A DNA stretch of 64,000 nt, from assembly GCF_041563035.1 (NCBI RefSeq), contig NZ_JBFFNS010000013.1:9353-73352 (forward strand), given 5' to 3'. Positions within the stretch are counted from its first letter, which is position 1. Every line of letters begins with the position of its first letter. Below are positions 1 through 64,000 of this stretch, in pieces. The DNA is from Sulfurimonas sp. Lineage in GTDB: Bacteria > Campylobacterota > Campylobacteria > Campylobacterales > Sulfurimonadaceae. The notes beneath the pieces are model-generated. The model worked only from the letters and a program-made list of their open reading frames with translations, was not told where the DNA came from and ran no database searches. The translations under genes were made by a program, and so were the position numbers.

Positions 1-49
1 CTTTTAAAATAGTCGGTACGTCTAAAGATCCGTTATAAAGATATAGCAT
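1..49 (-). CDS. moaE: Molybdopterin synthase catalytic subunit, N-terminal fragment (runs off left edge)
   Basis: ATG at 49 lies just downstream of the moaD stop. It reads MLYLYNGSLDVPTILK, like epsilonproteobacterial MoaE N-termini, and moaD-moaE is the standard order. Confidence 0.6.
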   Translation of the reverse strand, partial: MLYLYNGSLDVPTILK

Positions 50-52
50 CTA

Positions 53-274
53 TCAGCCTCCGCAAACCGGAGGGAGTAGTGCTACTTTGTCACCGTCTTT
101 TAAAACAAAATCTCTACTGCTAACAAGCGTATCGTTTACTGCAACTGCTGAGTTTTCTAACCACTCCTGCATCTGCGGATCATCTTGCAGTATTGTTGCT
201 AATTCATTTAAATTTGTAATTTCTAACTCTAAGGGCTCTTTTTGAATAGGGCCTAAAAACTCTACTTTTACCAT
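53..274 (-). CDS. moaD: Molybdopterin synthase sulfur carrier subunit (MoaD/ThiS family)
   Basis: 73 aa ubiquitin-like protein ending DGDKVALLPPVCGG (C-terminal GG); AAGGAG RBS upstream. Confidence 0.85.
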   Translation of the reverse strand: MVKVEFLGPIQKEPLELEITNLNELATILQDDPQMQEWLENSAVAVNDTLVSSRDFVLKDGDKVALLPPVCGG

Positions 275-333
275 AATGCTATCTCCTTAATTTCATTCCA
301 TAAAATGAAGGGAACCTCCATCTCTTTTAACGA

Positions 334-353
334 AAAAGGAACTAGTTCCTTTT
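334..353. repeat. Perfect 20-bp palindrome AAAAGGAACT/AGTTCCTTTT (REP-like) in the moaD/mqnA intergenic region
   Basis: Read directly from the sequence. A second small hairpin GACCG-CTT-CGGTC follows at ~364-376, and a related motif occurs at 12644-12668. Confidence 0.7.
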
Positions 354-471
354 CCTACGCTTGGACCGCTTCGGTCACTAAAGCTTGATGATTTTTATCA
401 ATATTGACGAGATTATATCTAAGATAAGTTAAGTCATGTATAATTTCAATCAATTTATTTTGGAGTTGGAT

Positions 472-1119
472 TTGGTTTTTGGAAAAATTGAGTATTTAAA
501 TTTATTACCTTTTCATGTTTTTATGAAGCGTTTTACCAAGAGTTCTCAGCAGAGCATGAGTATGCATTATAAGCGTGGTGTTCCTGCAAAAATCAATGAA
601 AAGTTCCTATCTCGCAGAGTGGATGCAGCTTTTATCTCAAGTATCAGTGCAAAAAAATATAGGCATGTAAATCTTGGAATCATCGCAAAAAAAGAAGTTC
701 TTAGTGTTCTTGTAGTTCCCGATGTAAAAAATGAAGCTGATATAGAATCAGCAAGCTCCAATGTACTAGCTCAAATCTTAGATATCAAAGGTAAAGTTCT
801 CATTGGTGACAAAGCTCTAAAGCACTATCTTCAAGGTAAGCCTAATATAGATTTAGCTGCTCAGTGGAACAAAAAATACAACCTACCATTTGTTTTCGCT
901 CTACTTTGTTACCATAAAGATCAAGAAATGTACAAAAACATAGAGAAACTGTTTTCAAAACAAAGAGTTAAAATACCACAATATCTTCTCAATTCAGCAT
1001 CAATTAGAACAGAAATATCAAAAAAAGATATACTCTACTATCTATCGCATATATCGTACGATTTAGACCATAAGGCGAAGAAAGGTCTCTCACTTTTCTA
1101 TAAAAGTGTCAAAAACTGA
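472..1119 (+). CDS. mqnA: MqnA/MqnD/SBP family protein, probable chorismate dehydratase (futalosine menaquinone pathway)
   Basis: FGKIEYLNLLPF, VDAAFISSI, VLSVLV, VLIGDKAL and LPFVFA motifs. The TTG start at 472 with GGAG upstream and TATAAT at 438-443 is preferred over the ORF-track start at 436. Confidence 0.75.
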   Translation: MVFGKIEYLNLLPFHVFMKRFTKSSQQSMSMHYKRGVPAKINEKFLSRRVDAAFISSISAKKYRHVNLGIIAKKEVLSVLVVPDVKNEADIESASSNVLAQILDIKGKVLIGDKALKHYLQGKPNIDLAAQWNKKYNLPFVFALLCYHKDQEMYKNIEKLFSKQRVKIPQYLLNSASIRTEISKKDILYYLSHISYDLDHKAKKGLSLFYKSVKN

Positions 1120-1142
1120 CAATTTTATGTTAAAATGTCCCA

Positions 1143-2066
1143 ATGATGAAGACATTTTTATTACTTATTATTACTCTTACACTTTTTGCAAATGAACCGA
1201 TATCACCGATTCCTACTGAAGTAAAATTCAATCTTGAAAAAGCAAAACTTGGCAAAAAATTATTTTTTGATACTATTTTATCTAAAGATAACTCAACAGC
1301 ATGTGTTAGTTGCCACAACGTTTTTGATGGCGGGGCAGATTCAAATGTTGTCTCGAGCGGTTATGCAAACAAAAAAGGTAATATCCAATCACCCACAGTT
1401 TTAAACTCTAGATATAACTTTAAACAGTTTTGGAATGGACGAGCAAGAAACCTGACACAACAAGCTGATGGTCCTATAAATAATCCAGCCGAACATAATA
1501 TGGATGCTAAAACTGTTGAGAATAGAATAAATGATTCTATTGAGTATAAAAGACTATTTAAATCAGTATATGGTACTTCATATATTTCTTACACTCAAGT
1601 TCTTGAAGCTATAGTAGAGTTTGAGAATGCTCTAACTACGCCAAACTCAAAATTTGATAGATTTTTAAGAGATGAGATTCAACTTACAAAAGATGAAAAA
1701 GAGGGCTACATACTTTTTAAGCAAAACGGATGTATTACCTGCCATAACGGTATTAATATCGGTGGCAATTCATTTCAGAAAATGGGAACATTCTTAGAGT
1801 ATGAACTAAAGAGTGATTATCCAGACAGAAGCAAGATTACAAACAATCCAAATCATAAGAATGTATTTAAAGTTCCTACGCTTAGAAATATTAATAAAAC
1901 AGCCCCTTACTTTCATGATGGAAGTGCTAAAACACTCAAAGAAGCCTTAACTATTATGGCTAAACATAATTTAGGAATTAAGCTTGAAGATAAGGAAGTT
2001 GAAAAGATTATAGCTTTTTTGAAAACACTTGATGGTGAGAAACCTAAAATACTGGAAGAAAAATGA
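1143..2066 (+). CDS. Di-heme cytochrome c peroxidase family protein (CcpA/MauG)
   Basis: Signal peptide, two CxxCH motifs (CVSCH, CITCH), QFWNGRA, FKVPTLRN and APYFHDGS. Confidence 0.88.
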   Translation: MMKTFLLLIITLTLFANEPISPIPTEVKFNLEKAKLGKKLFFDTILSKDNSTACVSCHNVFDGGADSNVVSSGYANKKGNIQSPTVLNSRYNFKQFWNGRARNLTQQADGPINNPAEHNMDAKTVENRINDSIEYKRLFKSVYGTSYISYTQVLEAIVEFENALTTPNSKFDRFLRDEIQLTKDEKEGYILFKQNGCITCHNGINIGGNSFQKMGTFLEYELKSDYPDRSKITNNPNHKNVFKVPTLRNINKTAPYFHDGSAKTLKEALTIMAKHNLGIKLEDKEVEKIIAFLKTLDGEKPKILEEK

Positions 2067-4150
2067 AACTAAAACAACTTATGTTCATAGTACTGGGTCT
2101 TGGAATAATATCATCTATTGCCATCGTATACTTCTATATAATCCAAAAAGATTTCACTAAACAACACAGAGAGTTTCTTTTATCTGTAAATGCATTGGAA
2201 AATGCCAACATAGACCTTGAACACCAAATACTTCAAAACTCAATCTACGCTTACCACAACCAAGACGAGATATCAGCTACTATAAATAGAGTTGAGAAAA
2301 CCTATAGAGATATACAAGAGTCTGAAATATTAAATGATAGTACATATGCACAGACTAAGGAAAGTATACTATCACTGCAAAAGGATATAAGCCTTAATCT
2401 ACAAAATATAGAAGAGTATATCATGCTAAACGCTGGTATAAAAAACTCTTTGGTATTTTTAAGCAGACGTATAGATGAAGCAACTTTTTTACAAAACAAA
2501 GATAGAGATCTTTTCATACATGCTACAAAGATTTTAAAACACTTCAACGATGCAAAAAGAATGCAGGATCTTGATTACATAAATCATAATAATTTTTTAA
2601 TAAAATCTAAATCCACTGATATCAAGACTCAAAGCTTTATTGATAACTTCAACCTTCATTCTAAGTACCTGATAAACAGATATCCAATCTTTATGCAGAC
2701 TACAAAGACTGTTCTAAACAACGATATTCACAGCTATCTGGAGAAGTTGAAAATAGATTTCTCAAAAGTTGCACTGAGTGATTTTAAAGCACTTGATATG
2801 TTTGCATTTATACTCTTTAGTGTGTTTATCTCATCTTTGTTTCTCATAATTGTGCTGTTTGTAAAATATCTAAAAGAAAACAAAAAACTGCAAGATATAA
2901 CAGCTTCGCTAGAACACTCACTCTCATATGATCACTTAACAGACCTGCATAACAGAAGAGCTTTTGAGATTCAGCTGCAAAAGATCAGAGAACCTCACCT
3001 TCTTATTATAAATATTGACGGATTTAAATATATAAATGATATCTACGGAAACGATGTAGGAAATGTAATACTTCAAGAATTAGCGCAAATCTTAAAAGAT
3101 GAGTTTTCTAATCGTCCAAATACTTGCATCTACCGTCTCGGCGGTGATGAGTTTGGAATACTATTTAATAAAATCTCAAGCGAAAACGCGTTAGAAATAG
3201 CAAAAAAACTTGAGAAAAAAATATCTAATTATGACTTTATAGTTTATGACTTGACTCTTCATCTACTTGTTAGTATTGCGAGTAACTCTACAGTCCCTAT
3301 TTTAGAAAATACCGACTTAGCACTAAAACTACTTAAAAAAGATCACACACAAAGAATTTTAGAGTATAACGACAACCTAAATATCAAAACAGATGTAAAA
3401 GAAAATATGAATACAATCGAGCAGATAAAAACTGCTGTTAAAAACGATAAAATAGTTCCATTTTTTCAACCTATTATAAATCTAAAGACATCTAAGATAG
3501 AAAAATATGAAGCTCTTGTTAGACTAAGACTTGAAGATGGAACATTTCTACCACCATATAAATTTTTAAATATTTCTAAAAAGAGTTCTTATTACCACTT
3601 CATCACTAAGACTATGATAGAAAAAACTCTTAAAATGGCTAAAGAGTTCCCTCAATATAGATTTTCTATAAATATTTCTATGATAGATATACTAGATGCT
3701 AAACTGACTCATATGTTATTTGAGACTTTAAATGCTAATCCTGATGTAGCGAATAGATTGGATATTGAACTACTGGAATCAGAGAATTTGCAGAACTTGC
3801 AGGTCGTTCAAGACTTCATTACTAAACTTCATGTTTTTGGTTCAAAAATCCTTATAGATGATTTTGGAACAGGCTACTCTAACTTCTCATACTTCTCTAA
3901 CCTAGATATTGATCTAGTAAAGATTGACGGATCAATTGTTAGTGAGATAGAGACAGATGATAAAAAGCTTCATATGTTAACTAGTATACATAAGTTCTCA
4001 AATGGAATGAATATGAAAAATGTTGCTGAGTTTGTTGAGACGAGAGAGGTAGCACTTCTACTTCAAGAGATCGGTGTAGAGTATGCACAGGGATACTACT
4101 TCAGTCAACCGCTAGAGAGACCTTTAGAGGATGACAGAGTAATAATTTAA
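2063..4150 (+). CDS. Membrane-anchored GGDEF-EAL protein with periplasmic all-helical (DAHL-like) sensor domain
   Basis: Two TM helices flank a ~220 aa helical region; RLGGDEF, KYEALVRL and IDDFGTGYS motifs; ATGA overlap with the peroxidase gene. Confidence 0.85.
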   Translation: MKLKQLMFIVLGLGIISSIAIVYFYIIQKDFTKQHREFLLSVNALENANIDLEHQILQNSIYAYHNQDEISATINRVEKTYRDIQESEILNDSTYAQTKESILSLQKDISLNLQNIEEYIMLNAGIKNSLVFLSRRIDEATFLQNKDRDLFIHATKILKHFNDAKRMQDLDYINHNNFLIKSKSTDIKTQSFIDNFNLHSKYLINRYPIFMQTTKTVLNNDIHSYLEKLKIDFSKVALSDFKALDMFAFILFSVFISSLFLIIVLFVKYLKENKKLQDITASLEHSLSYDHLTDLHNRRAFEIQLQKIREPHLLIINIDGFKYINDIYGNDVGNVILQELAQILKDEFSNRPNTCIYRLGGDEFGILFNKISSENALEIAKKLEKKISNYDFIVYDLTLHLLVSIASNSTVPILENTDLALKLLKKDHTQRILEYNDNLNIKTDVKENMNTIEQIKTAVKNDKIVPFFQPIINLKTSKIEKYEALVRLRLEDGTFLPPYKFLNISKKSSYYHFITKTMIEKTLKMAKEFPQYRFSINISMIDILDAKLTHMLFETLNANPDVANRLDIELLESENLQNLQVVQDFITKLHVFGSKILIDDFGTGYSNFSYFSNLDIDLVKIDGSIVSEIETDDKKLHMLTSIHKFSNGMNMKNVAEFVETREVALLLQEIGVEYAQGYYFSQPLERPLEDDRVII

Positions 4151-4151
4151 A

Positions 4152-5417
4152 CTATTTTAATATCTTAGCCAACTCTTTTCTGTATGTTTTGATATTAAAG
4201 TCTTTCATATCAGATGCACCACTATCTACTGCAGCCTGAGCTACAGCACTAGAGATTTCTACAATTAGTCTTTTATCAAACGGCTTTGGAATAAGATAGT
4301 CTTTACCAAACTTGATCTCTTTAGCATATAGCTCACAAATATCTTTTGGTACTTCTGTACGAGCTAGATCAGCAAGTGCATGAGCAGCGGCTAGTTTCAT
4401 CTCATCGTTTATCTTTTTTGCTCGAACGTCCATCGCACCTCTAAATATAAATGGAAAACCTAGAACATTGTTTACTTGATTATCAAAGTCACTTCTACCA
4501 GTTGCTACAACAGCATCCGGTCTAGCTTTCATAACATCCTCTGGAAAAACTTCAGGTGTCGGATTTGCCAGAGTAAATACAATAGGCTCATTTGCCATAG
4601 TCATAATATCTTCTATTGTAAATGTACCAGGTTTTGAGAGCCCTACAACAACATCAGCACAGTCAAAAACTTCTGAGTGGGTCATATATCCTCCCGCACA
4701 GAATTCTCTCTTATATGCATTTAAATCACTTCTACCATTGTGAACAACACCTTTAGAATCAAGCATATAAATCTCTCTGGCACCAAGCTTTTTATATAAT
4801 CTTGCACAAGATATTGCAGCAGCACCTGCTCCAACAACTACAATTTTAAGGTCTTCAATCTTTCTATGCGTAACTTCACAGGCGTTTATGATCCCCGCAG
4901 CAGATATTACTGCTGTTCCGTGCTGATCGTCATGCATTACTGGTATATCTAACTCTTCTACAAGTCTTCTTTCTATCTCAAAACATTCTGGTGCTTTTAT
5001 ATCTTCTAAATTAATTCCACCAAAAGTTGGAGCTATTGCTGTCACGACAGAACAAAATCTGTCTACACTCTCGGTATCTACTTCTATGTCAAAACAATCA
5101 AGCCCGGAGAAGCTTTTAAACAATACGCCCTTTCCTTCCATAACCGGCTTAGATGCCAATGCACCTATATTACCAAGTCCCAAAACTGCTGTTCCGTTTG
5201 AGATAACGGCAACAAGATTCTTCTTTGAAGTATATCTGTATGCATCTTCAGGATTTTCTTCAATTGCCAAACATGGAACAGCAACACCGGGAGTGTATGC
5301 TAATGATAAGTCTTTTTGAGTTGCCACAGGTTTTGTAGTCTCAACTGATATTTTTCCTGGACTTGGAAATTCATGATAATCAAGAGCTTCTTGATCTGTA
5401 GTAGATGTTTTAGACAT
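4152..5417 (-). CDS. NAD(P)-dependent malic enzyme (no PTA domain)
   Basis: SLAYTPGVA, SNGTAVLGLG, PVMEGK, INLEDI, HDDQHGTA, GAGAAA and QVNNVLGFP motifs. Confidence 0.92.
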   Translation of the reverse strand: MSKTSTTDQEALDYHEFPSPGKISVETTKPVATQKDLSLAYTPGVAVPCLAIEENPEDAYRYTSKKNLVAVISNGTAVLGLGNIGALASKPVMEGKGVLFKSFSGLDCFDIEVDTESVDRFCSVVTAIAPTFGGINLEDIKAPECFEIERRLVEELDIPVMHDDQHGTAVISAAGIINACEVTHRKIEDLKIVVVGAGAAAISCARLYKKLGAREIYMLDSKGVVHNGRSDLNAYKREFCAGGYMTHSEVFDCADVVVGLSKPGTFTIEDIMTMANEPIVFTLANPTPEVFPEDVMKARPDAVVATGRSDFDNQVNNVLGFPFIFRGAMDVRAKKINDEMKLAAAHALADLARTEVPKDICELYAKEIKFGKDYLIPKPFDKRLIVEISSAVAQAAVDSGASDMKDFNIKTYRKELAKILK

Positions 5418-5606
5418 AAGACAAAATCCTCAATTTTATTTTTGAAATTATATCTTAATATAAATTTATATATACTTTTTCATAAGTTATTCTAATCTAT
5501 ATACAACTATTTCTGTTTTAATTATGACTTAATAAAAGTGAAATAGTAATCACAAAACTGAGACATTTATGTTTACAAAAGATTACAAGAACTTTTAACT
5601 GACAAT

Positions 5607-8060
5607 TTGATAAAATATGATTATAAAAAATTATACTTGAAAGGTAACTGTGTGAATTTCAATATCGATAACAACCTGATACTTAATACATTAGAACAAA
5701 ACATCTTTGTTAAAGATATTAATTCAACTTACCTTTTTGTAAATACTACTTATGCCAAACTAGTTGGAGAAGATGCAAATTCTATCATAGGGAAAAATGA
5801 TTTAGATTTTTTTCCAAAAGAGATTGCTGATAAATATCGTGATGATGATTCTCTGGTCATACAAAATGAACAAGTTATTGATACAATTGAACCTATCCTA
5901 ATAGATGGTGAATACAGAACCATAAGAACTGTAAAGAAACCTCTTTACTCCAACGGTGATGTCATAGCTGTACTTGGAATATTCTGGGATATTACAGATT
6001 TTAATGAAGAAAAAGAGAACTTAAAAAAACTAGAATATGGTCTAAACAAAGCACAAGAACTTGCTAATATTGGTCACTGGGAACTAAACCTGGCTACAAA
6101 TGATCTTTTTTGGTCGGATGAAGTCTATCGTATTTTTGGACTTCAACCTCAAGAGTTTGGTGCTACATACGAGGCATTTTTAGAATATATTCACCCGGAC
6201 GATGTTGATCTTGTTAACAGAAGTTATACAGATTCAGTAGCAGGTAAACGTGGCTATCATGTTACACATCGTATAGTTCGCAAGAATGGTGAGATTGGTT
6301 TTGTAGAAGAGAGATGCGAACATGAGTTTGACATAGAAGGAAATGTTACTAGATCAATTGGGACTGTTCATGATATCACAAAGCAGAAAATAGCTCAAAA
6401 CGAGCTAATGTTGGCATCTGAAGTTTTTTCTAAAATGAGTGATGGTGTTGTAATCACAGACGCTAATCAAAAAATTATCAAAGTAAACGAAGCATTTACT
6501 AAAATAACAGGCTACACAACTGAAGAACTTGAAGGAAACACACCAAAAGCTTTTAGTTCAGGTTGGCATGACGAAGCATTCTATCAAAAAATGTGGGATG
6601 ATATTAATCATCACGGACAATGGAATGGTGAAATAATCGACCGTAAAAAAAATTCTGAAAGATATACGGCAGAGATGCACATTATAGCTTTACATAATGA
6701 TGAAGGTACTTTAACAAACTATATCTCGATAACAAATGATATCAGCAAGAAAAAAGAGCAAGAAAAACTCATTCATAATCTTGCATATTTTGATGCACTT
6801 ACAGAACTTCCAAATAGAGTGCTTTTTGAAGAGCGTGTAGTCAGTAGGATGCCATTTACAAAACGTAATGATAAAAAAATGGCTCTTATCTTTATTGATA
6901 TGGATAATTTCAAGAATGTAAATGATACACTTGGTCACTTTATGGGTGATATCTTTTTAATAGAAGTTGCTAATACCATTAAAGAAACTCTCAGAGAGCA
7001 GGATACTCTTGCACGTTTAGGTGGAGACGAGTTTACAATATTAGTAGAAGATATAAATTCTATTATGGATGTTATTCCAATTGCTGAGAAAATCATTGCC
7101 TCATTTAAAAAACCTATAATGATAGAAGAAAAAGAAATATATACCGGTGTCAGCATCGGTGTAAGCATCTATCCGGATGACGGTGAAAGCTATGATGAGT
7201 TAGTTAAAGCTGCCGATACAGCTATGTACCAAGTAAAAGCAAGTGGAAAAAACAACTTTCAGTTTTATACACAGACTATGAATGAGAAAATCACAGAACG
7301 TCTATTTTTAGAAGATGGTTTACGTAATGCCGTTAGTAATAATGAAATATTCATAGTCTATCAGCCAAAAGTAAATCTAGAAACAAAAAAAGTTTATGGG
7401 ATGGAAGCACTAGCACGCTGGAAGCACCCAGAACTTGGACTCGTGCGACCGGATAAGTTTATTGCCATATCAGAAGAGACGGGACAAATATACAACTTAG
7501 GACTCTGGATTGCTAAACAGGCTCTTATTGATACAAAAGCATTGCATGAGGTAGGTCACAGACTAACAGTATCTATAAATGTATCTTCTAAACAGTTAGA
7601 AAAAGAAAGTTTTATTGATGACATATGCTCACTTGTTAATGAAATAGGCATCGACAAAAGTTATGTTGAACTTGAGATTACAGAATCTCACATTATGAGT
7701 AATATAGACAAAGCTCTAATTATTTTAAAAGAATTATCTTCTAAAGGCTTCAAACTATCTATTGATGATTTTGGAACTGGTTACTCATCACTTAGCTATC
7801 TCAAAAAACTACCTGCTCAAACGATTAAAATAGATCGCAGTTTTGTACTTGATATTGACAAAGATGAAGATGACAGATCTATTGTAGCAACTATTATCGC
7901 AATGGCTAGTGCATTAGGCAAAGATGTTATAGCTGAAGGTTCTGAGACACAAGAGCATATAGATACTTTAAAATACTTACACTGCAACAAGGTACAAGGA
8001 TACTTTTTTTCAAAACCGATAGAAATAGGTGAGTTTAGGGAATTTGTTGATAATTTTTAA
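5607..8060 (+). CDS. Multi-PAS/PAC GGDEF-EAL diguanylate cyclase/phosphodiesterase
   Basis: Three PAS-like domains, RLGGDEF, GMEALARW and IDDFGTGYSSL. The true start may be the GTG a few codons downstream. Confidence 0.9.
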   Translation: MIKYDYKKLYLKGNCVNFNIDNNLILNTLEQNIFVKDINSTYLFVNTTYAKLVGEDANSIIGKNDLDFFPKEIADKYRDDDSLVIQNEQVIDTIEPILIDGEYRTIRTVKKPLYSNGDVIAVLGIFWDITDFNEEKENLKKLEYGLNKAQELANIGHWELNLATNDLFWSDEVYRIFGLQPQEFGATYEAFLEYIHPDDVDLVNRSYTDSVAGKRGYHVTHRIVRKNGEIGFVEERCEHEFDIEGNVTRSIGTVHDITKQKIAQNELMLASEVFSKMSDGVVITDANQKIIKVNEAFTKITGYTTEELEGNTPKAFSSGWHDEAFYQKMWDDINHHGQWNGEIIDRKKNSERYTAEMHIIALHNDEGTLTNYISITNDISKKKEQEKLIHNLAYFDALTELPNRVLFEERVVSRMPFTKRNDKKMALIFIDMDNFKNVNDTLGHFMGDIFLIEVANTIKETLREQDTLARLGGDEFTILVEDINSIMDVIPIAEKIIASFKKPIMIEEKEIYTGVSIGVSIYPDDGESYDELVKAADTAMYQVKASGKNNFQFYTQTMNEKITERLFLEDGLRNAVSNNEIFIVYQPKVNLETKKVYGMEALARWKHPELGLVRPDKFIAISEETGQIYNLGLWIAKQALIDTKALHEVGHRLTVSINVSSKQLEKESFIDDICSLVNEIGIDKSYVELEITESHIMSNIDKALIILKELSSKGFKLSIDDFGTGYSSLSYLKKLPAQTIKIDRSFVLDIDKDEDDRSIVATIIAMASALGKDVIAEGSETQEHIDTLKYLHCNKVQGYFFSKPIEIGEFREFVDNF

Positions 8061-8123
8061 GAGTGGGAAGTTACGACGCCAAACAAAAGCGCCGTAATCT
8101 TTAAATACTTATACTATTTTTTT

Positions 8124-8258
8124 TTAAAAAACCATGTCTAAATGTGGTGACGTAGACGGAATATTAACTCCGGCATCTTCATAAGCTGCCATATGATGAG
8201 CAAATGCACTTGAAGCTAAAGCTCCGACTAATAATGCTAACGTAATAAACTTTTTCAT
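8124..8258 (-). CDS. Small secreted protein, 44 aa: MKKFITLALLVGALASSAFA-HHMAAYEDAGVNIPSTSPHLDMVF
   Basis: Translated by hand (below the ORF-track cutoff). AAGGA RBS, classical signal peptide ending AFA, extended -10 TGTTAAAAT upstream and a hairpin downstream. Confidence 0.75.
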   Translation of the reverse strand: MKKFITLALLVGALASSAFAHHMAAYEDAGVNIPSTSPHLDMVF

Positions 8259-8400
8259 ATTTATTCCTTTGTTTTGAGATAGCGTATTTTAACATCGTAG
8301 TGTTAGTTGAGTGTAAGTAGTCTAGTAAACAGTTTAAAGGATGCTAATTAAAGTTTGAAGTATTTATTTTATGGGATTGTAAAAGAGTTGAATAAGTTGA

Positions 8401-8485
8401 TGGTGCGGATGAGAGGACTTGAACCTCCACGCCTTGCGGCACCAGATCCTAAGTCTGGCGTGTATACCAATTTCACCACATCCGC
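8401..8485 (-). tRNA. tRNA-Leu(UAG), copy 2
   Basis: GCGGATG...CATCCGC acceptor stem, CCAGA-CT-TAG-GA-TCTGG anticodon arm, long variable arm, GTTCAAG T-loop, encoded CCA. Confidence 0.97.
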
Positions 8486-8507
8486 ATGTGATTGTTAAAA
8501 AAAATAC

Positions 8508-8645
8508 TAATGTTATGAATTCTGCTTTATAAATGGTGCGGATGAGAGGACTTGAACCTCCACGCCTTGCGGCACCAGATCCTAAGTCTGGCGTGTATAC
8601 CAATTTCACCACATCCGCGTAAATAAAGCAGAATTCATAACATTA
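8508..8645. repeat. Perfect 23-bp inverted repeat (8508-8530 / 8623-8645) enclosing tRNA-Leu copy 1
   Basis: TAATGTTATGAATTCTGCTTTAT is the exact reverse complement of ATAAAGCAGAATTCATAACATTA. Confidence 0.9.
8534..8618 (-). tRNA. tRNA-Leu(UAG), copy 1 (identical to 8401-8485)
   Basis: Same sequence as the copy at 8401-8485. Confidence 0.97.
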
Positions 8646-8650
8646 ATAAA

Positions 8651-8727
<77 letters not shown>

Positions 8728-8807
8728 AAATTGCACTTGTTTTTAGATTTTTTGGTTTCGTAAAAACCATAGCTTCAGTGCCCAAGCGGCTAGCATATGT
8801 AAAAAGG

Positions 8808-8884
8808 TGGTACGCCCGATAGGATTCGAACCTATAACCCTCGGAGCCGAAATCCGAAACTCTATCCAGTTGAGCCACGAACGC
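8808..8884 (-). tRNA. tRNA-Arg(UCG)
   Basis: TCGGA-TT-TCG-GC-TCCGA anticodon arm, GTTCGAA T-loop, CCA end. Confidence 0.95.
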
Positions 8885-8939
8885 TTCCAATTAATTTTAT
8901 TAGTTATTTTAAAAAGTTTTTATATTTATGATTATTGAA

Positions 8940-9017
8940 TGGGGTGAGATACGGGATTCGAACCCGCGACCCCCGGCACCACAAACCAGTGCTCTAACCA
9001 ACTGAGCTAATCTCACC
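8940..9017 (-). tRNA. tRNA-His(GUG)
   Basis: G-1 followed by GTGAGAT/ATCTCAC-C acceptor stem, GTG anticodon, CCA end. Confidence 0.96.
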
Positions 9018-9041
9018 ATACGAAAGTTATAAATATAAAAG

Positions 9042-9119
9042 TGGTCGGGGTGAAAGGACTCGAACCTTCGGCCCCCTGGTCCCAAACCAGGTACTCTAAC
9101 CATACTGAGCTACACCCCG
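9042..9119 (-). tRNA. tRNA-Pro(UGG)
   Basis: CGGGGTG/CACCCCG acceptor stem, CCTGG-TT-TGG-GA-CCAGG anticodon arm, CCA end. Confidence 0.96.
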
Positions 9120-9161
9120 ACCTGTACAAAAACCTAGCTTTACGCTGATTAATGAGGCGAA

Positions 9162-9190
9162 ATTATAGTCAATAACTTTTGAAATGTCAA
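9162..9190 (-). promoter_or_regulatory. Sigma70 promoter of the tRNA operon
   Basis: Perfect TTGACA (9190-9185), 17-bp spacer, TATAAT (9167-9162), followed by a GC-rich discriminator TTCGCCTC. Confidence 0.88.
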
Positions 9191-9263
9191 TGCTTTTTTG
9201 ACAATTCTTTCATATATTTTAATTTTCTAGTATAATTGCTTCGATTTAAGGGGAATATTACAT

Positions 9264-10601
9264 ATGAAAATAGCTAGATTTAGTAGAATTGGGTTTATTT
9301 TAGCAGCTGCTGGGAGTGCAGTTGGGCTTGGTAATATTTGGAAATTTCCATATATTGCAGGTGAGTATGGTGGTGGAGCATTTGTTCTAATATATCTTAT
9401 TACAGTTTTACTCATCGGCTTTTCAATAATGATAGCTGAGATGTTAATAGGATACATGGGAAGAAAAGATGGAGTCACATCTTTTGAAGATTTGGCACCT
9501 AAACACAAACATATTTGGAAATATGGAGGCTTTCAAGGGCTAGCCGGTCTTTTTATTATGATTTTCTATTCTGTCGTTATTGGATGGATATTTCATTATA
9601 TAGTCACATCCCTATCTTCTCTTCCTGCTACAGTCGAAGAAGCTGAAACTACATTCAACGCTATGCTTCATACGGACATCTGGACACAACTCTTTTATCA
9701 TACAATTGCATTTATATGGATAACTCACGTTTTAACAAGAGGTATTAAAGGCGGGATTGAAAAAGTAAATATGGTTTTAATGCCGACTCTTATGATTATT
9801 TTACTAGGAATGTTTGCCTATGCCACTACACTTGACTCATTTGCTAGAGCAGTTAGTTTTATGTTTGAACCAGATTGGTCTAAGATAGACTCTGAGGCTT
9901 TTGTAACTGCTGTTGGTCATGCCTTCTTTACTCTTTCCCTTGGTATGGGTGCAATAATGACTTACTCAGCTTCTATGGAGAAAAATTCTAATCTTGTCCA
10001 AAATGCTTTTTGGGTAGTATTTTTAGATACTACCATAGCCATTGTGGCAGGACTTATGCTTTTTACATTTCTTTATCAATATGGAGCAGGCCCCGCAAAA
10101 GGTCCTGGTTTAGTTTTCATCTCACTTCCTGCTGCTTTTTATGAGATGGGAATTATTGGTAATTTCTTTGCCGTCTTATTCTTCTTAGCTCTTGCCTTTG
10201 CAGGTCTTACATCTTCCGTATCTCTAGTTGAGCCCATGGTTCAGTACTTTATAGACAGATTTGCTTGGAGTAGATTAAAGTCTTCTGTCGCAATGGGTCT
10301 ATTCTTCTATCTTATAGGTATCATTGCCCTACTCTCAAACATAGATGGATATAAAGAAGCTCTTACATTCGGAGATAAAAACTTCTTTGACTGGGTTGAT
10401 CATTTTACAGCTGCTGTCATGCTTCCTCTTGGTGGACTGATTATGGCGCTGTTTGTGGGTTTTGTTATTGAGAAACAGAGAGTAGAATCAATCTTGAAAC
10501 CTCAGTTGGGCTTTGCATTTGAAGCTTGGTACTTCTCACTTCGCTATATCACACCAATAGCTATGTTTATAGTTATGTTATCTTTAATGGGAATTTTATA
10601 A
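9264..10601 (+). CDS. Sodium-dependent transporter, NSS/SNF family
   Basis: GSAVGLGNIWKFPY, GGGAF, FFTLSLGMG and GPGLVF motifs; multiple TM helices. Confidence 0.92.
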   Translation: MKIARFSRIGFILAAAGSAVGLGNIWKFPYIAGEYGGGAFVLIYLITVLLIGFSIMIAEMLIGYMGRKDGVTSFEDLAPKHKHIWKYGGFQGLAGLFIMIFYSVVIGWIFHYIVTSLSSLPATVEEAETTFNAMLHTDIWTQLFYHTIAFIWITHVLTRGIKGGIEKVNMVLMPTLMIILLGMFAYATTLDSFARAVSFMFEPDWSKIDSEAFVTAVGHAFFTLSLGMGAIMTYSASMEKNSNLVQNAFWVVFLDTTIAIVAGLMLFTFLYQYGAGPAKGPGLVFISLPAAFYEMGIIGNFFAVLFFLALAFAGLTSSVSLVEPMVQYFIDRFAWSRLKSSVAMGLFFYLIGIIALLSNIDGYKEALTFGDKNFFDWVDHFTAAVMLPLGGLIMALFVGFVIEKQRVESILKPQLGFAFEAWYFSLRYITPIAMFIVMLSLMGIL

Positions 10602-10603
10602 TT

Positions 10604-10879
10604 ATGGATCAGATTACAAGACAGTGCAAACAGATACTAATAGATGAAGGAATAGATGCAAATTCTACTATAGATTTTGATGTAAACGGAGAAGTTCATA
10701 GCATGACTTTTGAGTATATTATTGATACATTTATGCAAGCTTCTCAAGAGTCTCAGTTGGTTTTTTATGCTGCCCTGCAAAAAGCATTGGATGCTAAAGA
10801 TATGGGAGTTGATAAATTCTTTGAAGGCATGGGACAACTTCTGTTAATGACACATTTGTCAAAGAATATTGAAATTTAA
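10604..10879 (+). CDS. Hypothetical protein (91 aa)
   Basis: ATG at 10604, 3 nt after the transporter stop, is preferred to the overlapping ORF-track start. No recognised motif. Confidence 0.6.
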   Translation: MDQITRQCKQILIDEGIDANSTIDFDVNGEVHSMTFEYIIDTFMQASQESQLVFYAALQKALDAKDMGVDKFFEGMGQLLLMTHLSKNIEI

Positions 10880-10915
10880 GAAGAAGTGATTTAACTATTT
10901 GTTAAAATTAGTCTA

Positions 10916-12535
10916 ATGAGTAATTTTAACAAATATATGGCACTTGTTGCTCTTTTTATCATATCAGTATTTTCTCTATTCTACCCTATCGATATTTTTA
11001 GCGAAAAAGGGGTGGAGCTACAAAAACAGATACTCGTGAATCAAGCCCAAACACACTTTCAAGACCAAGTAAATACTAGGAAATGGGTTGCAAAATACGG
11101 TGGAGTCTATATCAAGCCTCTAGAGGGTGAAAAACCTAACCAGTATCTTCCCGACAACACTCTGTATGTAGATGAAAATCTGACACTTTTTAAAGTAAAC
11201 CCAGCATGGTTAACTAGACAACTATCAGAAATAGCAGACATTAAAGATTTTCACTTCCGCATAACAAGCCTTATACCAATAAATCCAAATAACAAAGCAA
11301 CCCCATTTGAAGAAAGAGCATTAAAGTATATTGATAGAACAGGAGAAAAAGAGTACTACGAAATAAATGAAGAATCCGATTTTGAATATATGGGAGCATT
11401 AGTCACCACTAAAGCCTGTCTTCCATGTCACGAACATCAAGGCTATAAACTCGGTGATGTAAGAGGTGGTATTAGTGTCAGTTTAAGTACTACAGAGTTT
11501 AAAACTGTTACGGCTTCTATAAAAAATAGAGCAATAATTTTAAAAATATTTGTACTATTTTTCCTACTGAGCATCATGCTACTAATATATAAACAATTAA
11601 AACACAGTGAAAAACTACAAAGTGAAGTTAACCGCAGAACAAAAGAGATAGAGTCTACTAAACAACTTCTACAGCAGATTATTGACACAGATGCCAGCTT
11701 TATTGTGCTTGCTGATGGAAAGAATATTATCTATGCTAACAAAACTATACTTGAGTTTGCCGGGTATACATCTATCGAAGAGTTTAGAGAAAAGCATGAA
11801 TACCTGTCTGATATGTTTGAGAAAGTAGAAGACAACAATAGTTTCATCCAAACATACAATGATGGTGTTCACTGGATTGAATATGTAAGAAGAGAACAAG
11901 ACTCTCAAAAGCTAAAAGTTCGTATAGAAAAAGATGGAGAACATAGGTACTTCAGACCTTATGCTAAAGATATAAAAACAGATGATAAAGTACTATATCT
12001 AGTAACTTTCGACGAAATAACAAATGAGTATGTAAAGATTAAAGAACTTGAGCATATGGCTTCAACCGATGTTTTAACAAAACTATTTAACAGAAGTAAG
12101 CTAAACGATGTTTTAGAGAAAGAGATGGCACTCTCAAGTACTATTTCATCACCTCTCTCCATAATTTTTATTGATATAGACCATTTTAAAGATGTAAATG
12201 ACACCTATGGACATGATGTTGGAGACAAAGTACTAATTGATATCGCGAATATTATCAGTTCCAGCACTAGAGCAAGTGATATAGCAGCCAGATGGGGTGG
12301 AGAAGAGTTTATGATTACTTTACAATCTACGGATACTGCTCACGCCTCAATCCTCGCAGAAAAACTCAGAGCTACCGTAGAAGAGTACACTTTTGCTATC
12401 GTTGGAAAGTTAACGATATCACTTGGTGTTACAGAGTATATGAATAATGAAAGTGAAGAAACATTTATTAAAAGAGTTGACAAAGCACTTTATGAAGCAA
12501 AAGAAAGCGGTAGGAACAGAGTAGTTATTAAATAG
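10916..12535 (+). CDS. Diguanylate cyclase with periplasmic c-type heme sensor (DUF3365/Tll0287-like)
   Basis: YGGVY, NPAW, FRITSLIPINPNN, CLPCH heme motif, GDVRGGISV; two TM helices; C-terminal RWGGEEF. Confidence 0.88.
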   Translation: MSNFNKYMALVALFIISVFSLFYPIDIFSEKGVELQKQILVNQAQTHFQDQVNTRKWVAKYGGVYIKPLEGEKPNQYLPDNTLYVDENLTLFKVNPAWLTRQLSEIADIKDFHFRITSLIPINPNNKATPFEERALKYIDRTGEKEYYEINEESDFEYMGALVTTKACLPCHEHQGYKLGDVRGGISVSLSTTEFKTVTASIKNRAIILKIFVLFFLLSIMLLIYKQLKHSEKLQSEVNRRTKEIESTKQLLQQIIDTDASFIVLADGKNIIYANKTILEFAGYTSIEEFREKHEYLSDMFEKVEDNNSFIQTYNDGVHWIEYVRREQDSQKLKVRIEKDGEHRYFRPYAKDIKTDDKVLYLVTFDEITNEYVKIKELEHMASTDVLTKLFNRSKLNDVLEKEMALSSTISSPLSIIFIDIDHFKDVNDTYGHDVGDKVLIDIANIISSSTRASDIAARWGGEEFMITLQSTDTAHASILAEKLRATVEEYTFAIVGKLTISLGVTEYMNNESEETFIKRVDKALYEAKESGRNRVVIK

Positions 12536-12563
12536 CCTCTAATGACTCAAAAGGAATAAACTC

Positions 12564-12668
12564 TAACTCCAAAGGAGTTAATCTTTTAGGAATGCTAACC
12601 AATGGCATTCTCCACGATGAGTGGGCACAGTGTCCCAAACGAAGCTAAAGGGACTTTGTTCCTTTAGC
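12564..12668. repeat. Cluster of consecutive hairpins (REP/BIME-like mosaic) between convergent genes
   Basis: TAACTCC/GGAGTTA, GAATGC/GCATTC, CCAC/GTGG, GGGCA/TGTCC (with a G-U pair) and GCTAAAGG/CCTTTAGC stems within ~105 bp. Confidence 0.65.
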
Positions 12669-12671
12669 GGA

Positions 12672-13451
12672 CTAGAATTGTATCATTCCATCGATTGGAG
12701 AAGATGCTGTAGCATATGGACGCTTAGGTATTCTACCGGAGAGATAAGACATACGACCGGCCTGAACTGCATGTTTCATAGCCTGAGCCATAATCATAGG
12801 GTTTTGAGCTTGAGCTATTGCAGTGTTCGTTAAAACACCTGCTGCGCCTAACTCCATCGCATAAGCTGCATCTGAAGCACAGCCGATTCCAGCATCTACG
12901 ATTACAGGTACACTTACAGCTTCACGAATGAAAACTATGTTGTAAGGGTTTTGAATACCAAGACCTGAACCAATTGGAGCAGCTAAAGGCATGATTGCAT
13001 GAGAACCTGCATCTTCAAGTCTTTTTGCCATAATCGGATCATCAGAAGTATAAGACATAATAGTAAAACCGTCTTTTGCTAAGATCTCACAAGCTTTGAT
13101 AGTCTCTAAGACATCAGGGTAAAGAGTTTTTTGAGTATCTCCGATAACTTCTAGTTTAATAAGATCAATCCCCGTAGCCTCACGCATCAAACGAAATGTT
13201 GTAATAGCTTCTTCAGCCGTAACACATCCTGCAGAGTTTGGCAAAAATTTTACATTTGTTCCAGCAAATGTATCACGAAGATTTTCTTTATCAGGATCTG
13301 TAATATTCAAACGACGAACAGCAACGGTGATTAGTTCACTTCCAGATGCAAGAGTTGCTTCTTTTGTAGTTTCAAAAGAATCATATTTTCCACTACCAAC
13401 AATCAGGCGAGAACCTAGTTCATATTTTCCAATTTTTAAGATATTATCCAT
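12672..13451 (-). CDS. thiG: Thiazole synthase
   Basis: [43 protein letters not shown] and VDAGIG motifs. Confidence 0.97.
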
Positions 13452-13551
13452 TTCTTATATTCCTTAATTTTACACTTCTTTTTACTTAGCATATTGCCAC
13501 AGCACTTTTGTGCTGTTTATTATTAATGATTGATTTATATCATAAGCTATC

Positions 13552-14913
13552 TTATAAGTTGCCAATTCCATTAATCAAATCATCCGGCGTAAGAGAAAAA
13601 TCAGCACCCTTGTAACTTTGTGCTAATCTAGTGTGTGCAAGAGAAGCATTTATCGCTGCTTCGAGAGGCTCATAACCTTGTGCTAAAAGTGCTCCTATAA
13701 GCCCACTTAGTACATCTCCACTTCCACCTTTTGCAAGAGCGGATGTACCATGAGGATTTATGAAAAACTCACCATTTTTAGCGATGATTACATTTGCACC
13801 TTTTAAAAGAAGTGTGCTTTCAGGATAAGCTTTAGTAAAAATCTCTACGTATTTAAAGCGGTCTTTTTGTAACTCTTCAACACTTAGATCTGCAAGCTCA
13901 GTACGTTTTAAAAGAGCTACAAACTCTTTTGCATGTGGAGTTAAAACAACATTTTTTCTTTTTAAAATCTCTATGATTATAGGCATATGAAAGATATCAG
14001 CATCTGCGATAAGAGGCAGAGAATTATTTAAAAATTTATCTAACTCTTTATCGCTAAACTCATCGCCTAGTCCCATACCAATAGCTAAAGCTGTTGTATT
14101 ATGAGGGAGTTCATGAGAGTACATAATACTGTGAGGTATCTGCTCATTTTCATAACCCACAAGAGTAACAAGTCCTGATCCAAACCTAAGAGCAGCTCTA
14201 GCACTTAAGATGCTCGCACCACTCTTACTTCCACAAGCTAAACCCAAGTGCCCAAAACTACCTTTATGAGTGTTTTTAAGTGCTCTTGTTGGAAGTTTTA
14301 AATCTTTTTCATCTAATAGATTCCAGTTTGTATAACGCTCATAAATATCTCTACTGATCCCGAGATCTAAAACTTCGATCTTTCCTACAAACTCTTTAGC
14401 TTCATCTAAAAACATAGACTTTTTTAAAGCACCCATAGTTAAAGTAACATCCGCATAAAAACCCGAAGATGGAACATCACAAGCTATTTTAAAAGAATCT
14501 AAGCTATTTAATTTTTTTACTAGTTCTTTTAAATCTGTACTGAATTCACCACTAAAACCAGTACCGACAATAGCATCTATCAAAACATCAGATGCAACTA
14601 TCTCAGTAAACTCTTTTACACCTATAGCACGTGAACGTTTTTGTTGAAGAAGTGCCATTTTTGATTTTGGCTCTTTTGCGTAGTAGATGCTAACATCGAA
14701 ATCACCATGAAGAAGTCTTGCACAGGCAATACCATCTGCACCATTGTTACCGCTTCCACAGACAACAGTTACTTTTGAGTTTTTTGCAAAGTTCTCTCTA
14801 ATATAAGAAGCCATACCATTAGCAGCATGTTCCATCAAAACATCTTCTGTCAGTTCAAACTCTTCGTAACACCTTCTATCTAGTGAACCTACTTCTTCAA
14901 ACAACTTTTGCAT
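13552..14913 (-). CDS. nnr: Bifunctional NAD(P)HX epimerase/dehydratase (YjeF)
   Basis: LMEHAA, CGSGNNGADG, DAIVGTG, HKGSFG, LTPHAKEF and KGGSGDVLSG motifs. Confidence 0.93.
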   Translation of the reverse strand: MQKLFEEVGSLDRRCYEEFELTEDVLMEHAANGMASYIRENFAKNSKVTVVCGSGNNGADGIACARLLHGDFDVSIYYAKEPKSKMALLQQKRSRAIGVKEFTEIVASDVLIDAIVGTGFSGEFSTDLKELVKKLNSLDSFKIACDVPSSGFYADVTLTMGALKKSMFLDEAKEFVGKIEVLDLGISRDIYERYTNWNLLDEKDLKLPTRALKNTHKGSFGHLGLACGSKSGASILSARAALRFGSGLVTLVGYENEQIPHSIMYSHELPHNTTALAIGMGLGDEFSDKELDKFLNNSLPLIADADIFHMPIIIEILKRKNVVLTPHAKEFVALLKRTELADLSVEELQKDRFKYVEIFTKAYPESTLLLKGANVIIAKNGEFFINPHGTSALAKGGSGDVLSGLIGALLAQGYEPLEAAINASLAHTRLAQSYKGADFSLTPDDLINGIGNL

Positions 14914-14915
14914 CT

Positions 14916-15470
14916 TTAATCCTCTAAAACACTCACTATAGCCTGTGGCATTATTTCATATTCAATATTCTTGATTTTAGCAGAAAAACTCTCTAATGTC
15001 TCATTTTCTACTCTGAGAAAACTCTTTTGCAAGATGACTTCACCACCGTCAAGCTCACTGCTTACATAGTGAACACTTACTCCACACTCTGCGTCCCCAC
15101 TCTCAAAACTTCTCTCTATGGCTTTTGCACCTTTGAACTTTGGAAGCAGAGATGGATGCAGGTTTATAGCTTTCATATTTGACGTAAAAACATCACTCAA
15201 AATTCTCATAAATCCACTCAAAACTACCAAGTCAGGCTCATAAGAGTTTACAAGTTTTACAAGTTCGGCATCAAAATCTTCTCTTGAGTTAAAATTTGTA
15301 TGCTCCAATACATCTGTTTTTATTGATAACTCTTTGAGTTTATCAAGACCTTTTGCATCTCTTTTATTTGTAATTCCACACACTACATAACACTCTTTGT
15401 TATGCAGTTCTTTCACGATGTTTTGGGCATTAAAACCATCACCGCTAAATAATAATACTATCTTTTTCAT
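14916..15470 (-). CDS. purN: Phosphoribosylglycinamide formyltransferase
   Basis: LFSGDGFN, LSGFMRIL, INLHPSLLPKFKG and GVSVHYV..ELDGG motifs. Confidence 0.95.
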   Translation of the reverse strand: MKKIVLLFSGDGFNAQNIVKELHNKECYVVCGITNKRDAKGLDKLKELSIKTDVLEHTNFNSREDFDAELVKLVNSYEPDLVVLSGFMRILSDVFTSNMKAINLHPSLLPKFKGAKAIERSFESGDAECGVSVHYVSSELDGGEVILQKSFLRVENETLESFSAKIKNIEYEIMPQAIVSVLED

Positions 15471-15596
15471 ACGCGAATTATATCCAATGAAGATAAGAAA
15501 AAAAACAAGTTTTTTGGATTCTAAAAATTCATACAGAAAAAGTTAATAAAAAAGCTGTACAATTATTGAAAATTATTATAAAACAGAAGGAATAAT

Positions 15597-16100
15597 ATGA
15601 AAGCTACAAAGGTAATCTTGATTTTACTTATAAGCGTATCTGCTCTATTTGGTGCGGATATTGTTAAGATTGAACGAATGAGTATGGAGTTAGCGATGGA
15701 AGTCGCTAAGAAGTCAGTAGAGAGTTGCCGTAAAAAAGGCTACTGGGTTAGTGCAGTTGTAGTTGACAGAAGTGCAAATGTTCAAGTGACTCTACGTGAT
15801 ACTCATGCAGCTCGTTTTACAATGGAGATTGCCGAACAAAAAGCAAATCTTGTAATTATGTCAGGAATTAACAGCTCTGATTTTGTTCCTGCCCGTAGTG
15901 ATATTCGTAATGAACTTAATAACATAAGTGGCTTGATAATGATGCGCGGAGGAGTAGCTGTTAAGTCAGGAGATATAATACTTGGTGCAGTCGGTGTCAG
16001 CGGTGCTCCAGGTGGGGACATAGATGCTGCTTGTGCACAAGAAGCACTTAAATCACTTGAAGAAAGACTTGCTTTTGCTTCAATGAATGATGGCGACTAA
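15597..16100 (+). CDS. GlcG/HbpS family heme-binding protein with signal peptide
   Basis: VSAVVVDRS, AEQKA and GGVAVK..GAVGVSGAPGGDID..CA motifs. Confidence 0.88.
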   Translation: MKATKVILILLISVSALFGADIVKIERMSMELAMEVAKKSVESCRKKGYWVSAVVVDRSANVQVTLRDTHAARFTMEIAEQKANLVIMSGINSSDFVPARSDIRNELNNISGLIMMRGGVAVKSGDIILGAVGVSGAPGGDIDAACAQEALKSLEERLAFASMNDGD

Positions 16101-16155
16101 AATAGCTATCTGTTTACAAAATGCCAATATAAGCAAAAAACGATATAATCACGTT

Positions 16156-17118
16156 ATGAATTATAAAGAGATTGCACAAGAAACTTTAAATATTGAAGCA
16201 CAGACACTACTTTTAGCATCACAAAACATGGGCGATGTCTTTGACAAAGCCGTTGAAATGATTCTTGCATGTAAAGGAAAGCTTATAGTTACCGGTGTTG
16301 GTAAAAGCGGACTTATAGGTGCCAAAATGGCAGCTACTTTCGCGTCAACCGGAACTCCAAGTTTTTTCCTCCACCCTACTGAAGCACTGCATGGTGACTT
16401 AGGTATGATTAGTGAAAATGACGTAGTTATTGCAATAAGTTACAGCGGAGAAAGTGAAGAACTCAGTTCTATTTTACCTCATATCAAAAGATTTAAAACA
16501 CCTCTTATCGGAATGACAAGAAATCAAAACTCGACGCTGGGAAAATATAGCGATGTGGTTATTGATGTTATTGTAGAAAAAGAGGCTTGTCCGCTTGATA
16601 TAGCACCTACAAGTTCTACTACACTTACTTTAGCACTGGGCGATGCTTTGGCAGTTTGTCTGATGAAGGCAAGAGACTTTAAAAAGAGCGACTTTGCTTC
16701 TTTTCACCCTGGTGGTGCCTTAGGTAAAATGCTGTTTGTAAAGGTAAGTGATCTTATGAAAAAAGACAACTTGCCAATAGTCTCAAAAGATACAAAAGTA
16801 AAAGATGCGATTGTTAAAATCAGCGAAGGTCGTTTAGGTACGGTTCTTGTAGCAGATGAAGACAACTGCCTGATAGCTCTTGTTAGTGACGGTGATATCC
16901 GTCGTGCTCTTTTGCAAGATGACTTTTCACTTGAAGACAATGTTTTAAAATATGCAACTCAAAATCCAAGAACTTTAGATGATGAAAATATTCTTGCAAG
17001 TGAAGCACTTGTGATCATCGAAGAGATGAAGATACAACTTTTAGTAGTAACAGACAAAAATAAAAAGATAAAAGGCGTACTACACATTCATACGCTGATT
17101 GAAAAAGGCATATCATAA
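16156..17118 (+). CDS. kdsD: Arabinose-5-phosphate isomerase (KpsF/GutQ, SIS + 2 CBS)
   Basis: GVGKSG, HPTEALHGDLG, EACP..APTSST and HPGG motifs. ATG at 16156 is preferred as the start. Confidence 0.93.
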   Translation: MNYKEIAQETLNIEAQTLLLASQNMGDVFDKAVEMILACKGKLIVTGVGKSGLIGAKMAATFASTGTPSFFLHPTEALHGDLGMISENDVVIAISYSGESEELSSILPHIKRFKTPLIGMTRNQNSTLGKYSDVVIDVIVEKEACPLDIAPTSSTTLTLALGDALAVCLMKARDFKKSDFASFHPGGALGKMLFVKVSDLMKKDNLPIVSKDTKVKDAIVKISEGRLGTVLVADEDNCLIALVSDGDIRRALLQDDFSLEDNVLKYATQNPRTLDDENILASEALVIIEEMKIQLLVVTDKNKKIKGVLHIHTLIEKGIS

Positions 17119-17906
17119 TGATGCGATTAAACAAGTACATAGCACACCATTCAAGCTACTCTCGTCGTGAAGCGGATAAAGCTATCTTAGATGGTTATGT
17201 AAGAATAAATGGAGAGATTCAGGATAATCCTGCAACTCAGGTAGACGAAAAAGATGACATAGTTTATGTTAGCGGAAAGCAAATTACTCCAAGAGACAAA
17301 TATACGGTTATAGTTTACAACAAACCAAAAGGAGAGTTGGTAACAAAGACTGATCCTAGAGGTAGAAGAACTATATATGATGGTTTAGAGAGCAAATACA
17401 AACACTTCATCCCTGTTGGCAGACTTGATTACGCAACTGAAGGTGTTTTACTATTAACAGATGCTTCAAAAATAGCAACTGCACTAATGGACTCGAACCT
17501 TGAGAGAATTTACAAAGTAAAGATTAAAGGCGAAGTAACTCCTGAGATGGAAGCTGCTATGATGAACGGTTTAGAGCTTATGGATGCAACTGCCGGTGGG
17601 CACTCTCACTCAAAAGTAACTTCTATGACTTTTTCACCTTTTCTAGGTTACAAAATTCAAAAAAATGAGCATAACTACTCAATCCTAAAAATAGCAATTT
17701 CTGAGGGTAAAAATAGAGAAATCAGAAGATTTTTTGCACACTTCGGTACTGAAGTGGCTGACCTTAAACGTATCAGTTTTGCAGAAGTTGAGCTAAATAA
17801 CCTTCCTACAGGAAAAACTAGATTTTTAAGCAGAAGTGAATATTCTGCTCTATTTACTTTCATGAAAGCTGAAGAAAAGTTAGCAAGAGAGAAAGGGAAA
17901 AAATAG
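17118..17906 (+). CDS. rluB: rRNA pseudouridine synthase (RluB/RsuA family)
   Basis: S4 domain (SRREAD), YNKPKG, VGRLDYATEG catalytic motif, EGKNREIRR. Confidence 0.82.
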   Translation: MMRLNKYIAHHSSYSRREADKAILDGYVRINGEIQDNPATQVDEKDDIVYVSGKQITPRDKYTVIVYNKPKGELVTKTDPRGRRTIYDGLESKYKHFIPVGRLDYATEGVLLLTDASKIATALMDSNLERIYKVKIKGEVTPEMEAAMMNGLELMDATAGGHSHSKVTSMTFSPFLGYKIQKNEHNYSILKIAISEGKNREIRRFFAHFGTEVADLKRISFAEVELNNLPTGKTRFLSRSEYSALFTFMKAEEKLAREKGKK

Positions 17907-17907
17907 C

Positions 17908-19095
17908 TTGGACTTTACACATCTTCTCAGACCAACTGCGTTTGATGACTTAGTAGGCCAAGAACACTTAAGCTCTCAAAATTCTCCACTAAGAATTTTA
18001 TGTGAAAAATTTGCATTGGGACATAGTTTTTTCTATGGTCCTGCAGGTTGTGGAAAAACTTCCATAGCTAGAATAATCGCTAAAACTATGGACTTGCCAT
18101 TTTATGAGTTCAATGCAACTTCTATCAAAATAGAACAACTTCGTAAAATATTTGACCAATACAAAAACACTCTACAAAAACCCCTACTTTTTATAGATGA
18201 GGTACATAGACTTGCAAAGAACCAACAAGAAGTCCTACTTCCTGTGATGGAAAACAACTCTGTTTTAGTTATCGGTGCTTCTACTGAAAACCCATTCTTC
18301 TCTCTGACTTCAGCAATCCGTTCACGATCTATGCTTTTTGAATTAAAGCATATTAATAACGAAGCACTATCAACTCTCTTACAAAAAGCTATAGAACATG
18401 CTAATTTAGCAGTTGAGGAAGACGCAAAAGAGTATCTTATTGCCAGTAGTGGAGGAGACGCAAGAGCGATGCTAAAGCTTCTAGAATTTGCATCTAATAT
18501 CGATACGATAATCACTCTTGAGATCTTAAAATCCCTTCGACCAAATGCTCTTAGTGCAGGAAGCAGTGAGGCAGGTGTTCACTATGATCTTGCTAGTGCT
18601 CTTATTAAATCAATAAGAGGCTCAGATGCGGATGCAGCTATTTACTATCTTGCACGTCTTATAGATGGAGGAGAGAGTGCTGACTTTATTGCAAGAAGAC
18701 TTGTCATTTTAGCCAGCGAAGATGTAGGAAATGCAAATCCGCAGGCCCTAACACTAACAACTTCTGCGCTAACAAGTGTCTCAAAAATAGGTTACCCTGA
18801 AGCTAGAATTATTTTAGCTCAAGCTGTAATATATCTCTGTGCATCTCCAAAATCAAACTCAGCATACTTAGCTATAAACTCAGCACTCAAAGCAGTTAAT
18901 GACGGAATAATGCTAGATATTCCAACAAATATAACACAAAGAAATGAGAATTATCTATATCCTCATGATTTTGGTGGTTATATAAAACAAACTTATCTCT
19001 CAAAGCCATTGAAATTTGTAGAGTTAAAAGAGATTGGCTATGAGAAAAAGATGAAAGAATGGATGCTAAACATCAAGGGTTTTATAAAAGATTAA
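17908..19095 (+). CDS. rarA: Replication-associated recombination protein A (AAA+)
   Basis: GPAGCGKT, FIDEVHR, ASTENP, SALIKSIRGSD and ASEDVGNA motifs. Confidence 0.93.
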   Translation: MDFTHLLRPTAFDDLVGQEHLSSQNSPLRILCEKFALGHSFFYGPAGCGKTSIARIIAKTMDLPFYEFNATSIKIEQLRKIFDQYKNTLQKPLLFIDEVHRLAKNQQEVLLPVMENNSVLVIGASTENPFFSLTSAIRSRSMLFELKHINNEALSTLLQKAIEHANLAVEEDAKEYLIASSGGDARAMLKLLEFASNIDTIITLEILKSLRPNALSAGSSEAGVHYDLASALIKSIRGSDADAAIYYLARLIDGGESADFIARRLVILASEDVGNANPQALTLTTSALTSVSKIGYPEARIILAQAVIYLCASPKSNSAYLAINSALKAVNDGIMLDIPTNITQRNENYLYPHDFGGYIKQTYLSKPLKFVELKEIGYEKKMKEWMLNIKGFIKD

Positions 19096-19142
19096 TCATT
19101 AACATTATAAACTATGCAGTATAATAACAAGGAGTTCTACCT

Positions 19143-19430
19143 ATGGAAATCACATCATCTTCGAACACTATCAACATCACAGGAAATATAAAAAGTATTA
19201 ATAATTTTTCTGAAATTAAAAACCTAATTGATAGTGTAGTAACTCAGCATAAAAGCATAACTATAAATATAATAGATTCTCTTTCTATTACGTCTTCTGT
19301 AATTGGATATTTCAACAAACTTATTTTAAAAGACAATATAAATATAGAGATGCGTATAGGTAATGATCAACTTATGCATCTGCTTACTGACCTAAATCTA
19401 GCATCTACTTTTAAGGCAAGGAAGGCATAG
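19143..19430 (+). CDS. STAS-domain protein (anti-sigma-factor antagonist-like)
   Basis: 95 aa beta/alpha pattern with ITSSVIG, matching the STAS DSSGLG phospho-serine loop; AAGGAG RBS. Confidence 0.7.
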
Positions 19431-19431
19431 A

Positions 19432-21408
19432 ATGAGTATAAAATTCAAACTAAATCTAATTGCGACAATAGTTGTCTCTTTCGCACTGATAATTATTGCA
19501 ATTACTACGAACAAAGCATTTCATGACAGATCTGTCATATCTCAGGCAAAAGAGTTAAATGTACTTTCTCAAAAATTATCACTGTTAATTCATGAGACTC
19601 AAAAAGAAAGAGGAGCTAGTGCTGGTTTTCTTGGTTCCAAGGGTGCAAAGTTTGCAGATATTTTACCAAAGCAAAGAGTTCTAACAACAAAAAGAAACAC
19701 AGAACTTCTAACTTATACTTCAACTCTTGACTTAGGTTCATTTCCACAAGAACTACAGTCGGAAATAGCGGCATTCAACCTTGATATGAGTAAAATAAAT
19801 GATATCCGCTCAAAAGTAGACACACTAAGCATAAGTGTAAAAGATGAAGTGACTTACTACACAAAGATGAATAAAAAGATCTTAAACATAGTTGCTCTTA
19901 CTGCTAAACTTGCTGATACTCAAGAACTTGTAAAGTCACTAGACGCTTATACTAACTTTTTAAAATCAAAAGAGAGAGCTGGTATCGAGAGAGCTGTGCT
20001 GAGTGGAACATTTGGAGCAGACAAATTTGGTCCTGGAATGTTTTCAAAATGGATAACTCTTGTTGCTGAACAAGACGCTTACATGGACTCATTTTTAGCA
20101 ATGGCTACAGAGAGTTCTAAAGCATTTTACAAATCTAAGATGAATGCACCTGTTATTGCTGAAGTAAACGGTATGAGAGATATAGCAAGAGCTAAAGCTT
20201 CAGAAGGTGGATTTGGAATCGACAGTGTTGTCTGGTTTCAAACTATCACTAAAAAAATCAATCTTCTAAAACAAGTTGATGATGAACTTGCAAAACAAAA
20301 TACTGCATTACTAGAAGAAGTAGAATCTTCTTCAAAAATAGGCACAACTATTACGCTTGCTAGTTACAGCGCCTTTGCAATAGTTATATTTATTATTATC
20401 TTCTTTATATCTAAAGGAATCAATGTAAGTGTTAGAAGCTCTCTAGAAAAAATCAGCTGTGTTTCTGATAACCTTGATTTGACTTGTGACATTATAGTTG
20501 AAGGAAAAGATGAGATATCTCAGATTTCCAAAGCAATTAACGTTATGATAATTGCTTTTAAAGCAAGTGTACACCAAGCAAAAGATGTATCAGCTGCTAC
20601 AACAACTGAGAGTCAAAAACTACATAACGTTGTTGAAGACCTAACTAAAAACGGTGAAATAGCAGACGCTAAAATCACAAATATAAATGTTCTTGTTTCT
20701 GAAGTTGGAGAAAGACTTGACGCAGTTGAAGAAGCTTCTATCACTGTAACAGAAGATTTAAATAAAACATTTAACGTACTAGATAGCTTTGTATCAAAAC
20801 TAGACTCTGTTGTGCAGGCGATTGATGAAGGAAGCGAGCATCAACAGGACTTAGTTCAAAAGGTATCTTCACTTACGGAACAAGCTAAAAATATTAAAGA
20901 TGTACTTGCTATTATCTCTGATATTGCAGACCAGACTAATCTACTCGCCCTTAATGCTGCTATAGAAGCAGCTCGTGCTGGTGAGCATGGACGTGGCTTT
21001 GCCGTTGTTGCCGATGAAGTAAGAAAACTTGCTGAGAGAACGCAAAAATCACTTAGCGAAATCAGTGCGAATGTTAATCTTATCACTCAAAATGTTGTTG
21101 AGATATCTGAAGAAACTGATAAAACATCAAGAAATATGCAAAATATTTCAGGTTCTGCTCAAGAGCTTATTTCTGACTCACAAGAGACTAAAGAAAACCT
21201 ATCAATTACTACTGACAAATCAACAGATGTTATGCATCAAAGTACATACATTGCAACAAAAACAAAAGAGTTGATTGCTAATATGGATGAGATTATAGAA
21301 TTGTCAAATGAAAATATACAACACAGAACTAAAGTGGAGAGCAGTGTTAATAAGCTTTCAAGCGATTCAGATAGACTGCAAAATGAGCTTAGTAAGTTCA
21401 GAGTATAG
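19432..21408 (+). CDS. Methyl-accepting chemotaxis protein with NIT (nitrate/nitrite-sensing) domain
   Basis: [14 protein letters not shown] and [12 protein letters not shown] motifs, two TM helices, HAMP, and the [38 protein letters not shown] signalling hairpin. Confidence 0.92.
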
Positions 21409-21420
21409 TAAAACTAATAT

Positions 21421-23112
21421 ATGATAAAAGAACTTACTGAGATAGACAACAATATTTTACAACATATGAAATCTTTAACACTTTTATGTGTTGAAGATGA
21501 CCCTACCACCCAAATTTTATACGAATCTATATTTGAAAACATTGTTAAAAAGATAATCTTTGCCAAAGATGGCGAAGATGGATATGAAAAGTATCTCGCA
21601 AATAATATAGATCTTATACTTACTGACTACTCCATGCCGAAACTAAATGGTTTAGATATGATAAAGAGGATTAGAATATCAAATAAAGATATCCCTATCA
21701 TCCTAGTTAGTGCTATTACAGATATAGATATAATTGTAAAAGCTCTACAACTTCACGTCAACAACTTCATAAAAAAACCAATCGTCGAAAAAGAAGTTAT
21801 CAATGCGCTTGAGTCAGTTTCAAAATTAGTAATTGCCAATAGATACCTGGAAGATCAGAAAAACACTAAGCTTCAAGAGTTGGAAGAAAAAGATAAATAC
21901 AGTTCTTATCAAGAAGATTTAGCATTTGCAAAAGAGTTAAATATTCTTAGAAATGACTTCTATTATCAGATGATAGACACAACATGTACTGCTCTCGTAG
22001 ATTTTTCATATCAGCCTCTGGACATTTTAAGCGGAGATGCATACAGTGCAAGAAGAATAGACAAACACAAAACATTTTATCTTATAGTTGATGGAATGGG
22101 AAAAGGTCTATCCGCGTCCCTAAGCTCAATGCTTGTTACATCTTTTATAAATCATATCATTGACAAAATGCACTACTTAGATAATTTTGACTTGCATAGA
22201 CTCATATATGAGTCATTAGAATACATTAAACCTATTTTACTTGATGAAGAAGCTCTATCAATAGACTATATACTACTTGATTGTATGAATTCAAAGATGC
22301 AATACGCTAAATTTGCGATGCCGGCAATACTACTGCAAAACAAAGATGATGAAGTAATAAAAATTAAATCTAACAATGGCCCTATTAGTAAATATATGAG
22401 AGACTTTACTATATCAAATTATGATACTTCGCAGATAAATAAATTTCTTTTTTACAGTGACGGTATGGTCGAGAACCCTACAAGATTCAAAGATAAACTC
22501 TACATCGACTATATAGAAGAGGATTTCTTAGACTCTTTTACAAAAGATGGAATGAGAGAGAGACTTCTTTGGAAAATAGACAAAGCTGAAGATGATATTA
22601 CATTTATTTTTATCAACAAACTTGATCTAGTCAATACTATTATTGCAGAGAAGAGTTTTGATACTAACATGGAAGAAATTGACAATGCAAATGAGTGGAA
22701 CACAAATGTTTGGGAAACTTTAACAGATAATGTAAAGATGGTTTACAGTGCAGGAATTGTTTTTACAGAGCTTTTTATGAATGCTTTTGAGCATGGCAAT
22801 CTAGGGCTTGACTCACAGACCAAGCACAGACTTATAGAAGAAGACACATATCTAGAGACTCTACAAAAACAGCAAGAGAACTGTAACAAACAGATACATG
22901 TCATAATAAATAAGATAACCTACAAAGATGCAAACTACATAATCACTAGAATCGAAGATGATGGTGAAGGTTTTGACACTCAAATACTAAGTGAAATATT
23001 TAGAAATGCTAAGTCTTTTAATGGAAGAGGTGTTTTTGTATCTAGAAGTTCTTCGTTGGGGATTTACTACAATACTAAAGGGAATTCAGTACTATTTTTA
23101 CATAAAATATAG
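21421..23112 (+). CDS. Response regulator REC + PP2C/SpoIIE phosphatase + HATPase anti-sigma kinase (HsbR-like architecture)
   Basis: REC (VEDD, TDYSMP, KKP), PP2C (SGD, VDGMGKG, YSDG, EDDIT), kinase (ELFMNAFEHGN, EDDGEGFD, GRG). Confidence 0.88.
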   Translation: MIKELTEIDNNILQHMKSLTLLCVEDDPTTQILYESIFENIVKKIIFAKDGEDGYEKYLANNIDLILTDYSMPKLNGLDMIKRIRISNKDIPIILVSAITDIDIIVKALQLHVNNFIKKPIVEKEVINALESVSKLVIANRYLEDQKNTKLQELEEKDKYSSYQEDLAFAKELNILRNDFYYQMIDTTCTALVDFSYQPLDILSGDAYSARRIDKHKTFYLIVDGMGKGLSASLSSMLVTSFINHIIDKMHYLDNFDLHRLIYESLEYIKPILLDEEALSIDYILLDCMNSKMQYAKFAMPAILLQNKDDEVIKIKSNNGPISKYMRDFTISNYDTSQINKFLFYSDGMVENPTRFKDKLYIDYIEEDFLDSFTKDGMRERLLWKIDKAEDDITFIFINKLDLVNTIIAEKSFDTNMEEIDNANEWNTNVWETLTDNVKMVYSAGIVFTELFMNAFEHGNLGLDSQTKHRLIEEDTYLETLQKQQENCNKQIHVIINKITYKDANYIITRIEDDGEGFDTQILSEIFRNAKSFNGRGVFVSRSSSLGIYYNTKGNSVLFLHKI

Positions 23113-23139
23113 ACTTCCAACGCAGAGTTGGAAGTTTTT
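23113..23139 (+). terminator. Intrinsic terminator of the STAS-MCP-phosphatase operon
   Basis: ACTTCCAAC-GCAGA-GTTGGAAGT stem-loop followed by TTTT. Confidence 0.7.
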
Positions 23140-23153
23140 ATACTTAGCAAAAA

Positions 23154-23513
23154 TTATTTGCTAAGTGCTGCTTTAGATGCCTCTGCAACTGCTGTGAAAG
23201 CTGCTGCGTCATTCATCGCCATGTCAGCAAGAATTTTACGGTCAAGCTCGATGCCAGATTTATGAAGTCCGTTCATGAAAGTTGAATAATTCATTCCATT
23301 TAAACGAGAAGCTGCATTAATACGTACGATCCATAATTTACGGAAATCACGTTTTTTCTGCTTACGGTCACGGTGAGCATATACCCATGAACGTTCAATT
23401 TGTTCTTTAGCTTTTCTAAAGTGTTTACGACGACCACTATAGAAACCTTTTGCTAATTTTAATATCTTTTTGTGTCTTCTTCTACGAACAACACCTGTTT
23501 TTACTCTTGGCAT
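23154..23513 (-). CDS. rplT: 50S ribosomal protein L20
   Basis: MPRVKTG..RRRHKK and [19 protein letters not shown] motifs. Confidence 0.99.
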
Positions 23514-23617
23514 ATTTTTCCTTTTTCTTTACCCGGTCACTTTTTGTGATAAGGTGCCACATCAATGGTGGTCTTGCCCAATTAAATAATTGGAGATTTA
23601 TAATTGACTAATAAAAA
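23514..23617 (-). promoter_or_regulatory. Structured rpmI-rplT intergenic RNA, candidate L20 autoregulatory leader
   Basis: 104-nt spacer with CCAATT/AATTGG, CCAC/GTGG and TCAC/GTGA hairpins directly before the rplT RBS. Confidence 0.5.
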
Positions 23618-23809
23618 TTAGTTAATCATAGCCTTAATGTTTGCTTCGTCAGCTTTTGAAACAACTTTTGGGCTGTTTTGATCACGACGAGTGCCTGCAT
23701 CTTGTTTAGTTAAAATATGACTTCTGTACGCTGTACCACGTTTAACAGAACCGTTTTTCTTAACTTTAAAACGCTTAACAGCGCCTTTTACCGATTTCAT
23801 TTTTGGCAT
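23618..23809 (-). CDS. rpmI: 50S ribosomal protein L35
   Basis: [15 protein letters not shown]...SHILTK. ATG at 23809 with a GGAG RBS; own TATAAT at ~23850-23855. Confidence 0.98.
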
Positions 23810-23890
23810 CGATGACTCCTTTGTAAAATTCTCATAAATTGAGAGTGGGATTATACCCAAAAATTTCTAAATTTTAGCTACAATAGCCAA

Positions 23891-24118
23891 ATGAATTCAA
23901 TTAAACACATAGATAATGCACTAAAAGAACTAGATGATGAAGTACAGAAAATACTTTTAAATTGGGATATTCCTCTTAACGAGAAAGATAATCTTATGCT
24001 TCCAATACTTCAACAGAAGAAAGTACTTACACAAACATTAGAAGACTTAACATACTTAAAAGATAATCCGCCAAAACCAAATCAGCCATGTGGAATAAGT
24101 AAGTATAGAGAAGATTAA
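23891..24118 (+). CDS. Hypothetical protein (75 aa)
   Basis: Clean ORF filling the gap between rpmI and the SRP RNA; no recognised motif. Confidence 0.6.
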   Translation: MNSIKHIDNALKELDDEVQKILLNWDIPLNEKDNLMLPILQQKKVLTQTLEDLTYLKDNPPKPNQPCGISKYRED

Positions 24119-24149
24119 TAATTATTTTTGATTGTTTATTTAAGAAGTA

Positions 24150-24253
24150 CCCTTCTCCAGATACCTGCGGCACATGACGAATCAAGGTGTGCTGCTGTAT
24201 TCCTACCCTGACACATTGTCCTAAAACATCATTGCACAGGTCTAAAGAAGAGC
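24150..24253 (-). ncRNA. ffs: Signal recognition particle RNA (bacterial small SRP, 4.5S); ends approximate
   Basis: Domain IV core GTGTCAGG-GTA-GGAA-TAC-AGCAGCAC, complementary ends (CTTCTTTAGA / TCTGGAGAAG), TATAAT at 24265-24260. Confidence 0.9.
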
Positions 24254-24307
24254 GGTGGAATTATAGCCAATTTTTTTTAAATAGCAAAGCTTTTAGTAAA
24301 CAACTCT

Positions 24308-24649
24308 CTAAACAGTTGGTATTGTAGCTACTGCATCTTTTATAGCTTGCAGATATGCCGCGTATTGAAAATCTTGATTTGCATCTGAGGCTGCAAACTC
24401 TAGCTCCTTTGACATCTCATAAATTTCATCAAACCTTAAATTACCTGCACTACCCTTCAGAGCGTGAGCATGTGCTTTTACAGCTGGATAATCTTTTGAG
24501 TTGATTGCATCTTCAAGTGCCTGCAAAATCGGAGGAGTCTCTTGTAAAAAGCTACTCAGCAAAATAGGTATATGTTTTAGTTTTAATCCTATTGCACTTG
24601 CCATGTCTTCGTGTAAGAGCGTTGAGTAGTTAGGTGTTAAAATTGGCAT
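24308..24649 (-). CDS. Stand-alone Hpt (histidine phosphotransfer) protein
   Basis: AHALKGSAGNL Hpt motif in a 113 aa helical protein. Confidence 0.9.
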   Translation of the reverse strand: MPILTPNYSTLLHEDMASAIGLKLKHIPILLSSFLQETPPILQALEDAINSKDYPAVKAHAHALKGSAGNLRFDEIYEMSKELEFAASDANQDFQYAAYLQAIKDAVATIPTV

Positions 24650-24705
24650 GATTTATTTCCTATCTTTATGTATAATTTACTACAATTGTAACACAGGATT
24701 CTAAA

Positions 24706-25179
24706 ATGTTATACATAATATGTGCTTTAAAATCAGAAGCTCAAGCTTTTGTCGATAAATACAAACTTCCAAAAAACAGGCAAAATGCACAAATCACTCT
24801 AATAGTAAGCGGGGTAGGCTCTGAGAATATGTTTAATGCAACAAAAGATGCTGTAACTAATATGAGTAATAATGATACAATCATCAATGTAGGCATCTGT
24901 GGTGGAGATAAAAAGTTTGCTATTGGGGAGCTTATAGATGCAAGAGATGAAAATCTTACATGCGTAGTATCTGAAATCTCAGAACATGGTCAGTATGAAC
25001 TTGTAGATATGGAATCTGAGGGGTTTTTAAAAGCTGTGCAGAATGTAGAGAATAAATATATTTTCAAAGTCGTATCAGATCATTTTGAACCTCATAAAGT
25101 AACCAAAGATAAAACGAAATCTCTTATATTTAATGTTATAGATGATATAAACAATAAAATAAATTTTAAGGCCAATTAA
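24706..25179 (+). CDS. Short nucleoside phosphorylase/MTA-SAH nucleosidase-like protein
   Basis: ALKSEA, INVGICGG, VDMESEGF and KVVSDH resemble PNP_UDP_1 motifs; only 157 aa. Confidence 0.65.
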   Translation: MLYIICALKSEAQAFVDKYKLPKNRQNAQITLIVSGVGSENMFNATKDAVTNMSNNDTIINVGICGGDKKFAIGELIDARDENLTCVVSEISEHGQYELVDMESEGFLKAVQNVENKYIFKVVSDHFEPHKVTKDKTKSLIFNVIDDINNKINFKAN

Positions 25180-26855
25180 TGAAATACATCATTTTACTAT
25201 TACTAGCTATTTTAACTCTAAATGCAAGCACATCTGAGGAAATGAAACTAAAAAAACAGATTGGCCGTATGCTTGTTATAGGATTTGAGAATCAAAGCGT
25301 TAATCAAAACACTGAAATTGTAAAACAGATGCAGAAATACGATCTTGGTGGAGTTATTTTATTTGATAAATTTTATCAAAAAAGAAGCATCACTAAAAAT
25401 ATAGATTCACCAAAACAACTTCAAGAGCTAACTTCAAAACTTCAAAAATTCTCACGAAAACCTCTTTTAATATCTGTTGATCAAGAGGGTGGAAATGTAG
25501 CACGACTAAAACATTACTATGGATTTGATAGATTTCCATCTGCAAAAGAGGTCTCATTTCTTTCAACAAGACAGGCAAAAGATATATATGACAAACAATC
25601 ACAGATGCTTGAAGAAAATAATATCAACTGTAACTTTGCTCCTGTTGTTGATTTGGATATAAATCCTAAAAACAAAGTTATCTCAGAACTGGAACGCTCA
25701 TTTGGAGATTCAGGTCAAAAAGTAACTAAATACGCAAAAATAATGATAGATGCACAGGCAAAGCATAATGTCATAAGTGTTTTAAAGCATTTCCCAGGTC
25801 ATGGTTCATCACTTGGAGATTCACACAAAGGTTTTGTAGATATCTCAAACACTTGGACTCAAAAAGAGTTAATACCCTATCAAAATCTTATAGATGCAAA
25901 CAAAGTAGATATGATAATGAGTGCTCATGTTTTTAACTCTACACTAGACCCTAAATATCCTGCGACACTTTCATATAGTATAAATACTAAACTCCTTCGA
26001 GAAAAGATGGGCTTTAAAGGCGTGCTTATAAGTGATGATTTGCAGATGAAAGCAATCACAGAGCATTACACTCTAAAAGAGACAGTTACAAGAGCTATAA
26101 ACTCAGGCGTAGATATTCTTCTCTTTGGAAACCAGTTAGCATCTAATAATGCAGATGAGTTGGTTAAACTAATCTACTCTCAGGTTAAGAGTGGATCTAT
26201 TTCAAAGAAAAGGATTGAAGAAGCAAACACAAGAATAGAAAACTTGCATACAAAAAACTCTATAGTTCAACGACCAATAGAGTTTGGTGAAGAACGCATA
26301 GAGATGACTAAAGCTTACATCAAACAGCACTACGCTCTAGAGACAAAAGACATAACAATAGACCCCAAGGTTATAGTTCTACACTGGACTGCTGTTATGG
26401 ACTTCGAGGATTGCTTTAAACGACTAAAAGGAAACACACTCTACAGTGACAGAGGTGATATAGCAGATGCTGGAGCACTAAACGTATCTTCTCACTTTTT
26501 GGTAGCTCGTGATGGGACTATCTATCAGCTAATGCCGGACAATTGGATGGCGAGACATGTCATAGGACTTAACTACTCAAGTATCGGTATAGAAAATGTT
26601 GGTGGAGAAGATAATGTTAAAGATGATTTAACTCCTGCGCAAGTAGAATCAAATATCAAACTTGTAAAATATTTAAAAGCAAAGTATCCAAACATAGAGT
26701 ACCTCATCGGTCATCATGAATATCAAGAGATGGAAAGGTCTGCTCTTTGGTTAGAAAAAGATGCAGAGTATAGAACAGAAAAAGCTGATCCTGGAAAGAA
26801 GTTTATGAATAAGGTCAGAAAGAATGTTAAAGAATTAGGACTAAAGAAACCATAG
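25179..26855 (+). CDS. Exported fusion: GH3 beta-N-acetylglucosaminidase (NagZ-type) + Amidase_2 N-acetylmuramoyl-L-alanine amidase
   Basis: Signal peptide. NagZ motifs SVDQEGG, KHFPGHGSSLGDSH and SDDLQM. Amidase motifs VLHWT, SSHFLV, ARHVIGLNYSSIGIE, GHHE and KADPG. Confidence 0.9.
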   Translation: MKYIILLLLAILTLNASTSEEMKLKKQIGRMLVIGFENQSVNQNTEIVKQMQKYDLGGVILFDKFYQKRSITKNIDSPKQLQELTSKLQKFSRKPLLISVDQEGGNVARLKHYYGFDRFPSAKEVSFLSTRQAKDIYDKQSQMLEENNINCNFAPVVDLDINPKNKVISELERSFGDSGQKVTKYAKIMIDAQAKHNVISVLKHFPGHGSSLGDSHKGFVDISNTWTQKELIPYQNLIDANKVDMIMSAHVFNSTLDPKYPATLSYSINTKLLREKMGFKGVLISDDLQMKAITEHYTLKETVTRAINSGVDILLFGNQLASNNADELVKLIYSQVKSGSISKKRIEEANTRIENLHTKNSIVQRPIEFGEERIEMTKAYIKQHYALETKDITIDPKVIVLHWTAVMDFEDCFKRLKGNTLYSDRGDIADAGALNVSSHFLVARDGTIYQLMPDNWMARHVIGLNYSSIGIENVGGEDNVKDDLTPAQVESNIKLVKYLKAKYPNIEYLIGHHEYQEMERSALWLEKDAEYRTEKADPGKKFMNKVRKNVKELGLKKP

Positions 26856-28334
26856 ATGCAAAGTGCTTTCTCATCTCTTGACTGGTCTGTTTTTGGAGCT
26901 TATTTTCTAATTCTCGCCATTACTTCATACATTTTAGCTCAGGCAAAAATAAAAACTTCAAGAGAGTACTTTGTAAGTGCCAACTCCATGCCTATGTTTG
27001 CAGTTGCCATCTCTGTTTTAGCCACGTCTCAATCAGCCGCAACCTTTTTAGGAGCACCTGAGTTTTCATACAAAAACGATTTTACCTTTATAGGTTTTTA
27101 TATCTCTGGTTTGGTCGCTGTTATCTTTGTGGCCTATGTTCTTATCCCTAAGTTTTACGCTATGAGAGCGGTTACCGTTTATGAACTTTTAGAGACTAGA
27201 TACGGCGAGTCTGCAAAGAAACAAGCGGGGATCATGTTTCTCATCGGTCGGGTGCTTGCAAGCGGGGCAAGACTCTACATAGGTGCTTTAGCAATCTCGA
27301 TGATTCTCTTTGGAGATATTATCTTCATAAATGTTCTACTCTCTATCATCATACTGATGCTTGGAGCCTTGGTCTATACATATTTTGGCGGTATAAAGTC
27401 TGTCATTTTAAGCGACATCATTCAAGCCATTACCTATGTCGGAGCAGGTATTGTAGTACTTATCTATCTATACTACTCTCTTGATAGCATAAACATTATG
27501 CAAGTGCTAAGCGAGAACGATAAACTCCGTCTTGTTGATACTTCATTAGATGGGAAGTTTAGTATCATCGGGCTATTAAGCGGTTGGCTGCTTCTAAATA
27601 TTGCCGCTTTTGGAATGGATCAGGATATGACTCAAAGAGTTCTTAGCTGTAAAAATAAACAAGAAGCTGCAAAGTCTCTTATCGTCTCCATCTTACTTAC
27701 CATCCCTGTAGTTTTACTCTTCCTTGCCATCGGTGCCCTACTCTTTGTCTTTTATCATCAAGCATCCGTAGTACAAAGTTTTGATGGAGAAAACATCACT
27801 ATATTTATGTACTACATCTTAAATGAGATGCCAGACGGCCTTCGCGGTTTAGTAACTGTCGGAGCGATTGCCGCAGCACTTTCAAGTACAAACTCGGTTC
27901 TTGGAGCTATGGCATCTGTAGCCATCGAAGACCTATATAAACCTTGGAAACTAAGACAAGGCAAAATAGATGAGATGCACTTTGTTAAAGCATCAAAAAG
28001 AGCAGTTGTATTTTTTGCAATTGTCTTATCTATAATGGCAGTTGTCAGTTACTTCTGGCAAAGATATAGTGACCTCTCACTAATCAGTTTTGCACTTGGT
28101 GTTATGGCTTTTGCATATACTGGTCTCTTAGGAGTTTTTTTCTCAGCTATATTTACAAATAGAGGAGACTCAAAACTAGTTCCTTTTGCGCTTGTCGGTG
28201 GCTTTATAACCGTACTTTCACTTCAGCCTTACACTTTTGGCATCAGCCTTGGTTTTTCATGGCAGATAGTCATTGGGACGATTGTTGCTTTTGGGATTAT
28301 GCAATTAAAATCTTCTAAGGCTAAAAATGAGTGA
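26856..28334 (+). CDS. Sodium:solute symporter (SSS) family transporter
   Basis: EYFVSANSMP, SVLATSQSAATFLG, TVYELLETRYG, YTYFGGIKSVILSD, DQDMTQRVL and AAALSS motifs. Confidence 0.9.
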   Translation: MQSAFSSLDWSVFGAYFLILAITSYILAQAKIKTSREYFVSANSMPMFAVAISVLATSQSAATFLGAPEFSYKNDFTFIGFYISGLVAVIFVAYVLIPKFYAMRAVTVYELLETRYGESAKKQAGIMFLIGRVLASGARLYIGALAISMILFGDIIFINVLLSIIILMLGALVYTYFGGIKSVILSDIIQAITYVGAGIVVLIYLYYSLDSINIMQVLSENDKLRLVDTSLDGKFSIIGLLSGWLLLNIAAFGMDQDMTQRVLSCKNKQEAAKSLIVSILLTIPVVLLFLAIGALLFVFYHQASVVQSFDGENITIFMYYILNEMPDGLRGLVTVGAIAAALSSTNSVLGAMASVAIEDLYKPWKLRQGKIDEMHFVKASKRAVVFFAIVLSIMAVVSYFWQRYSDLSLISFALGVMAFAYTGLLGVFFSAIFTNRGDSKLVPFALVGGFITVLSLQPYTFGISLGFSWQIVIGTIVAFGIMQLKSSKAKNE

Positions 28335-29409
28335 ACTATATATCGGTGTTATGTCAGGGACAAGTATGGACGGTGTCGATATAGCTCTTTGTGAGATAGA
28401 CAGCACTAAATGCTCTCTTGTAGACTCTGCACTATATCACTACGATGGTGAGCTTGAGTCTGAAATACTTAAAGTTATAAACGGCTCCACTACACTAGAG
28501 CAAATAGGCACTATTGATAACAAGCTTGGAAATATGTTTGCAGATATAATAAACACATTTTTAAAATATAAAAAAATAGACCCTTCAACCATAAAAGCTA
28601 TAGGTCTTCATGGTCAAACACTCTGGCACGCTCCAGATGCTGACAACCCATTTTCAATGCAACTTGGGTGTCCTAATGTCGTAAGTGCAAAAACTGGCAT
28701 CCAAGTAGTAGCGGACTTTAGAAGAATGGATATGGCAAATGGTGGGCAAGGTGCACCTTTTGCTCCCGCTTTTCATCAAGAAGTATTTAAGCATCTGGAT
28801 AAAAAAACAGCTGTTTTAAATATTGGTGGAATGGCAAATATCACCCTTTTGGGTGATACGTTAAAAGGCTGGGATACCGGCTGTGGAAATGTTCTGATGG
28901 ACTACTGGAGTATAAATGATTCAGATATTGGTTATGACCTCAATGCCGAGTTTGCTCTTAGAGGAGAAGTTAAAGAAGATCTTCTTGATAGTTTTTTAAA
29001 AGATGAGTACTTTGCCAAACTTCCTCCAAAGAGTACAGGACGTGAATATTTTAACGCTACTTGGCTTGCAAACCATCTTCCACTTTTTGACACTATAAAA
29101 GCAGAAGACATCCAACGTACTCTGCTTGAACTAACAGCTAAAAGTATCGCTAATGATGCCAACAATACAGATGCAGAGCTTCTTATAGTCTGTGGTGGTG
29201 GCGCACAAAATCCACTTCTAATGCAAAGACTAAGTGAGCTGTGCAAGGCAGATATAAAAGTCAGTGATGAGTTTGAAGTAAGTTCTAGCTACATGGAAGC
29301 AATGGCATTTGCATGGCTTGCATACAAAAGAGTTCATAGAGAAGTTGTAGAGCTCTCAAGCGTAACAGGTGCTACAAAAGACTCTATTTTAGGCGGAATT
29401 TATGGATAA
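28327..29409 (+). CDS. anmK: Anhydro-N-acetylmuramic acid kinase
   Basis: GVMSGTSMDGVD, HGQTL, GGQGAP, LNIGGMAN, DTGCGN, CGGGAQN and EAMAFAW motifs. Confidence 0.95.
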   Translation: MSELYIGVMSGTSMDGVDIALCEIDSTKCSLVDSALYHYDGELESEILKVINGSTTLEQIGTIDNKLGNMFADIINTFLKYKKIDPSTIKAIGLHGQTLWHAPDADNPFSMQLGCPNVVSAKTGIQVVADFRRMDMANGGQGAPFAPAFHQEVFKHLDKKTAVLNIGGMANITLLGDTLKGWDTGCGNVLMDYWSINDSDIGYDLNAEFALRGEVKEDLLDSFLKDEYFAKLPPKSTGREYFNATWLANHLPLFDTIKAEDIQRTLLELTAKSIANDANNTDAELLIVCGGGAQNPLLMQRLSELCKADIKVSDEFEVSSSYMEAMAFAWLAYKRVHREVVELSSVTGATKDSILGGIYG

Positions 29410-30340
29410 GACAAAAGCGTGGTTGGGTACTACTCCCTATAGAGACTATGAGATAAGCATAGCATCTGCAGATGCAAGTTTTAGAAAATACTATAGGCTG
29501 TCTGGGGCGAACAAAACACTCCTGCTTATGGACTCATCACTGGAAAAAGATTCTCTTGCTCCTTTTATAGATGTGACTTCAAGACTCTTGGATGTAGATG
29601 TTAATGCTCCTAGGATTTTAGAGAAAAACCTTAAAGATGGTTTTTTGATTATTGAAGATTTTGGGAATATTCACTATCTAAATATACTAAATGATACAAA
29701 CTACAAAGAGCTTTACTCAAAAGCAATAGATACAATCATAACTATGCAAGATGCAGATACAAAAGATTTACCACTTTACGACAAAGCTTTTTTACATTTT
29801 GAGATGGATTTGATGAAAGATTGGTACTTAGAGAAGAACCTAAAAGTAACTCTAAATAAATCTCAGAAAAAGACCATTGAAAAGTCGCTAGAGACAATCT
29901 CAAATGTAGTTCTTTCTCAGCCACAAAACGTCTTTGTTCACCGTGATTATCACTCAAGAAATATCATGTTGACAAAGGATGACAAAATAGGTGTTATAGA
30001 CTATCAAGATGCAATGAGAGGAGCGATTACTTATGATCTAGTCTCGCTTCTAAAAGATTGCTACATTGCTTATGAAAGAGAAGAGATAGAAAAACTTGTT
30101 TTAGAGTTTCGTGACAAAAAAGGCTTGGACGCAAGCAATAGCGAATTTTTAAAATGGTTTGACTTTATGGGAATGCAACGACATATAAAAGTCCTAGGAA
30201 TCTTCTCTAGGCTATTCCTGCGTGACTCTAAAGACGGTTACTTAAAAGATATTCCCCTAACACTAAAATACACTATAGATGCAGCTAGCAGATACGAAGA
30301 GACAAAAGATTTGGCAGAACTTTTAAAAGAACTTCAATGA
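29402..30340 (+). CDS. amgK: MurNAc/GlcNAc anomeric kinase (APH-fold)
   Basis: DASFRKYYR, EDFG, HRDYHSRN, IDYQDA, YDLVSLLKD and QRHIKVLGIF motifs; directly upstream of murU. Confidence 0.9.
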   Translation: MDKTKAWLGTTPYRDYEISIASADASFRKYYRLSGANKTLLLMDSSLEKDSLAPFIDVTSRLLDVDVNAPRILEKNLKDGFLIIEDFGNIHYLNILNDTNYKELYSKAIDTIITMQDADTKDLPLYDKAFLHFEMDLMKDWYLEKNLKVTLNKSQKKTIEKSLETISNVVLSQPQNVFVHRDYHSRNIMLTKDDKIGVIDYQDAMRGAITYDLVSLLKDCYIAYEREEIEKLVLEFRDKKGLDASNSEFLKWFDFMGMQRHIKVLGIFSRLFLRDSKDGYLKDIPLTLKYTIDAASRYEETKDLAELLKELQ

Positions 30341-30993
30341 AAGCGATGATACTCGCAGCTGGTCGTGGTGAGAGAATGCGACCGCTTACAGACACTCTTC
30401 CAAAACCACTTCTTGAAGTTAGAGGAAAACCTCTTATAGTCTGGCATCTACAAAAGCTTGCACAGAATGGCTTTAGAGATATAGTAATAAATATTGCTCA
30501 CCTTGGATATAAAATACCAGAAGCTCTTGGCGACGGCTCGAAATATGGAGTAAATATAACTTACTCTGATGAACAAGACGAAGGAGCTTTAGAGAGTGCA
30601 GGTGGAATCGTAAAAGCTTTAGCTCTTCTCGGTAATGAACCTTTTTTAGTTGTTAATGGCGACGTCTTTTGTGACTATGATTTTGATGCTGATTTTGACC
30701 TAGGAGAGAATTTAGCCCATCTTATTTTAGTTCCCAATCCTGAGCATAATTTGGACGGAGACTTTGGCTTAAATGGAACTTCCGTTTTAAATGAAGACCA
30801 AATAAAATATACTTTTTCAGGCATAGGCTACTATAATCCAAAACTATTTAGTGAGTTAGAATATGGCAAATCTGCTTTAGCCCCACTACTTAGAGAGAAA
30901 ATAAAAAATAAAAAAGTTACTGGTGAACTATATAAAAATATGTGGCATGATATCGGTACACCACAAAGATTGAAAGATATAAATAATGATTAA
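30337..30993 (+). CDS. murU: N-acetylmuramate alpha-1-phosphate uridylyltransferase
   Basis: MILAAGRGERMRPLTD..PKPLL, LESAGG, VNGDV and WHDIGT motifs; ATGA overlap with amgK. Confidence 0.9.
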   Translation: MKAMILAAGRGERMRPLTDTLPKPLLEVRGKPLIVWHLQKLAQNGFRDIVINIAHLGYKIPEALGDGSKYGVNITYSDEQDEGALESAGGIVKALALLGNEPFLVVNGDVFCDYDFDADFDLGENLAHLILVPNPEHNLDGDFGLNGTSVLNEDQIKYTFSGIGYYNPKLFSELEYGKSALAPLLREKIKNKKVTGELYKNMWHDIGTPQRLKDINND

Positions 30994-31957
30994 ATTACTT
31001 TTAGCTGCACTAATAGCAAGCACACTATCGGCAAAATATACAAACTGTGAATTTCAAAACAAGCATTACATAGATGTGTGTAAAAAGGCTGTCAAAAATG
31101 GTGTCTCATACAACTATGCGAACAAATTTTTACTTTCTTATTTTAAAACACAAAAGTATGATGAGATAAGTTGGAAGTATCTTCAACCTCGTCATATAAA
31201 GACTCATAAAAAGAGTGAAAAAAAAGCTAATAATGTATTGGTAAAACATATTCCAAAAATAGTGCTCCATCTACAAAAATACAAAGAGGTCTATGACTAC
31301 AGCGAGAAAAAGTATGGTGTAAATCGTGAGATAATAGCAGCTATACTAATGAAAGAGACAAAACTTGGAAAGATAAAACCAACTCATGATGCCTTTATAG
31401 TATTTAATACCATCGTTGTTAGAACAGATCCAAAAACTTCACGCCAAAAGTGGCTGCTAAAGATGGGTAAAACCAATATGGTCTCCATCATCACACACTG
31501 CTATAAAAAAGGGGTAGAACCTGAACAGTGTAATCTACCGAGTTCTTATGCCGGTGCTGTTGGCATTCCTCAGTTTATGCCAAACAGTTTTGTATATACA
31601 GATGGCTATAAATCTAAACATGCTGATCTGACTAAGATGGAAGATGCTATTGTCTCTGCCAGTAAATTTCTTCATAAAAAAGCGAATTTTTCTGAGCTTA
31701 TAAAGTGGGACAAGATGCCAAATATGCCAAAAGTAGAATCAGAGTGGTATGACTATGAGCACAAATATGAAAATGCTTCACTTGTTTACACAGAGAACAA
31801 GCATGGGAAAAAGTATAAGTGCTTTACATGTAAGAAAAAAGATTTTGATTATTTTAAAGAGTATGCTAAAAAGATTATGAGGTATAACAACTCATCTAAC
31901 TACGCTATCGGGGTTATGAGGCTGGCATACGACTCACACTATTTGCTCAGTAAATAG
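30986..31957 (+). CDS. Lytic murein transglycosylase, MltB/SLT_2-like
   Basis: Signal peptide, ILMKET catalytic Glu region, SSYAGAVGIPQFMP and RYNNSSNY motifs. Confidence 0.82.
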   Translation: MIKLLLAALIASTLSAKYTNCEFQNKHYIDVCKKAVKNGVSYNYANKFLLSYFKTQKYDEISWKYLQPRHIKTHKKSEKKANNVLVKHIPKIVLHLQKYKEVYDYSEKKYGVNREIIAAILMKETKLGKIKPTHDAFIVFNTIVVRTDPKTSRQKWLLKMGKTNMVSIITHCYKKGVEPEQCNLPSSYAGAVGIPQFMPNSFVYTDGYKSKHADLTKMEDAIVSASKFLHKKANFSELIKWDKMPNMPKVESEWYDYEHKYENASLVYTENKHGKKYKCFTCKKKDFDYFKEYAKKIMRYNNSSNYAIGVMRLAYDSHYLLSK

Positions 31958-32750
31958 TAGCCTTCAGCGTATGAGTCTTTCCCGGTTCTACTAATCTAAA
32001 ATCATCAAATGCATTGGCTGATTCGATGCAGACAAAATCCTTATATGCCTCATCTCTCATAGCACTCATTCTTTTACCTTTTTCTATCCAAGGATTCCAG
32101 ATTACTACTGAAGATGAACCTTCATTGTTTATGTGGATAGTTCTATCTTTATCTGTTAGTAAGATTTCAGAATTTACCTCTTGGTAAACTCTATCTACTT
32201 CCTCTTCAAACACAACATCTCCACTTTGAGTTAATTGCTCATTTGTAAGAGCATCTAAGAATGGTTTTTTATCAAGACCTTTTACTTTTGCATCTGAAAT
32301 ATGTGAAACAGGAAAATAAGTATGAAGAGCTTGTGTGATTTTAAAAGTTTTATCATCAATGTTTTTTGTAGTAAGTTCCATAGTAAGCTTGTCTGAGACA
32401 GTTACTTTTAACTCCAGTTCAAACTTGTATGGCCATAGAGTTAATGTCGCTTCTGAGTGCTTTAAAATGAGTATAACTTCCGTTGTGTTGGCATCTAACT
32501 CTTTAGTACTTGTATGTTCAAACAACGCTGTCCTTGCAAAGCCGTGCTGAGGCAAGTTTGGGTTATTCATTCCAAAAGATGGCCAGCAGACAGGAATTCC
32601 ACCACGGATGGCTTTGCCCACTTCAAAATCACTTATTTCACTAAGCCACAAAAGAGGTTTTTCACCTTTACGAGAGTAGTGAAAAATATGTGCTCCTTGA
32701 AGTGCGATCTTTGCAGATGCAGAGGCGTTGTTTATTTCAACAATTACCAT
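31947..32750 (-). CDS. D-hexose-6-phosphate mutarotase (aldose 1-epimerase family, YeaD-like)
   Basis: LQGAH, AIRGGIPVCWP, HGFAR, ALHTYF, VIWNPW and FVCIE motifs. Confidence 0.9.
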   Translation of the reverse strand: MVIVEINNASASAKIALQGAHIFHYSRKGEKPLLWLSEISDFEVGKAIRGGIPVCWPSFGMNNPNLPQHGFARTALFEHTSTKELDANTTEVILILKHSEATLTLWPYKFELELKVTVSDKLTMELTTKNIDDKTFKITQALHTYFPVSHISDAKVKGLDKKPFLDALTNEQLTQSGDVVFEEEVDRVYQEVNSEILLTDKDRTIHINNEGSSSVVIWNPWIEKGKRMSAMRDEAYKDFVCIESANAFDDFRLVEPGKTHTLKATIY

Positions 32751-34012
32751 GATGATTTCTTATGCCATTTAACTGCATACATAAGTATAAAGAGATAACA
32801 GACTATGCCAACTAGATATGATGACTGCATATCTCCACTTATTTGAGCGACTTTACCAAATGCAAGTGGAAGTATCGCTCCGCCGGCAATTGCCATGATT
32901 AGAAGTGCACTTCCCTGAGCTGTGTACTTACCAAGACCGTCTAATGCCAGAGGCCAGATAGTAGGCCAGACAAGAGCATTGGCAAATCCAAGAAGCGCAA
33001 CGAAAGTAACCGTATCTGGAAGTGTAGGTACTCCACTCCATCCCCATAAGATCTCTGATATTTGATGTGAAGTGCTCGAACTGTAAGCAACTCCTATTAA
33101 AAACAAAATCCCCACAATAGCAGAGCTCATAAGTGCTTTTTCTTGTGAAAGAAACTTAGGTATAAAGGCAACTCCGACTAGATACCCAAAAACCATAAAG
33201 ACCATCGTATAAGATGTAAGCGCAGTTGCATTTTCAACATTCAGTCCTTGAGCATAAAGACCGATAGTATCACCGGCTATAACTTCTATACCTACATAAA
33301 AAAATAGAGCAACAGCCCCAAGTACAACACGAGGAAAATGAAAAATTGTATCTTTATCGTAAGAATCCTCTTTTTCAAACTCCAACTCTGGAATAGATGA
33401 AAACTTTACTAAAGCTATCAGTCCAGTTAAAACAACTGCCATGATGATGTATGGAATAATAAGCCTAGACGCTAACTCTTTTGTATCTATAGACGCAAGA
33501 CTCTCAGATGATAGAGATGGAATATCTGCTAGGATTAAAGATGTAAAAAGAAGTGGAACTAAGACTCCTGCACTTTTATTTATCAATCCCATAATAGAGA
33601 TTCTCATTGCGGCACTCTCTATTGGTCCAATCAAAACCACATAAGGGTTAGATGCAGTTTGAAGTATTGTAAGCCCGGTTCCAAGAGTAAATAGTGCCAC
33701 TAAAAATAGTAAAAAGTCAGCACTAAGAGCGGCAGGGATAAAAACTAAACTACCCACAACCATAACTCCCAGACCAATGGCCATACCATTTTTGTATCCA
33801 GTACGTTCAAGTACAAATGACATCGGCAGAGCCATAACCGTATAAGCTATATAAAAAGCAAAAGTTACAAAGAGAGCTTGAAACTCATTCAAGTCACAGA
33901 TGACTTTTAAAAATGGGATAAGTGAACCATTTAACCAAGTTACAAAACCAAAAATAAAAAATAAAAGACCAATTATTATCATTGCAAACGAGTTAGTATG
34001 GTTTCTACGCAA
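32744..34012 (-). CDS. MFS sugar permease, glucose/galactose (GluP/NagP/FucP) family
   Basis: FFIFGFVTWLNGSLIP, LQTASNPY, FYVGIEV, WPTIWPLAL and MAIAGGA motifs. Confidence 0.9.
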   Translation of the reverse strand: MRRNHTNSFAMIIIGLLFFIFGFVTWLNGSLIPFLKVICDLNEFQALFVTFAFYIAYTVMALPMSFVLERTGYKNGMAIGLGVMVVGSLVFIPAALSADFLLFLVALFTLGTGLTILQTASNPYVVLIGPIESAAMRISIMGLINKSAGVLVPLLFTSLILADIPSLSSESLASIDTKELASRLIIPYIIMAVVLTGLIALVKFSSIPELEFEKEDSYDKDTIFHFPRVVLGAVALFFYVGIEVIAGDTIGLYAQGLNVENATALTSYTMVFMVFGYLVGVAFIPKFLSQEKALMSSAIVGILFLIGVAYSSSTSHQISEILWGWSGVPTLPDTVTFVALLGFANALVWPTIWPLALDGLGKYTAQGSALLIMAIAGGAILPLAFGKVAQISGDMQSSYLVGIVCYLFILMYAVKWHKKSSW

Positions 34013-34832
34013 ATTTTAATCCTTCGAGATATTTAGCAACTCCGTCTTCATCATTTGTATGAGGTAGAATAATATCAGCCTCATTTTTAACTTCCACCTG
34101 TGCATTCGCCATTGCAACAGAAGTCGCTGCTAATGCAAACATCCCTAAATCATTAAAATTGTCACCAAATACAGTAAGTTTAGAGAGATCAAACCCGCTG
34201 TACTCGCTAACACTTCTAATGCCATGAACTTTGTCAGCATCTTTATGAAGAATAGTTAAAAAATAGCAGCCGACATAAGCCTCAGGTGCTAGGATAAACT
34301 TTAAAGAATTTCCAAATATTTTCTCTAAAAGAGCTGCTAACTGACGAAGCAGTTTCTCTTCACCCATATAGACTATTTTAAAGTTATCATCCATTGCTCT
34401 GATTTCTTTGCACTCCTGCAAGTTATCATCTTTTGCGTAGCGAGTAAGTACTTCTTTTTGGTGCTCATTTAAAATGCTTGAATAAAGGAAAGCCTCATTT
34501 AGATTCTCATCTGCAAGTGCTAAAACAAATGGATATATACCAAACTTTCCACCTTCATTTATAATAATATCTGCTATCTCCTTACTTATAAACTTAGTGT
34601 CAATTATCTTTTTGTCCATAGTTGCTACTAATGCACCATCGAGAAGAATCATGGGAGCATTTATATGTACATTTTCTAAAAACTGTGCTGTTTTTTTGTA
34701 TGTTCTTGCAGTCGCAACGCTTAAAATAGAGTTTGTAGATTTTGAATTCCAAATAGTTTTAGTATAATCACTAATAGATAAATCAGTTTTCAAAAAAGTA
34801 TGGTCAAGGTCTGTAATATAAATATTTTTCAT
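34005..34832 (-). CDS. Cof-type HAD-IIB phosphatase
   Basis: TDLDHT (DxDxT), VATAR, DKVHG and FGDNFNDLGMF motifs. ATG at 34832 is preferred as the start. Confidence 0.88.
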   Translation of the reverse strand: MKNIYITDLDHTFLKTDLSISDYTKTIWNSKSTNSILSVATARTYKKTAQFLENVHINAPMILLDGALVATMDKKIIDTKFISKEIADIIINEGGKFGIYPFVLALADENLNEAFLYSSILNEHQKEVLTRYAKDDNLQECKEIRAMDDNFKIVYMGEEKLLRQLAALLEKIFGNSLKFILAPEAYVGCYFLTILHKDADKVHGIRSVSEYSGFDLSKLTVFGDNFNDLGMFALAATSVAMANAQVEVKNEADIILPHTNDEDGVAKYLEGLKFA

Positions 34833-34864
34833 GTTGAGATTATAACCAAAATAGGAAGAAGTAG

Positions 34865-35560
34865 ATGAAGAGAGCAATAATTACCGGTGCGAGTAGTGGG
34901 ATTGGCAAAGAGATATGTAAAAGACTTCTAGAACTACACTATGAGGTTATCGGAATCAGTAGAAGTATAACAGATGAGGAGTTTAACACTCCGCATTTCA
35001 CGCCACTTCAAGCTAATCTATCAGATGAAAAATCAACACTTCTAACCTGCAACAGTTTAAAAGATGAAAAGATTGATATGTTAATAAACTGTGCCGGTTT
35101 TGGAAGGTTTGAGCCGCATGAAGAACTAAGTCCAAAGACTATTACGGATATGACTTTTTTGAACCTGACAGCGCCGATGCTTCTAACAAATGCTCTACTT
35201 AGATCTCTGAAGAAAAATGATGGATATCTTATAAATATCAACTCCATCGAAGCTATCAAAACGAGTAAATTTGCAGGTGTATACAGTGCCACAAAAGCTG
35301 GTTTAAAAGCCTTTAGTGATTCTCTTTTTGAAGAGACCAGAAAGAGCGGACTTAGCGTAACAAACATAAATCCGGATATGACTCAGACATCTTTTTATGA
35401 TGAACTGCGTTTTGACACAAGCGATAAAGAAGAAGAAAGACTATTGGCATCTGATATAGCAGATGCTGTTGAACATATTCTCACTATGAGAAAAGGTGCA
35501 GTCATAAGCGACTACACAATAAGAAGTTTGAAATTTGGAATTTCTAAAAAAAGTAAATAG
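34865..35560 (+). CDS. Short-chain dehydrogenase/reductase
   Basis: ITGASSGIG, INCAG and YSATK motifs. Confidence 0.88.
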   Translation: MKRAIITGASSGIGKEICKRLLELHYEVIGISRSITDEEFNTPHFTPLQANLSDEKSTLLTCNSLKDEKIDMLINCAGFGRFEPHEELSPKTITDMTFLNLTAPMLLTNALLRSLKKNDGYLININSIEAIKTSKFAGVYSATKAGLKAFSDSLFEETRKSGLSVTNINPDMTQTSFYDELRFDTSDKEEERLLASDIADAVEHILTMRKGAVISDYTIRSLKFGISKKSK

Positions 35561-35566
35561 TTAAGA

Positions 35567-35821
35567 CTAGAGTTTAATATCTAACTTATTTATTTTTTGT
35601 CTTTCTGTAGATCGAAGAAAAGCTATATTTTTTTTAATTTTATTCATGGAGATTTTCGTCTCATCTTGAAGTGTATATAAAAGCTCGGTAGCTTCTTTGA
35701 GAAGGTAAATTGCCTGTTCAACCTCTTCTGCTTCACTTAATTCTGGAATATCATCCAAAAGCGCATCTAAAGCGTCAGTGTTTTTTTCAATAATGGCTAT
35801 TTTTAATTTAGTTAGCCACAT
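35567..35821 (-). CDS. Small helical flagellar protein downstream of fliS (FliT-like)
   Basis: 84 aa helical protein overlapping the fliS stop; occupies the position of fliT in fliD-fliS-fliT operons. Confidence 0.55.
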   Translation of the reverse strand: MWLTKLKIAIIEKNTDALDALLDDIPELSEAEEVEQAIYLLKEATELLYTLQDETKISMNKIKKNIAFLRSTERQKINKLDIKL

Positions 35822-36182
35822 TATTAGTTTCTCTCCAAGCGTCTAAAAGACCTCTGAAAACATTACTAACCTCATCAAGTTGTTCAATATTCTTTTCAAC
35901 TCCAGCAGATGCTAAAAGTTGAATCTGATAGTTGTAAAGACCTTCTAAATATGTAGCAACGTCACCTTGGGAAGTGTCCAAAACTAAAATAAGCTCGGTA
36001 ATAATAGCTATAGAACGATTTGTCCAATAAACTCTTTTTTCAATATCACCATCTTTGATAGCTTTTTTTGCTTGTGCATTAAAACGAAGAACACCCTCAT
36101 AAAGCATCTCTATAAGTTTTGCCGGAGACTCGATTCCTACATTGTTTTGTGCATAAATATTATGAGCATTACTACCATACAT
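35808..36182 (-). CDS. fliS: Flagellin export chaperone FliS
   Basis: ESPAKLIEMLYEG and LEGLYNY motifs; ATG at 36182 with an AAGGA RBS. Confidence 0.93.
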   Translation of the reverse strand: MYGSNAHNIYAQNNVGIESPAKLIEMLYEGVLRFNAQAKKAIKDGDIEKRVYWTNRSIAIITELILVLDTSQGDVATYLEGLYNYQIQLLASAGVEKNIEQLDEVSNVFRGLLDAWRETNNVAN

Positions 36183-36228
36183 GTTAGATCCTTTTTTACC
36201 ATCTTTACTAATTTCTTTCATGATAAAT

Positions 36229-36255
36229 ATATCGACATTTCAAATACTATCTTTA
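36229..36255 (-). promoter_or_regulatory. Sigma28 (FliA) promoter upstream of fliS
   Basis: TAAA-N15-GTCGATAT with exact 15-bp spacing. Confidence 0.78.
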
Positions 36256-36272
36256 GCTATTTTCCTACAAAT

Positions 36273-37649
36273 TTAGCTATTTTGTGCTGCTGTTTGAGCA
36301 TTTGCTATCTGAGCAAACATTGATGATGCTGAGTTTAGTTTACTTATTATCAAATCATAAGCAGCAAATCTTCTTGCCATGATTTCATATTTAGATTCCA
36401 GTCTCTCATTTGCCAATGTTTTTTTATCTTCAAGAGAACTAATAGAGTCTGTAATAGAGCTTTTTAATTGATCTAATGTAGCATCATATTTTGTATATTC
36501 CTCTATTTTGGTTGCATATTCATTAAATGCACCATCTAACTCTGTAGTTGTACCATCTCCATTATCAAAAGTTCCTCCGGCAAAAAAAGCTTCTACATTT
36601 GCAGAATTTTCATCCATTTTTGTAGTTAAAACATCTTTATCAAGTGTCATAACCCCTTCTTTATCTACATCAAAACCATAATCAATTAACGAACCAACAC
36701 CGCCGCCTATACTTTGTACCATATCCTCAATAGTAGACAACATATTTTTTATAGTACTTTCAGAAGAGAATGAACCTCTAGTTTCACTATCTACACTTGA
36801 CAATACCATCTTTTTAATGCCAGATACAGATTCATTGTATTTTTCTACAAAACTATCAAATTTTGCCATTATTGTTTCGCGGTCTTGAGATATATTCACT
36901 TGAGATGTACCAACTTCTTTTAAAGTGATACTTACTCCACTAAGTAAATCATCTACAGTATTACTTGTACGAGATATAGGTAACCCATTAAATGTAAAAG
37001 CTGCATTGACACCACTCTGAATGGCAGCTGCATCAAAATCAGTACTTAACTTTGAGTCTATTGTACCAGTTACATCTGTGATCGTAATATTTTGTGTTGT
37101 ACCCGTATCAGCGGAGCTTATAAATAGTCTAAAATCAGTAGCACCGATTTGGACAACTGTTGCATCTACTTTATCTCCGGCGACATCATTTATCAAGGCT
37201 TTTAACTCTTTAAGTGTAGTCGTATCTGTATAATCTATTGCAAAATCTTGACCATCAATATTTAAATTTATTTGTCCTGCGCCACCAGACACTAAAGCAT
37301 CCTCGCTAGCAAATGAACCAGACTGCTCTATTTGTTTTGTAGCTAAAGTTGTAACATTTAGACTGAAATCTTGTATATCACTACCTGCAGCCGCTGTTAC
37401 AGCTACTGATGTCCCAGTTATTTCAGCCCCTCTTTCGTCATACAAACTACTGCTATTTAGTTCATTAATACTATCTATTAGATTTGTCATATACGAATCT
37501 ATAACTTCCAAGTCATCCTGTTTTTTATTTTCAACAGTAAGCTTGCTACTAATAGGAGTAACATACTTAGCATTATCCGCAGCTCTAAGTTGATCAATAA
37601 CATCTTGAGTTAATATACTTGAACCAGCTCCTAGTGAACTAATACCCAT
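36273..37649 (-). CDS. fliD: Flagellar filament capping protein
   Basis: MGISSLGAGSSILTQDVIDQL N-terminus, SRTSNTVDDL, FVEKYNE, and C-terminal RFAAYD..ISKLNS. Confidence 0.93.
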   Translation of the reverse strand: MGISSLGAGSSILTQDVIDQLRAADNAKYVTPISSKLTVENKKQDDLEVIDSYMTNLIDSINELNSSSLYDERGAEITGTSVAVTAAAGSDIQDFSLNVTTLATKQIEQSGSFASEDALVSGGAGQINLNIDGQDFAIDYTDTTTLKELKALINDVAGDKVDATVVQIGATDFRLFISSADTGTTQNITITDVTGTIDSKLSTDFDAAAIQSGVNAAFTFNGLPISRTSNTVDDLLSGVSITLKEVGTSQVNISQDRETIMAKFDSFVEKYNESVSGIKKMVLSSVDSETRGSFSSESTIKNMLSTIEDMVQSIGGGVGSLIDYGFDVDKEGVMTLDKDVLTTKMDENSANVEAFFAGGTFDNGDGTTTELDGAFNEYATKIEEYTKYDATLDQLKSSITDSISSLEDKKTLANERLESKYEIMARRFAAYDLIISKLNSASSMFAQIANAQTAAQNS

Positions 37650-37702
37650 AACAAATCCTTTCCTTTAAATAATCTTTCATTATTATAATATCTATTGACT
37701 GT

Positions 37703-37729
37703 AAATCGACCATATAATAAATATCTTTA
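37703..37729 (-). promoter_or_regulatory. Sigma28 (FliA) promoter upstream of fliD
   Basis: TAAA-N15-GTCGATTT with exact 15-bp spacing. Confidence 0.8.
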
Positions 37730-37741
37730 ATCACAATATAT

Positions 37742-37758
37742 TTGGTATTATTATTGCT
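37742..37758 (+). promoter_or_regulatory. Candidate sigma54 (-24/-12) promoter of the glycosylation island
   Basis: TTGGTAT-TATTA-TTGCT: GG(37744-45)-N10-GC(37756-57), 39 bp before the neuB ATG. Confidence 0.55.
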
Positions 37759-37796
37759 CAATAATTGAATAGAAAAATCTGTTATAAAGTATAAAA

Positions 37797-38837
37797 ATGA
37801 ATAAACTGATAATACAAGGCAGAGAGGTTAGCAAAGAGACTAAACCACTCATCATCGTCGAAATCGGAATAAATCATAATGGAGATTTAAATGAAGCATT
37901 TAAGCTAGTTGATGCAGCCCATGCTTCAGGTGCTGAAATAATAAAGCATCAAACTCATGTAGTTGAAGATGAGATGAGCAAAGAAGCAAAAAAAGTCATC
38001 CCTGGAAATGCAGATATTTCTATATATGACATTATGGAGCAGTGCGCTTTAAATGAAGAAGATGAGATAAAACTAAAAGAGTATGTTGAATCAAAAGGTA
38101 TGATATTTATCAGCACTCCTTTTTCAAGAGCAGCAGCTGACAGATTAGAAAAAATGGGCGTAAAAGCCTATAAAATAGGTTCAGGAGAGTGTAACAACTA
38201 CCCGCTTATAGAGCATATTGCTTCTTTTGGCAAGCCTATGATTGTCAGCACTGGGATGAATGATATAGCATCCGTAAGAAAAACTGTTGAGATTTTAGAG
38301 AAATATAGAGTGCCTTATGCTCTTCTTCATACAACTAACCTTTACCCTACTCCATCTCACCTTGTAAGACTTGGCGCTATGCAAGAACTCATGATAGAGT
38401 TTCCAGAAGCGATAATAGGACTTTCAGATCATACTACTTCAAATCTTGCATGCTTTAGTGCCACAGCACTTGGTGCCTGCATCTTGGAAAGACACTTTAC
38501 AGACAACATGAGTAGAATCGGTCCAGATATTATAAATTCCATGGATCCAAAAGCTTTAAGTGAATTAATAGAGGGCAGTGCTGAAATAGTAAAGATGCGC
38601 GGTGGTAAAAAAGAAGCTGCTGCAGAAGAGCAAGTTACAATAGACTTTGCTTTTGCTACAGTTGTTACAATTAAGCCTGTAAAAAAAGGTGAACTCTTTA
38701 CAAAGGAAAACATCTGGGTAAAAAGACCTGGAACCGGAGAAATACAAGCCCAATATTATGATGATGTACTTGGAAAAGTATCATTAAAGGATCTGGAAAA
38801 TGACGAACATCTATCATGGAGCGATATTGATGAGTAA
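37797..38837 (+). CDS. neuB: Nonulosonic acid (N-acetylneuraminate-family) synthase
   Basis: [30 protein letters not shown] and ERHFT motifs; C-terminal SAF domain (VKRPGTG). Confidence 0.92.
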
Positions 38838-40020
38838 TATTCTCAGTCTGATTGGAAGAGAAAAAGAGCTTTTTATATCAGACATCTCATCTCATGAAGA
38901 AAAACTCACATCCACAGTATCAAGTTCATCTTTTTTAGTAATCGGTGGAGCTGGATCTATTGGTCAAGCGGTAGTAAAAGAGATATTTAAAAGAGACCCT
39001 AAAAAACTCCATGTAGTAGACATTAGTGAAAACAATATAGTCGAACTAGTTCGTGATATACGAAGCTCTCTTGGTTATATAAATGGTGATTTTAAAACTT
39101 TTGCTCTTGATATTGGAAGTGTAGAATACGATGCATTTATAAATTCTGATGGCAAATATGATTATGTTTTAAACCTATCTGCGCTTAAACATGTGAGAAG
39201 TGAAGAAGACCAATACACACTTATGCGAATGATAGATGTAAATATTTTTAACACTGACAAAACACTAGCCCAATCTATACAAAAACGAACTAAAAAGTAC
39301 TTTTGTGTATCAACAGATAAAGCTGCAAATCCTGTAAATATGATGGGTGCGAGTAAAAGAATTATGGAGATGTTTTTAATGCGCAGAAGCAAGTACATCA
39401 AAATATCTACTGCAAGATTTGCAAATGTTGCATTTTCAGACGGTTCACTTCTGCATGGCTTTAATAAACGTATAGAGAAGAGACAGCCAATAGTCGCTCC
39501 AAACGATATAAAACGTTATTTTGTAACTCCCAAAGAGAGCGGTGAGCTATGTCTTATGTCTTGCATCTTTGGTCAAAACCGTGATATATTTTTTCCAAAA
39601 CTCAGTGAAGATCTGCATCTCATCTCTTTTGCAGATATCGCAGTAAAGTATCTTGAAGACTTTGGCTATACGCCATATATTTGTAAAAGCGAAGATGAAG
39701 CCAGAGAGTTAATCAAGACTCTTCCTGAGCAAGGGAAATGGCCATGTCTATTTACATCTAGTGACACAACAGGTGAAAAAGACTTTGAAGAGTTCTATAC
39801 AGAGAATGAAACTCTTGATATGCAAAAGTTTAACAACTTAGGAATCATCAAAAATGACCCTATTTATGATGAAGTAAAACTAAATAATTTTACTCAAAAG
39901 ATAAAAGAGTTTAAACAAAAACTGATTTGGTCAAAAGAAAATATAAAAAAAGAGTTCTTCAAACTAATCCCTGATTTCACTCATAAAGAAACGGGTAAAT
40001 ATCTTGATTCAAAGATGTAA
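38830..40020 (+). CDS. NDP-GlcNAc 4,6-dehydratase (LegB/LgaA-like)
   Basis: [42 protein letters not shown] and [12 protein letters not shown] motifs. ATG at 38830 is preferred as the start. Confidence 0.85.
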
Positions 40021-40037
40021 AAAAGGAAAACTGTAAA

Positions 40038-41171
40038 ATGAAAATATTAACACTTGTTGAAAGACGAGCAGACTACTCTAGAATGAGACCTATACTAAAA
40101 GAGTTGTACAAAGATCCTTTCTTTGATGTTCATTTAGTAGTTACCGGTATATGTCTTCTTGATATTCATGGTAGTGATATTGATTACATCAAAGAAGATG
40201 GCTTTAAGATAAACGCACAGCTTGAGATGTTTGAACCAAACACGAGGAATACAAATGCTTCAATGGTTAAAGCACTAAGCAAAATTATGAGTTCTATGAC
40301 TGATGAACTTGAAAAAGTCAAACCTGACTTAGTCCTTACAGGCTTCGATATAGGTGCCAACCTTGCAACAACTATAGCAGCGGCTCATATGAATATACCT
40401 GTAGCCCACATACAAGGTGGTGAAGTAACTGGAAGTATTGATGAGAGCATCAGACACGCCATGAGTAAATTTGCTCATATTCACTTTCCCGCAACTGAAG
40501 ATGCTAGACAAAGACTGATAAGGCTAGGTGAAAACTCGGACTATGTTTTTAATGTAGGTTGTCCATCAATTGACACAATCATGCAAACTCCTATCATAGA
40601 CAAAAGTATACTAGAGAAAAAGTTTAATGTTGACTTCTCAAAACCAACAATTTTACTTATCCAGCATCCGGTTACAACTGAGAGTTCTGAATCAAAAAGA
40701 CAGATTTTAAATACTATAGAAGTTATTAAAGATTTAGGTGTTCAAGCTCTTGTAGCTCTTCCAAACAATGATGCAGGATCTTCAGATATTATAGATGAGA
40801 TTAAAAACTCTGGACTTAGCTGGTACCCTAGTCTCTCCACTGAAGAGTTTATAAATGTATATAGAAATATCTGGGCTATAGTAGGAAACTCTAGCTCAGG
40901 GATTCATGAATCTTCTACATTCGGCATACCTGCTGTAAATATAGGTACAAGACAACAAGACAGAGAAAGAGCAGATAATGTTATAGACGTATCTTACGAT
41001 AAAGCAGATATCAAAGCAGGTATAGAAAAAGCACTTTTTGATGCTGATACAAGAGAAAAGGCTAAACATACACATAATCCATACGGAGAAGGTGAATCTG
41101 CAAAAGCGATAGTAAAGATCTTAAAAACTGTCTCACTTGAAGGCATAGTTCAAAAGAGGTTTTATGAGTAG
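40038..41171 (+). CDS. neuC: Hydrolysing NDP-N-acetylglucosamine 2-epimerase (NeuC/LegG)
   Basis: RADYS, HIQGGEVTGSIDESIRHA, IQHPVT, PNNDAG and GNSSSG motifs. Confidence 0.9.
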   Translation: MKILTLVERRADYSRMRPILKELYKDPFFDVHLVVTGICLLDIHGSDIDYIKEDGFKINAQLEMFEPNTRNTNASMVKALSKIMSSMTDELEKVKPDLVLTGFDIGANLATTIAAAHMNIPVAHIQGGEVTGSIDESIRHAMSKFAHIHFPATEDARQRLIRLGENSDYVFNVGCPSIDTIMQTPIIDKSILEKKFNVDFSKPTILLIQHPVTTESSESKRQILNTIEVIKDLGVQALVALPNNDAGSSDIIDEIKNSGLSWYPSLSTEEFINVYRNIWAIVGNSSSGIHESSTFGIPAVNIGTRQQDRERADNVIDVSYDKADIKAGIEKALFDADTREKAKHTHNPYGEGESAKAIVKILKTVSLEGIVQKRFYE

Positions 41172-42015
41172 CATCCTAATTTTAGGAGCAAGTGGATTAC
41201 TTGGTCGTACTTTAGTAGATTTCTTCAAAGATAAAAATCACACTATAGGTGTGCTATGTAGAAATCCAATACACTATACGGAGCCAAATATAGATGTTTA
41301 TAGTGTTGATATACTAGAGTATAACTCACTTGATTCTATAATACAGAAGTATGAAACTATTATAAACTGTACAGGTCAAATAACAAACCCCATAAACCTC
41401 TCTCTTTTACTAAATACAGATGGTATAAGCAATATTGTAAAAGCTGTAAAAAAACATGATAAAAGACTAATACATATCTCATCTGTAGCAGTTTACGGTG
41501 AAGCTGAATATGTCAATGAAGAGAGTCCTATAAACCCGCAAACTCCTTATGGGAGCTTCAAATATTTCTCAGAGTATCTAGTTAGAGGCAGTTTAGAAAA
41601 CTACTCTATTTTGAGGGTCTCTAACCTATTTGGAAAACACCAGGAAAAGGGAATCATTAGTTATCTGACAAAAAGTTATTTAAATAACACGCCTAATGTG
41701 CATTTTAATAATGATGGCAGTTTAAAACGCTACTATTTACATATAGAAGATTTATCGTCAACAATTAATCAAATAATCAGTAAAAATCTTAATGGTACTT
41801 ATAATATTATTGGCAATGAATGTTTAAGTATAAAAGAGTTAGTACATATGTTTGAAGATATTCTAGAGTATAAATATTATGTAGAATATTCAAAAGACTC
41901 GGCTATAGAAAATATAGATAAGATAGATGATTTTAAAATTCATAATATTACAAAAAAAGCTTTAAATGTCGATGTACTGGAGTATATTAAGGACTTAAAA
42001 AATGAAATCTTTTAA
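41164..42015 (+). CDS. NAD-dependent epimerase/dehydratase/reductase (extended SDR)
   Basis: GASGLLG, HISSVAVYG and YGSFK (YxxxK) motifs. Confidence 0.82.
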   Translation: MSSILILGASGLLGRTLVDFFKDKNHTIGVLCRNPIHYTEPNIDVYSVDILEYNSLDSIIQKYETIINCTGQITNPINLSLLLNTDGISNIVKAVKKHDKRLIHISSVAVYGEAEYVNEESPINPQTPYGSFKYFSEYLVRGSLENYSILRVSNLFGKHQEKGIISYLTKSYLNNTPNVHFNNDGSLKRYYLHIEDLSSTINQIISKNLNGTYNIIGNECLSIKELVHMFEDILEYKYYVEYSKDSAIENIDKIDDFKIHNITKKALNVDVLEYIKDLKNEIF

Positions 42016-43084
42016 AAAACTTATACTAGGTAAGAACTCCACTATAAAAGATGCTCTTAGAATTATAGATAATGGTAAGATGAGGATTGCCTTAGTCGTA
42101 AAAGAGGATAATAAGCTGATTGGTACTATTTCAGATGGAGATTTAAGAAGAGCATTTTTAACAGGTGCGACAATTGATGATTCTATCGAAAAGTTAATAT
42201 TTAAAAATTTTATCTATGCGGCAGTTGGTGATTCAAAAGAGAAGCTCATTCAGCTTGCCAAGCATAATAATATATATATTATCCCGATTGTTGATAAGAA
42301 CTTTATTTTACTTGGCATAGAAGAGGTCAATGACTTAATTACGCTTAAAAAATATGACAACAAAGTTGTACTTATGGCAGGAGGTCTGGGAACAAGGCTT
42401 AAGCCACTTACTGATAATATGCCAAAACCATTATTAAAAGTTGGCAATAAACCAATTCTTGAAACTATTATAGAGAATTTTTCTAAATACGGATTTAAAG
42501 ACTTTATTTTAAGCGTTAACTATAAATCAGAGATGATTAAAGAGTATTTTGGTGATGGAAAACGTTTTGGGGTAAGTATAGAATACATTATGGAAGATAA
42601 GAGAATGGGTACAGCCGGTGCTCTATCTCTGATGAAAGAAAAATTAACAAATAATTTCTTTGTAATGAATGGGGATTTATTAACAAATATCAATTATGAG
42701 CATCTTCTAAATTACCATATCAATGAAAAAGCTGATGCCACGATGTGTGTAAAGGAGTATGATTTTCAGATACCTTATGGGGTTGTAACTATTGATAATA
42801 ATAATATAACAGAAATAAGTGAAAAACCATTACACAAGTTTTTTGTCAATGCGGGAATATATATTTTAAACAACAGTGTACTAAAATATATACCGGAGAA
42901 AGAGTTTTTAGACATGCCAATTCTTTTTGATGAAATCATTAAACATAAAAACAAAAGCATCTCTTTCCCTATTAGAGAGTATTGGCTAGATATTGGTGAA
43001 ATTGAAGAATATAAAAAAGCAAATATAGAATATATAGACATTTTTGAAGAAAATATTAATGATAACGACATTAAGCAAAGGTAA
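42002..43084 (+). CDS. CBS-domain sugar-1-phosphate nucleotidyltransferase (LegX/PtmE-like)
   Basis: Two CBS domains followed by MAGGLGTRLKPLT..PKPLL, GTAGAL, VNAGIY and WLDIG. Confidence 0.88.
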   Translation: MKSFKKLILGKNSTIKDALRIIDNGKMRIALVVKEDNKLIGTISDGDLRRAFLTGATIDDSIEKLIFKNFIYAAVGDSKEKLIQLAKHNNIYIIPIVDKNFILLGIEEVNDLITLKKYDNKVVLMAGGLGTRLKPLTDNMPKPLLKVGNKPILETIIENFSKYGFKDFILSVNYKSEMIKEYFGDGKRFGVSIEYIMEDKRMGTAGALSLMKEKLTNNFFVMNGDLLTNINYEHLLNYHINEKADATMCVKEYDFQIPYGVVTIDNNNITEISEKPLHKFFVNAGIYILNNSVLKYIPEKEFLDMPILFDEIIKHKNKSISFPIREYWLDIGEIEEYKKANIEYIDIFEENINDNDIKQR

Positions 43085-43087
43085 TAT

Positions 43088-43783
43088 ATGGAGGAGAAGA
43101 TATTAGCTATTATTCCAGCAAGGGCAGGTTCTAAAGGAATAAAAGATAAAAATATAATCAACTTAAATTCAAAACCATTAATTGCGTGGAGCATAGAAGC
43201 AAGTACAAAATCAAAATTCATAACAAAAACAATAGTGAGTTCAGATGCTGACAATATACTAGATATAGCCAAACAGTATGGTGCTTCAACAATAAGACGA
43301 CCAGACAATTTGGCACTAGATTCAACACCTAGTGAAGATGTGATAAAACATACAATTGATTTATTAGAAAATGAAAATGAAATTTATGATTACTTAATCC
43401 TACTTCAACCAACATCGCCTATAAGAGATCAAAATGATATAGATAAGGCCTTTTCAAATTTATTTAAAACAGATGCAAATGCTCTTATTAGCGTATATAA
43501 AGAGGATAGTAAAATCCTAAAAACATTTAAAGAAAATAAAAACGGATATATAGAAGGCATCTCTAACAACGATTTTCCATTTATGCCAAGACAAAGCCTG
43601 CCTCCCGTTTATATGAGTAATGGGGCAATATATATTATTAAAGTTTCAGAGTTTTCAAAAACTAAAAAACTATTCACAGACAAAACAATCTTCTATGAGA
43701 TGTCAAAAAGAAGAAGTATAGATATTGACAGCTTATCCGATTTGAATGAAGCCAAAAAACAATTAGATGGAGAAAATATATGA
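43088..43783 (+). CDS. neuA: Acylneuraminate cytidylyltransferase (NeuA/LegF)
   Basis: IPARAGSKGIKDKN, LLQPTSP, NGAIY and SIDID motifs. Confidence 0.9.
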   Translation: MEEKILAIIPARAGSKGIKDKNIINLNSKPLIAWSIEASTKSKFITKTIVSSDADNILDIAKQYGASTIRRPDNLALDSTPSEDVIKHTIDLLENENEIYDYLILLQPTSPIRDQNDIDKAFSNLFKTDANALISVYKEDSKILKTFKENKNGYIEGISNNDFPFMPRQSLPPVYMSNGAIYIIKVSEFSKTKKLFTDKTIFYEMSKRRSIDIDSLSDLNEAKKQLDGENI

Positions 43784-45915
43784 TCTACACACAAAATGTA
43801 TACGTATTTGACTCTCAAAGTGCTTTATATGCTTCGCAAAACACTAAAGACAAAAATCAGATATTTTTTTATGATGGTCAAAAGCTACCTAATGAGCCTG
43901 ACAAGTGTATAAATGTTCCTATAGATGATTTTATAAACTATTTTTGTACATCTTCACATGCTTACCCTGAAGAACTAAATTTTGATAATATGGATTTTTC
44001 TGATGAGATAATAAATCAAATTATTAAGAACTTGACAAATGCTCTTTCTACAGTTAAAGAGAAAAGAGAGAGATATCTTAATAAAGTATTATTAGAAGAA
44101 TTCTCCTCTGAGAATGTAGATAAGTCAATATATACAATTCTTGAGTATATTAAAATAAACAATTTAATATACTCAGAGGTTCCATTTGAAGTTGTGTATA
44201 AACTTCTTGAGGCAACCGTTTATACAAAATCTAAAAATATTTCACTCTCACAAGAAACCATAAAAATAGTAAAAGAGCTAAGTGAAAACTCAAAAGATTT
44301 TAATAATAATTTTTATAATTTTCATATAATACATGTACTCTCACTTTTAAACAATATTTCTGATGATAAAAGATATTTTGATTATCTAGCCTCTTTTTCA
44401 AATCTAGAACAACTAATCAAAGATTTTGCAATAATAAAAATTCTTTACCCTGAGGAAAAGCTCAAAGAGTATATTACATCTTTGAGTACAAGCCTTTTTA
44501 ACCATGAGTTTTGGGACAAAGATATACTAAAACAAAAACATGCAATATTTAAACTCTATTATTTAACAGGAATGTATTATGGTAGAGGAGAGTCATATAA
44601 AGAGATTTTCTACACTTTAAGTAAAGTTTTTTTATCAGCTATTGAAAAGAAAATGGATGAACTTGTATTTTATTTATACACTCCGCTAGCTATGTCATAC
44701 AATGGTGTATCACAGACACAAGAAGAGTTGAAGTTTTTCAACAATACAATAGAGAAACCTCTGGAAAATTTTATATCAGATATTTTAGTACCAAAATACA
44801 AGCTAAAGCAAAACAACAACGTAATTGATAAAAATAAAAAAATAAAAATTGCTTTCTTACAAGAAAGGATAATAAACTACTCTATATACAAAGTGTTTTA
44901 CAGTCTTATAAAATCTATTTCTGAGAATCCATCTTCAAAATATGAATTCATTATATACGACCTTAACTTTAAAGAATTTGGTGGTTCAAACAGCAAAACT
45001 ATTGAGGAGTTAAAAGCTCTTGGAGTTCAATATATTGACCTGCATAAAGAGAGTGTAGGGACTAATGATGAGTTTTATTCCATTATTCAAAAAAGTTTAA
45101 AAATTAGACGAAAGATCATAAAAGATAAAGTCGACATACTAATAGGTATGCACTCCCGCCCTGAATATAATTTTTTGTTTACAACTAGAACAGCGGCAAA
45201 GCAAATATATTGGAGTCATGGGAATCATATGTATGATATAAAAAATATTGACAGGAGAATATCCCATTATCAATATTTGGATTCTCCATATGATTTTCAT
45301 AGTTTTATCATACCAAGGACGTTGGAAAGCTTAAATCCATTTGTAGATTCAAATAAAGTTAAAGAAACTCACTCTTTATATTCAAATGCCACTACTATTC
45401 TAGGTAGTATTGGTCGTTTAACTAAAATGCAGAGTAGAAACTACCTAGAATGTATTAATACCTTGTTATGCAAATATGAAGATAGTGTATTTTTAGCATG
45501 TGGCACAGGGGATAATACAAAAATAAAATCTATCCTTATAGAACTAAATGCTCCAATGGATCGTTTTATTTTCACTGGTCACATTGATGCACACTTGTAT
45601 GGTCATGTTATTGATATACTTTTAAATACTTTTCCTTATGAACAAGGAGAGGCTGTTGCAGAGTTTATCGCAAAAGCGAAACCAGTTGTATCATTAAAGC
45701 CATCAATTGAGCAAATTAAAAGTGAATGTGAAGAAATATATTCAAATATTGAAAAATGCCCATTTGTAAATACTACTACAGAATATATAGATATAGCTAG
45801 TATACTAATTGAAGATGTGGGTTACCGTGAAGAAATAGGTCAATGCAACCTAAGATACATGGAAAAGATATTTTTCAACCAAAAATCTAACTTTGTTCAC
45901 AGTTTAGGAATTTAA
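43780..45915 (+). CDS. Large protein with C-terminal GT41/O-GlcNAc-transferase-like GT-B domain
   Basis: KIAFL, VDILIGM..RTAAKQIYW.HG, LGSIGRLTK and DILLNTFPY.QG align by eye to SPY/OGT catalytic-domain motifs. Confidence 0.65.
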   Translation: MIYTQNVYVFDSQSALYASQNTKDKNQIFFYDGQKLPNEPDKCINVPIDDFINYFCTSSHAYPEELNFDNMDFSDEIINQIIKNLTNALSTVKEKRERYLNKVLLEEFSSENVDKSIYTILEYIKINNLIYSEVPFEVVYKLLEATVYTKSKNISLSQETIKIVKELSENSKDFNNNFYNFHIIHVLSLLNNISDDKRYFDYLASFSNLEQLIKDFAIIKILYPEEKLKEYITSLSTSLFNHEFWDKDILKQKHAIFKLYYLTGMYYGRGESYKEIFYTLSKVFLSAIEKKMDELVFYLYTPLAMSYNGVSQTQEELKFFNNTIEKPLENFISDILVPKYKLKQNNNVIDKNKKIKIAFLQERIINYSIYKVFYSLIKSISENPSSKYEFIIYDLNFKEFGGSNSKTIEELKALGVQYIDLHKESVGTNDEFYSIIQKSLKIRRKIIKDKVDILIGMHSRPEYNFLFTTRTAAKQIYWSHGNHMYDIKNIDRRISHYQYLDSPYDFHSFIIPRTLESLNPFVDSNKVKETHSLYSNATTILGSIGRLTKMQSRNYLECINTLLCKYEDSVFLACGTGDNTKIKSILIELNAPMDRFIFTGHIDAHLYGHVIDILLNTFPYEQGEAVAEFIAKAKPVVSLKPSIEQIKSECEEIYSNIEKCPFVNTTTEYIDIASILIEDVGYREEIGQCNLRYMEKIFFNQKSNFVHSLGI

Positions 45916-46610
45916 TGAAAATTCAAGAAGCTATAGTACTTGCTGGTGGTTTAGGCACCCGTCTGCAACCTGTTATCCATGATGTTCCAAAACCTCTTGC
46001 TCCAATTAATGGAATTCCTTTTTTGACATATTTATTGGACTCTTTAAATCAACAAAATATTACACATGTAGTTTTAGCAGTAGGATATATGCATGAAAAG
46101 ATTCAACAGCTGTATAATAACAAATATAAAAATATAGATATAACATATAGCATAGAAGATAAAGCTCTTCAAACGGGTGGAGCAATAAAAAAAGCTCTAA
46201 AATATACTAAAGACAAACATATATGTATATGCAATGGGGATACTTTTTTTCAATGTGATATTAATACTTTATTTACAAAACATATATCCCTTAATGCCGA
46301 TATAAGTGTTGCAAGTAAACGTATGAAATCTTTTAATCGTTACGGGCAACTAATAACAGATAATGATAAAGTTATAAAACTTGAAGAAAAAAAACAATGT
46401 GCGGATGGCTTAATAAATGCTGGTGTATATATAATCAATAGAGACTTATTGAATATGCAAACTCAAAATAGTTTCTCATTTGAATACTTTTTACAAAACA
46501 ATGTAAATAATATTTCATTTATTCATAATACTTTTGATCGATATTTTATCGACATCGGCATACCCGAAGACTACAAAAAAGCAGAAATAGATTTTAAGGA
46601 GTTATTTTGA
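45915..46610 (+). CDS. hddC: Heptose-1-phosphate guanylyltransferase (HddC-like)
   Basis: LAGGLGTRL..VPKPLAP, LQTGGA, NGDTF, INAGVY and FIDIGIPEDY motifs; adjacent to a GHMP kinase. Confidence 0.72.
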   Translation: MKIQEAIVLAGGLGTRLQPVIHDVPKPLAPINGIPFLTYLLDSLNQQNITHVVLAVGYMHEKIQQLYNNKYKNIDITYSIEDKALQTGGAIKKALKYTKDKHICICNGDTFFQCDINTLFTKHISLNADISVASKRMKSFNRYGQLITDNDKVIKLEEKKQCADGLINAGVYIINRDLLNMQTQNSFSFEYFLQNNVNNISFIHNTFDRYFIDIGIPEDYKKAEIDFKELF

Positions 46611-47602
46611 TAGTATCACGAACACCGTATAGAATCTCTTTTTTTGGTGGTGGAACAGATTATCCAAACTATTACTTAAAGCATGGTGGAAAAACACTTG
46701 GGGTTGCCATCAATAAATACTCTTATCTAAACATCAGAAAACTACCTCAATTTTTTGACTATAAACACCGTATTGTATATTCTAAGCAAGAAAACTGTAA
46801 ATCTATTTCTGAGATAGTGCATCCATCTGTTAGAGAAGTTCTTAAATTTTTAGATGTTAAAGAAGGCTTATCCATTCATCATGATGGTGATATACCGGCA
46901 AGAAGCGGTATGGGATCAAGTTCATCTTTTACAGTAGGTCTTCTAAATTCTTTATACGCACTTTATAATCAGAAGAAATCTAAAGATGAACTTATGTATG
47001 AAGCTATACACATTGAACAAAATCTTATAAATGAAAGAGTTGGGTCACAAGATCAAGTATTTGCTTCACATGGTGGTTTTAATATAATAAATTTTAATAA
47101 AGATGGTAAAATCAAAGTCTCTAATTTAAATATTGCAACAGAGCGTTCAGAATTATTAGAAGATAATTTAATGCTATTTTTCAGTGGTTTATCTAGAACA
47201 GCTTCCGAAATAGTAGCTGAACAGATTGAAAAAACAGAGCAAAATACTACTAACCTACATAGTATGAAATCACTTGTTGATGATGCTTGCAATATTTTAA
47301 ATTCCGAATGTGATTTAAAGCAGTTTGGGGAGCTTTTAAATGATACGTGGAAACTCAAAAAAAGTCTTTCAACTAAAATTACTAATTCAACAATAGAAGA
47401 AATATATCAACGAGCGATGGAAGCCGGTGCTATTGGCGGTAAACTTTTAGGAGCTGGTGGAGGTGGTTTTTTAGTTTTTTATGTAGAAAAGCTATTTCAA
47501 CAAGAAGTCAAAGATGCTTTAAAAGATTATCTTCATATTCCATTTAAATTTGAGTATGAAGGTTCTAAAATTATCATAAACGAACCAAACTATGCAGGAT
47601 AA
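46607..47602 (+). CDS. hddA: GHMP sugar kinase (D-glycero-D-manno-heptose-7-phosphate kinase-like)
   Basis: RTPYRISFFGGGTD, PARSGMGSSSS, GSQDQ and GGKLLGAGGGGF motifs. Confidence 0.78.
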   Translation: MIVSRTPYRISFFGGGTDYPNYYLKHGGKTLGVAINKYSYLNIRKLPQFFDYKHRIVYSKQENCKSISEIVHPSVREVLKFLDVKEGLSIHHDGDIPARSGMGSSSSFTVGLLNSLYALYNQKKSKDELMYEAIHIEQNLINERVGSQDQVFASHGGFNIINFNKDGKIKVSNLNIATERSELLEDNLMLFFSGLSRTASEIVAEQIEKTEQNTTNLHSMKSLVDDACNILNSECDLKQFGELLNDTWKLKKSLSTKITNSTIEEIYQRAMEAGAIGGKLLGAGGGGFLVFYVEKLFQQEVKDALKDYLHIPFKFEYEGSKIIINEPNYAG

Positions 47603-47605
47603 ATA

Positions 47606-48766
47606 ATGAACTATAAACTAGCCTACTCTACATTTGGACAAGAAGAAAAAGATGCTATGTACAAGGTTATTGATAGTGATATATTTAGTATGGGCAAAAA
47701 TGTTAAAGAGTTTGAATCAGAATTTGCAATATTTTTTGGAAAGAAATATGCTGTAATGGTTAACTCAGGCTCTTCCGCAAATCTCGTAGCCTTAGCATCA
47801 CTTTTTTATAAACAAGAATCTCCACTAAAAAAAGGTGATGAAGTAATAGTTCCATGCATCTCATGGGCTACTACTTTCTACCCTCTACAACAATATGGCC
47901 TTAAATTAAAGTTTGTAGATATAGAGCTTGAAACACTTAATTATGACATCAAGCAACTCAAAGCATCTATTACTGAAAATACTAAAATGATTGTTACAGT
48001 TTCTGTTTTGGGAAACCCATGTTATTTTGATGAGATTGAAGAACTTTGCAAAAAAAACAATATTATACTTTTTGATGATAATTGTGAGAGCATGGGTGCT
48101 GAATATAATGGAAAGTTTACTGGTACATCTGGTTTACTCAATACATTTTCTACATTTTTTTCTCATCATATGTCTACGATGGAAGGTGGTCTAATTTTAA
48201 CCGATGACAAAGAGATTTACTCACTATGTAAATCTCTTAGAAATCATGGCTGGACAAGAGATCAGGATAGTGATAGTGAAATTTATCAAAAGAAAGATGA
48301 TGATTTTTTTGAAGCATATCGATTTATTTTACCTGGTTACAATGTTCGTCCAGGGGAATTACAAGGTGCATTGGGTTTGCAACAAATAAAAAAACTTCCA
48401 TCTATGATAAAACAAAGAAGAAAAAATGCTTTATACTTTCAATCTAAATTCAAAGACGACAAAAGATTTATTATTCAAAAAGAAGTTGGCAAAAGTTCTT
48501 GGTTTAGTTTTACACTGATACTACATCCTAAAGCAAATATTCAAAAAAAATCTCTTTTTAAAAAATTACAAGATTCAAATATTGAGTTTAGAATTATTAC
48601 AGGTGGAAACTTTTTAGAGCATGATGTTATTCGCTACTTTGATTATGAAGTAGTTAGTGATAAAAATGCAAGTTATGCACATAATAACGGTTTCTTTGTT
48701 GGTAATGCACCTACAGATTTAACTAAAGAGATAGACTATTTATACAATACACTAAAGGAATTATAA
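47606..48766 (+). CDS. PLP-dependent GDP-4-keto-6-deoxy-sugar 3-dehydratase (ColD-like)
   Basis: DegT fold with FSTFFSHHMSTMEGG: His replaces the usual PLP-binding Lys, as in ColD. Also VNSGSSANL and LRNHGW. Confidence 0.8.
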   Translation: MNYKLAYSTFGQEEKDAMYKVIDSDIFSMGKNVKEFESEFAIFFGKKYAVMVNSGSSANLVALASLFYKQESPLKKGDEVIVPCISWATTFYPLQQYGLKLKFVDIELETLNYDIKQLKASITENTKMIVTVSVLGNPCYFDEIEELCKKNNIILFDDNCESMGAEYNGKFTGTSGLLNTFSTFFSHHMSTMEGGLILTDDKEIYSLCKSLRNHGWTRDQDSDSEIYQKKDDDFFEAYRFILPGYNVRPGELQGALGLQQIKKLPSMIKQRRKNALYFQSKFKDDKRFIIQKEVGKSSWFSFTLILHPKANIQKKSLFKKLQDSNIEFRIITGGNFLEHDVIRYFDYEVVSDKNASYAHNNGFFVGNAPTDLTKEIDYLYNTLKEL

Positions 48767-49701
48767 TGGCAAATATATTAGTAACAGGTGGTGCAGGTTA
48801 TTTAGGTTCTGTTATGGTTCCAGAGTTATTAAAGCTGGGTCATAAGGTCACTGTTCTAGATACATTTATGTTTAGTCAAAATTCACTTTCTGATGTATGT
48901 CATATGGATAATTTCAATGTAGTGAAAGGTGATTCTAGAGATAAAAAACTTTTAAAATCATTAACAAAAGATAAAGATATAGTTATCCCATTAGCTGCAC
49001 TTGTTGGGGCTCCATTATGTAATCGTGACATGATAGGGACTGTTACAACTAATAAAGATGCTATTCAAACATTATCAGATGTTCTTTCAAAAGAACAACG
49101 TGTTTTAATGCCAATTACCAATAGTGGATATGGTGTTGGACAAGATGGAATCTATTGTACAGAAGAGACACCTCTTAACCCTATATCTACTTATGGACAA
49201 ACTAAAGTAGATGCAGAGAAAATAATACTAGAGAGAGAGAACTCTATAAGTTTTAGACTTGCAACAGTATTTGGTATGAGTTCAAGAATGAGACTAGACT
49301 TACTCGTTAACGATTTTACGTATAGAGCTGTAAATGATGGTTTTATTGTAATATTTGAAGGTCATTTTAAAAGAAATTATATTCACATTCGTGATGTTGC
49401 AAATGCTTTTATCCATGGAATAGATAATTTTGATACTATGAAAGGTGAAGCTTACAATGTAGGTTTATCAGATGCTAACCTTTCTAAACTTGAGCTTTGT
49501 GAAATTATTAAAAAACAAGTTCCAAACTTTACAATTATGGAAGCTGAAATTGGACAAGATCCTGACCAGAGAAATTATATAGTTTCAAATGACAAGATAG
49601 AAGCTACTGGCTTTAAACCAAAGTTTAGCCTCGATATGGGTATAAAAGAGCTTTTAAAAGGTTATACAATAATAAATAATAGTAAGTTTGCTAATGTTTA
49701 A
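48766..49701 (+). CDS. NAD-dependent epimerase/dehydratase
   Basis: TGGAGYLGS, LAALVG, YGQTK and FRLATVFG motifs. Confidence 0.85.
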   Translation: MANILVTGGAGYLGSVMVPELLKLGHKVTVLDTFMFSQNSLSDVCHMDNFNVVKGDSRDKKLLKSLTKDKDIVIPLAALVGAPLCNRDMIGTVTTNKDAIQTLSDVLSKEQRVLMPITNSGYGVGQDGIYCTEETPLNPISTYGQTKVDAEKIILERENSISFRLATVFGMSSRMRLDLLVNDFTYRAVNDGFIVIFEGHFKRNYIHIRDVANAFIHGIDNFDTMKGEAYNVGLSDANLSKLELCEIIKKQVPNFTIMEAEIGQDPDQRNYIVSNDKIEATGFKPKFSLDMGIKELLKGYTIINNSKFANV

Positions 49702-50635
49702 TCAAAATTCTAAAATATATGTGGCCGGACATACTGGTTTACTTGGTAGTGCTTTAATAAAAGTACTTAAAAAATATGAATATAAAAATATTATTACTAA
49801 GTCACATGCAGAATTAGAATTAACTGACAAATCAAAGGTTGAGGATTTTTTTAAAAAAAATAAAATCAACTTTATATTTTTATGTGCAGGTAAAGTTGGT
49901 GGAATAATTGGAAATAAAGCTAGTCCAGCTTCATATTTACATGAAAATTTATTGATTCAAGATAACATATTTGAAATGGCAAATAAATATGATGTAGAAA
50001 ATATTATTTTTTATGGCTCATCTTGCACTTATCCAAAAGTTTGTAAACAACCAATGAAAGAAGAATACTGGCTTAGTGGCGCTTTAGAAGAAACTAGTAT
50101 GGGTTATGCAGCAGCAAAAATTGCTGGAATTATTGGATGTAAATCATATAATACTCAATATAACACAGATAGATTTATTTGTGTTATACCGAACTCTATC
50201 TATGGACCAAATGACAACTTTGATTTAGAAAATTCTCATGTACTCTCAGCTCTTATAAAAAAAATAGATATTGCAAAAGAACAAAATCAAGATAGCTTAA
50301 CTCTTTGGGGCAGTGGAAAGCCAAGAAGAGAGTTTATACATAGTGAAGATGTAGCAAATGCTTCAGTATTTTTAATGCAAAATGTGCACAAACTAGAAAA
50401 TAGGCATTATAATTTAGGTTCTGGAACTGATTATTCTATCAAAGAATTATCTGAAGCTATTTCTAAAATAGTTGGTTATAAGGGTAAAATAGAATGGGAT
50501 ATAGAGAAACCAGATGGTACTATGAAAAAACTCTTAGACAGTAGTAAGTTTTTAGCACTTGGTTGGAAACCAAAAATTAAATTTGAAGATGGATTAAGGT
50601 CAACTTACCGATGGTATAAGGACAATTATGAGTAA
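49688..50635 (+). CDS. fcl: GDP-L-fucose synthase-like epimerase/reductase (Fcl/ColC)
   Basis: AGHTGLLGS, AGKVGGI, GSSCTYP, YAAAK, PNSIYGPNDNF, HVLSAL and WGSGKPRREF motifs. Confidence 0.82.
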   Translation: MLMFNQNSKIYVAGHTGLLGSALIKVLKKYEYKNIITKSHAELELTDKSKVEDFFKKNKINFIFLCAGKVGGIIGNKASPASYLHENLLIQDNIFEMANKYDVENIIFYGSSCTYPKVCKQPMKEEYWLSGALEETSMGYAAAKIAGIIGCKSYNTQYNTDRFICVIPNSIYGPNDNFDLENSHVLSALIKKIDIAKEQNQDSLTLWGSGKPRREFIHSEDVANASVFLMQNVHKLENRHYNLGSGTDYSIKELSEAISKIVGYKGKIEWDIEKPDGTMKKLLDSSKFLALGWKPKIKFEDGLRSTYRWYKDNYE

Positions 50636-51455
50636 AAAACAACTGCTTAAAGACAAATCAAAATTTATAAGATGTGAAACTCTTAAAATACATAAATTGG
50701 CACCTGAAACAAGAGTAGCTTCATCCTTATCTCCTATTGAAATTTTTGTATCTTTATATTATGGAGATATATTAAATTTCAATCCAAAAGATCCAAGAGA
50801 TGATAGTAGAGACAGGTTTATTATCTCTAAGGGACATGGTTCTATCTCTATGTATCCTTTACTTGCAGATGTCGGTTTTTTTGATAAAAATGAATTAAGC
50901 AATGTATGTAAGAATGGTTCATTTTTAGGTGGTATTCCTGATCCAATTATTCCTGGATATGAAACAGTAAATGGATCTTTAGGTCATGGACTTGGTGTAG
51001 GGTGTGGAATGGCAGTTGCACTCAAAACAAAACAAAACAAACAAAATGTTGTAGTTCTTACTGGTGATGGTGAACTCAATGAAGGTTCAAACTGGGAAGC
51101 TATTATGTTCGCCCCTCAACATAAACTTGATAATCTTACTTTAATAGTCGATTATAATAAGGTATCTATGCTTGACTTTAGTAAAAATATCATTAATATG
51201 AGCTCACTCAATGATAAGTTTAAAGCATTTAACTGGAAAGTTTATGAAATAATAGATGGACACGATGTAGAAGAAATTTCTACTACATTAAAAGAAGCTA
51301 TTCAAGACAGAGACACTAAACCAAAAGTTGTAATTGTAAATACTATAAAAGGAAAAGGTGTGCCATTTTTAGAAACACACTCTTTAAGTCATATACTATC
51401 AGTTAAATCAGAAGATATTGATGCCTTAATAGAAGAGATTCAAAATGCAGATTAA
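50628..51455 (+). CDS. Transketolase-like protein, N-terminal TPP-binding subunit
   Basis: DRFIISKGH, GSLGHGLG, GDGELNEG..WEA and TIKGKG motifs. Confidence 0.88.
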   Translation: MSKKQLLKDKSKFIRCETLKIHKLAPETRVASSLSPIEIFVSLYYGDILNFNPKDPRDDSRDRFIISKGHGSISMYPLLADVGFFDKNELSNVCKNGSFLGGIPDPIIPGYETVNGSLGHGLGVGCGMAVALKTKQNKQNVVVLTGDGELNEGSNWEAIMFAPQHKLDNLTLIVDYNKVSMLDFSKNIINMSSLNDKFKAFNWKVYEIIDGHDVEEISTTLKEAIQDRDTKPKVVIVNTIKGKGVPFLETHSLSHILSVKSEDIDALIEEIQNAD

Positions 51456-52365
51456 AGCTATGAGGGATACTTTTTTAACTTCTTTATATGAGAAGATGAA
51501 AAATGATAAAAGCATATTTTTTGTTACAGCTGATTTTGGTGCTCCTGTCTTGGATAAGATAAGAGAGGATTATCCTGATCGATTTATAAACGTAGGTATA
51601 GCTGAACAAAATCTTATTAATGTAACTACTGGTTTAGCTTTAGAGGGCTTCACTGTATATGCTTATGCTATTGCACCATTTATAACAATGAGATGCTATG
51701 AACAAATAAGGGTAAATATATCTGTCTTGTCTCATGTGAGAGAAATGAATATTAATCTTATTGGAGTTGGAGCAGGAGTTAGTTATGCGATGAGTGGACC
51801 TACTCATCACTGCTTAGAAGATTTATCTATAATGAAAACTTTGCCAAATATGGAAGTGTTTTCTCCCAGTGACTATATGATTGCTGAGTCTTATGTAGAT
51901 AGAACATTAAGCATTAAAAAACCAAAGTATATAAGATTTGATGCTAAGCCAATGATTGCCTTAGAAGAAACAATTGAAAACTTCGATAATGGATTTAGAG
52001 TTTTACAAAAGGGCAAAAAAATAGCTATTATTTCTACTGGATATATGAGCCAAAAAGCTAAAGAGATAGTAAAAGATTTTGATATTGCACTTATCGATTT
52101 ATACTTTATTAACAATTATAATAAGAGTAAACTAGAAGAATCTCTAAGAGATATCGATACTATTATAACTATTGAAGAAGCATTTAAAAATAGTGGTGGT
52201 TTAGATGCAGAGATAAACTTCAACTTTAAAGATAAAAAAATAGTTAACCTTGGATTTGAAAAAAAATATACCTTTGAGATTGGAAGTAGAGAGTTTGTTC
52301 ATAAAGAAAATGGACTGGGTGTTGATGACATTATTTTTGAAATAAAAAAAGTCTTACAGTGTTAG
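51445..52365 (+). CDS. Transketolase-like protein, C-terminal (pyrimidine-binding) subunit
   Basis: NVGIAEQN, RCYEQIR, GPTHH, YIRF and TIEE motifs. Confidence 0.88.
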   Translation: MQIKAMRDTFLTSLYEKMKNDKSIFFVTADFGAPVLDKIREDYPDRFINVGIAEQNLINVTTGLALEGFTVYAYAIAPFITMRCYEQIRVNISVLSHVREMNINLIGVGAGVSYAMSGPTHHCLEDLSIMKTLPNMEVFSPSDYMIAESYVDRTLSIKKPKYIRFDAKPMIALEETIENFDNGFRVLQKGKKIAIISTGYMSQKAKEIVKDFDIALIDLYFINNYNKSKLEESLRDIDTIITIEEAFKNSGGLDAEINFNFKDKKIVNLGFEKKYTFEIGSREFVHKENGLGVDDIIFEIKKVLQC

Positions 52366-53825
52366 ATATATTATTTATAAATCCAGGTGACAGAAAAGCA
52401 GTTTTTCAAGACTTAGGAAAAGATTTAACAGCAATAGAACCACCATTTCAAATAGCTTCATATGCAAGTTTTCTCAGAAATGAAGGTTTTAATGTAGCAA
52501 TCATTGACGCAAATGCTGAAAATATTTCTCCAGAAGAAGCAGCAGAAAAAGTAAAAGAGTTAAACCCTCTTTTAGTTGCACTTATTGTTTATGGAAACCA
52601 ACCATCAGCAAGTACTCAAAATATGACTATATCTGGTCGCATAGTTACAGCAGTTAAAGAACTTACCAATTCTAAAGTCGTCATGGGAGGATTGCATCCC
52701 TCAGCACTTCCTAAAAGAACTTTAGAAGAAGAAAATGCCGACTTTATCATAGAAGGTGAAGAACAAATTCCTTTAAAAGAATTGATAGAGTGTTTAAAAA
52801 GTGATAATGACTTATCAAAAGTCAGTGGACTTTGGTATAAAAAAGACAATGGGATAAAAAATAATCCTAAAGCAAAACTAATAGATGATTTGAATAAATA
52901 TTTACCAATAGCAGCTTGGGATCTATTACCTATGGAAAAATATAGAGCTCATAATTGGCATTGCTTTGATGATATAGAAAATCGTATGCCTTATGGCGCA
53001 ATTTATACATCTCTTGGGTGTCCATACAAATGTACATTCTGTTGTATTAATGCACCTTTTGGTACTAATACCATAAGATATAGAACACCTGAACTTGTAG
53101 TAGAAGAGATAGAACTTTTAAGTAAGAAGCATGGTGTAAAAAATATTAAAATCATTGATGAGATGTTTGTTCTTGATGAAAGACACTATATGAAAATAGT
53201 TGATTTACTTATAGAAAAAGATTTAGACTTAAATATTTGGGCTTACGCAAGAGTTGATACTATCCATGAAAATACTCTATCTAAAATGAAAGAAGCAGGA
53301 TTCAACTGGTTAGCATTAGGGATAGAATCAGCTTCTGCTGAAGTAAAGAATGGCGCTTCTAAAAAGATGAAAGTGGACGATATAAAAGAGATTGTAACGA
53401 AAATACAAGACAATGGAATTAGAGTTATAGGGAACTATATATTTGGACTTCCTGATGATACTAGAGAGTCTATGCAGGAGACATTAGATATGGCAAAGGA
53501 GTTAAACTGTGAATTTGCAAATTTTTATTGTGCAATGGCATATCCTGGATCACAACTTTACAATATCGCTTTAAATGAAGAATGGAAATTACCAGAAGTG
53601 TGGACAGGATACTCTCAACACTCTTACGATATTCAGCCTCTAGCATCAAAAACTGTAACTGCAAAAGAGATCCTTGCATTTAGAGACAATTCTTTTCATG
53701 AGTATTATGAAAACCCAACGTATTTAAATATGTTACAAGAAAAATTTGGACCAGATGTTAAAAAACACATGCAAGAAATTACAAAAACTAGATTAAAAAG
53801 AAAAATACTAAAAGGATTATCTTAG
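52359..53825 (+). CDS. Cobalamin-binding radical SAM protein
   Basis: B12-binding domain (GGLHPS), CPYKCTFC, DEMF, GIESA and YIFGLP motifs. Confidence 0.9.
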   Translation: MLDILFINPGDRKAVFQDLGKDLTAIEPPFQIASYASFLRNEGFNVAIIDANAENISPEEAAEKVKELNPLLVALIVYGNQPSASTQNMTISGRIVTAVKELTNSKVVMGGLHPSALPKRTLEEENADFIIEGEEQIPLKELIECLKSDNDLSKVSGLWYKKDNGIKNNPKAKLIDDLNKYLPIAAWDLLPMEKYRAHNWHCFDDIENRMPYGAIYTSLGCPYKCTFCCINAPFGTNTIRYRTPELVVEEIELLSKKHGVKNIKIIDEMFVLDERHYMKIVDLLIEKDLDLNIWAYARVDTIHENTLSKMKEAGFNWLALGIESASAEVKNGASKKMKVDDIKEIVTKIQDNGIRVIGNYIFGLPDDTRESMQETLDMAKELNCEFANFYCAMAYPGSQLYNIALNEEWKLPEVWTGYSQHSYDIQPLASKTVTAKEILAFRDNSFHEYYENPTYLNMLQEKFGPDVKKHMQEITKTRLKRKILKGLS

Positions 53826-54670
53826 TGTCAATATTACAAAAAATAAAACGGATAGGTCTCTCTAGCTATCTCGATGATTTAAGTGGAAATAGTTTTTCAT
53901 ATTTAAACTATCTTTTTCATAAAATAATTAAAAAACCTTATTTCGGCTCTCATCTTGCTTCTCTACAAGGGAAAAATGTACGCCATTTTTATATGCAGGA
54001 ACTAATACATAACTATTGCAGTAAAAATGATATCAAGTTACTTGAAATTGGCTCATGGGCGGGAGGAAGCGTAATAACTTGGGCTGAAGCATTAAGTAAA
54101 AAATCAAAAACTAGTAAGATATATTGTATAGATCCATGGGAAGATTATTTAGATAATAATAATCAATTATGGACTCATAAAACAATGAAAAATGCTACAA
54201 AAAAAAATAAAATATACTCTCTTTTTTTACATAACATTATAACATCAGGTTATGTGGAAATGGTATCAATTTTACGTGGTAAAACAGAAGACATGGTGAA
54301 AACTTTAAAAGAGAAATCTTTCGATGTTATTTTTATTGATGCTAATCACGCATATAATGCAGTAAAAAAAGATTTAAGTTCTGTTATACCACTATTAAAA
54401 GATGGAGCTATTCTCTGTGGTGATGATTTAGAACTACAATACTCCGAGGTGAATACCGAGTTATTACTAAAATCAAAAAATATGGATGTTATTGTTGATC
54501 CAAATAAAAAAATAAACTATCACCCGGGAGTAACTTTAGCTGTTTATGAAGAATTTCGACATGACATCTCTTCTTTTAAAGGATTTTGGGCTGTACAACT
54601 AGTTGATGGAAAATGGGAAAATATTTCACTAGATAACACAAATGAAATTATCCCAAGTCATTTAATATGA
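53825..54670 (+). CDS. Class I SAM-dependent methyltransferase
   Basis: LEIGSWAGGS, IDPW, IFIDANH.Y and GAILCGDD motifs. Confidence 0.85.
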   Translation: MSILQKIKRIGLSSYLDDLSGNSFSYLNYLFHKIIKKPYFGSHLASLQGKNVRHFYMQELIHNYCSKNDIKLLEIGSWAGGSVITWAEALSKKSKTSKIYCIDPWEDYLDNNNQLWTHKTMKNATKKNKIYSLFLHNIITSGYVEMVSILRGKTEDMVKTLKEKSFDVIFIDANHAYNAVKKDLSSVIPLLKDGAILCGDDLELQYSEVNTELLLKSKNMDVIVDPNKKINYHPGVTLAVYEEFRHDISSFKGFWAVQLVDGKWENISLDNTNEIIPSHLI

Positions 54671-55785
54671 TTAATAAAAATATACTTTTTCTTTACCATA
54701 CAGATCAGCCATATATTCTTTTTCACTATGAATCATTAAAGAAAGAGTATAAACACGTAGTAAAATTTAACTATGCTGACACATTAAGAGACTATGGTCT
54801 AAAGGCTATGGAGCTTAAAATAAATGAAATAGTACATGATAAAGATGTTGATATTACATTTGTATTTTTGTATGAACACAAACTTGAACTACATCCAGAC
54901 TTTTTAAATGAACTTCGAAAAAATACAGCTATAGTATTCTGGCTTTTTGATGATGAGATACTCCTTCATTCACATACAAAGTATCAAGCACAAACAGCTG
55001 ATGCAGTAATAACCACAGACTATTTTGGACGTTATTACTATGAACAAATTGGCATACCTTCAATTTTATACTTTGGAAGCTATCCAGTAAAAGATTATTA
55101 TCCATCATCAACTCATAAGAATATAGATATTAGTTTTGTAGGTTTAGTTGAAACAGGGGACAGAGCTTCATACTTAGAGTATCTAGAAGAAGCAGGCTTA
55201 TCTGTAGAGACTTTCGGAGGCGGTACAAAAAATGGATTTTTAACTTTTGATGAAATGATAAATGTATTTTCACGTTCTAAAATTTCACTAAATTTTACTA
55301 AGCCGTATAATTTTGACTGGATAGATAAAAATGATCCACTTATCGCAAGAAACAAACAAAATAAAGGTAGACCAATAGAACTAGCGATGTGTAAAACATT
55401 TTGCTTATGTGAAGATGCTCCACCAGTTCATAAATTATTTAAGGTAGGTGAGGAAATTGATACATTCAATTCAAAAGAAGAACTACTAGAAAAAATAAAA
55501 ATCTATTTAGATGATGACTCTTTACGTGAAAACATCGCCAACAAAGCATATGATCGTGCTTTAAATGAATATCAAACTGATAAATATATAGCAAATGTTA
55601 CAAATGAGCTAGAATCAATTTTAAATACTTCTAAAACCCTTCATAAGCCTATAGATACTATTTATTTATCCGATTTATACAAACGAAGACTCAAATCTTT
55701 TTTTATAAAAAAAGCTTATGATGCATTTAAAAATAAACATTTTAAATTAATGTTTAAACATATTTCATCCATATTTAGGAAATAA
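54667..55785 (+). CDS. Glycosyltransferase (CgeB/GT1_2-like)
   Basis: WLFDDE, DISFVG, SKISLN, KGRPIE and FNSKEELLEKI motifs. Confidence 0.75.
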   Translation: MINKNILFLYHTDQPYILFHYESLKKEYKHVVKFNYADTLRDYGLKAMELKINEIVHDKDVDITFVFLYEHKLELHPDFLNELRKNTAIVFWLFDDEILLHSHTKYQAQTADAVITTDYFGRYYYEQIGIPSILYFGSYPVKDYYPSSTHKNIDISFVGLVETGDRASYLEYLEEAGLSVETFGGGTKNGFLTFDEMINVFSRSKISLNFTKPYNFDWIDKNDPLIARNKQNKGRPIELAMCKTFCLCEDAPPVHKLFKVGEEIDTFNSKEELLEKIKIYLDDDSLRENIANKAYDRALNEYQTDKYIANVTNELESILNTSKTLHKPIDTIYLSDLYKRRLKSFFIKKAYDAFKNKHFKLMFKHISSIFRK

Positions 55786-55787
55786 TT

Positions 55788-58172
55788 ATGACAAAATTAA
55801 CTACTGACCATGTAATTTATAATTTTTCGAATATGCTAAAGTTTGATTTTTCATTATCTGATAAAAATATAATTTATTCAATATATACGACGCTAAAGAA
55901 TGAAAATAAAAAAGTTGCATTTTTTGGCAGAGATAAGCTATGTCGTTACATGTTAAATACATGCTCAGAATTTGGCTCGCTTATAGAGTATATATTAGAA
56001 GTGGATGAACACGAGTATCTTTTTAATACAGAGTTTTTTAATATAAATGTTATTGATATTAATCAAATACCTAAAGATATAGATATTATATTTGACACAT
56101 TTAACGATAGAAGTATAAATAAGTATAACCTAAATGTAAAAATATTTTCACTTAATGATGTTGACAAGGAATTAATTCCTGGGCACTCAAGTTTTTATAA
56201 TATACGTGAAATATATCCTGACATTGCGCCATTGGAAGAAAGTTTTTTTAGATTTGTTCCCAATCTATCTTTAATGTATGATAATTCTTCATCAGATATA
56301 TTTCAACTTAACACTATTTTTAATTACTTAAATAACAATAATATAAAGATATTGCGTGCTGATGAGCAACTATCAACATATGTTAAAAACTTTAATCAAA
56401 CTATTTACAAAATAGAAGATATAAACGATAATGATCATGTTTTTATATTAGCCACCGATATTGACACTATATTAAAAACAAAAAAAGAGTTAAATAAAAA
56501 GTTTCATACTATTGAAATTGAGACATATGATATTTTAAGCGAAATAGATTTTACAGCTATTGCAAAAACTGCATGGCTTCCATACATTGAGCATATATAT
56601 CCATTTAATATTCCAGAAATAACTTTAGAAAAAAATCTTGATTTTTTACTGCTTGATTTACCCGCTAAAAAAGATGGAAGTATGCCGAATGGTCTAGCTT
56701 ACCTGCACAATAAACTAAAAACAATACCCGAGATTACTTTTCAAACTGTAGACTATGATGTTGTCTTATATCATGAGTACCATCAAAGACGTATCTTAAA
56801 TGGAACAACAGAATATAAACTTAAAAATGGCTATATTCTACCTGAGAACATGTGGCTAGAAGCAAATGCTTTTGAATGGGACAAAGAAGAAACTATGGAA
56901 TTCTTTGCAGATGAAATAGAAAATATAAGCCTAGATATTATCAAGGCTTCACCAAAAAGCATAGGTTTTTCTCTTCACTTTAGCAACATTCTTTTTTCCA
57001 AAAAAGTGTTACAGCGAGTCAAACAAGACTTACCAGATATAGTCTGCATCGTAGGTGGTATGAACTGCACAAACCATACTATGGGCAGATTAATATTTGA
57101 AGAAGCTGATTATATGGTTATAGGTGAAGGAGAGTTAACAACTTGTGAATTACTAAAGGCTCTAAAGCGTTCTGAAATGCCTAAAGATATGGATGGAATT
57201 ATATCTAGATATGATTCAGTAGATAGAATTTGGACCCCTGCTCCATTAGAAGCAAATTTAGATTCACTTGAGTTTCCACAATATGATTGGTTTCATGACG
57301 TAAGTATATATACACGTTTTAATGGCTATAAACCAGCACAAGTTGTAACAAGTAGAGGATGTCACTGGGCTAAATGTACATTTTGTGCAGAATGTTTTGT
57401 ATGGCGTCAACATAGCGCTATTAGAGTTGTTGATGAGATAGAGTGGTTGTATGGTCATGGCTTCTATCATTTTTCATTTAATGAGAGTGATTTTAACGGT
57501 GACCCAGATAAAATAGCTGATATGTGTAGAGAAATCATAAAACGAGGTCTTAAAATTACTATGATTGGTCAGCTTCGTATTGATCATAGAAATAATGTTG
57601 AATTTATGACACTAATGCGAAAAGCTGGTTTTACCATTATTCGCTTTGGAGTAGATGGTTGGTCAAAGCAGTCTCTTAGAGTTCAAAAAAAAGGCTATCC
57701 AAAAAAAATGATTACTCAAAATCTTGTTGCCTGCAAGGAAGCTGGAATAGTTACTGAGACAAATATGGTTATTGGTGTACCTGGAGAAAGAGAAGAAGAT
57801 ATACTAGAGACTATAGAATTTGCACTACAACACAAAAAATACATCCACCAAATGGCCTTTATTCATTCACTTATGCTTCTTGCTGGAAGTCAATACTACG
57901 ATAACCCAGAAAATTTCAATATTAAATTTTTTGAAGATAAATACGAAATATATAAAAAGTACCCTCATTTTGTGCCAAACGATTTATGGTACAGCGAGAA
58001 GCCATTTATTGATGAAAAAATGCGAATTGAGAGGTTCCAAAAAGTATGTGTAGCACTCTTAGAAGGTGGTATGCGTATTGGTTCACGTCCTAAATTAATT
58101 GCAGAAGGAATTATAAAAGGAAGAACAATCGAGGATATAACCCAAGGTAAAAGTGTAACAAATGATACATAA
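55788..58172 (+). CDS. B12-binding-type radical SAM protein with long N-terminal extension
   Basis: TSRGCHWAKCTFC, FNESDF, GQLR, RFGVDG and VIGVPGE motifs. Confidence 0.85.
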   Translation: MTKLTTDHVIYNFSNMLKFDFSLSDKNIIYSIYTTLKNENKKVAFFGRDKLCRYMLNTCSEFGSLIEYILEVDEHEYLFNTEFFNINVIDINQIPKDIDIIFDTFNDRSINKYNLNVKIFSLNDVDKELIPGHSSFYNIREIYPDIAPLEESFFRFVPNLSLMYDNSSSDIFQLNTIFNYLNNNNIKILRADEQLSTYVKNFNQTIYKIEDINDNDHVFILATDIDTILKTKKELNKKFHTIEIETYDILSEIDFTAIAKTAWLPYIEHIYPFNIPEITLEKNLDFLLLDLPAKKDGSMPNGLAYLHNKLKTIPEITFQTVDYDVVLYHEYHQRRILNGTTEYKLKNGYILPENMWLEANAFEWDKEETMEFFADEIENISLDIIKASPKSIGFSLHFSNILFSKKVLQRVKQDLPDIVCIVGGMNCTNHTMGRLIFEEADYMVIGEGELTTCELLKALKRSEMPKDMDGIISRYDSVDRIWTPAPLEANLDSLEFPQYDWFHDVSIYTRFNGYKPAQVVTSRGCHWAKCTFCAECFVWRQHSAIRVVDEIEWLYGHGFYHFSFNESDFNGDPDKIADMCREIIKRGLKITMIGQLRIDHRNNVEFMTLMRKAGFTIIRFGVDGWSKQSLRVQKKGYPKKMITQNLVACKEAGIVTETNMVIGVPGEREEDILETIEFALQHKKYIHQMAFIHSLMLLAGSQYYDNPENFNIKFFEDKYEIYKKYPHFVPNDLWYSEKPFIDEKMRIERFQKVCVALLEGGMRIGSRPKLIAEGIIKGRTIEDITQGKSVTNDT

Positions 58173-58953
58173 CAAAATTTTATCAGAGATAGCACCTTTC
58201 AAATCATCTTTTTTTGAAAAAAGAGTATATTGGGTTACTGGTGCTGGGACTGGATATGGTAAAGTTATTGCACAAGCCTTAGCTTTTTTGGGTGCAAATG
58301 TCATTATAAGTTCTAGACGAAAAACAGCTTTGCAAGAATGCAAACAAGATATAAATCTAAATAATTTAGATATCTTAGTATGTGATATTACAAATAATAA
58401 CTCCATAGACTATGCAATTGAATATATAAAAAATAATTATGGCAAGTGTGATGGCATAATTCATTCAGCAGCTTTACCACCAGATGACACTAAAACATAC
58501 CCTCTTTTAGACAGTAGCTTTGATGAGTTGTTGAGCATACTGCACACAAATACATTAGCACCTTGGTATATTAGTAAAACAATTATTGATAAAAATATAT
58601 ATGCTGAATCTTTTCGTACTATTTTTATAAGTTCAGAAGCAGGATTTTCATGTAAAACATTGAGCTCAGGTATATATAACCTTTCTAAAACAGCTTTAAA
58701 TTCAATGGCTAGTTCATTGGCGCTTGAGATTGAAGCAAAATATAAAAATGAAGACATACAATTTAATACACTAGTGGCTGACGTCGCACTAAGCGAAATG
58801 AATCCAAACTCAGATACTTCACCAACAATAATAATAAATATGGTGCTAAAACTGCTTACACAGCCCAAAGGTAAGCCAAATGGAATGTTTTTTCACTCCA
58901 ATGGCGAAAACCTGTATTTTTTAAATAGAGATAAACATGAGAGGATATTATGA
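58162..58953 (+). CDS. Short-chain dehydrogenase/reductase
   Basis: TGAGTGYG, HSAA and YNLSK motifs. Confidence 0.82.
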   Translation: MIHNKILSEIAPFKSSFFEKRVYWVTGAGTGYGKVIAQALAFLGANVIISSRRKTALQECKQDINLNNLDILVCDITNNNSIDYAIEYIKNNYGKCDGIIHSAALPPDDTKTYPLLDSSFDELLSILHTNTLAPWYISKTIIDKNIYAESFRTIFISSEAGFSCKTLSSGIYNLSKTALNSMASSLALEIEAKYKNEDIQFNTLVADVALSEMNPNSDTSPTIIINMVLKLLTQPKGKPNGMFFHSNGENLYFLNRDKHERIL

Positions 58954-60014
58954 TTTGGATTGATATATTAGAACCAAAGTATTCAATGTTTTTTATAGAA
59001 CTTATACCTATACTAGAATCTAAAGGTTATAAGTATGTAATTACAACAAGGCACAATGAGAGCTACAAAGAATCAAGCGAGTTGTTAACACTACATGGGA
59101 TTAAACATCATAATATTGGTGGCTATGGCGATACTCTTGAAGAAAAGTTCACTACAAGAATGCAACGACAACAAGGTTTTTTAGATTTATTTAAGGAGAT
59201 TGGATACCCTAAAGTATTACTTTGTGGGGCTAGTGTAGATGCTATACAATGCGCCTCAGCCATTGGAATAAAATCAGTCAATTTTGCAGATACTCCACTT
59301 AGAAACCATCAGTTTAACTATGATGATATTACAGTAGTTTCTAAGCTTACCTTTCCATTGTCTGATCTTCTTTTCCATCCATTTGTTGTACCAGCAGATA
59401 TCTACAATAAGATTGGAGTTGATAACAAAAAAATTATAAGCTATGATTTTATAGATGTATGTTTATGGATGAAAAAAATCACTAAAGAATCAAAAAATGA
59501 TTTTAGAAAAAAATATAATTTAGATAGTTCAAAATACACTATTTTATGTCGTGAAGAGGAATTTAAAGCTAACTATGTAAATGAAAAACTTCCCGTAATC
59601 TATGAGCTTATTGATAAGATTTTAAATATTATGGATGTAAATATTGTAATTATGCCAAGATATGAGAGTACGCATCTATATGAACTATTTTCAGACCGTG
59701 TTACAGTGTTAGAAAAGAAACTAAAACCTGAAGAATTTTATCCTTTCATCGATATGTTAATTGGTGGAGGAGGTACTATGAACTTGGAAGCTGGATATAT
59801 GGGTATTCCTGTAATATCTACACGCTCATTTTTACTATTTCATGATAAATATCTAATAGATAATAAAATTATTAAATGGAGTAACTCTTCGACAGAAGCT
59901 CTTGAATTTGTACAAGAGTTATTAGGTAAGAAACAAGACAATAAACACTTTTTTTGCAAAAGTGACTGTAGTTTTGAGAAAATATTTAACATAATAGAGG
60001 ATAAATTTTTATGA
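58950..60014 (+). CDS. DUF354-family GT-B-like protein
   Basis: IWIDI, VITTR and GGGGTMNLEA..GIPVIS motifs. Confidence 0.7.
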   Translation: MIWIDILEPKYSMFFIELIPILESKGYKYVITTRHNESYKESSELLTLHGIKHHNIGGYGDTLEEKFTTRMQRQQGFLDLFKEIGYPKVLLCGASVDAIQCASAIGIKSVNFADTPLRNHQFNYDDITVVSKLTFPLSDLLFHPFVVPADIYNKIGVDNKKIISYDFIDVCLWMKKITKESKNDFRKKYNLDSSKYTILCREEEFKANYVNEKLPVIYELIDKILNIMDVNIVIMPRYESTHLYELFSDRVTVLEKKLKPEEFYPFIDMLIGGGGTMNLEAGYMGIPVISTRSFLLFHDKYLIDNKIIKWSNSSTEALEFVQELLGKKQDNKHFFCKSDCSFEKIFNIIEDKFL

Positions 60015-60991
60015 AAGTAGCACAATTAGGTTATGGTTACTGGGGTACAAATATAGCTAAGGCACTTTTTAACACAAAAGATATTGAAGTGCATAGTATT
60101 TTTGATTTGGACAAAAAACGCCTCAAAGAGGCACAGAAACTTCATGAATTTACAGCATATCAAACTGTAGACGAGCTTTTAAAGAGTGATATTGAAGCTG
60201 TTTTTATATCCACTCCATTAGCTACACACTATCCACTAATTAAGCAGTCGCTATTAGCAGGTAAACATATATTTGTAGAAAAACCTTTTGCACAGAATAT
60301 TGAACAGACAAAAGAGCTTATAGATTTAGCAAAAGAGAAAAATAAAATTATTTTTTCAGATCATATCTTTTTATATTCAAATGCCGTCCAGTATATAAAA
60401 GAGCATATTCACACTATAGGAAAAGTCATACATATAAGTTCAAAACGCCAAAATCTAGGTCTATTTAGAGATTATGATGGTGCTATTGATGACTTGGCCG
60501 TACATGATCTTTATATATTAGAATATCTTTTAGATGGCATCTCTATTGATAATCTATATGTAAACACAACAAAATATAAAAACTTTTCTAACGATAACGA
60601 AGCAATGGCTACCATCTTATTTACTTGTGGTGAAACTACTATAAATATAGATGTTTCATGGTTCCACCCTAAAAAGATTAGAGAGATTACAATTATTGGT
60701 GAAGATAAAACCATTATCTATAATGATTTAGCTAAAGATCAGATAGAAGTTATTAGTAGTGGCAAGTTTGTACAGGAAAAAGACACTGATGACGCTCTTT
60801 ACAACCAAAATATAAGTTGCCCTGAAATATATATAGAACGTCCTGAAATCACAAGTTCGATGTCTCTTAATAATGCTATTGAACACTTTGTAATGTCAGT
60901 TAAAGAGAATAAAGAACCTCTCTCTGGAAAAGAGTCAATTTTAAAACTCGCATACAACCTTCAAATAATTAAAAAGGCTATTAATGATTAA
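60011..60991 (+). CDS. Gfo/Idh/MocA oxidoreductase
   Basis: [20 protein letters not shown] and DLAVHD motifs. Confidence 0.87.
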
Positions 60992-62069
60992 GTTTTTAGA
61001 TTTAAATAAACAATATCACTCTATAAAAAGTGATATAGATAGCGCCATAAGTAATGTTATCCAAAGTACTGCTTTTATTGGCGGTAAACATGTAGAAAAT
61101 TTTGAAAAGAACTTTTCTGAATTTCAAGAGATTAAACATACTATTGGAGTGGGCAGTGGCACAAATGCACTAGAACTTGCTATTTGGGCGCTTGGCTTAG
61201 AGAAGGGAAGTGAAATTATTGTTCCTGCCAATAGTTATATAGCAACAAGTGAAAGCGTAACACACAATGGATGCAAGGTTGTTTTTGCAGATGTAGGAGA
61301 TGATTACCTTATCAATGCAGAAACAATACAAGAAGTACTTACAGCCAATACTAAAGCTATTATCCCTGTTCACCTTTATGGTCAAGCTTGTGATATGGAT
61401 TCTATTTTGGAGTTATCATATAAACATAATCTTAAAATTATTGAAGATTGTGCACAAGCACACGGAGCAAAATATAATGGTAAAAAAGTAGGAAGCTTTG
61501 GAGATTTAGCTATTTTTAGTTTCTACCCAGGTAAAAATTTAGGTGCTTACGGTGACGGGGGTGCAGTTTGTACAAACTCTGATATATTGGCTCAAAACAT
61601 TAGACTTTATGCAAATCATGGAAGTAAAACAAAATATCATCATGAGATAGAAGGTGTAAACTCTCGTTTAGATGGACTTCAAGCAGCTGTATTAAATGTG
61701 AAATTACCTCATTTGTCATCGTGGTTAGAAAAACGAAATTCAGTAGCTAGCTATTATCTAGAAAATATCGACAATAATAAAATCATTCTTCCAAAAGTAC
61801 ACTCGAACATATATCACTCATGGCACCTTTTTGTTGTTCGGGTGGATAAACCTCAAGAACTAATGGAATATTTGAATAAAAATGAAATTCAAAGTGGAAT
61901 ACACTACCCTATAGCCTTACCAAAACTTGAAGCTTACAATTATATAACTCAAGATACTTCAGATTTTTTTGCATGCATAAGTGATGTTCACTTATTGTCA
62001 TTACCGATGGGTGAGCATTTAGAAAAGTTCGAGATTGAGAAAATTGTTAAAACTTTAAATGAGTTCTAA
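60984..62069 (+). CDS. DegT/DnrJ/EryC1/StrS sugar aminotransferase (WbpE/WlbC/FdtB-like)
   Basis: [38 protein letters not shown] (Lys present) and NSRLD motifs. Confidence 0.9.
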
Positions 62070-62529
62070 CATGACTAAATATGAAGTTTCCATAAGAGAT
62101 ATTGTACATGGCAAAAACCTAACAGTTGTAGAGCCTGTAAATATGTATGAGTGTTTTTTAGAAGATAATTGTTTTGTTGGTCCATTTTGTGAAATACAAA
62201 AAGGGGTTAAAATAGGTAGTGAAACTAGAATTCAATCGCACACATTTATATGTGAACTTGTACAAATTGGTCATAAATGTTTTATTGGCCATGGGGTTAT
62301 GTTTATAAATGATTTATTTAAGAATGGAGCACCATCGACAAGTTCTAATGATTGGATAAGAACTAATATAGGAGATAATGTATCTATTGGTTCCAATGCT
62401 ACAATCCTACCTGTAAGAATATGCTCAAATGTCGTAATTGGTGCAGGAAGTGTAGTAACAAAAGATATTACAAAGCCTGGTATATATGCAGGCAACCCTG
62501 CTAAGTTTATACGAGAAATATTAGAATAA
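62059..62529 (+). CDS. Hexapeptide-repeat N-acetyltransferase (WbpD/WlbB-like)
   Basis: [26 protein letters not shown] and [15 protein letters not shown] motifs. Confidence 0.85.
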
Positions 62530-62540
62530 GAGAGATAATT

Positions 62541-63506
62541 ATGAAAGTAGCTTTAATAGGATATGGATATTGGGGTATTAACTTAGCTAAAGCTATTGAT
62601 AATACAGTTGGTTACGAGTTAATTAATATCTTCGATGAACATGCAGATAGAGTCAGTGAAGCTAAAAAATTATATGATTTTGAAATAAAAAATTCTCTTG
62701 ATGAAGTCTTATCCAGCAATATAGATGCAGTATTTATAGCAACTCCGCCAGCCACTCACTATGACATAGCCAAACAAGCATTAGAAGCGAACAAACATAT
62801 TTTTGTAGAAAAACCTTTTACATTAAATCTTGACGATGCGTATAAGCTTATAAACTTAGCAGAAAAAAAGAATCTAAAGTACATGGTAGATCATATATTT
62901 TTATATAGCGAACCAATAAAATATTTAAAACAAAATTTAGATAAATTTGGAGATATCGTATACATAAATGCAAGACGTATAAATTTAGGTCTTTTTCAAT
63001 ATTCTACTGATGTTATATGGGATTTAGCCGTTCATGACTTAGCTATTATAGATTACTTAGTCGGTTTAGATATAGAAAAAGTAAGTGTATTTAAAAGAAA
63101 GTATAAAGATTTTCCGAATGAAGCCATAGCTTCTATTAATATGGAACTAAAAAATGGTGTTGTGGTAAGCGTAGATGTTTCCTGGTTATCCCCCGTAAAA
63201 GTCAGAGAGATGATCATAGGCGGAACTAATATGAGTGCAGTATATGATGATACAAAAAGTTCACAAATAGAGATATATGATGCAGGAATAGTTCTAGAAA
63301 AAGATTTAACAAAAAATGAACTTTATCAACACATGGTACAATATAAATATGCTGATTCAAGTAGCCCAGAGCTTCCAGATAGACAATCCTTGAATAATGC
63401 AGTTGAACATTTTAAAGAGTATGTTGAAAATGATTGTGAACCTATTACCAGCAAGCAATCTATTATAAATGTTATAAAAGCACTAGAAATAATTTCAAAG
63501 GTATAA
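62541..63506 (+). CDS. Gfo/Idh/MocA oxidoreductase (paralog of 60011-60991)
   Basis: [31 protein letters not shown] and DVSW motifs. Confidence 0.87.
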   Translation: MKVALIGYGYWGINLAKAIDNTVGYELINIFDEHADRVSEAKKLYDFEIKNSLDEVLSSNIDAVFIATPPATHYDIAKQALEANKHIFVEKPFTLNLDDAYKLINLAEKKNLKYMVDHIFLYSEPIKYLKQNLDKFGDIVYINARRINLGLFQYSTDVIWDLAVHDLAIIDYLVGLDIEKVSVFKRKYKDFPNEAIASINMELKNGVVVSVDVSWLSPVKVREMIIGGTNMSAVYDDTKSSQIEIYDAGIVLEKDLTKNELYQHMVQYKYADSSSPELPDRQSLNNAVEHFKEYVENDCEPITSKQSIINVIKALEIISKV

Positions 63507-63512
63507 TAGTAA

Positions 63513-64000
63513 ATGATAGACATCAATACTTTAATTACAACAAACTTCAAAGAAAATACTTCTTATTTAGAATCTTATCATCCAAAACTATTTGATAAAA
63601 TTGTAGCTATTGAGAAGGCTATTGAGAACAATCACTATCAAGAAAAATATGAACTTGTATATGAAAATGGTAATTTTGATGTTTTGGAAAAAGCAACTGA
63701 AACCCTGCTTTATAATAAAGATAGTCAAAAACATGCTGACTTAGCAGTGAAAAGTATAAACTTTGAAAATGATAATAGCCTTTTTGAAACCTTTCATAAA
63801 AGGGTTGTGTCAGATGATGACGTAAAGCTTTATGAAGACAAAGAACCTTTTATGAATCATCTGAGTGGATTTGCACCTATAATCAACCATATACAAAAGA
63901 ATTATTCTATAAATGATGGTCTTGAGAGAATTGAAAAGTTTATCTTCTTTGGTTCAGGTCTTGGTCTTCATATAAATAAAATAGATAAAAAGCTTTCATC
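63513..64000 (+). CDS. Motility-associated factor (Maf) flagellin glycosyltransferase family, N-terminal fragment (runs off right edge)
   Basis: Open frame MIDINTLITTNFKENTSYLESYHPKLF...KFIFFGSGLGLHI resembles Maf N-terminal regions; not in the ORF track because it is truncated. Confidence 0.6.
   Translation, partial: MIDINTLITTNFKENTSYLESYHPKLFDKIVAIEKAIENNHYQEKYELVYENGNFDVLEKATETLLYNKDSQKHADLAVKSINFENDNSLFETFHKRVVSDDDVKLYEDKEPFMNHLSGFAPIINHIQKNYSINDGLERIEKFIFFGSGLGLHINKIDKKLS

What the first reader, a model, noticed from the sequence alone, without database searches (positions are those of the whole stretch)
24706..34832. Complete, apparently periplasm-first peptidoglycan-recycling system (NagZ-amidase, SSS importer, AnmK, AmgK, MurU, MltB) in a Campylobacterota genome
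Seen: seven tightly coupled genes (overlaps or 0-nt gaps) at 24706-31957, converging on a HAD phosphatase / GluP-type permease / hexose-6-P mutarotase operon. No ampG, murQ or mupP lies in the cluster. Known: AnmK-MupP-AmgK-MurU is the Pseudomonas anabolic shortcut to UDP-MurNAc; it bypasses MurA and gives intrinsic fosfomycin resistance, and is normally fed by AmpG and cytoplasmic NagZ/AmpD. Helicobacter and Campylobacter are generally regarded as lacking it. Inference: the transglycosylase and the exported NagZ-amidase reduce murein to anhMurNAc + GlcNAc outside the cytoplasm, the symporter imports anhMurNAc, and the GluP/NagP-like permease imports GlcNAc. This would be an AmpG-independent route, and would also let a chemolithoautotroph scavenge cell-wall sugars from neighbours.
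Basis: partly seen in the sequence, partly recalled or inferred. Interest (0 to 1): 0.82.

Follow-up and report, generated by a model that had tools for sequence, protein, structure and literature searches.

The report
AmpG-free cell-wall sugar salvage operon
A Sulfurimonas genome carries an operon that seems to trim its own cell-wall fragments outside the cytoplasm, import the freed sugar through a sodium-symporter-type carrier and turn it straight back into wall precursor, and that carrier is a good candidate for the free anhydro-MurNAc importer that has not yet been identified.

Summary
Seven overlapping or abutting + strand genes (24706-31957) converge on a three-gene minus-strand operon (34877-31947).

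- **The genes:** a small MTAN-fold protein, a signal-peptide NagZ(GH3)-Amidase_2 fusion, an SSS transporter, AnmK, an AmgK-like kinase, MurU and an SLT_2 lytic transglycosylase. The converging operon encodes a Cof-type HAD, a NagP-like MFS permease and a YeaD-like mutarotase.
- **What the genome lacks:** the genome (Sulfurimonas, near S. gotlandica, 100% complete) has no AmpG, MurQ, NagA, Mpl or MupP equivalog. Its only GH3 and only Amidase_2 domains are in the exported fusion.
- **Transporter linkage:** in 301 Campylobacterota genomes, the SSS orthologue occurs in 18 of 18 AnmK-positive and 0 of 283 AnmK-negative genomes. Nine of 12 distant homologues (30-48% identity; Planctomycetota, a Rheinheimera-like gammaproteobacterium and unnamed metagenome contigs) lie beside anmK-murQ, NamZ or a MurK-MurQ fusion.
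- **Export:** relatives carry NagZ and the amidase fused or split, and 33 of the 34 orthologues read have a signal peptide.

Best reading: a sugars-only, anabolic, AmpG-independent route, anhMurNAc to UDP-MurNAc and GlcNAc to UDP-GlcNAc. The MurNAc-6P phosphatase step is unassigned; the Cof-HAD is only a candidate. Nothing has been tested biochemically. I rate it a new variant of a known kind, of moderate to high interest.

The parts
24706..25179 (+). 157-aa protein with a minimal MTAN/futalosine-hydrolase (PNP_UDP_1) fold and no signal peptide. It overlaps the next gene by 1 nt. Its role in the operon is unknown.
   Evidence: No Pfam hit at the default threshold; weak PNP_UDP_1 hit, E 0.026. 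AF2 model with mean pLDDT 91.8. Foldseek PDB top hits are MTANs, E about 1e-6, TMq 0.6-0.75. Conserved upstream of the GH3 gene in about a third of the Sulfurimonas-type loci.
25179..26855 (+). Exported bifunctional NagZ-type GH3 beta-N-acetylglucosaminidase (residues 24-355) fused to an AmpD/AmiD-type Amidase_2 MurNAc-L-Ala amidase (395-539). Signal peptide MKYIILLLLAILTLNA|STSEE.
   Evidence: Pfam domains. The NagZ motif KHFPGHGSSLGDSH and the ISDDLQM nucleophile region can be read. Best PDB match is the secreted B. subtilis YbbD/NagZ, E 3e-44, well ahead of cytoplasmic NagZs at about 1e-27. The amidase domain aligns to T7 lysozyme, including the HHE zinc site. It is the only GH3 and the only Amidase_2 in the genome. 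Signal peptides are conserved in orthologues.
26856..28334 (+). SSS-family (PF00474) secondary transporter, the predicted importer of free 1,6-anhydro-MurNAc and possibly MurNAc.
   Evidence: Pfam and NCBIfam. An orthologue is present in 18/18 AnmK+ and 0/283 AnmK- genomes of the phylum sample. It sits directly upstream of anmK in relatives. Nine of 12 distant homologues lie beside anmK-murQ, NamZ or MurK-MurQ. Best PDB match is the sialic-acid symporter SiaT (5NV9), E 9e-39, with the carboxylate-binding Ser60 and Thr63 conserved.
28327..29409 (+). AnmK, anhydro-N-acetylmuramic acid kinase (anhMurNAc to MurNAc-6P).
   Evidence: NF007139, 448 bits, above the 367 cut-off. PDB AnmK structures 3CQY and 3QBW match at E 1e-82 and 4e-79.
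29402..30340 (+). AmgK-like anomeric MurNAc/GlcNAc kinase of the APH fold.
   Evidence: NF045759 AmgK matches over the full length at E 8e-77, but at 258 bits it is below the 550 cut-off. The HRDYHSRN and IDYQD kinase motifs can be read. Always adjacent to anmK and murU in relatives.
30337..30993 (+). MurU, MurNAc-alpha-1-phosphate uridylyltransferase.
   Evidence: NF045761, 308 bits, above the 250 cut-off. P. putida MurU 4Y7T matches at E 2e-60 over residues 1-214.
30986..31957 (+). Exported SLT_2-family lytic transglycosylase, a distant relative of MltB/Slt35. It has a signal peptide but no lipobox. It would produce the 1,6-anhydro ends.
   Evidence: PF13406, E 2e-32. The MltB equivalog model scores only 72 bits against a 281 cut-off. 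PDB SltB/MltB match at E 1e-7, with the ET..G and GxxQFMP motifs aligned. Follows murU in most Sulfurimonas loci and in none of the Sulfurovum loci.
31947..32750 (-). YeaD-like hexose-6-phosphate mutarotase (Aldose_epim), last gene of the converging operon.
   Evidence: PF01263, E 1e-47. PDB 2HTA matches at E 9e-39 and yeast hexose-6-P mutarotase 2CIQ at E 6e-31.
32744..34012 (-). NagP-like MFS permease, the predicted GlcNAc importer.
   Evidence: NF046060 NagP_SO3503 matches at E 2e-150 and 502 bits, below the 625 cut-off. The gluP subfamily model scores 236 bits, above its 202 cut-off. HAD-NagP-mutarotase is a conserved block in Sulfurimonas.
34005..34877 (-). Cof-type HAD-IIB sugar-phosphate phosphatase, a candidate for the missing MurNAc-6P phosphatase step but unproven. 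The true start is probably the ATG at 34832.
   Evidence: PF08282, E 4e-41. Present in 18/18 AnmK+ genomes but also in 23 AnmK- genomes. In Sulfurovum it lies in the same locus as murU in 11 of 14 loci, without NagP. Orthologues align from residue 15-16.

Best explanation
This is a sugars-only, purely anabolic peptidoglycan salvage system that does not use AmpG.

Inferred steps:
1. The exported SLT_2 lytic transglycosylase, or other lytic transglycosylases, releases GlcNAc-1,6-anhMurNAc-peptides in the periplasm.
2. The exported NagZ-amidase fusion removes GlcNAc and the stem peptide there.
3. The SSS transporter imports the free sugar acid anhMurNAc, and possibly MurNAc.
4. AnmK opens the anhydro ring to give MurNAc-6P.
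5. A phosphatase removes the 6-phosphate. This enzyme is unassigned: the neighbouring Cof-type HAD is one candidate and a housekeeping HAD is another.
6. AmgK makes MurNAc-alpha-1-P.
7. MurU makes UDP-MurNAc.
8. In parallel, the GlcNAc released in the periplasm enters through the NagP-like permease. AmgK converts it to GlcNAc-1-P, and GlmU converts that to UDP-GlcNAc.

Shown computationally: gene content and order; family assignments; conserved signal peptides; genome-wide absence of AmpG, MurQ, NagA, Mpl and a MupP equivalog; and the phylogenetic and syntenic coupling of the SSS transporter to AnmK.

Inferred: all substrates and activities, and the presence of GlmU.
For: - **Families.**
- **Export.** The fusion and the transglycosylase have hydrophobic N-terminal leaders, and the cytoplasmic enzymes do not. 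Of the 34 fused, GH3-only and amidase-only orthologues read in Sulfurimonas, Sulfuricurvum and Sulfurovum, 33 have leaders, and several Sulfurovum amidases have a lipobox-like ..TAC.
- **One copy each.** Every genome with the cluster has one GH3 (one assembly shows none) and one Amidase_2 (one genome has two), either fused or split. No cytoplasmic NagZ or AmpD is therefore available.
- **Genome-wide absences.** AmpG TIGR00901 is absent in 19 of 19 genomes; the control detects it in E. coli and Caulobacter. There is no MurQ, no NagA and no Mpl. The best MupP score is 87 bits against a 359 cut-off.
- **SSS-AnmK coupling.** Orthologues of at least 58% identity are in 18/18 AnmK+ genomes. In the 283 AnmK- genomes the best match is 28% identical (Fisher p 3e-29, not corrected for phylogeny). 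The transporter is in the same locus as anmK in 17/17 genome loci.
- **Modular loss.** A congener (G219) lacks SSS and AnmK genome-wide and has no murU left in the cluster, yet keeps the fusion, AmgK, the transglycosylase, NagP, HAD and the mutarotase. This fits separate MurNAc and GlcNAc branches.
- **Distant homologues.** SSS homologues at 30-48% identity sit in anmK-murQ-SSS(-GH3) operons, beside an exported NamZ, or beside a MurK-MurQ-like fusion, in 9 of 12 look-ups.
- **Closest structure.** SiaT transports a carboxylated N-acetyl sugar. Its carboxylate ligands Ser60 and Thr63 are invariant in this family (PMC5931594).
Against: - There is no biochemical, genetic or expression evidence. 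No RNA run was found, and the promoter and terminator scans were uninformative.
- The AmgK-like, NagZ, NagP-like and MltB-like proteins all score below the NCBIfam equivalog cut-offs.
- The MurNAc-6P phosphatase is unassigned. Homologues of the Cof-HAD at 36-63% identity occur in 23 AnmK-negative genomes in unrelated contexts, one of them next to ribD. The PGP-like HAD is near-universal in the phylum.
- In other phyla the GH3 next to the SSS gene lacks a signal peptide, so the family may also carry the disaccharide.
- SiaT's Arg135 is not at the aligned column; arginines sit at 132 and 139 instead.
- The presence of MurA and GlmU was assumed, not checked.
Confidence: 0.72

Rival explanations
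1. The pathway is the same, but the SSS transporter carries the disaccharide GlcNAc-1,6-anhMurNAc, or mainly free MurNAc, rather than anhMurNAc.
For: In the anmK-murQ-SSS-GH3 operons of other phyla the adjacent GH3 has no signal peptide. That would suit import of a NagZ substrate. In the Rheinheimera-like locus the neighbour is an exported NamZ, which releases MurNAc. In Sulfurovum only the amidase sits next to the SSS gene.
Against: In this genome and 17 of 18 relatives the single GH3 enzyme carries a signal peptide, so an imported disaccharide could not be split. SSS carriers with known substrates, and the closest structure SiaT, take monosaccharide-sized solutes. AnmK, not a MurNAc 6-kinase, is the invariable partner in Campylobacterota.
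Confidence: 0.15
2. The system serves mainly to scavenge cell-wall debris from other bacteria (cross-feeding) rather than to recycle the cell's own turnover products.
For: All trimming enzymes are extracytoplasmic, and the importers take free monosaccharides that could diffuse in from outside. A related SSS-family logic exists in the MurNAc auxotroph Tannerella, whose MurT is described as sodium symporter superfamily (PMC5790795).
Against: The operon includes its own lytic transglycosylase and AnmK, which deal with the 1,6-anhydro products typical of a Gram-negative cell's own turnover. There is no NagA or MurQ, so the sugars cannot serve as carbon or nitrogen food. No outer-membrane uptake component was seen in the cluster. 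The two roles are not mutually exclusive.
Confidence: 0.25
3. The Cof-type HAD at 34005-34832 is the functional replacement of MupP (a MurNAc-6P phosphatase), and the YeaD-like mutarotase supplies the anomer that AmgK needs.
For: - No MupP equivalog is present.
- The HAD is present in 18/18 AnmK+ genomes.
- It lies in the murU locus in 11 of 14 Sulfurovum loci, without NagP.
- It converges on the operon in this window.
- Cof-type HADs include known sugar-phosphate phosphatases such as YidA and BT4131.
Against: Homologues of similar identity occur in 23 AnmK-negative genomes, including G219, which has lost AnmK. Their contexts there are unrelated, for example rbfA-HAD-rimP-ribD, which suggests a housekeeping phosphatase. 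In several congeners the HAD block lies about 1.8 Mb from the cluster.
Confidence: 0.35
4. The co-location is incidental: the exported NagZ-amidase is an autolysin for cell separation, and the SSS protein carries an unrelated solute.
For: All annotations are generic ('sodium:solute symporter'). Nothing has been tested experimentally.
Against: The SSS and AnmK profiles match perfectly, 18/18 against 0/283. The gene order is conserved with translational coupling. The link to anmK, murQ or NamZ recurs in unrelated phyla.
Confidence: 0.04

Closest known systems
Pseudomonas anabolic recycling shortcut AnmK-MupP-AmgK-MurU (Gisin 2013; Borisova 2017, PMC5371407; Fumeaux and Bernhardt 2017, PMC5371409)
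   Same: The same cytoplasmic chemistry is predicted: anhMurNAc to MurNAc-6P to MurNAc to MurNAc-1-P to UDP-MurNAc. AnmK and MurU pass the curated equivalog cut-offs. MurU matches the P. putida structure 4Y7T at E 2e-60.
   Different: - There is no AmpG, no cytoplasmic NagZ or AmpD, no MupP equivalog and no Mpl.
- Trimming is periplasmic and entry is through an SSS carrier.
- The genes form one operon, which to my knowledge (not checked here) is not the case in Pseudomonas.
Tannerella forsythia MurT (MurNAc transporter of the murTKQ operon, described as 'sodium symporter superfamily', PMC5790795)
   Same: A non-PTS, non-AmpG inner-membrane carrier for a free muramic sugar, fed by periplasmic peptidoglycan-trimming enzymes. 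One distant homologue of the window's SSS sits in a murT-murK-murQ-like layout.
   Different: The partner enzyme here is AnmK followed by the anabolic AmgK/MurU branch, not MurK/MurQ. The host is a free-living chemolithoautotroph, which presumably makes MurNAc itself.
Bacillus subtilis extracellular muropeptide rescue (secreted NagZ/YbbD plus AmiE, then MurP)
   Same: NagZ and a MurNAc-L-Ala amidase act outside the cytoplasm and a monosaccharide is imported. The GH3 domain here is closest to YbbD (3BMX, E 3e-44).
   Different: Here the two activities are fused in one polypeptide. The amidase is of the Amidase_2 (AmpD/AmiD/T7 lysozyme) type. The import is by an SSS carrier, not a PTS. The substrate is the 1,6-anhydro sugar. 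From general knowledge, B. subtilis AmiE is a different kind of amidase; this was not checked here.
Proteus mirabilis SiaT (SSS sialic-acid symporter, PDB 5NV9, PMC5931594)
   Same: It is the best structural relative (E 9e-39). Its substrate is also an N-acetylated sugar acid. The carboxylate-binding Ser60 and Thr63 are conserved and invariant in the family.
   Different: Gln82, which binds the glycerol tail of Neu5Ac, is Phe here. Arg135 is not in the same column; conserved arginines lie at 132 and 139. The genomic partners are muramic-acid enzymes, not nan genes.
Stenotrophomonas maltophilia NagX (periplasmic GH20 beta-N-acetylglucosaminidase, PMC13436218) and E. coli AmiD
   Same: These are precedents for periplasmic removal of GlcNAc or peptide from anhydromuropeptides in Gram-negative bacteria. 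That paper notes that free anhMurNAc must use 'an unidentified inner membrane transporter'.
   Different: Those organisms still rely on AmpG and on cytoplasmic NagZ and AmpD. Here the periplasmic enzymes are the only ones present.

Membership tests
AnmK (anhydro-N-acetylmuramic acid kinase) | Score above the curated equivalog cut-off over the full length | tested here: met
   NF007139, 448.4 bits against a 367 cut-off, residues 2-359. PDB AnmK structures match at E 1e-82.
MurU (MurNAc-1-P uridylyltransferase) | Score above the curated equivalog cut-off, and similarity to the solved P. putida enzyme | tested here: met
   NF045761, 307.9 bits against a 250 cut-off. 4Y7T matches at E 2e-60 over residues 1-214.
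AmgK (anomeric MurNAc/GlcNAc kinase) | Score above the curated equivalog cut-off | tested here: not met
   NF045759, 258.5 bits against a 550 cut-off, although it matches over the full length at E 8e-77 and is by far the best family. The APH kinase motifs are present. It is always adjacent to anmK and murU. I treat it as AmgK-like.
NagZ (GH3 beta-N-acetylglucosaminidase of recycling) | GH3 N-terminal domain with the KH(F/I)PG(H/L)GX4D(S/T)H motif | tested here: met
   PF00933, E 3e-68. The motif KHFPGHGSSLGDSH can be read; the motif definition is quoted in PMC13436218.
NagZ (GH3 beta-N-acetylglucosaminidase of recycling) | Cytoplasmic location, as in Gram-negative NagZ, and the equivalog cut-off | tested here: not met
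   A signal peptide is present and conserved. NF003740 scores 181.6 against a 207 cut-off. The domain is closer to the secreted B. subtilis YbbD.
AmpD / AmiD (Amidase_2 anhMurNAc-L-Ala amidase) | Amidase_2 domain with zinc ligands | tested here: met
   PF01510, 76.5 bits against a 26 cut-off, model positions 4-130 of 131. The HHE site aligns with T7 lysozyme. The AmpD equivalog NF008758 scores only 30 bits against 143, so it is not an AmpD orthologue. Being exported, it resembles AmiD in location.
AmpG permease | A TIGR00901 match in the genome | tested here: not met
   No match at E<=0.01 in the window's own genome. None above the cut-off in 19 genomes, while the controls detect it in E. coli and Caulobacter.
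MupP (MurNAc-6P phosphatase, HAD-IA) | An NF009696 equivalog match in the genome | tested here: not met
   The best score is 87 bits against a 359 cut-off, on a PGP-like protein that is near-universal in the phylum.
MltB (lytic murein transglycosylase B) | The TIGR02282 equivalog cut-off | tested here: not met
   72 bits against a 281.4 cut-off. It is a member of the wider SLT_2 family (PF13406, 113 bits against 24.3).
NagP (GlcNAc MFS transporter) | The NF046060 equivalog cut-off | tested here: not met
   501.7 bits against a 625 cut-off, full length, E 2e-150. It passes the gluP subfamily cut-off, 236 against 202.55. I treat it as NagP-like.
SSS family (TC 2.A.21) / SiaT-like sugar-acid symporters | SSF domain, and the substrate carboxylate ligands of SiaT (Ser60, Thr63, Arg135) | tested here: inconclusive
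   PF00474 is met. Ser60 and Thr63 are conserved and invariant in 41 family members. The Arg135 column holds Ala, with conserved Arg132 and Arg139 nearby. Gln82 is Phe.
Tannerella MurT family | Sequence homology to Tanf_08375 | not testable with these tools
   The MurT sequence and the original paper (PMC5075041) were not available. The only link is indirect: an SSS homologue lies beside a MurK-MurQ-like fusion.

The most novel reading that the evidence does not exclude
The SSS protein may represent the missing inner-membrane importer of free 1,6-anhydro-MurNAc. It would belong to a transporter family spread across Campylobacterota, Planctomycetota and Gammaproteobacteria that is always annotated generically. 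With the exported NagZ-amidase, it would define an obligatorily periplasm-first mode of cell-wall sugar recycling that needs no AmpG in Gram-negative bacteria. This mode would also use a non-MupP phosphatase.
Probability: 0.5. Interest if true: 0.72.

Novelty: new variant of a known kind. Interest (0 to 1): 0.58.

Why it matters
Peptidoglycan recycling in Gram-negative bacteria is understood almost entirely through AmpG plus cytoplasmic NagZ and AmpD. Only one alternative importer has been shown, the Agrobacterium YejBEF-YepA ABC system.

A 2026 study of S. maltophilia states that free anhMurNAc must enter by an unidentified transporter (PMC13436218). The SSS family found here is a concrete, easily tested candidate. 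Its support is a perfect phylogenetic profile with AnmK in the 301-genome Campylobacterota sample and repeated operon linkage in other phyla.

The finding also shows that some Campylobacterota, a phylum usually regarded as lacking recycling, have a compact salvage route. That route can only feed wall synthesis, because NagA and MurQ are absent. This makes sense for carbon-limited chemolithoautotrophs.

The fused and split forms of NagZ and the amidase are a natural Rosetta-stone pair for the two trimming steps.

Tried and rejected
- **RNA evidence for co-transcription.** No public RNA run holds the stretch.
- **Promoter and terminator scans.** Neither found more sites than the shuffled controls.
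- **Profile search of named genomes with a wide SSS alignment.** A1 had no conserved stretch and the search failed. The narrower alignment A2 returned only Campylobacterota among the best 80 loci, so the distant contexts had to come from single look-ups.
- **PGP-like HAD-IA (genome contig C33) as MupP.** I rejected it as a specific candidate because it is present in 220 of 301 genomes, including AnmK-negative ones.
- **Is the P0250 SSS clade (SSS-GH20-AnmK-MurQ) from Xanthomonadales?** No. The named relatives are Planctomycetota, mostly Phycisphaerales.
- **Original MurT paper and review.** Not held.
- **Not done.**
  - Phylogeny of anmK, amgK and murU to test transfer from Gammaproteobacteria; no named outgroup set was available.
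  - A formal SignalP run. Signal peptides were judged from the charged n-region, hydrophobic h-region and small-residue c-region pattern, a hydropathy scan, and conservation.

Full report
**1. What is there**

The window is contig C13:9353-73352 of a 2.82-Mb, 54-contig genome scored 100% complete. Best protein hits place it in Sulfurimonas, close to S. gotlandica GD1. The SSS protein is 94% identical to the GD1 protein, and the fusion protein is 83% identical to CBGD1_1442.

Seven lie on the + strand, from 24706 to 31957, and their junctions are a 1-nt overlap, a 0-nt gap and then 8-, 8-, 4- and 8-nt overlaps. Three lie on the - strand, from 34877 to 31947, with 8- and 7-nt overlaps. The 3' ends of the two operons overlap by 11 nt.

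Family scans gave the following.

| Coordinates | Strand | Assignment | Score |
|---|---|---|---|
| 24706-25179 | + | No Pfam family at the default threshold | - |
| 25179-26855 | + | GH3 (residues 24-355) + Amidase_2 (395-539) | E 3e-68; E 3e-21 |
| 26856-28334 | + | SSS transporter | E 6e-28 |
| 28327-29409 | + | AnmK | 448 bits, cut-off 367 |
| 29402-30340 | + | AmgK-like | 258 bits, cut-off 550, full length |
| 30337-30993 | + | MurU | 308 bits, cut-off 250 |
| 30986-31957 | + | SLT_2 transglycosylase | MltB equivalog only 72 bits, cut-off 281 |
| 31947-32750 | - | Aldose_epim, YeaD-like | E 1e-47 |
| 32744-34012 | - | NagP-like MFS | 502 bits, cut-off 625 |
| 34005-34877 | - | Cof-type HAD-IIB | E 4e-41 |

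PDB searches agree with these assignments:
- MurU matches P. putida MurU 4Y7T at E 2e-60.
- AnmK matches 3CQY and 3QBW at E 1e-82 and 4e-79.
- The mutarotase matches 2HTA and yeast hexose-6-P mutarotase.
- The HAD matches Cof-type sugar phosphatases.

**2. Where the trimming enzymes work**

The fusion begins MKYIILLLLAILTLNASTSEE and the transglycosylase begins MIKLLLAALIASTLSAK. Both have a charged start, a strongly hydrophobic core and a small-residue cleavage region. AnmK, AmgK, MurU, the HAD and the mutarotase have none of these features.

The GH3 domain carries the NagZ motif KHFPGHGSSLGDSH. It is much closer to the secreted B. subtilis NagZ/YbbD (E 3e-44) than to cytoplasmic Gram-negative NagZs (about 1e-27). 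The amidase domain aligns with T7 lysozyme across the zinc-site HHE.

In 19 related genomes there is one GH3 per genome (one assembly shows none) and one Amidase_2 per genome (one has two). Three architectures occur directly upstream of the SSS gene:
- the fusion, in this clade and in Sulfuricurvum;
- GH3 alone, in a Sulfurimonas subclade, with a stand-alone amidase elsewhere in the genome;
- the amidase alone, in Sulfurovum, with GH3 elsewhere and several amidases carrying a lipobox-like ..TAC.

Of the 34 orthologues whose N-termini I read, 33 have a signal peptide. The exception has a doubtful start codon. These lineages therefore have no cytoplasmic NagZ or AmpD at all.

**3. What the genome lacks**

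- AmpG (TIGR00901) has no match in this genome and none above the cut-off in all 19 genomes. The same search detects it in the E. coli and Caulobacter controls.
- MurQ is absent; only weak SIS-domain hits to other proteins appear.
- NagA is absent.
- Mpl is absent; the single 81-bit hit is presumably MurC.
- No MupP equivalog exists. The best score is 87 bits against a 359 cut-off, on a PGP-like HAD.

The sugars therefore cannot be catabolised and the stem peptide cannot be re-ligated. Only an anabolic sugar salvage remains possible.

**4. The transporter**

AnmK occurs in only 18 of 301 sampled Campylobacterota genomes, in 5 of 57 genera. By the record titles, these are Sulfurimonadaceae and Sulfurovaceae.

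An orthologue of the SSS protein (58-78% identity) is present in all 18. In the other 283 genomes the best match is 28% identical. The Fisher test gives p 3e-29, but this ignores shared ancestry, so the count by genus (5 of 5 against 0 of 52) is the safer statement.

The SSS gene lies in the same locus as anmK in all 17 fetched genome loci. Among the 80 further loci, 17 of 17 fusion-type and 13 of 14 GH3-only loci with enough downstream sequence also carry anmK.

An exhaustive search of 1.8 billion representative proteins found a family down to about 30% identity. I looked up the genomic context of 12 distant members at 30-48% identity:
- Seven sit in anmK-murQ operons: L057, L059, L061, L145, L156, L157 and L159.
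- One abuts an exported NamZ exo-muramidase: L055, whose protein cluster includes a Rheinheimera mesophila protein.
- One precedes a PIG-L-like gene and an 803-aa BcrAD_BadFG+SIS fusion, a murT-murK-murQ-like layout: L158.
- Three are uninformative.

The named relatives of one of these clades are Planctomycetota, and all carry only generic names.

The best structural relative is the sialic-acid symporter SiaT (5NV9, E 9e-39). SiaT's carboxylate ligands Ser60 and Thr63 are conserved here and invariant in 41 family members. Its Gln82, which binds the glycerol tail of sialic acid, is Phe here. Its Arg135 column holds Ala, flanked by conserved Arg132 and Arg139 (residue roles from PMC5931594). This fits a carboxylated N-acetyl sugar such as (anh)MurNAc, but it does not prove it.

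**5. Two branches**

One congener, G219, lacks AnmK and the SSS orthologue genome-wide. Its locus reads orf157, fusion, AmgK, transglycosylase, converging on mutarotase, NagP and HAD. The SSS gene, anmK and murU are cleanly missing from it.

This supports two modules:
- a MurNAc branch made of SSS, AnmK and MurU;
- a GlcNAc branch made of the exported NagZ, NagP and AmgK, feeding GlmU.

GlmU's presence is assumed. AmgK's dual specificity comes from the family description in NCBIfam.

**6. The unassigned step**

MurNAc-6P must lose its phosphate before AmgK can act.

Evidence for the Cof-HAD:
- It is present in all 18 AnmK-positive genomes.
- It lies in the murU locus in 11 of 14 Sulfurovum loci, without NagP.
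- It converges on the operon in this window.

Evidence against:
- Homologues of comparable identity occur in 23 AnmK-negative genomes, including G219.
- Their contexts there are unrelated. One lies between rbfA and rimP-ribD, which hints at a housekeeping phosphatase.
- In several congeners the SDR|HAD-NagP-mutarotase block is about 1.8 Mb from the cluster.

The PGP-like HAD-IA is near-universal in the phylum, 220 of 301 genomes, so it carries no specific signal. I put the Cof-HAD as the phosphatase at about 0.35.

**7. Points that cut against a simple story**

- In the anmK-murQ-SSS-GH3 operons of other phyla the GH3 lacks a signal peptide. Elsewhere, the family may therefore carry GlcNAc-anhMurNAc. 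In this genome that is unlikely, because no cytoplasmic enzyme could split the disaccharide.
- Four of the proteins fall below the curated equivalog cut-offs.
- No expression data could be found.
- The first gene of the operon has a confident MTAN/futalosine-hydrolase-like fold (pLDDT 91.8; Foldseek E about 1e-6). It has conserved motifs and no obvious place in the pathway.

**8. Comparison with what is known**

The cytoplasmic half is the Pseudomonas AnmK-MupP-AmgK-MurU shortcut (PMC5371407, PMC5371409) without MupP. The extracytoplasmic half resembles the secreted NagZ and amidase rescue route of B. subtilis and the periplasmic salvage of Tannerella. Tannerella's MurNAc carrier MurT is described as belonging to the sodium symporter superfamily (PMC5790795), but I could not test homology to it.

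A periplasmic GH20 glucosaminidase, NagX, was recently shown in S. maltophilia. That paper states that free anhMurNAc needs 'an unidentified inner membrane transporter' (PMC13436218).

My full-text searches found nothing that links an SSS carrier to anmK or that describes peptidoglycan recycling in Sulfurimonas.

**9. Verdict**

This is a new variant of a known kind of system. Its most useful product is a specific, testable candidate for the free-anhMurNAc importer. My confidence in the overall mechanism is about 0.72, and I score interest at 0.58.

Noticed in passing
window 24706-25179 (+): The 157-aa first gene of the operon overlaps the fusion gene by 1 nt. It has a confident minimal MTAN/futalosine-hydrolase (PNP_UDP_1) fold and the conserved motifs ALKxEAQAF, NxGICG, VDMES and KVVSDHFEP. 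It has no obvious role in peptidoglycan recycling. It is conserved upstream of the GH3 gene in about a third of Sulfurimonas-type loci.
   Followed up: partly
L045 (G219:C4:122001-136000): A congener has a reduced cluster: orf157, fusion, AmgK and transglycosylase, converging on mutarotase, NagP and HAD. The SSS gene, anmK and murU have been removed cleanly. It looks like a natural GlcNAc-branch-only variant.
   Followed up: partly
L156, L157, L159 (anmK-murQ-SSS-GH3 operons from metagenomes): In other phyla the homologous SSS gene sits in catabolic anmK-murQ operons next to a GH3 without a signal peptide. There the carrier may take the disaccharide, or NagZ may serve another feed.
   Followed up: partly
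L158:6001-10842: An SSS homologue is followed by a PIG-L-like gene and an 803-aa fusion of a BcrAD_BadFG kinase domain with a SIS (MurQ-like) domain. This is a fused MurK-MurQ in a murTKQ-like layout.
   Followed up: no
L093, L099, L102, L108, L114, L120 (Sulfurovum loci), ORF directly upstream of the SSS gene: The stand-alone Amidase_2 proteins have lipoprotein-like leaders (..LTFTAC, ..LTLTAC, ..LTLGC), recalling the E. coli outer-membrane lipoprotein AmiD.
   Followed up: partly
window 34832-34877 (-): The HAD ORF can start at the TTG at 34877, but orthologues align only from residue 15-16. The true start is probably the ATG at 34832 (MKNIYITDLDHTF, which contains the DxD motif). An SDR gene (34865-35560, +) is divergently placed and stays next to the HAD in several Sulfurimonas genomes.
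   Followed up: partly
L052 (G045:C2), around 5699-8259: In an AnmK-negative relative, the HAD homologue sits between rbfA and rimP-ribD. This hints that the Cof-HAD family may have a housekeeping role such as the riboflavin-pathway phosphatase.
   Followed up: no
window 35808-36221 (-): fliS, the flagellar export chaperone (TIGR00208, 122 bits), lies just beyond the SDR gene. It is unrelated to the finding.
   Followed up: no
window 26000-34000: The G+C content of the cluster is 0.35-0.39. The upstream flank is 0.33 and the region beyond 42 kb is about 0.30. The rise is mild and not diagnostic of recent transfer.
   Followed up: no

What the first reader, a model, noticed from the sequence alone, without database searches (positions are those of the whole stretch)
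25179..26855. Signal-peptide NagZ-amidase two-in-one muropeptide trimming enzyme
Seen: one 558-aa ORF with a signal peptide (MKYIILLLLAILTLNA), a GH3 domain with the NagZ catalytic KHFPGHG....DSH motif, and an Amidase_2 domain with apparent Zn ligands (LHWT, GHHE, KADPG) and catalytic Glu (IGIE). Known: these activities are usually separate cytoplasmic proteins (NagZ, AmpD) in Gram-negatives, and separate exported proteins (NagZ, AmiE) in Bacillus. Inference: the fusion channels GlcNAc-anhMurNAc-peptide directly to free sugars.
Basis: partly seen in the sequence, partly recalled or inferred. Interest (0 to 1): 0.6.

Follow-up and report, generated by a model that had tools for sequence, protein, structure and literature searches.

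The report
Exported NagZ-amidase fusion enzyme, Sulfurimonas
A Sulfurimonas genome encodes one exported protein that joins a sugar-clipping enzyme (NagZ type) to a peptide-clipping enzyme (AmpD/AmiD type); it most likely takes shed cell-wall fragments apart outside the cytoplasm so that only free sugars are imported and re-used, an untested lineage-specific variant of known cell-wall recycling.

Summary
ORF 25179-26855 (+) encodes 558 aa with a Sec-type signal peptide, a GH3 NagZ-type domain and an Amidase_2 domain. All catalytic residues are invariant in 119 fused homologues.

The fusion is not a sequencing artefact. It occurs in 12 of 401 Campylobacteria genomes sampled, in two genera of Sulfurimonadaceae. 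In a library of 1.84 billion representatives, one 50%-identity cluster matches over the full length.

Sister Sulfurimonas and Sulfurovum-like genomes carry the two enzymes as separate genes, each with its own signal peptide. The slot directly upstream of a conserved SSS transporter-AnmK-AmgK-MurU operon holds NagZ, the amidase, or the fusion.

In this 100%-complete genome the fusion is the only GH3 and the only Amidase_2. I found no AmpG, MurQ, Mpl or LdcA.

Best reading (about 0.65): periplasmic disassembly of anhydromuropeptides into GlcNAc, anhMurNAc and peptide, followed by import of monosaccharides. The two reactions are known to run in either order.

This is a new variant of a known kind and of moderate interest. 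The scan has noted the same fusion and operon on other DNA. No paper on it was found.

The parts
25179..26855 (+). NagZ-amidase fusion gene, 558 aa (P0001). Its ATG overlaps the stop of the upstream gene by 1 nt (TAATG), and an AAGG lies about 10 nt upstream.
25179..25226 (+). Sec-type signal peptide, residues 1-16. Predicted cleavage after LNA. No lipobox Cys.
   Evidence: Its character is conserved in the homologues. Met22 is not conserved, so a cytoplasmic alternative start is unlikely.
25248..26243 (+). GH3 NagZ-type domain, residues 24-355. Key residues: D101, R173, K203, H204, the D214/H216 dyad and the nucleophile D286 (codon 26034-26036).
   Evidence: Pfam. B. subtilis NagZ 3bmx at E 2.7e-44. 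Foldseek to 4gyj, 3bmx and 6gfv. Residues invariant in 119 homologues.
26244..26360 (+). Junction, residues 356-394. The last helix of NagZ runs straight into the N-terminal helix of the mature amidase, with no low-complexity linker.
   Evidence: Stand-alone NagZ proteins end at about residue 360. Mature stand-alone amidases begin at about residue 362. Model pLDDT here is 81-90.
26361..26795 (+). Amidase_2 (zinc N-acetylmuramoyl-L-alanine amidase) domain, residues 395-539. Zinc ligands H402, H512, D537; catalytic E472 and K535. A conserved insertion of about 15 residues lies between H512 and K535.
26856..28334 (+). SSS-family sodium:solute symporter, starting 0 nt after the fusion's stop. Candidate (anh)MurNAc importer.
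   Evidence: Pfam and NCBIfam. Best solved relative is 5nv9, deposited as 'putative sodium:solute symporter' (E 8.6e-39); from memory this is the sialic-acid symporter SiaT. Always next to NagZ, the amidase or the fusion in relatives.
28327..29409 (+). AnmK, anhydro-MurNAc kinase
   Evidence: NF007139, 448 bits against a cut-off of 367
29402..30340 (+). AmgK-like MurNAc/GlcNAc anomeric kinase
   Evidence: NF045759, E 8e-77, below the equivalog cut-off
30337..30993 (+). MurU, MurNAc-alpha-1-P uridylyltransferase
   Evidence: NF045761, 308 bits against a cut-off of 250
30986..31957 (+). MltB-like lytic transglycosylase (SLT_2), the likely source of anhydromuropeptides
24706..25179 (+). 157-aa first gene of the operon, function unknown, with only weak PNP_UDP/futalosine-hydrolase-like similarity
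   Evidence: Conserved upstream of the fusion in G010.
31947..34877 (-). Convergent operon: Cof-type HAD phosphatase (34005-34877), NagP-like GlcNAc MFS permease (32744-34012) and an aldose-1-epimerase-family protein (31947-32750)
   Evidence: Same arrangement in G346; the HAD gene is also next to the cluster in G291.

Best explanation
The protein is exported by the Sec pathway into the periplasm. There it works as a two-site trimming enzyme on GlcNAc-1,6-anhMurNAc-peptides released by lytic transglycosylases; an MltB-like one is encoded in the same operon.

The GH3 domain removes the non-reducing GlcNAc. It would act as a retaining mechanism, with nucleophile D286 and the D214/H216 dyad as acid/base. 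The Amidase_2 domain is a zinc enzyme (ligands H402, H512, D537; general base E472; K535). It cuts the lactyl-L-Ala bond and frees the stem peptide. The order is probably free.

The products are GlcNAc, anhMurNAc and peptide. anhMurNAc then enters through the adjacent SSS symporter. It is converted by AnmK, a phosphatase (the Cof-type HAD is the candidate), AmgK and MurU to UDP-MurNAc. GlcNAc enters through the neighbouring NagP-like permease.

Shown here: the architecture, the intact catalytic residues, the conserved signal peptide, the conserved gene neighbourhood, and that AmpG, MurQ, Mpl and LdcA were not found. Inferred: localisation, substrates, and the roles of the transporter and the phosphatase.

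The fusion most likely serves co-export and fixed 1:1 proximity of two enzymes that relatives export separately.
For: Domains and motifs.

Folds: the full-length AlphaFold2 model has pLDDT 89 and pTM 0.90. Its GH3 part matches the B. subtilis NagZ/GlcNAc-MurNAc complex 4gyj and M. tuberculosis LpqI 6gfv. The amidase model matches LysC 6ssc, AmpD 2y2c, AmiD 3d2z and AmpDh2 4bj4.

Export: the signal peptide is conserved in the homologues. Stand-alone NagZ and stand-alone amidase orthologues in G346, G245, G291, G070 and G190, and P0127 and P0133, each carry their own signal or lipoprotein signal peptide. The amidase's signal peptide is exactly what the fusion replaced.

Context: the slot upstream of SSS-AnmK-AmgK-MurU holds NagZ (G346, G245), the amidase (G291) or the fusion (G000, G010, G254).

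Genome: one GH3, one Amidase_2, and no AmpG, MurQ, Mpl or LdcA found in a 100%-complete genome. No AmpG was found in 41 genomes of the family.

Precedents: the SSS transporter's nearest solved relative is 5nv9, which from memory is the sialic-acid symporter SiaT. T. forsythia MurT is a sodium-symporter-superfamily MurNAc importer (PMC5790795).
Against: There is no experimental localisation, activity or expression data, and the tools for RNA reads were closed.

Both domains fall below NCBI's equivalog cut-offs for NagZ (182 against 207 bits) and AmpD (30-34 against 143 bits), so substrate specificity cannot be read from family membership.

The amidase is as close to phage endolysins, which cut intact sacculi, as to AmpD.

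No MupP orthologue was identified.

Relatives with unlinked, unfused genes show that the fusion is not needed for the pathway.
Confidence: 0.65

Rival explanations
1. True substrate channelling. The two active sites are held in a fixed geometry, so that a muropeptide is handed from one site to the other without release.
For: There is no flexible linker and the junction is conserved. A pTM of 0.90 for a two-domain model suggests a defined packing of the domains.
Against: The NagZ and AmpD-type steps are order-independent in other bacteria (PMC13046382). Sister species use separate proteins from unlinked genes.
Confidence: 0.15
2. Scavenging rather than recycling. The enzyme and operon mainly harvest muropeptides shed by other bacteria in sulfidic, biofilm-rich habitats, which saves an autotroph the cost of making amino sugars.
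For: The route is anabolic, leading to UDP-MurNAc, and takes up only sugars. T. forsythia uses an analogous sodium-symporter MurNAc uptake for scavenging (PMC5790795, PMC7670621).
Against: An MltB-like lytic transglycosylase sits in the same operon. AnmK is specific for the anhydro sugar made by the cell's own lytic transglycosylases. The two roles are not exclusive.
Confidence: 0.12
3. Sacculus remodelling or autolysin role. The amidase cuts peptides from intact peptidoglycan, as AmiD, AmpDh2/3 and endolysins do. The GH3 domain trims GlcNAc from glycan ends, shaping the wall or separating cells.
For: By sequence and fold the amidase is nearest to endolysin amidases. It is the only Amidase_2 in the genome.
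Against: There is tight, conserved operon linkage to a transporter and cytoplasmic salvage enzymes. No cell-wall-binding domain was detected. GH3 NagZ enzymes are exo-acting on small substrates (established knowledge).
Confidence: 0.06
4. Artefact, or an inactive or cytoplasmic protein: a mis-assembled fusion, a dead domain, or translation starting from an internal Met.
For: An in-frame Met lies at residue 22.
Against: The fusion is found in 12 genomes and more than 100 metagenomic proteins. All catalytic residues are invariant. Met22 is not conserved, and 62 of 119 homologues have no Met at all between the signal peptide and the first conserved GH3 motif.
Confidence: 0.02

Closest known systems
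Cytoplasmic NagZ + AmpD of Enterobacteria and Pseudomonas (AmpG-dependent recycling)
   Same: The same two chemistries and the same enzyme families (GH3, Amidase_2). Downstream, AnmK, AmgK and MurU match the Pseudomonas anabolic route (PMC5371407).
   Different: Here the two are one polypeptide with a signal peptide. No AmpG was found. Both domains score below the NagZ and AmpD equivalog cut-offs.
Bacillus subtilis exported NagZ (YbbD, PDB 3bmx/4gyj) working with AmiE (YbbE)
   Same: This is the best solved relative of the GH3 half (E 2.7e-44). It is an extracytoplasmic NagZ paired with a MurNAc-L-Ala amidase ahead of sugar uptake.
   Different: They are separate proteins. AmiE has a beta-lactamase-type fold, not Amidase_2 (own knowledge). 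B. subtilis NagZ has a second GH3 C-terminal domain that is absent here. Uptake is by the PTS MurP.
Periplasmic Amidase_2 enzymes: E. coli AmiD (2bh7/3d2y), P. aeruginosa AmpDh2/AmpDh3 (4bj4, 4bxj)
   Same: Exported zinc amidases of the same fold.
   Different: They are stand-alone lipoproteins or periplasmic proteins with a peptidoglycan-binding domain, not fused to a glycosidase. Sequence relation is weak (E 0.01-0.03).
Staphylococcus aureus Atl bifunctional autolysin (amidase + glucosaminidase); from own knowledge, not tested here
   Same: A single exported precursor that combines a MurNAc-L-Ala amidase with an N-acetylglucosaminidase.
   Different: Atl's glucosaminidase is an endo-acting GH73 enzyme. 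The precursor is cleaved into two enzymes, and it acts on intact wall for cell separation, not salvage.
Exported NagZ-type enzymes LpqI (M. tuberculosis, 6gfv) and the periplasmic GH20 NagX (S. maltophilia, PMC13436218)
   Same: GlcNAc is removed from muropeptides outside the cytoplasm.
   Different: They are single-function proteins. NagX belongs to another GH family and feeds AmpNG (an AmpG-type permease system) and AmpR signalling.
Other fusions of the same exported NagZ clade (P0158 GH3 + PF00144 beta-lactamase fold; P0164 GH3 + VanY; P0168/P0257 Peptidase_M1 + GH3; P0183 YdjC + GH3)
   Same: An exported NagZ joined to a second enzyme whose family is known to act on peptides, peptidoglycan or amino sugars.
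   Different: The partner domains and taxa differ. None carries Amidase_2. All are uncharacterised.

Membership tests
GH3 NagZ-type beta-N-acetylglucosaminidase | GH3 N-terminal (beta/alpha)8 domain | tested here: met
   Pfam PF00933 at 231 bits. Foldseek probability 1.00 to NagZ structures, with TM (normalised to target length) 0.74-0.86 for single-domain NagZ proteins.
GH3 NagZ-type beta-N-acetylglucosaminidase | Signature KH(F/I)PG(H/L)G-x4-D(S/T)H with the Asp/His dyad (motif as quoted in PMC13436218) | tested here: met
   Residues 203-216, invariant in 119 homologues
GH3 NagZ-type beta-N-acetylglucosaminidase | Catalytic nucleophile Asp (D318 of B. subtilis NagZ) | tested here: met
   D286 aligns to it and is invariant
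GH3 NagZ-type beta-N-acetylglucosaminidase | NCBIfam NagZ equivalog score (NF003740, cut-off 207 bits) | tested here: not met
   181.6 bits. It is NagZ-like, but not the canonical cytoplasmic orthologue.
GH3 NagZ-type beta-N-acetylglucosaminidase | Hydrolysis of GlcNAc-(anh)MurNAc(-peptide) | not testable with these tools
   Needs an enzyme assay
Amidase_2 / AmpD-type zinc N-acetylmuramoyl-L-alanine amidase | Amidase_2/PGRP fold | tested here: met
   PF01510 at 76.5 bits. Foldseek to 6ssc, 2y2c, 1lba and 3d2z.
Amidase_2 / AmpD-type zinc N-acetylmuramoyl-L-alanine amidase | Zinc triad His/His/Asp plus catalytic Glu and Lys | tested here: met
   H402, H512, D537, E472 and K535 are invariant in the fused and stand-alone forms
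Amidase_2 / AmpD-type zinc N-acetylmuramoyl-L-alanine amidase | AmpD equivalog score (NF008758, cut-off 143 bits) | tested here: not met
   30-34 bits
Amidase_2 / AmpD-type zinc N-acetylmuramoyl-L-alanine amidase | Specificity for 1,6-anhydro-MurNAc-peptides | not testable with these tools
   Context with AnmK suggests it, and nothing shows it
Pseudomonas-type anabolic MurNAc recycling (AmpG, NagZ, AmpD, AnmK, MupP, AmgK, MurU) | AnmK and MurU present | tested here: met
   Both score above their equivalog cut-offs
Pseudomonas-type anabolic MurNAc recycling (AmpG, NagZ, AmpD, AnmK, MupP, AmgK, MurU) | AmgK | tested here: inconclusive
   NF045759, E 8e-77, but 258 bits against a cut-off of 550
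Pseudomonas-type anabolic MurNAc recycling (AmpG, NagZ, AmpD, AnmK, MupP, AmgK, MurU) | AmpG permease importing disaccharide-peptides | tested here: not met
   No TIGR00901 match in G000 (100% complete) or in 40 other genomes of the family
Pseudomonas-type anabolic MurNAc recycling (AmpG, NagZ, AmpD, AnmK, MupP, AmgK, MurU) | MupP phosphatase | not tested
   No MupP model was searched. A Cof-type HAD phosphatase is conserved beside the cluster.

The most novel reading that the evidence does not exclude
The fusion is the single gateway of a periplasm-first route of cell-wall salvage in a Gram-negative bacterium, in which nothing larger than a monosaccharide crosses the inner membrane. Its rigid two-site architecture hands the muropeptide from one site to the other, so that no partly trimmed, signalling-active anhMurNAc-peptide escapes. 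It would have been built by joining the lineage's own operon NagZ to an amidase of a different lineage, the one linked to the SSS transporter in Sulfurovum-like bacteria.
Probability: 0.2. Interest if true: 0.6.

Novelty: new variant of a known kind. Interest (0 to 1): 0.45.

Why it matters
Peptidoglycan recycling in Gram-negative bacteria is taught as AmpG import followed by cytoplasmic NagZ and AmpD. In this lineage both enzymes are exported, here as one protein. AmpG, Mpl and LdcA were not found, and a sodium symporter sits where a sugar importer is needed.

If confirmed, this would be a compact periplasm-first, sugar-only salvage route in Campylobacterota. It would also be a natural experiment: fused and split forms occur within one genus, which allows a test of what gene fusion buys two sequential enzymes.

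A single-chain enzyme that strips muropeptides to free sugars could also be a handy reagent for muropeptide analysis.

Tried and rejected
- **Independent GH3+Amidase_2 fusions.** Twenty long relatives from the representative search were scanned with Pfam. They carry other partners and none has Amidase_2. The protein atlas shows one cluster with both families. More distant independent fusions cannot be excluded, and an InterPro architecture count was not available.
- **G091.** The 604-aa open frame around the amidase in G091 looked like another fusion. It lies in DNA crowded with long overlapping ORFs on both strands, which I take as a sign of high G+C, and is probably an over-long frame. I dropped it.
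- **Promoter and terminator scan.** It gave fewer hits than the shuffled controls and was uninformative.
- **The 157-aa upstream protein.** It has no meaningful Pfam or PDB relative.
- **Literature.** No paper combines peptidoglycan recycling with Sulfurimonas. None describes a NagZ-Amidase_2 fusion.
- **Origin of the NagZ half.** The AU test did not reject grouping the fused NagZ halves with the Sulfurovum-like NagZ proteins (p 0.15). The 'chimeric origin' is therefore only half supported.
- **Active-site geometry.** The distance between the two sites could not be measured, because model coordinates are not exposed.
Full report

Yes. The ORF at 25179-26855 (+) is open and encodes 558 aa.

- **Domains.** Pfam places a GH3 N-terminal domain at residues 24-355 (E 3e-68) and an Amidase_2 domain at 395-539 (E 3e-21). 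Both are far above their curated cut-offs.
- **GH3 half.** Its best solved relative is the exported NagZ (YbbD) of Bacillus subtilis (3bmx, E 2.7e-44). That alignment puts the query's KHFPGHG-x4-DSH (203-216) on the enzyme's Asp/His dyad, and D286 (SDDLQM) on the nucleophile D318. The motif is the one quoted for GH3 N-acetylglucosaminidases in PMC13436218.
- **Amidase half.** It aligns to T7 lysozyme. H512 falls on the first His of its HHE, which I recall is its zinc ligand His122, and the IGIEN Glu (E472) lies where AmpD-type enzymes have their catalytic Glu. H402 (LHWT), K535 and D537 (KADPG) complete the set.
- **Conservation.** Every one of these residues is invariant in 119 full-length fused homologues and in stand-alone relatives of the amidase.
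- **Models.** AlphaFold2 gives a confident full-length model (pLDDT 89, pTM 0.90). Its GH3 part matches NagZ structures, including the GlcNAc-MurNAc complex 4gyj and M. tuberculosis LpqI. A separate model of the amidase part (pLDDT 82) matches endolysin amidases, AmpD, T7 lysozyme, AmiD and AmpDh2/3.

**2. Is it exported?**

No signal-peptide predictor was available, so I used comparison.

- The N-terminus has one Lys, twelve hydrophobic residues and LNA. Across the homologues the sequence drifts, but this character and an Ala at -1 persist.
- Met22 is not conserved. 62 of 119 homologues have no Met between the hydrophobic segment and the first GH3 motif, so a cytoplasmic form made from an internal start is unlikely.
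- The strongest argument comes from relatives that carry the two enzymes separately. Their NagZ proteins and their amidases each have their own signal peptide. One such stand-alone amidase from the protein library (P0127) has a lipoprotein-type signal peptide.
- Stand-alone NagZ proteins end at about query residue 360. Mature stand-alone amidases begin at about residue 362.
- The fusion therefore joins the end of NagZ to the start of the mature amidase, removing only the amidase's signal peptide. Both activities were already periplasmic before they were joined.

**3. How widespread is it?**

- All 120 best hits in the 5.8-billion-protein collection carry both domains, are mostly 546-568 aa long (three shorter, N-terminally cut entries of 521-528 aa), and come from Sulfurimonas or Campylobacterota. 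One hit bears the tag 439483.CBGD1_1442; taxid 439483 is Sulfurimonas gotlandica GD1.
- In the library of 1.84 billion representatives, one 50%-identity cluster (P0122) matches over the full length. The other full-size proteins in the top 150 match only the GH3 half, or only the amidase half in the case of the stand-alone amidases P0127 and P0133; three short entries cover just part of the query.
- The protein atlas likewise shows one cluster with both families.
- Among 401 Campylobacteria genomes, the fusion is present in 12. Nine are in the window's genus (counting G000) and three are in a second genus of the same family.
- At least nine other genomes of the same genus carry NagZ (about 365 aa) and the amidase (about 225-240 aa) at unlinked loci. 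So do several Sulfurovum-like and other genera.

**4. Context.**

The gene is the second of seven tightly coupled genes:
- a 157-aa protein of unknown function
- the fusion
- an SSS symporter
- AnmK
- an AmgK-like kinase
- MurU
- an MltB-like lytic transglycosylase

A convergent operon encodes a Cof-type HAD phosphatase, a NagP-like GlcNAc permease and an aldose-1-epimerase-family protein.

In relatives, the slot directly upstream of SSS-AnmK-AmgK-MurU varies:
- split Sulfurimonas (G346, G245): NagZ
- a Sulfurovum-like genome (G291): the amidase
- G000, G010, G254: the fusion

So the transporter and the cytoplasmic salvage genes are linked to either exported enzyme.

The window's genome is 100% complete. 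The fusion is its only GH3 and its only Amidase_2. I found no AmpG (none in 41 genomes of the family either), and no MurQ, Mpl or LdcA above threshold.

The SSS protein's nearest solved relative is 5nv9, deposited as 'putative sodium:solute symporter' (E 8.6e-39); from memory this is the sialic-acid symporter SiaT. A sodium-symporter-superfamily MurNAc importer, MurT, is known in Tannerella forsythia (PMC5790795).

**5. Mechanism.**

The most economical reading has four steps:
- Lytic transglycosylases release GlcNAc-anhMurNAc-peptides.
- The exported fusion removes GlcNAc and the peptide.
- anhMurNAc enters by the SSS symporter and GlcNAc by the NagP-like permease.
- AnmK, a phosphatase, AmgK and MurU rebuild UDP-MurNAc, as in the Pseudomonas route (PMC5371407).

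With Mpl and LdcA not found, the peptide is probably not re-used as a unit. This situation is discussed for many bacteria in PMC13046382.

Localisation, substrates and the transporter's cargo are inferred, not shown.

But it is not supported by anything I could measure. The two reactions run in either order elsewhere, and sister species work with unlinked genes.

A minor caveat from my own knowledge: some GH3 enzymes with the Asp/His dyad act as phosphorylases. The neighbouring GlcNAc permease fits hydrolysis better.

**6. Origin.**

- **Amidase tree.** The fused domains group with the SSS-linked amidases of Sulfurovum-like genomes. They do not group with the stand-alone amidases of their own genus, which form a separate, well-supported clade.
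- **AU test, amidase.** Forcing all Sulfurimonas-type amidases into one clade is rejected (p-AU 0.0014). I named that group after seeing the tree, so the p-value is optimistic.
- **NagZ tree.** The fused halves sit with the split NagZ proteins of the same genus. The alternative grouping with the Sulfurovum-like NagZ proteins is not rejected (p 0.15).
- **Conclusion.** The fusion may join a native NagZ to an amidase of another lineage, but this is only half supported. One or two fusion events cannot be told apart.

**7. Comparison and novelty.**

Each half belongs to a well-known family. Extracytoplasmic versions of both are also known: B. subtilis NagZ with AmiE, LpqI, AmiD and AmpDh2/3, and the GH20 NagX.

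The exported NagZ clade is fused to other enzymes elsewhere. Partners include a PF00144 beta-lactamase-fold domain (the family to which I recall B. subtilis AmiE belongs), VanY, M1 peptidase, YdjC and GDPD.

What is new is this particular single-chain pairing, and its role as the sole NagZ-type and AmpD-type enzyme in a genome where no AmpG was found.

Public records name it only 'glycoside hydrolase family 3 N-terminal domain-containing protein', 'N-acetylmuramoyl-L-alanine amidase' or 'beta-N-acetylhexosaminidase'. I found no paper on it.

Earlier notes of this scan describe the same fusion and operon on other DNA. I used them as leads only.

**Verdict:** a real feature and a new variant of a known kind, of moderate interest.

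Noticed in passing
window 24706-25179 (+): A 157-aa gene is translationally coupled to the fusion (1-nt overlap). It has only a faint PNP_UDP/futalosine-hydrolase-like signal and no PDB relative. It is conserved upstream of the fusion in G010 (47% identity), but tblastn did not detect it beside the cluster in G346, the only split locus whose flank was long enough to look.
   Followed up: partly
window 31947-34877 (-): A convergent operon encodes a Cof-type HAD phosphatase, a NagP-like GlcNAc MFS permease and an aldose-1-epimerase-family protein. The same trio follows the cluster in G346, and the HAD gene alone follows it in G291. The HAD is a candidate non-orthologous stand-in for MupP.
   Followed up: partly
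window 26856-28334 (+): The SSS symporter is always adjacent to the exported NagZ, amidase or fusion. Its nearest solved relative is 5nv9, deposited as 'putative sodium:solute symporter' (E 8.6e-39); from memory this is the sialic-acid symporter SiaT.
   Followed up: partly
proteins P0158, P0242, P0164, P0168, P0257, P0183, P0186, P0130 (other taxa): The exported NagZ clade is fused in other organisms to PF00144 and PF13354 beta-lactamase-fold domains, VanY, Peptidase_M1, YdjC, GDPD and Cache domains. It is a recurrent fusion hub, and none of these fusions is characterised.
   Followed up: partly
G000 whole genome: No Mpl, LdcA, MurQ or AmpG was found in a 100%-complete genome, so only the sugars of peptidoglycan appear to be salvaged.
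   Followed up: partly
L022 (G091:C1:1714000-1727000), 5944-7392 (-): The amidase homologue lies in a 482-604-aa open frame, in DNA crowded with long overlapping ORFs on both strands (a sign of high G+C). This is probably an over-long frame rather than another fusion.
   Followed up: partly

What the first reader, a model, noticed from the sequence alone, without database searches (positions are those of the whole stretch)
26856..28334. SSS-family symporter as candidate (anhydro-)MurNAc importer
Seen: the gene starts 0 nt after the NagZ-amidase stop and overlaps anmK. Known: characterised uptake routes for recycling substrates include AmpG, the PTS MurP, ABC systems and Tannerella MurT; sialic acid importers (SiaT) are SSS members, so amino-sugar acid transport is plausible for the family. 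Inference: the substrate is anhMurNAc, the AnmK substrate.
Basis: inference. Interest (0 to 1): 0.62.

Follow-up and report, generated by a model that had tools for sequence, protein, structure and literature searches.

The report
Sodium symporter for recycled cell-wall sugar
A sodium-driven membrane transporter sits inside a cell-wall recycling operon of a Sulfurimonas bacterium that has no AmpG, the usual importer of cell-wall fragments. It is the best candidate for bringing the wall sugar anhydro-MurNAc back into the cell, a job for which no transporter of this family has yet been characterised.

Summary
A 492-aa SSS-family gene (26856-28334, +) starts directly after the stop codon of a NagZ-amidase gene and overlaps anmK by 8 nt.

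The anhMurNAc-import reading is well supported by comparative evidence, though untested at the bench:
- The NagZ-amidase has a signal peptide. It is the genome's only GH3 and only Amidase_2, so muropeptides must be dismantled in the periplasm.
- The genome has no AmpG, MurQ, MurK, NamZ or NagX/MurT-type gene. The cytoplasmic AnmK can therefore only be fed by imported free anhMurNAc.
- Relatives form one strongly supported clade across Campylobacterota, Gamma- and Alphaproteobacteria, Phycisphaerae and others. In 60 of 80 loci there is a MurNAc-pathway gene within 5 kb.
- AmpG is absent from all 24 non-proteobacterial carriers tested and present in 25 of 26 proteobacterial carriers.
- Among 61 relatives the symporter and AnmK co-occur almost perfectly (25 both, 34 neither).

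The predicted fold is closest to the sialic-acid symporter SiaT, and the sodium-site residues are kept. By published evidence, Tannerella MurT belongs to a different protein family. I found no paper describing an SSS transporter for muramic sugars. The finding is a new variant of a known kind and can be tested directly.

The parts
24706..25179 (+). 157-aa ORF of unknown function and first gene of the operon. Its last base overlaps the nagZ-amidase start.
   Evidence: One search gives the coordinates. It has no Pfam hit, only a weak futalosine-hydrolase-like NCBIfam hit (22 bits). A homolog is seen upstream in one other Sulfurimonas locus, L005.
25179..26855 (+). Secreted bifunctional NagZ (GH3) plus Amidase_2 enzyme. 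It is predicted to strip GlcNAc and the stem peptide from anhydromuropeptides in the periplasm.
   Evidence: PF00933 scores 231 bits and PF01510 76.5 bits. The N-terminus MKYIILLLLAILTLNA/STS is a signal peptide. It is the only GH3 and the only Amidase_2 in the genome.
26856..28334 (+). SSS-family Na+/solute symporter (P0001, 492 aa), the candidate anhMurNAc (and possibly MurNAc) importer.
   Evidence: PF00474 scores 98.2 bits. The AF2 model has pLDDT 91.7. The top Foldseek hits are SiaT 5NVA/5NV9 with TM 0.84-0.88. Na2 and Na3 ligand positions are conserved. It belongs to a clade with 100% SH-aLRT support whose members are linked to MurNAc-pathway genes.
28327..29409 (+). AnmK, the anhydro-MurNAc kinase. 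It is cytoplasmic and consumes the proposed cargo.
   Evidence: NF007139 scores 448 bits against a cut-off of 367, and PF03702 scores 421 bits.
29402..30340 (+). AmgK-like MurNAc/GlcNAc anomeric kinase.
   Evidence: NF045759 scores 258.5 bits, below its cut-off of 550. PF01636 (APH) scores 87 bits.
30337..30993 (+). MurU, the MurNAc-alpha-1-phosphate uridylyltransferase.
   Evidence: NF045761 scores 307.9 bits against a cut-off of 250.
30986..31957 (+). Secreted MltB-like lytic transglycosylase (SLT_2), the likely source of 1,6-anhydro ends.
   Evidence: PF13406 scores 113 bits. The N-terminus MIKLLLAALIASTLSA is a signal peptide.
31947..32750 (-). Aldose-1-epimerase-family protein, last gene of the convergent operon.
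   Evidence: PF01263 scores 163.5 bits.
32744..34012 (-). NagP-type MFS permease, the candidate importer of the GlcNAc released by periplasmic NagZ.
   Evidence: NF046060 scores 501.7 bits, below its cut-off of 625. Within the genus it is present in 22 of 26 SSS-positive genomes and 2 of 11 SSS-negative genomes.
34005..34877 (-). Cof-type HAD phosphatase, a candidate stand-in for the MurNAc-6-P phosphatase (MupP) step.
   Evidence: PF08282 scores 141.8 bits. A homolog lies within 5 kb of the SSS gene in 6 of 23 Campylobacterota loci. The function is inferred only.

Best explanation
The gene encodes a sodium-coupled inner-membrane symporter. It imports free 1,6-anhydro-N-acetylmuramic acid, and probably also MurNAc, from the periplasm.

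Proposed pathway, with shown and inferred steps marked:
1. A secreted MltB-like lytic transglycosylase cuts the wall into anhydromuropeptides (inferred from family and signal peptide).
2. The secreted NagZ-amidase removes GlcNAc and the stem peptide in the periplasm. The secretion signal and the single-copy status are shown; the activity is inferred.
3. GlcNAc enters through NagP, and anhMurNAc enters through the SSS symporter driven by the Na+ gradient (inferred).
4. AnmK makes MurNAc-6-P, a phosphatase (perhaps the nearby Cof-type HAD) makes MurNAc, and AmgK and MurU make UDP-MurNAc (inferred from family assignments).

The route is purely anabolic, which suits an autotroph, and it does without AmpG and without cytoplasmic NagZ or AmpD.
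For: Operon position. The gene sits between the secreted NagZ-amidase and anmK, with a 0-nt gap upstream and an 8-nt overlap downstream.

Genome content.
- The genome is 100% complete and has no AmpG (TIGR00901).
- It has no MurQ, BadF-type kinase, NamZ or NagX/MurT-type gene.
- It has one GH3 and one Amidase_2, both in the signal-peptide-bearing fusion.

Periplasmic location across the Campylobacterota clade. Signal peptides or lipoboxes occur on the hydrolase encoded upstream of the SSS gene. They also occur on the sampled stand-alone NagZ and amidase copies encoded elsewhere.

Context in 80 orthologous loci.
- Campylobacterota: 21 of 23 loci hold a peptidoglycan-sugar gene (AnmK 15, AmgK 13, MurU 14).
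- Gammaproteobacteria: 22 of 23, typically SSS, BadF-type kinase, MurQ, NamZ, with divergent nagZ and murR.
- Phycisphaerae: 6 of 11, with AnmK and/or MurQ.
- Vibrio sp. RE88 has SSS-kinase-AnmK-MurQ with overlapping junctions. A Phycisphaeraceae MAG has SSS-AnmK-MurQ.

AmpG in carrier genomes (Fisher p = 4e-13).
- 0 of 16 Campylobacterota, 0 of 6 Phycisphaerae and 0 of 2 other genomes score over the cut-off.
- 25 of 26 Gamma- and Alphaproteobacteria do.

Co-occurrence in 61 relatives. SSS and AnmK are both present in 25, SSS alone in 1, AnmK alone in 1, and neither in 34 (p = 7e-15, not corrected for phylogeny).

Phylogeny. All 76 orthologs form one clade with 100% SH-aLRT support, separate from other SSS subfamilies.

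Structure and residues.
- The best solved relative is SiaT, which carries an N-acetylated sugar acid (137 bits; TM 0.84-0.88).
- The Na2 and Na3 ligand positions and the carboxylate-binding Ser60 and Thr63 are conserved (PMC5931594).
Against: - No transport data exist.
- Ser60, Thr63, Arg132 and Arg139 are also conserved in SSS subfamilies whose context is unrelated to peptidoglycan, for example an arabinofuranosidase plus ROK locus. They therefore do not establish specificity.
- SiaT's carboxylate-pairing Arg135 is Ala here.
- The closest proteobacterial orthologs sit with a MurK-like kinase, MurQ and NamZ. That points to MurNAc rather than anhMurNAc as the ancestral cargo.
- 20 of 80 loci show no recycling gene nearby. 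These are mostly Alphaproteobacteria with housekeeping neighbours.
- The co-occurrence statistics are inflated by shared ancestry.
- NagP or another permease could in principle carry anhMurNAc.
Confidence: 0.62

Rival explanations
1. It imports only reducing MurNAc, like the MurK/MurQ-linked proteobacterial orthologs presumably do. AmgK phosphorylates the MurNAc directly, and anhMurNAc reaches AnmK by another route.
For: In 18-19 of 23 gammaproteobacterial loci the symporter sits in an operon with a BadF-type kinase, MurQ and often NamZ, which releases MurNAc. The Campylobacterota clade is nested within these sequences. AmgK lies in the window operon.
Against: - The window genome has no NamZ or other detected source of reducing MurNAc, but it does have a lytic transglycosylase in the operon.
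- AnmK would have no substrate supply, because there is no AmpG and no cytoplasmic NagZ or amidase.
- Within relatives the symporter travels with AnmK.
- Pocket-aligned positions differ between the two groups: F78/F81/Y82/W244 in Campylobacterota against Y/T(S)/N/F in Gammaproteobacteria.
Confidence: 0.13
2. It is an AmpG substitute that imports larger fragments, either GlcNAc-anhMurNAc disaccharide or anhMurNAc-peptides.
For: AmpG is absent from every non-proteobacterial carrier tested. In Sulfurovum only an amidase, not NagZ, is encoded next to the symporter. In some Sulfurimonas only NagZ is.
Against: - Each Campylobacterota genome checked for GH3 has a single match. Seven of the eight checked for Amidase_2 have a single match; the Arcobacteraceae genome G376 has none.
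- Every sampled copy carries a signal peptide or lipobox, so an imported disaccharide or peptide-bearing sugar could not be processed in the cytoplasm.
- The known SSS cargoes I am aware of are small solutes (review PMC7918813).
Confidence: 0.08
3. It imports another product of wall breakdown, such as GlcNAc or a stem-peptide amino acid, rather than a muramic sugar.
For: Periplasmic NagZ releases GlcNAc, and AmgK also accepts GlcNAc (family knowledge). The BadF-type kinase next to the proteobacterial orthologs scores best against a NagK (GlcNAc kinase) model (247 bits, below cut-off). SSS members carry proline and monocarboxylates.
Against: - A NagP-type GlcNAc permease is encoded beside the operon and co-occurs with it.
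- The genes shared by the contexts across phyla are muramic-specific: AnmK, MurQ, NamZ and MurR.
- This reading would leave AnmK without any supply route.
Confidence: 0.1
4. The symporter carries an unrelated solute, and its place in the operon reflects horizontal co-transfer rather than shared function.
For: 20 of 80 orthologs have no recycling neighbours. Neighbouring SSS subfamilies with similar scores serve other sugars.
Against: Association with different muramic-pathway genes recurs in several phyla and in different gene orders, with tight translational coupling. Co-occurrence with AnmK within one genus is near-perfect.
Confidence: 0.05

Closest known systems
SiaT, the Na+/sialic acid symporter of Proteus mirabilis (PDB 5NV9/5NVA; PMC5931594)
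   Same: It is the best solved relative by sequence (137 bits, E = 9e-39) and by fold (TM 0.84-0.88). Positions equivalent to Na2 (Ala56, Ala339, Ser342, Ser343), Na3 (Asp182, Ser346) and the carboxylate-binding Ser60 and Thr63 are conserved. Its cargo is also an N-acetylated sugar acid.
   Different: Identity is only about 25%. SiaT Arg135 is Ala here, and Gln82 aligns with Tyr82 or Phe81. The genomic context is peptidoglycan recycling, not sialic acid catabolism. On the tree SiaT is far outside the clade.
Tannerella forsythia MurT-MurK-MurQ MurNAc uptake system (Ruscitto 2016, cited in PMC5790795 and PMC7670621)
   Same: It is functionally analogous: a non-PTS inner-membrane uptake of a free muramic sugar made by periplasmic enzymes, coupled to a cytoplasmic kinase. 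The proteobacterial orthologs of the window protein sit in the same kind of operon: transporter, BadF-type kinase, MurQ and NamZ.
   Different: MurT appears to belong to another protein family. S. maltophilia NagF is 35% identical to MurT (PMC13055268). [quoted passage not shown] The window protein matches only PF00474, and the genome has no NagX homolog. PMC5790795 calls MurT both 'sodium symporter superfamily' and 'MFS'. I could not retrieve its sequence to compare directly.
AmpG, the MFS anhydromuropeptide permease of E. coli and Pseudomonas
   Same: It plays the same physiological role: the entry point of wall turnover products into the recycling pathway that feeds AnmK.
   Different: AmpG has a different fold and a different cargo (GlcNAc-anhMurNAc with or without peptide), and it needs cytoplasmic NagZ and AmpD. 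It is absent here and from all 24 non-proteobacterial carriers tested, but co-exists with the symporter in 25 of 26 proteobacterial carriers.
Bacillus subtilis extracellular NagZ/AmiE/NamZ with PTS transporter MurP (PMC8054146, PMC5061867)
   Same: It follows the same logic: wall fragments are trimmed outside the cytoplasmic membrane to a free muramic monosaccharide, which is then imported.
   Different: The importer there is a PTS that phosphorylates MurNAc during uptake. The cargo is reducing MurNAc, and its fate is catabolic through MurQ. Here the importer is a Na+ symporter, the kinases are separate (AnmK, AmgK), and the fate is anabolic through MurU.
Pseudomonas AnmK-MupP-AmgK-MurU anabolic recycling shortcut (PMC5371407, PMC5371409)
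   Same: The window operon encodes AnmK, AmgK and MurU, with MurU above its curated cut-off.
   Different: Pseudomonas uses AmpG and cytoplasmic NagZ and AmpD. No MupP ortholog was recognised here, only a Cof-type HAD nearby.
OngIT, the SSS-family transporter for the oxidised chitin product GlcNAc1A in a marine bacterium (PMC9537276)
   Same: It is another SSS member assigned to an N-acetylated amino-sugar acid, and was identified from a catabolic gene cluster.
   Different: The substrate and the gene cluster are different. I made no sequence comparison here.

Membership tests
Solute:sodium symporter family (TC 2.A.21; Pfam PF00474) | Match to the family profile above the curated threshold | tested here: met
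   PF00474 scores 98.2 bits against a cut-off of 22.8, covering residues 38-430. TIGR00813 scores 158.5 bits, below its stricter cut-off of 184.
Solute:sodium symporter family (TC 2.A.21; Pfam PF00474) | LeuT-type fold with the SSS helix arrangement | tested here: met
   The AF2 model has pLDDT 91.7 and pTM 0.91. The top 27 Foldseek hits against the PDB are all SSS/SLC5 proteins, led by SiaT at TM 0.84-0.88.
Solute:sodium symporter family (TC 2.A.21; Pfam PF00474) | Conserved Na2 site ligands (TM1 and TM8) | tested here: met
   Ala56, Ala340, Ser343 and Ser344 align with SiaT Ala56, Ala339, Ser342 and Ser343. Asp187 and Ser347 align with the Na3 ligands Asp182 and Ser346. All are invariant in the Campylobacterota clade except the Ala340 position (21 of 22) (PMC5931594).
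Solute:sodium symporter family (TC 2.A.21; Pfam PF00474) | Na+-dependent solute uptake | not testable with these tools
   This needs uptake or electrophysiology assays.
SiaT-type sialic acid symporters | Arg135 salt bridge and Gln82 contact to Neu5Ac | tested here: not met
   Arg135 aligns with Ala135. Gln82 aligns with Tyr82 or Phe81, depending on the alignment.
SiaT-type sialic acid symporters | Genomic association with sialic acid catabolism | tested here: not met
   The neighbours are NagZ-amidase, AnmK, AmgK, MurU and MltB. The neuB-type gene at 37797 lies beyond the flagellar genes fliS and fliD and is a biosynthetic synthase.
Tannerella MurT-type MurNAc permease | Homology to Tf_MurT (NagX/HGSNAT-like membrane protein, according to PMC13055268 plus PMC11887185) | tested here: not met
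   P0001 matches only PF00474. A NagX query finds nothing in the window genome. The Tf_MurT sequence itself could not be fetched, so the test is indirect. PMC5790795 gives conflicting family labels.
Tannerella MurT-type MurNAc permease | Operon with MurNAc 6-kinase MurK and etherase MurQ | tested here: not met
   There is no BadF-type kinase and no MurQ in the window genome. The feature is met by the gammaproteobacterial orthologs.
AmpG muropeptide permease (MFS) | Match to TIGR00901 / MFS fold | tested here: not met
   No TIGR00901 match exists anywhere in the genome, while the controls E. coli and Caulobacter score over the cut-off.
MurNAc-pathway-linked SSS clade (defined here) | Placement inside the clade with 100% SH-aLRT support that holds the AnmK-, MurQ- and NamZ-linked symporters | tested here: met
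   The window protein lies in the 22-row Campylobacterota subclade (100% support) of the 76-row clade (100% support). That subclade is sister to the Vibrio sequences (support 90).

The most novel reading that the evidence does not exclude
This SSS clade is the missing inner-membrane importer of a 'periplasm-first' peptidoglycan recycling route used by Gram-negative lineages without AmpG (Campylobacterota, Phycisphaerae and others). In this route muropeptides are fully dismantled in the periplasm and free anhydro-MurNAc is taken up by Na+ symport. It would be the first transporter assigned to anhMurNAc and the first SSS/SLC5 member for a muramic sugar. In the Campylobacterota a shift of pocket residues to aromatics (F78, F81, Y82, W244) would adapt an ancestral MurNAc carrier to the anhydro sugar.
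Probability: 0.5. Interest if true: 0.72.

Novelty: new variant of a known kind. Interest (0 to 1): 0.6.

Why it matters
Peptidoglycan recycling has been worked out mainly in organisms that import disaccharide-peptides through AmpG or MurNAc through a PTS. How lineages without AmpG feed AnmK, AmgK and MurU is not explained by these routes. In the held literature I found no transporter assigned to free anhMurNAc.

A sodium-coupled importer would do three things:
- complete a periplasm-first recycling route in abundant marine chemolithoautotrophs such as Sulfurimonas and Sulfurovum;
- add a new substrate class to the SSS/SLC5 family;
- give a simple handle for tracing wall turnover, and for studying the AmgK/MurU bypass that confers intrinsic fosfomycin tolerance in other bacteria.

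The prediction can be tested directly with standard uptake assays.

Tried and rejected
1. Direct comparison with Tannerella MurT. The original paper is not held. I then tried several routes to a Tannerella locus and none reached one:
- cluster look-ups;
- two more homolog searches;
- sampling 301 genomes of GTDB phylum Bacteroidota for the SSS and for MurQ;
- fetching regions from those genomes.
The family of MurT had to be inferred from two S. maltophilia papers.

2. A subfamily that scores about 180 bits against the query (P0251) sits with an arabinofuranosidase and a ROK kinase. Another (P0404) has no informative context. Similarity score alone therefore does not define the muramic-linked set; the tree clade does.

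3. Using Arg132, Arg139, Ser60 and Thr63 as a signature for an acidic-sugar cargo. I rejected this because the same residues are invariant in subfamilies not linked to peptidoglycan.

4. Neighbour cluster 'unk358' turned out to be the antisense ORF of murQ, an artefact.

5. Promoter and terminator scans gave fewer sites than shuffled sequence and say nothing about the transcription unit.

7. The first attempt at the genome-contig scan with a 35-sequence alignment failed for lack of conserved stretches. It was redone with 12 sequences.

8. The model's coordinates are not exposed, so I could not measure pocket geometry or dock a ligand.
Full report
OBSERVATION. The ORF 26856-28334 (+) encodes 492 aa. 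The upstream gene ends with TAG at 26853-26855 and the ATG follows immediately. The anmK ATG at 28327 precedes the symporter's TGA, which ends at 28334, giving an 8-nt overlap. The protein matches Pfam SSF PF00474 at 98.2 bits against a cut-off of 22.8. The organism is a Sulfurimonas: the best homolog is 94% identical and comes from S. gotlandica GD1.

LOCUS ANATOMY. Seven + strand genes from 24706 to 31957 abut or overlap by 1-8 nt. In order they are:
- a 157-aa protein of unknown function;
- a GH3 NagZ plus Amidase_2 fusion;
- the symporter;
- AnmK (above the NCBIfam cut-off);
- an AmgK-like kinase;
- MurU (above its cut-off);
- an SLT_2/MltB-like lytic transglycosylase.

Converging on this operon from the other strand are an aldose-epimerase-family gene, a NagP-type MFS permease and a Cof-type HAD phosphatase. 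The NagZ-amidase begins MKYIILLLLAILTLNA/STS and the transglycosylase begins MIKLLLAALIASTLSA. Both are typical Sec signal peptides.

WHAT THE GENOME LACKS. The assembly is 100% complete. It has no AmpG: TIGR00901 finds nothing, while E. coli and Caulobacter score over the cut-off as controls. Searches with proteins taken from related loci find no MurQ, BadF-type MurK/NagK kinase, NamZ or NagX/MurT-type protein. There is a single GH3, a single Amidase_2 (the secreted fusion) and a single AnmK.

It follows that a cytoplasmic AnmK can be supplied only if free anhMurNAc crosses the inner membrane. A disaccharide or a peptide-bearing sugar could not be processed inside the cell. The symporter is encoded exactly between the enzyme predicted to make free anhMurNAc and the enzyme that consumes it.

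THE SAME LOGIC IN RELATED CAMPYLOBACTEROTA. Sulfurimonas, Sulfurovum and Arcobacteraceae loci show three layouts upstream of the symporter: the NagZ-amidase fusion, NagZ alone, or a stand-alone amidase.

Nearly all of these upstream proteins carry signal peptides or lipoprotein boxes, for example MTRTLLLCIALLSFTAC. Two loci (L020, L021) show no clear signal.

All nine genomes with an amidase-only or uninformative layout that I tested have one GH3 elsewhere. The four whose N-termini I read carry signal peptides. The three NagZ-only Sulfurimonas genomes tested each have one stand-alone Amidase_2 elsewhere; the NagZ-only Arcobacteraceae genome has none. The one stand-alone amidase N-terminus I read carries a signal peptide.

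Across 61 relatives, SSS and AnmK are both present in 25 genomes, SSS alone in 1, AnmK alone in 1 (both of these are incomplete MAGs), and neither in 34. The Fisher p is 7e-15, or 3e-7 within the genus, without correction for phylogeny. NagP is present in 22 of 26 SSS-positive congeners and 2 of 11 SSS-negative ones. That fits one permease for each of the two NagZ products.

WIDER FAMILY. A scan of one genome per species returned 592 relatives, of which I kept the best 80 loci. I clustered their neighbours and annotated the clusters. The recurrent partners are a BadF-type kinase (the family of Tannerella MurK), MurQ, NamZ exo-muramidase, AnmK, NagZ and MurR.

Within 5 kb, at least one such gene is present in 60 of 80 loci:

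| Group | Loci with a partner gene |
|---|---|
| Campylobacterota | 21 of 23 |
| Gammaproteobacteria | 22 of 23 |
| Alphaproteobacteria | 7 of 17 |
| Phycisphaerae | 6 of 11 |
| Other and unclassified | 4 of 6 |

The typical gammaproteobacterial layout is SSS, kinase, MurQ, NamZ, with divergent nagZ and murR. The loci without partners are mostly Alphaproteobacteria in which the gene sits among tRNA synthetase and ribosomal genes. That context is uninformative rather than contradictory. Vibrio sp. RE88 has murR and nagZ divergent from SSS-kinase-AnmK-MurQ with overlapping junctions. A Phycisphaeraceae MAG has SSS-AnmK-MurQ.

A maximum-likelihood tree places all 76 orthologs in one clade with 100% SH-aLRT support, on a long branch away from other SSS subfamilies and from SiaT. 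The Campylobacterota form one subclade (100% support) that is sister to Vibrio (support 90) and nested in Gammaproteobacteria. This suggests that a MurNAc-type carrier was acquired horizontally and placed in a new operon.

AmpG (TIGR00901 over its cut-off) is present in 25 of 26 gamma- and alphaproteobacterial carriers. It is present in 0 of 16 Campylobacterota, 0 of 6 Phycisphaerae and 0 of 2 other carriers (p = 4e-13). So where AmpG exists, the symporter belongs to a MurNAc scavenging and catabolic module. In the Campylobacterota and several Phycisphaerae, which lack AmpG, it is joined to AnmK.

STRUCTURE AND RESIDUES. The AF2 model is confident (pLDDT 91.7, pTM 0.91). Its nearest solved structures are the sialic acid symporter SiaT, 5NVA and 5NV9 (TM 0.84-0.88). 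SiaT is also the best PDB sequence hit (137 bits).

I mapped the published SiaT contacts (PMC5931594) onto the family alignment:
- Na2 (Ala56, Ala340, Ser343, Ser344) and Na3 (Asp187, Ser347) positions are conserved, which supports Na+ coupling.
- The carboxylate-binding Ser60 and Thr63 are invariant.
- SiaT Arg135 is Ala here.
- Arg132 and Arg139 are invariant in the clade, but they are equally invariant in SSS subfamilies with unrelated context. I therefore draw no specificity conclusion from them.

At positions aligned with the SiaT pocket residues, the Campylobacterota clade has F78, F81, Y82 and W244, while the MurK/MurQ-linked Gammaproteobacteria have Y, T/S, N and F. This is compatible with a shift towards the less hydroxylated anhydro sugar, but that reading is speculative. 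The AnmK-linked Phycisphaerae do not share the pattern.

COMPARISON WITH WHAT IS KNOWN. Full-text searches found no paper linking an SSS transporter to anhMurNAc, MurNAc or peptidoglycan recycling. The 2021 review of prokaryotic SSS proteins does not mention muramic acid or peptidoglycan.

The characterised non-PTS MurNAc permease, Tannerella MurT, seems to belong to another family. S. maltophilia NagF is 35% identical to MurT (PMC13055268). [quoted passage not shown] One paper calls MurT 'sodium symporter superfamily' and, elsewhere in the same text, 'MFS' (PMC5790795). I could not fetch the sequence to settle this conflict.

NagX-type genes do occur beside the symporter in some proteobacterial loci. 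The two transporter types therefore co-exist there and need not be redundant.

Other SSS members are already assigned to N-acetylated sugar acids: SiaT for sialic acid and OngIT for GlcNAc1A (PMC9537276). A muramic cargo is therefore chemically plausible.

VERDICT. The most likely function is Na+-coupled import of free anhMurNAc, probably with MurNAc, in a periplasm-first, AmpG-independent, anabolic recycling route (confidence about 0.6). The rivals are MurNAc only, larger fragments, GlcNAc or another product, and an unrelated cargo. Each is less consistent with the secreted single-copy hydrolases, the absence of AmpG and the recurrent muramic-specific partners.

Nothing here is experimental. 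The co-occurrence statistics are not phylogenetically corrected, and 20 of the 80 loci are uninformative. Earlier AI notes of this scan report similar SSS-anmK-murQ clusters in other genomes. I treated them as leads only.

Noticed in passing
L114-L123 (Chlorobiaceae genomes; e.g. L115:1631-6357): All 10 green-sulfur-bacterium loci examined carry an amgK-murU-namZ-SSS operon. This SSS belongs to a different subfamily, about 30% identical to the window protein and outside its clade. A second autotrophic lineage therefore seems to pair an SSS carrier with anabolic MurNAc salvage.
   Followed up: partly
L154-L156 (other members of GTDB phylum Bacteroidota): An SSS gene related to the Chlorobiaceae one lies convergent with namZ and is preceded by a STAS-domain gene.
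   Followed up: partly
Literature (PMC5790795 against PMC13055268 and PMC11887185): The protein family of Tannerella MurT is described inconsistently. One paper calls it both 'sodium symporter superfamily' and 'MFS'. [quoted passage not shown]
   Followed up: partly
window 34005-34877 (-) and L009, L011, L012, L019, L020, L022: A Cof-type HAD phosphatase recurs within 5 kb of the symporter in 6 of 23 Campylobacterota loci. It could fill the MupP (MurNAc-6-P phosphatase) step, which is otherwise missing.
   Followed up: partly
window 25179-26855 compared with L001-L022: The NagZ-amidase fusion is only one of three layouts. Some Sulfurimonas and an Arcobacteraceae MAG have NagZ alone upstream of the symporter. 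Sulfurovum has a lipoprotein amidase alone, with the partner enzyme encoded elsewhere.
   Followed up: yes
window 24706-25179 (+): A 157-aa ORF whose last base overlaps the nagZ-amidase start. It has no Pfam family and only a weak (22-bit) futalosine-hydrolase/nucleosidase-like hit. Its role is unknown.
   Followed up: no
tree: The Campylobacterota symporters form one clade nested within gammaproteobacterial sequences and sister to Vibrio. This points to horizontal acquisition followed by a change of operon partners, from murK-murQ-namZ to anmK-amgK-murU.
   Followed up: partly
window 35808-38837: fliS, fliD and a NeuB-type nonulosonate synthase follow the recycling region. The symporter's nearest solved relative is a sialic acid carrier, but these genes are biosynthetic and are separated from it by the convergent operon. 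I see no link.
   Followed up: no
L023 (Vibrio sp. RE88) 7925-14506: One operon encodes both a BadF-type kinase and AnmK after the symporter, followed by MurQ. This suggests a carrier that serves both MurNAc and anhMurNAc, in an organism that also has AmpG.
   Followed up: partly
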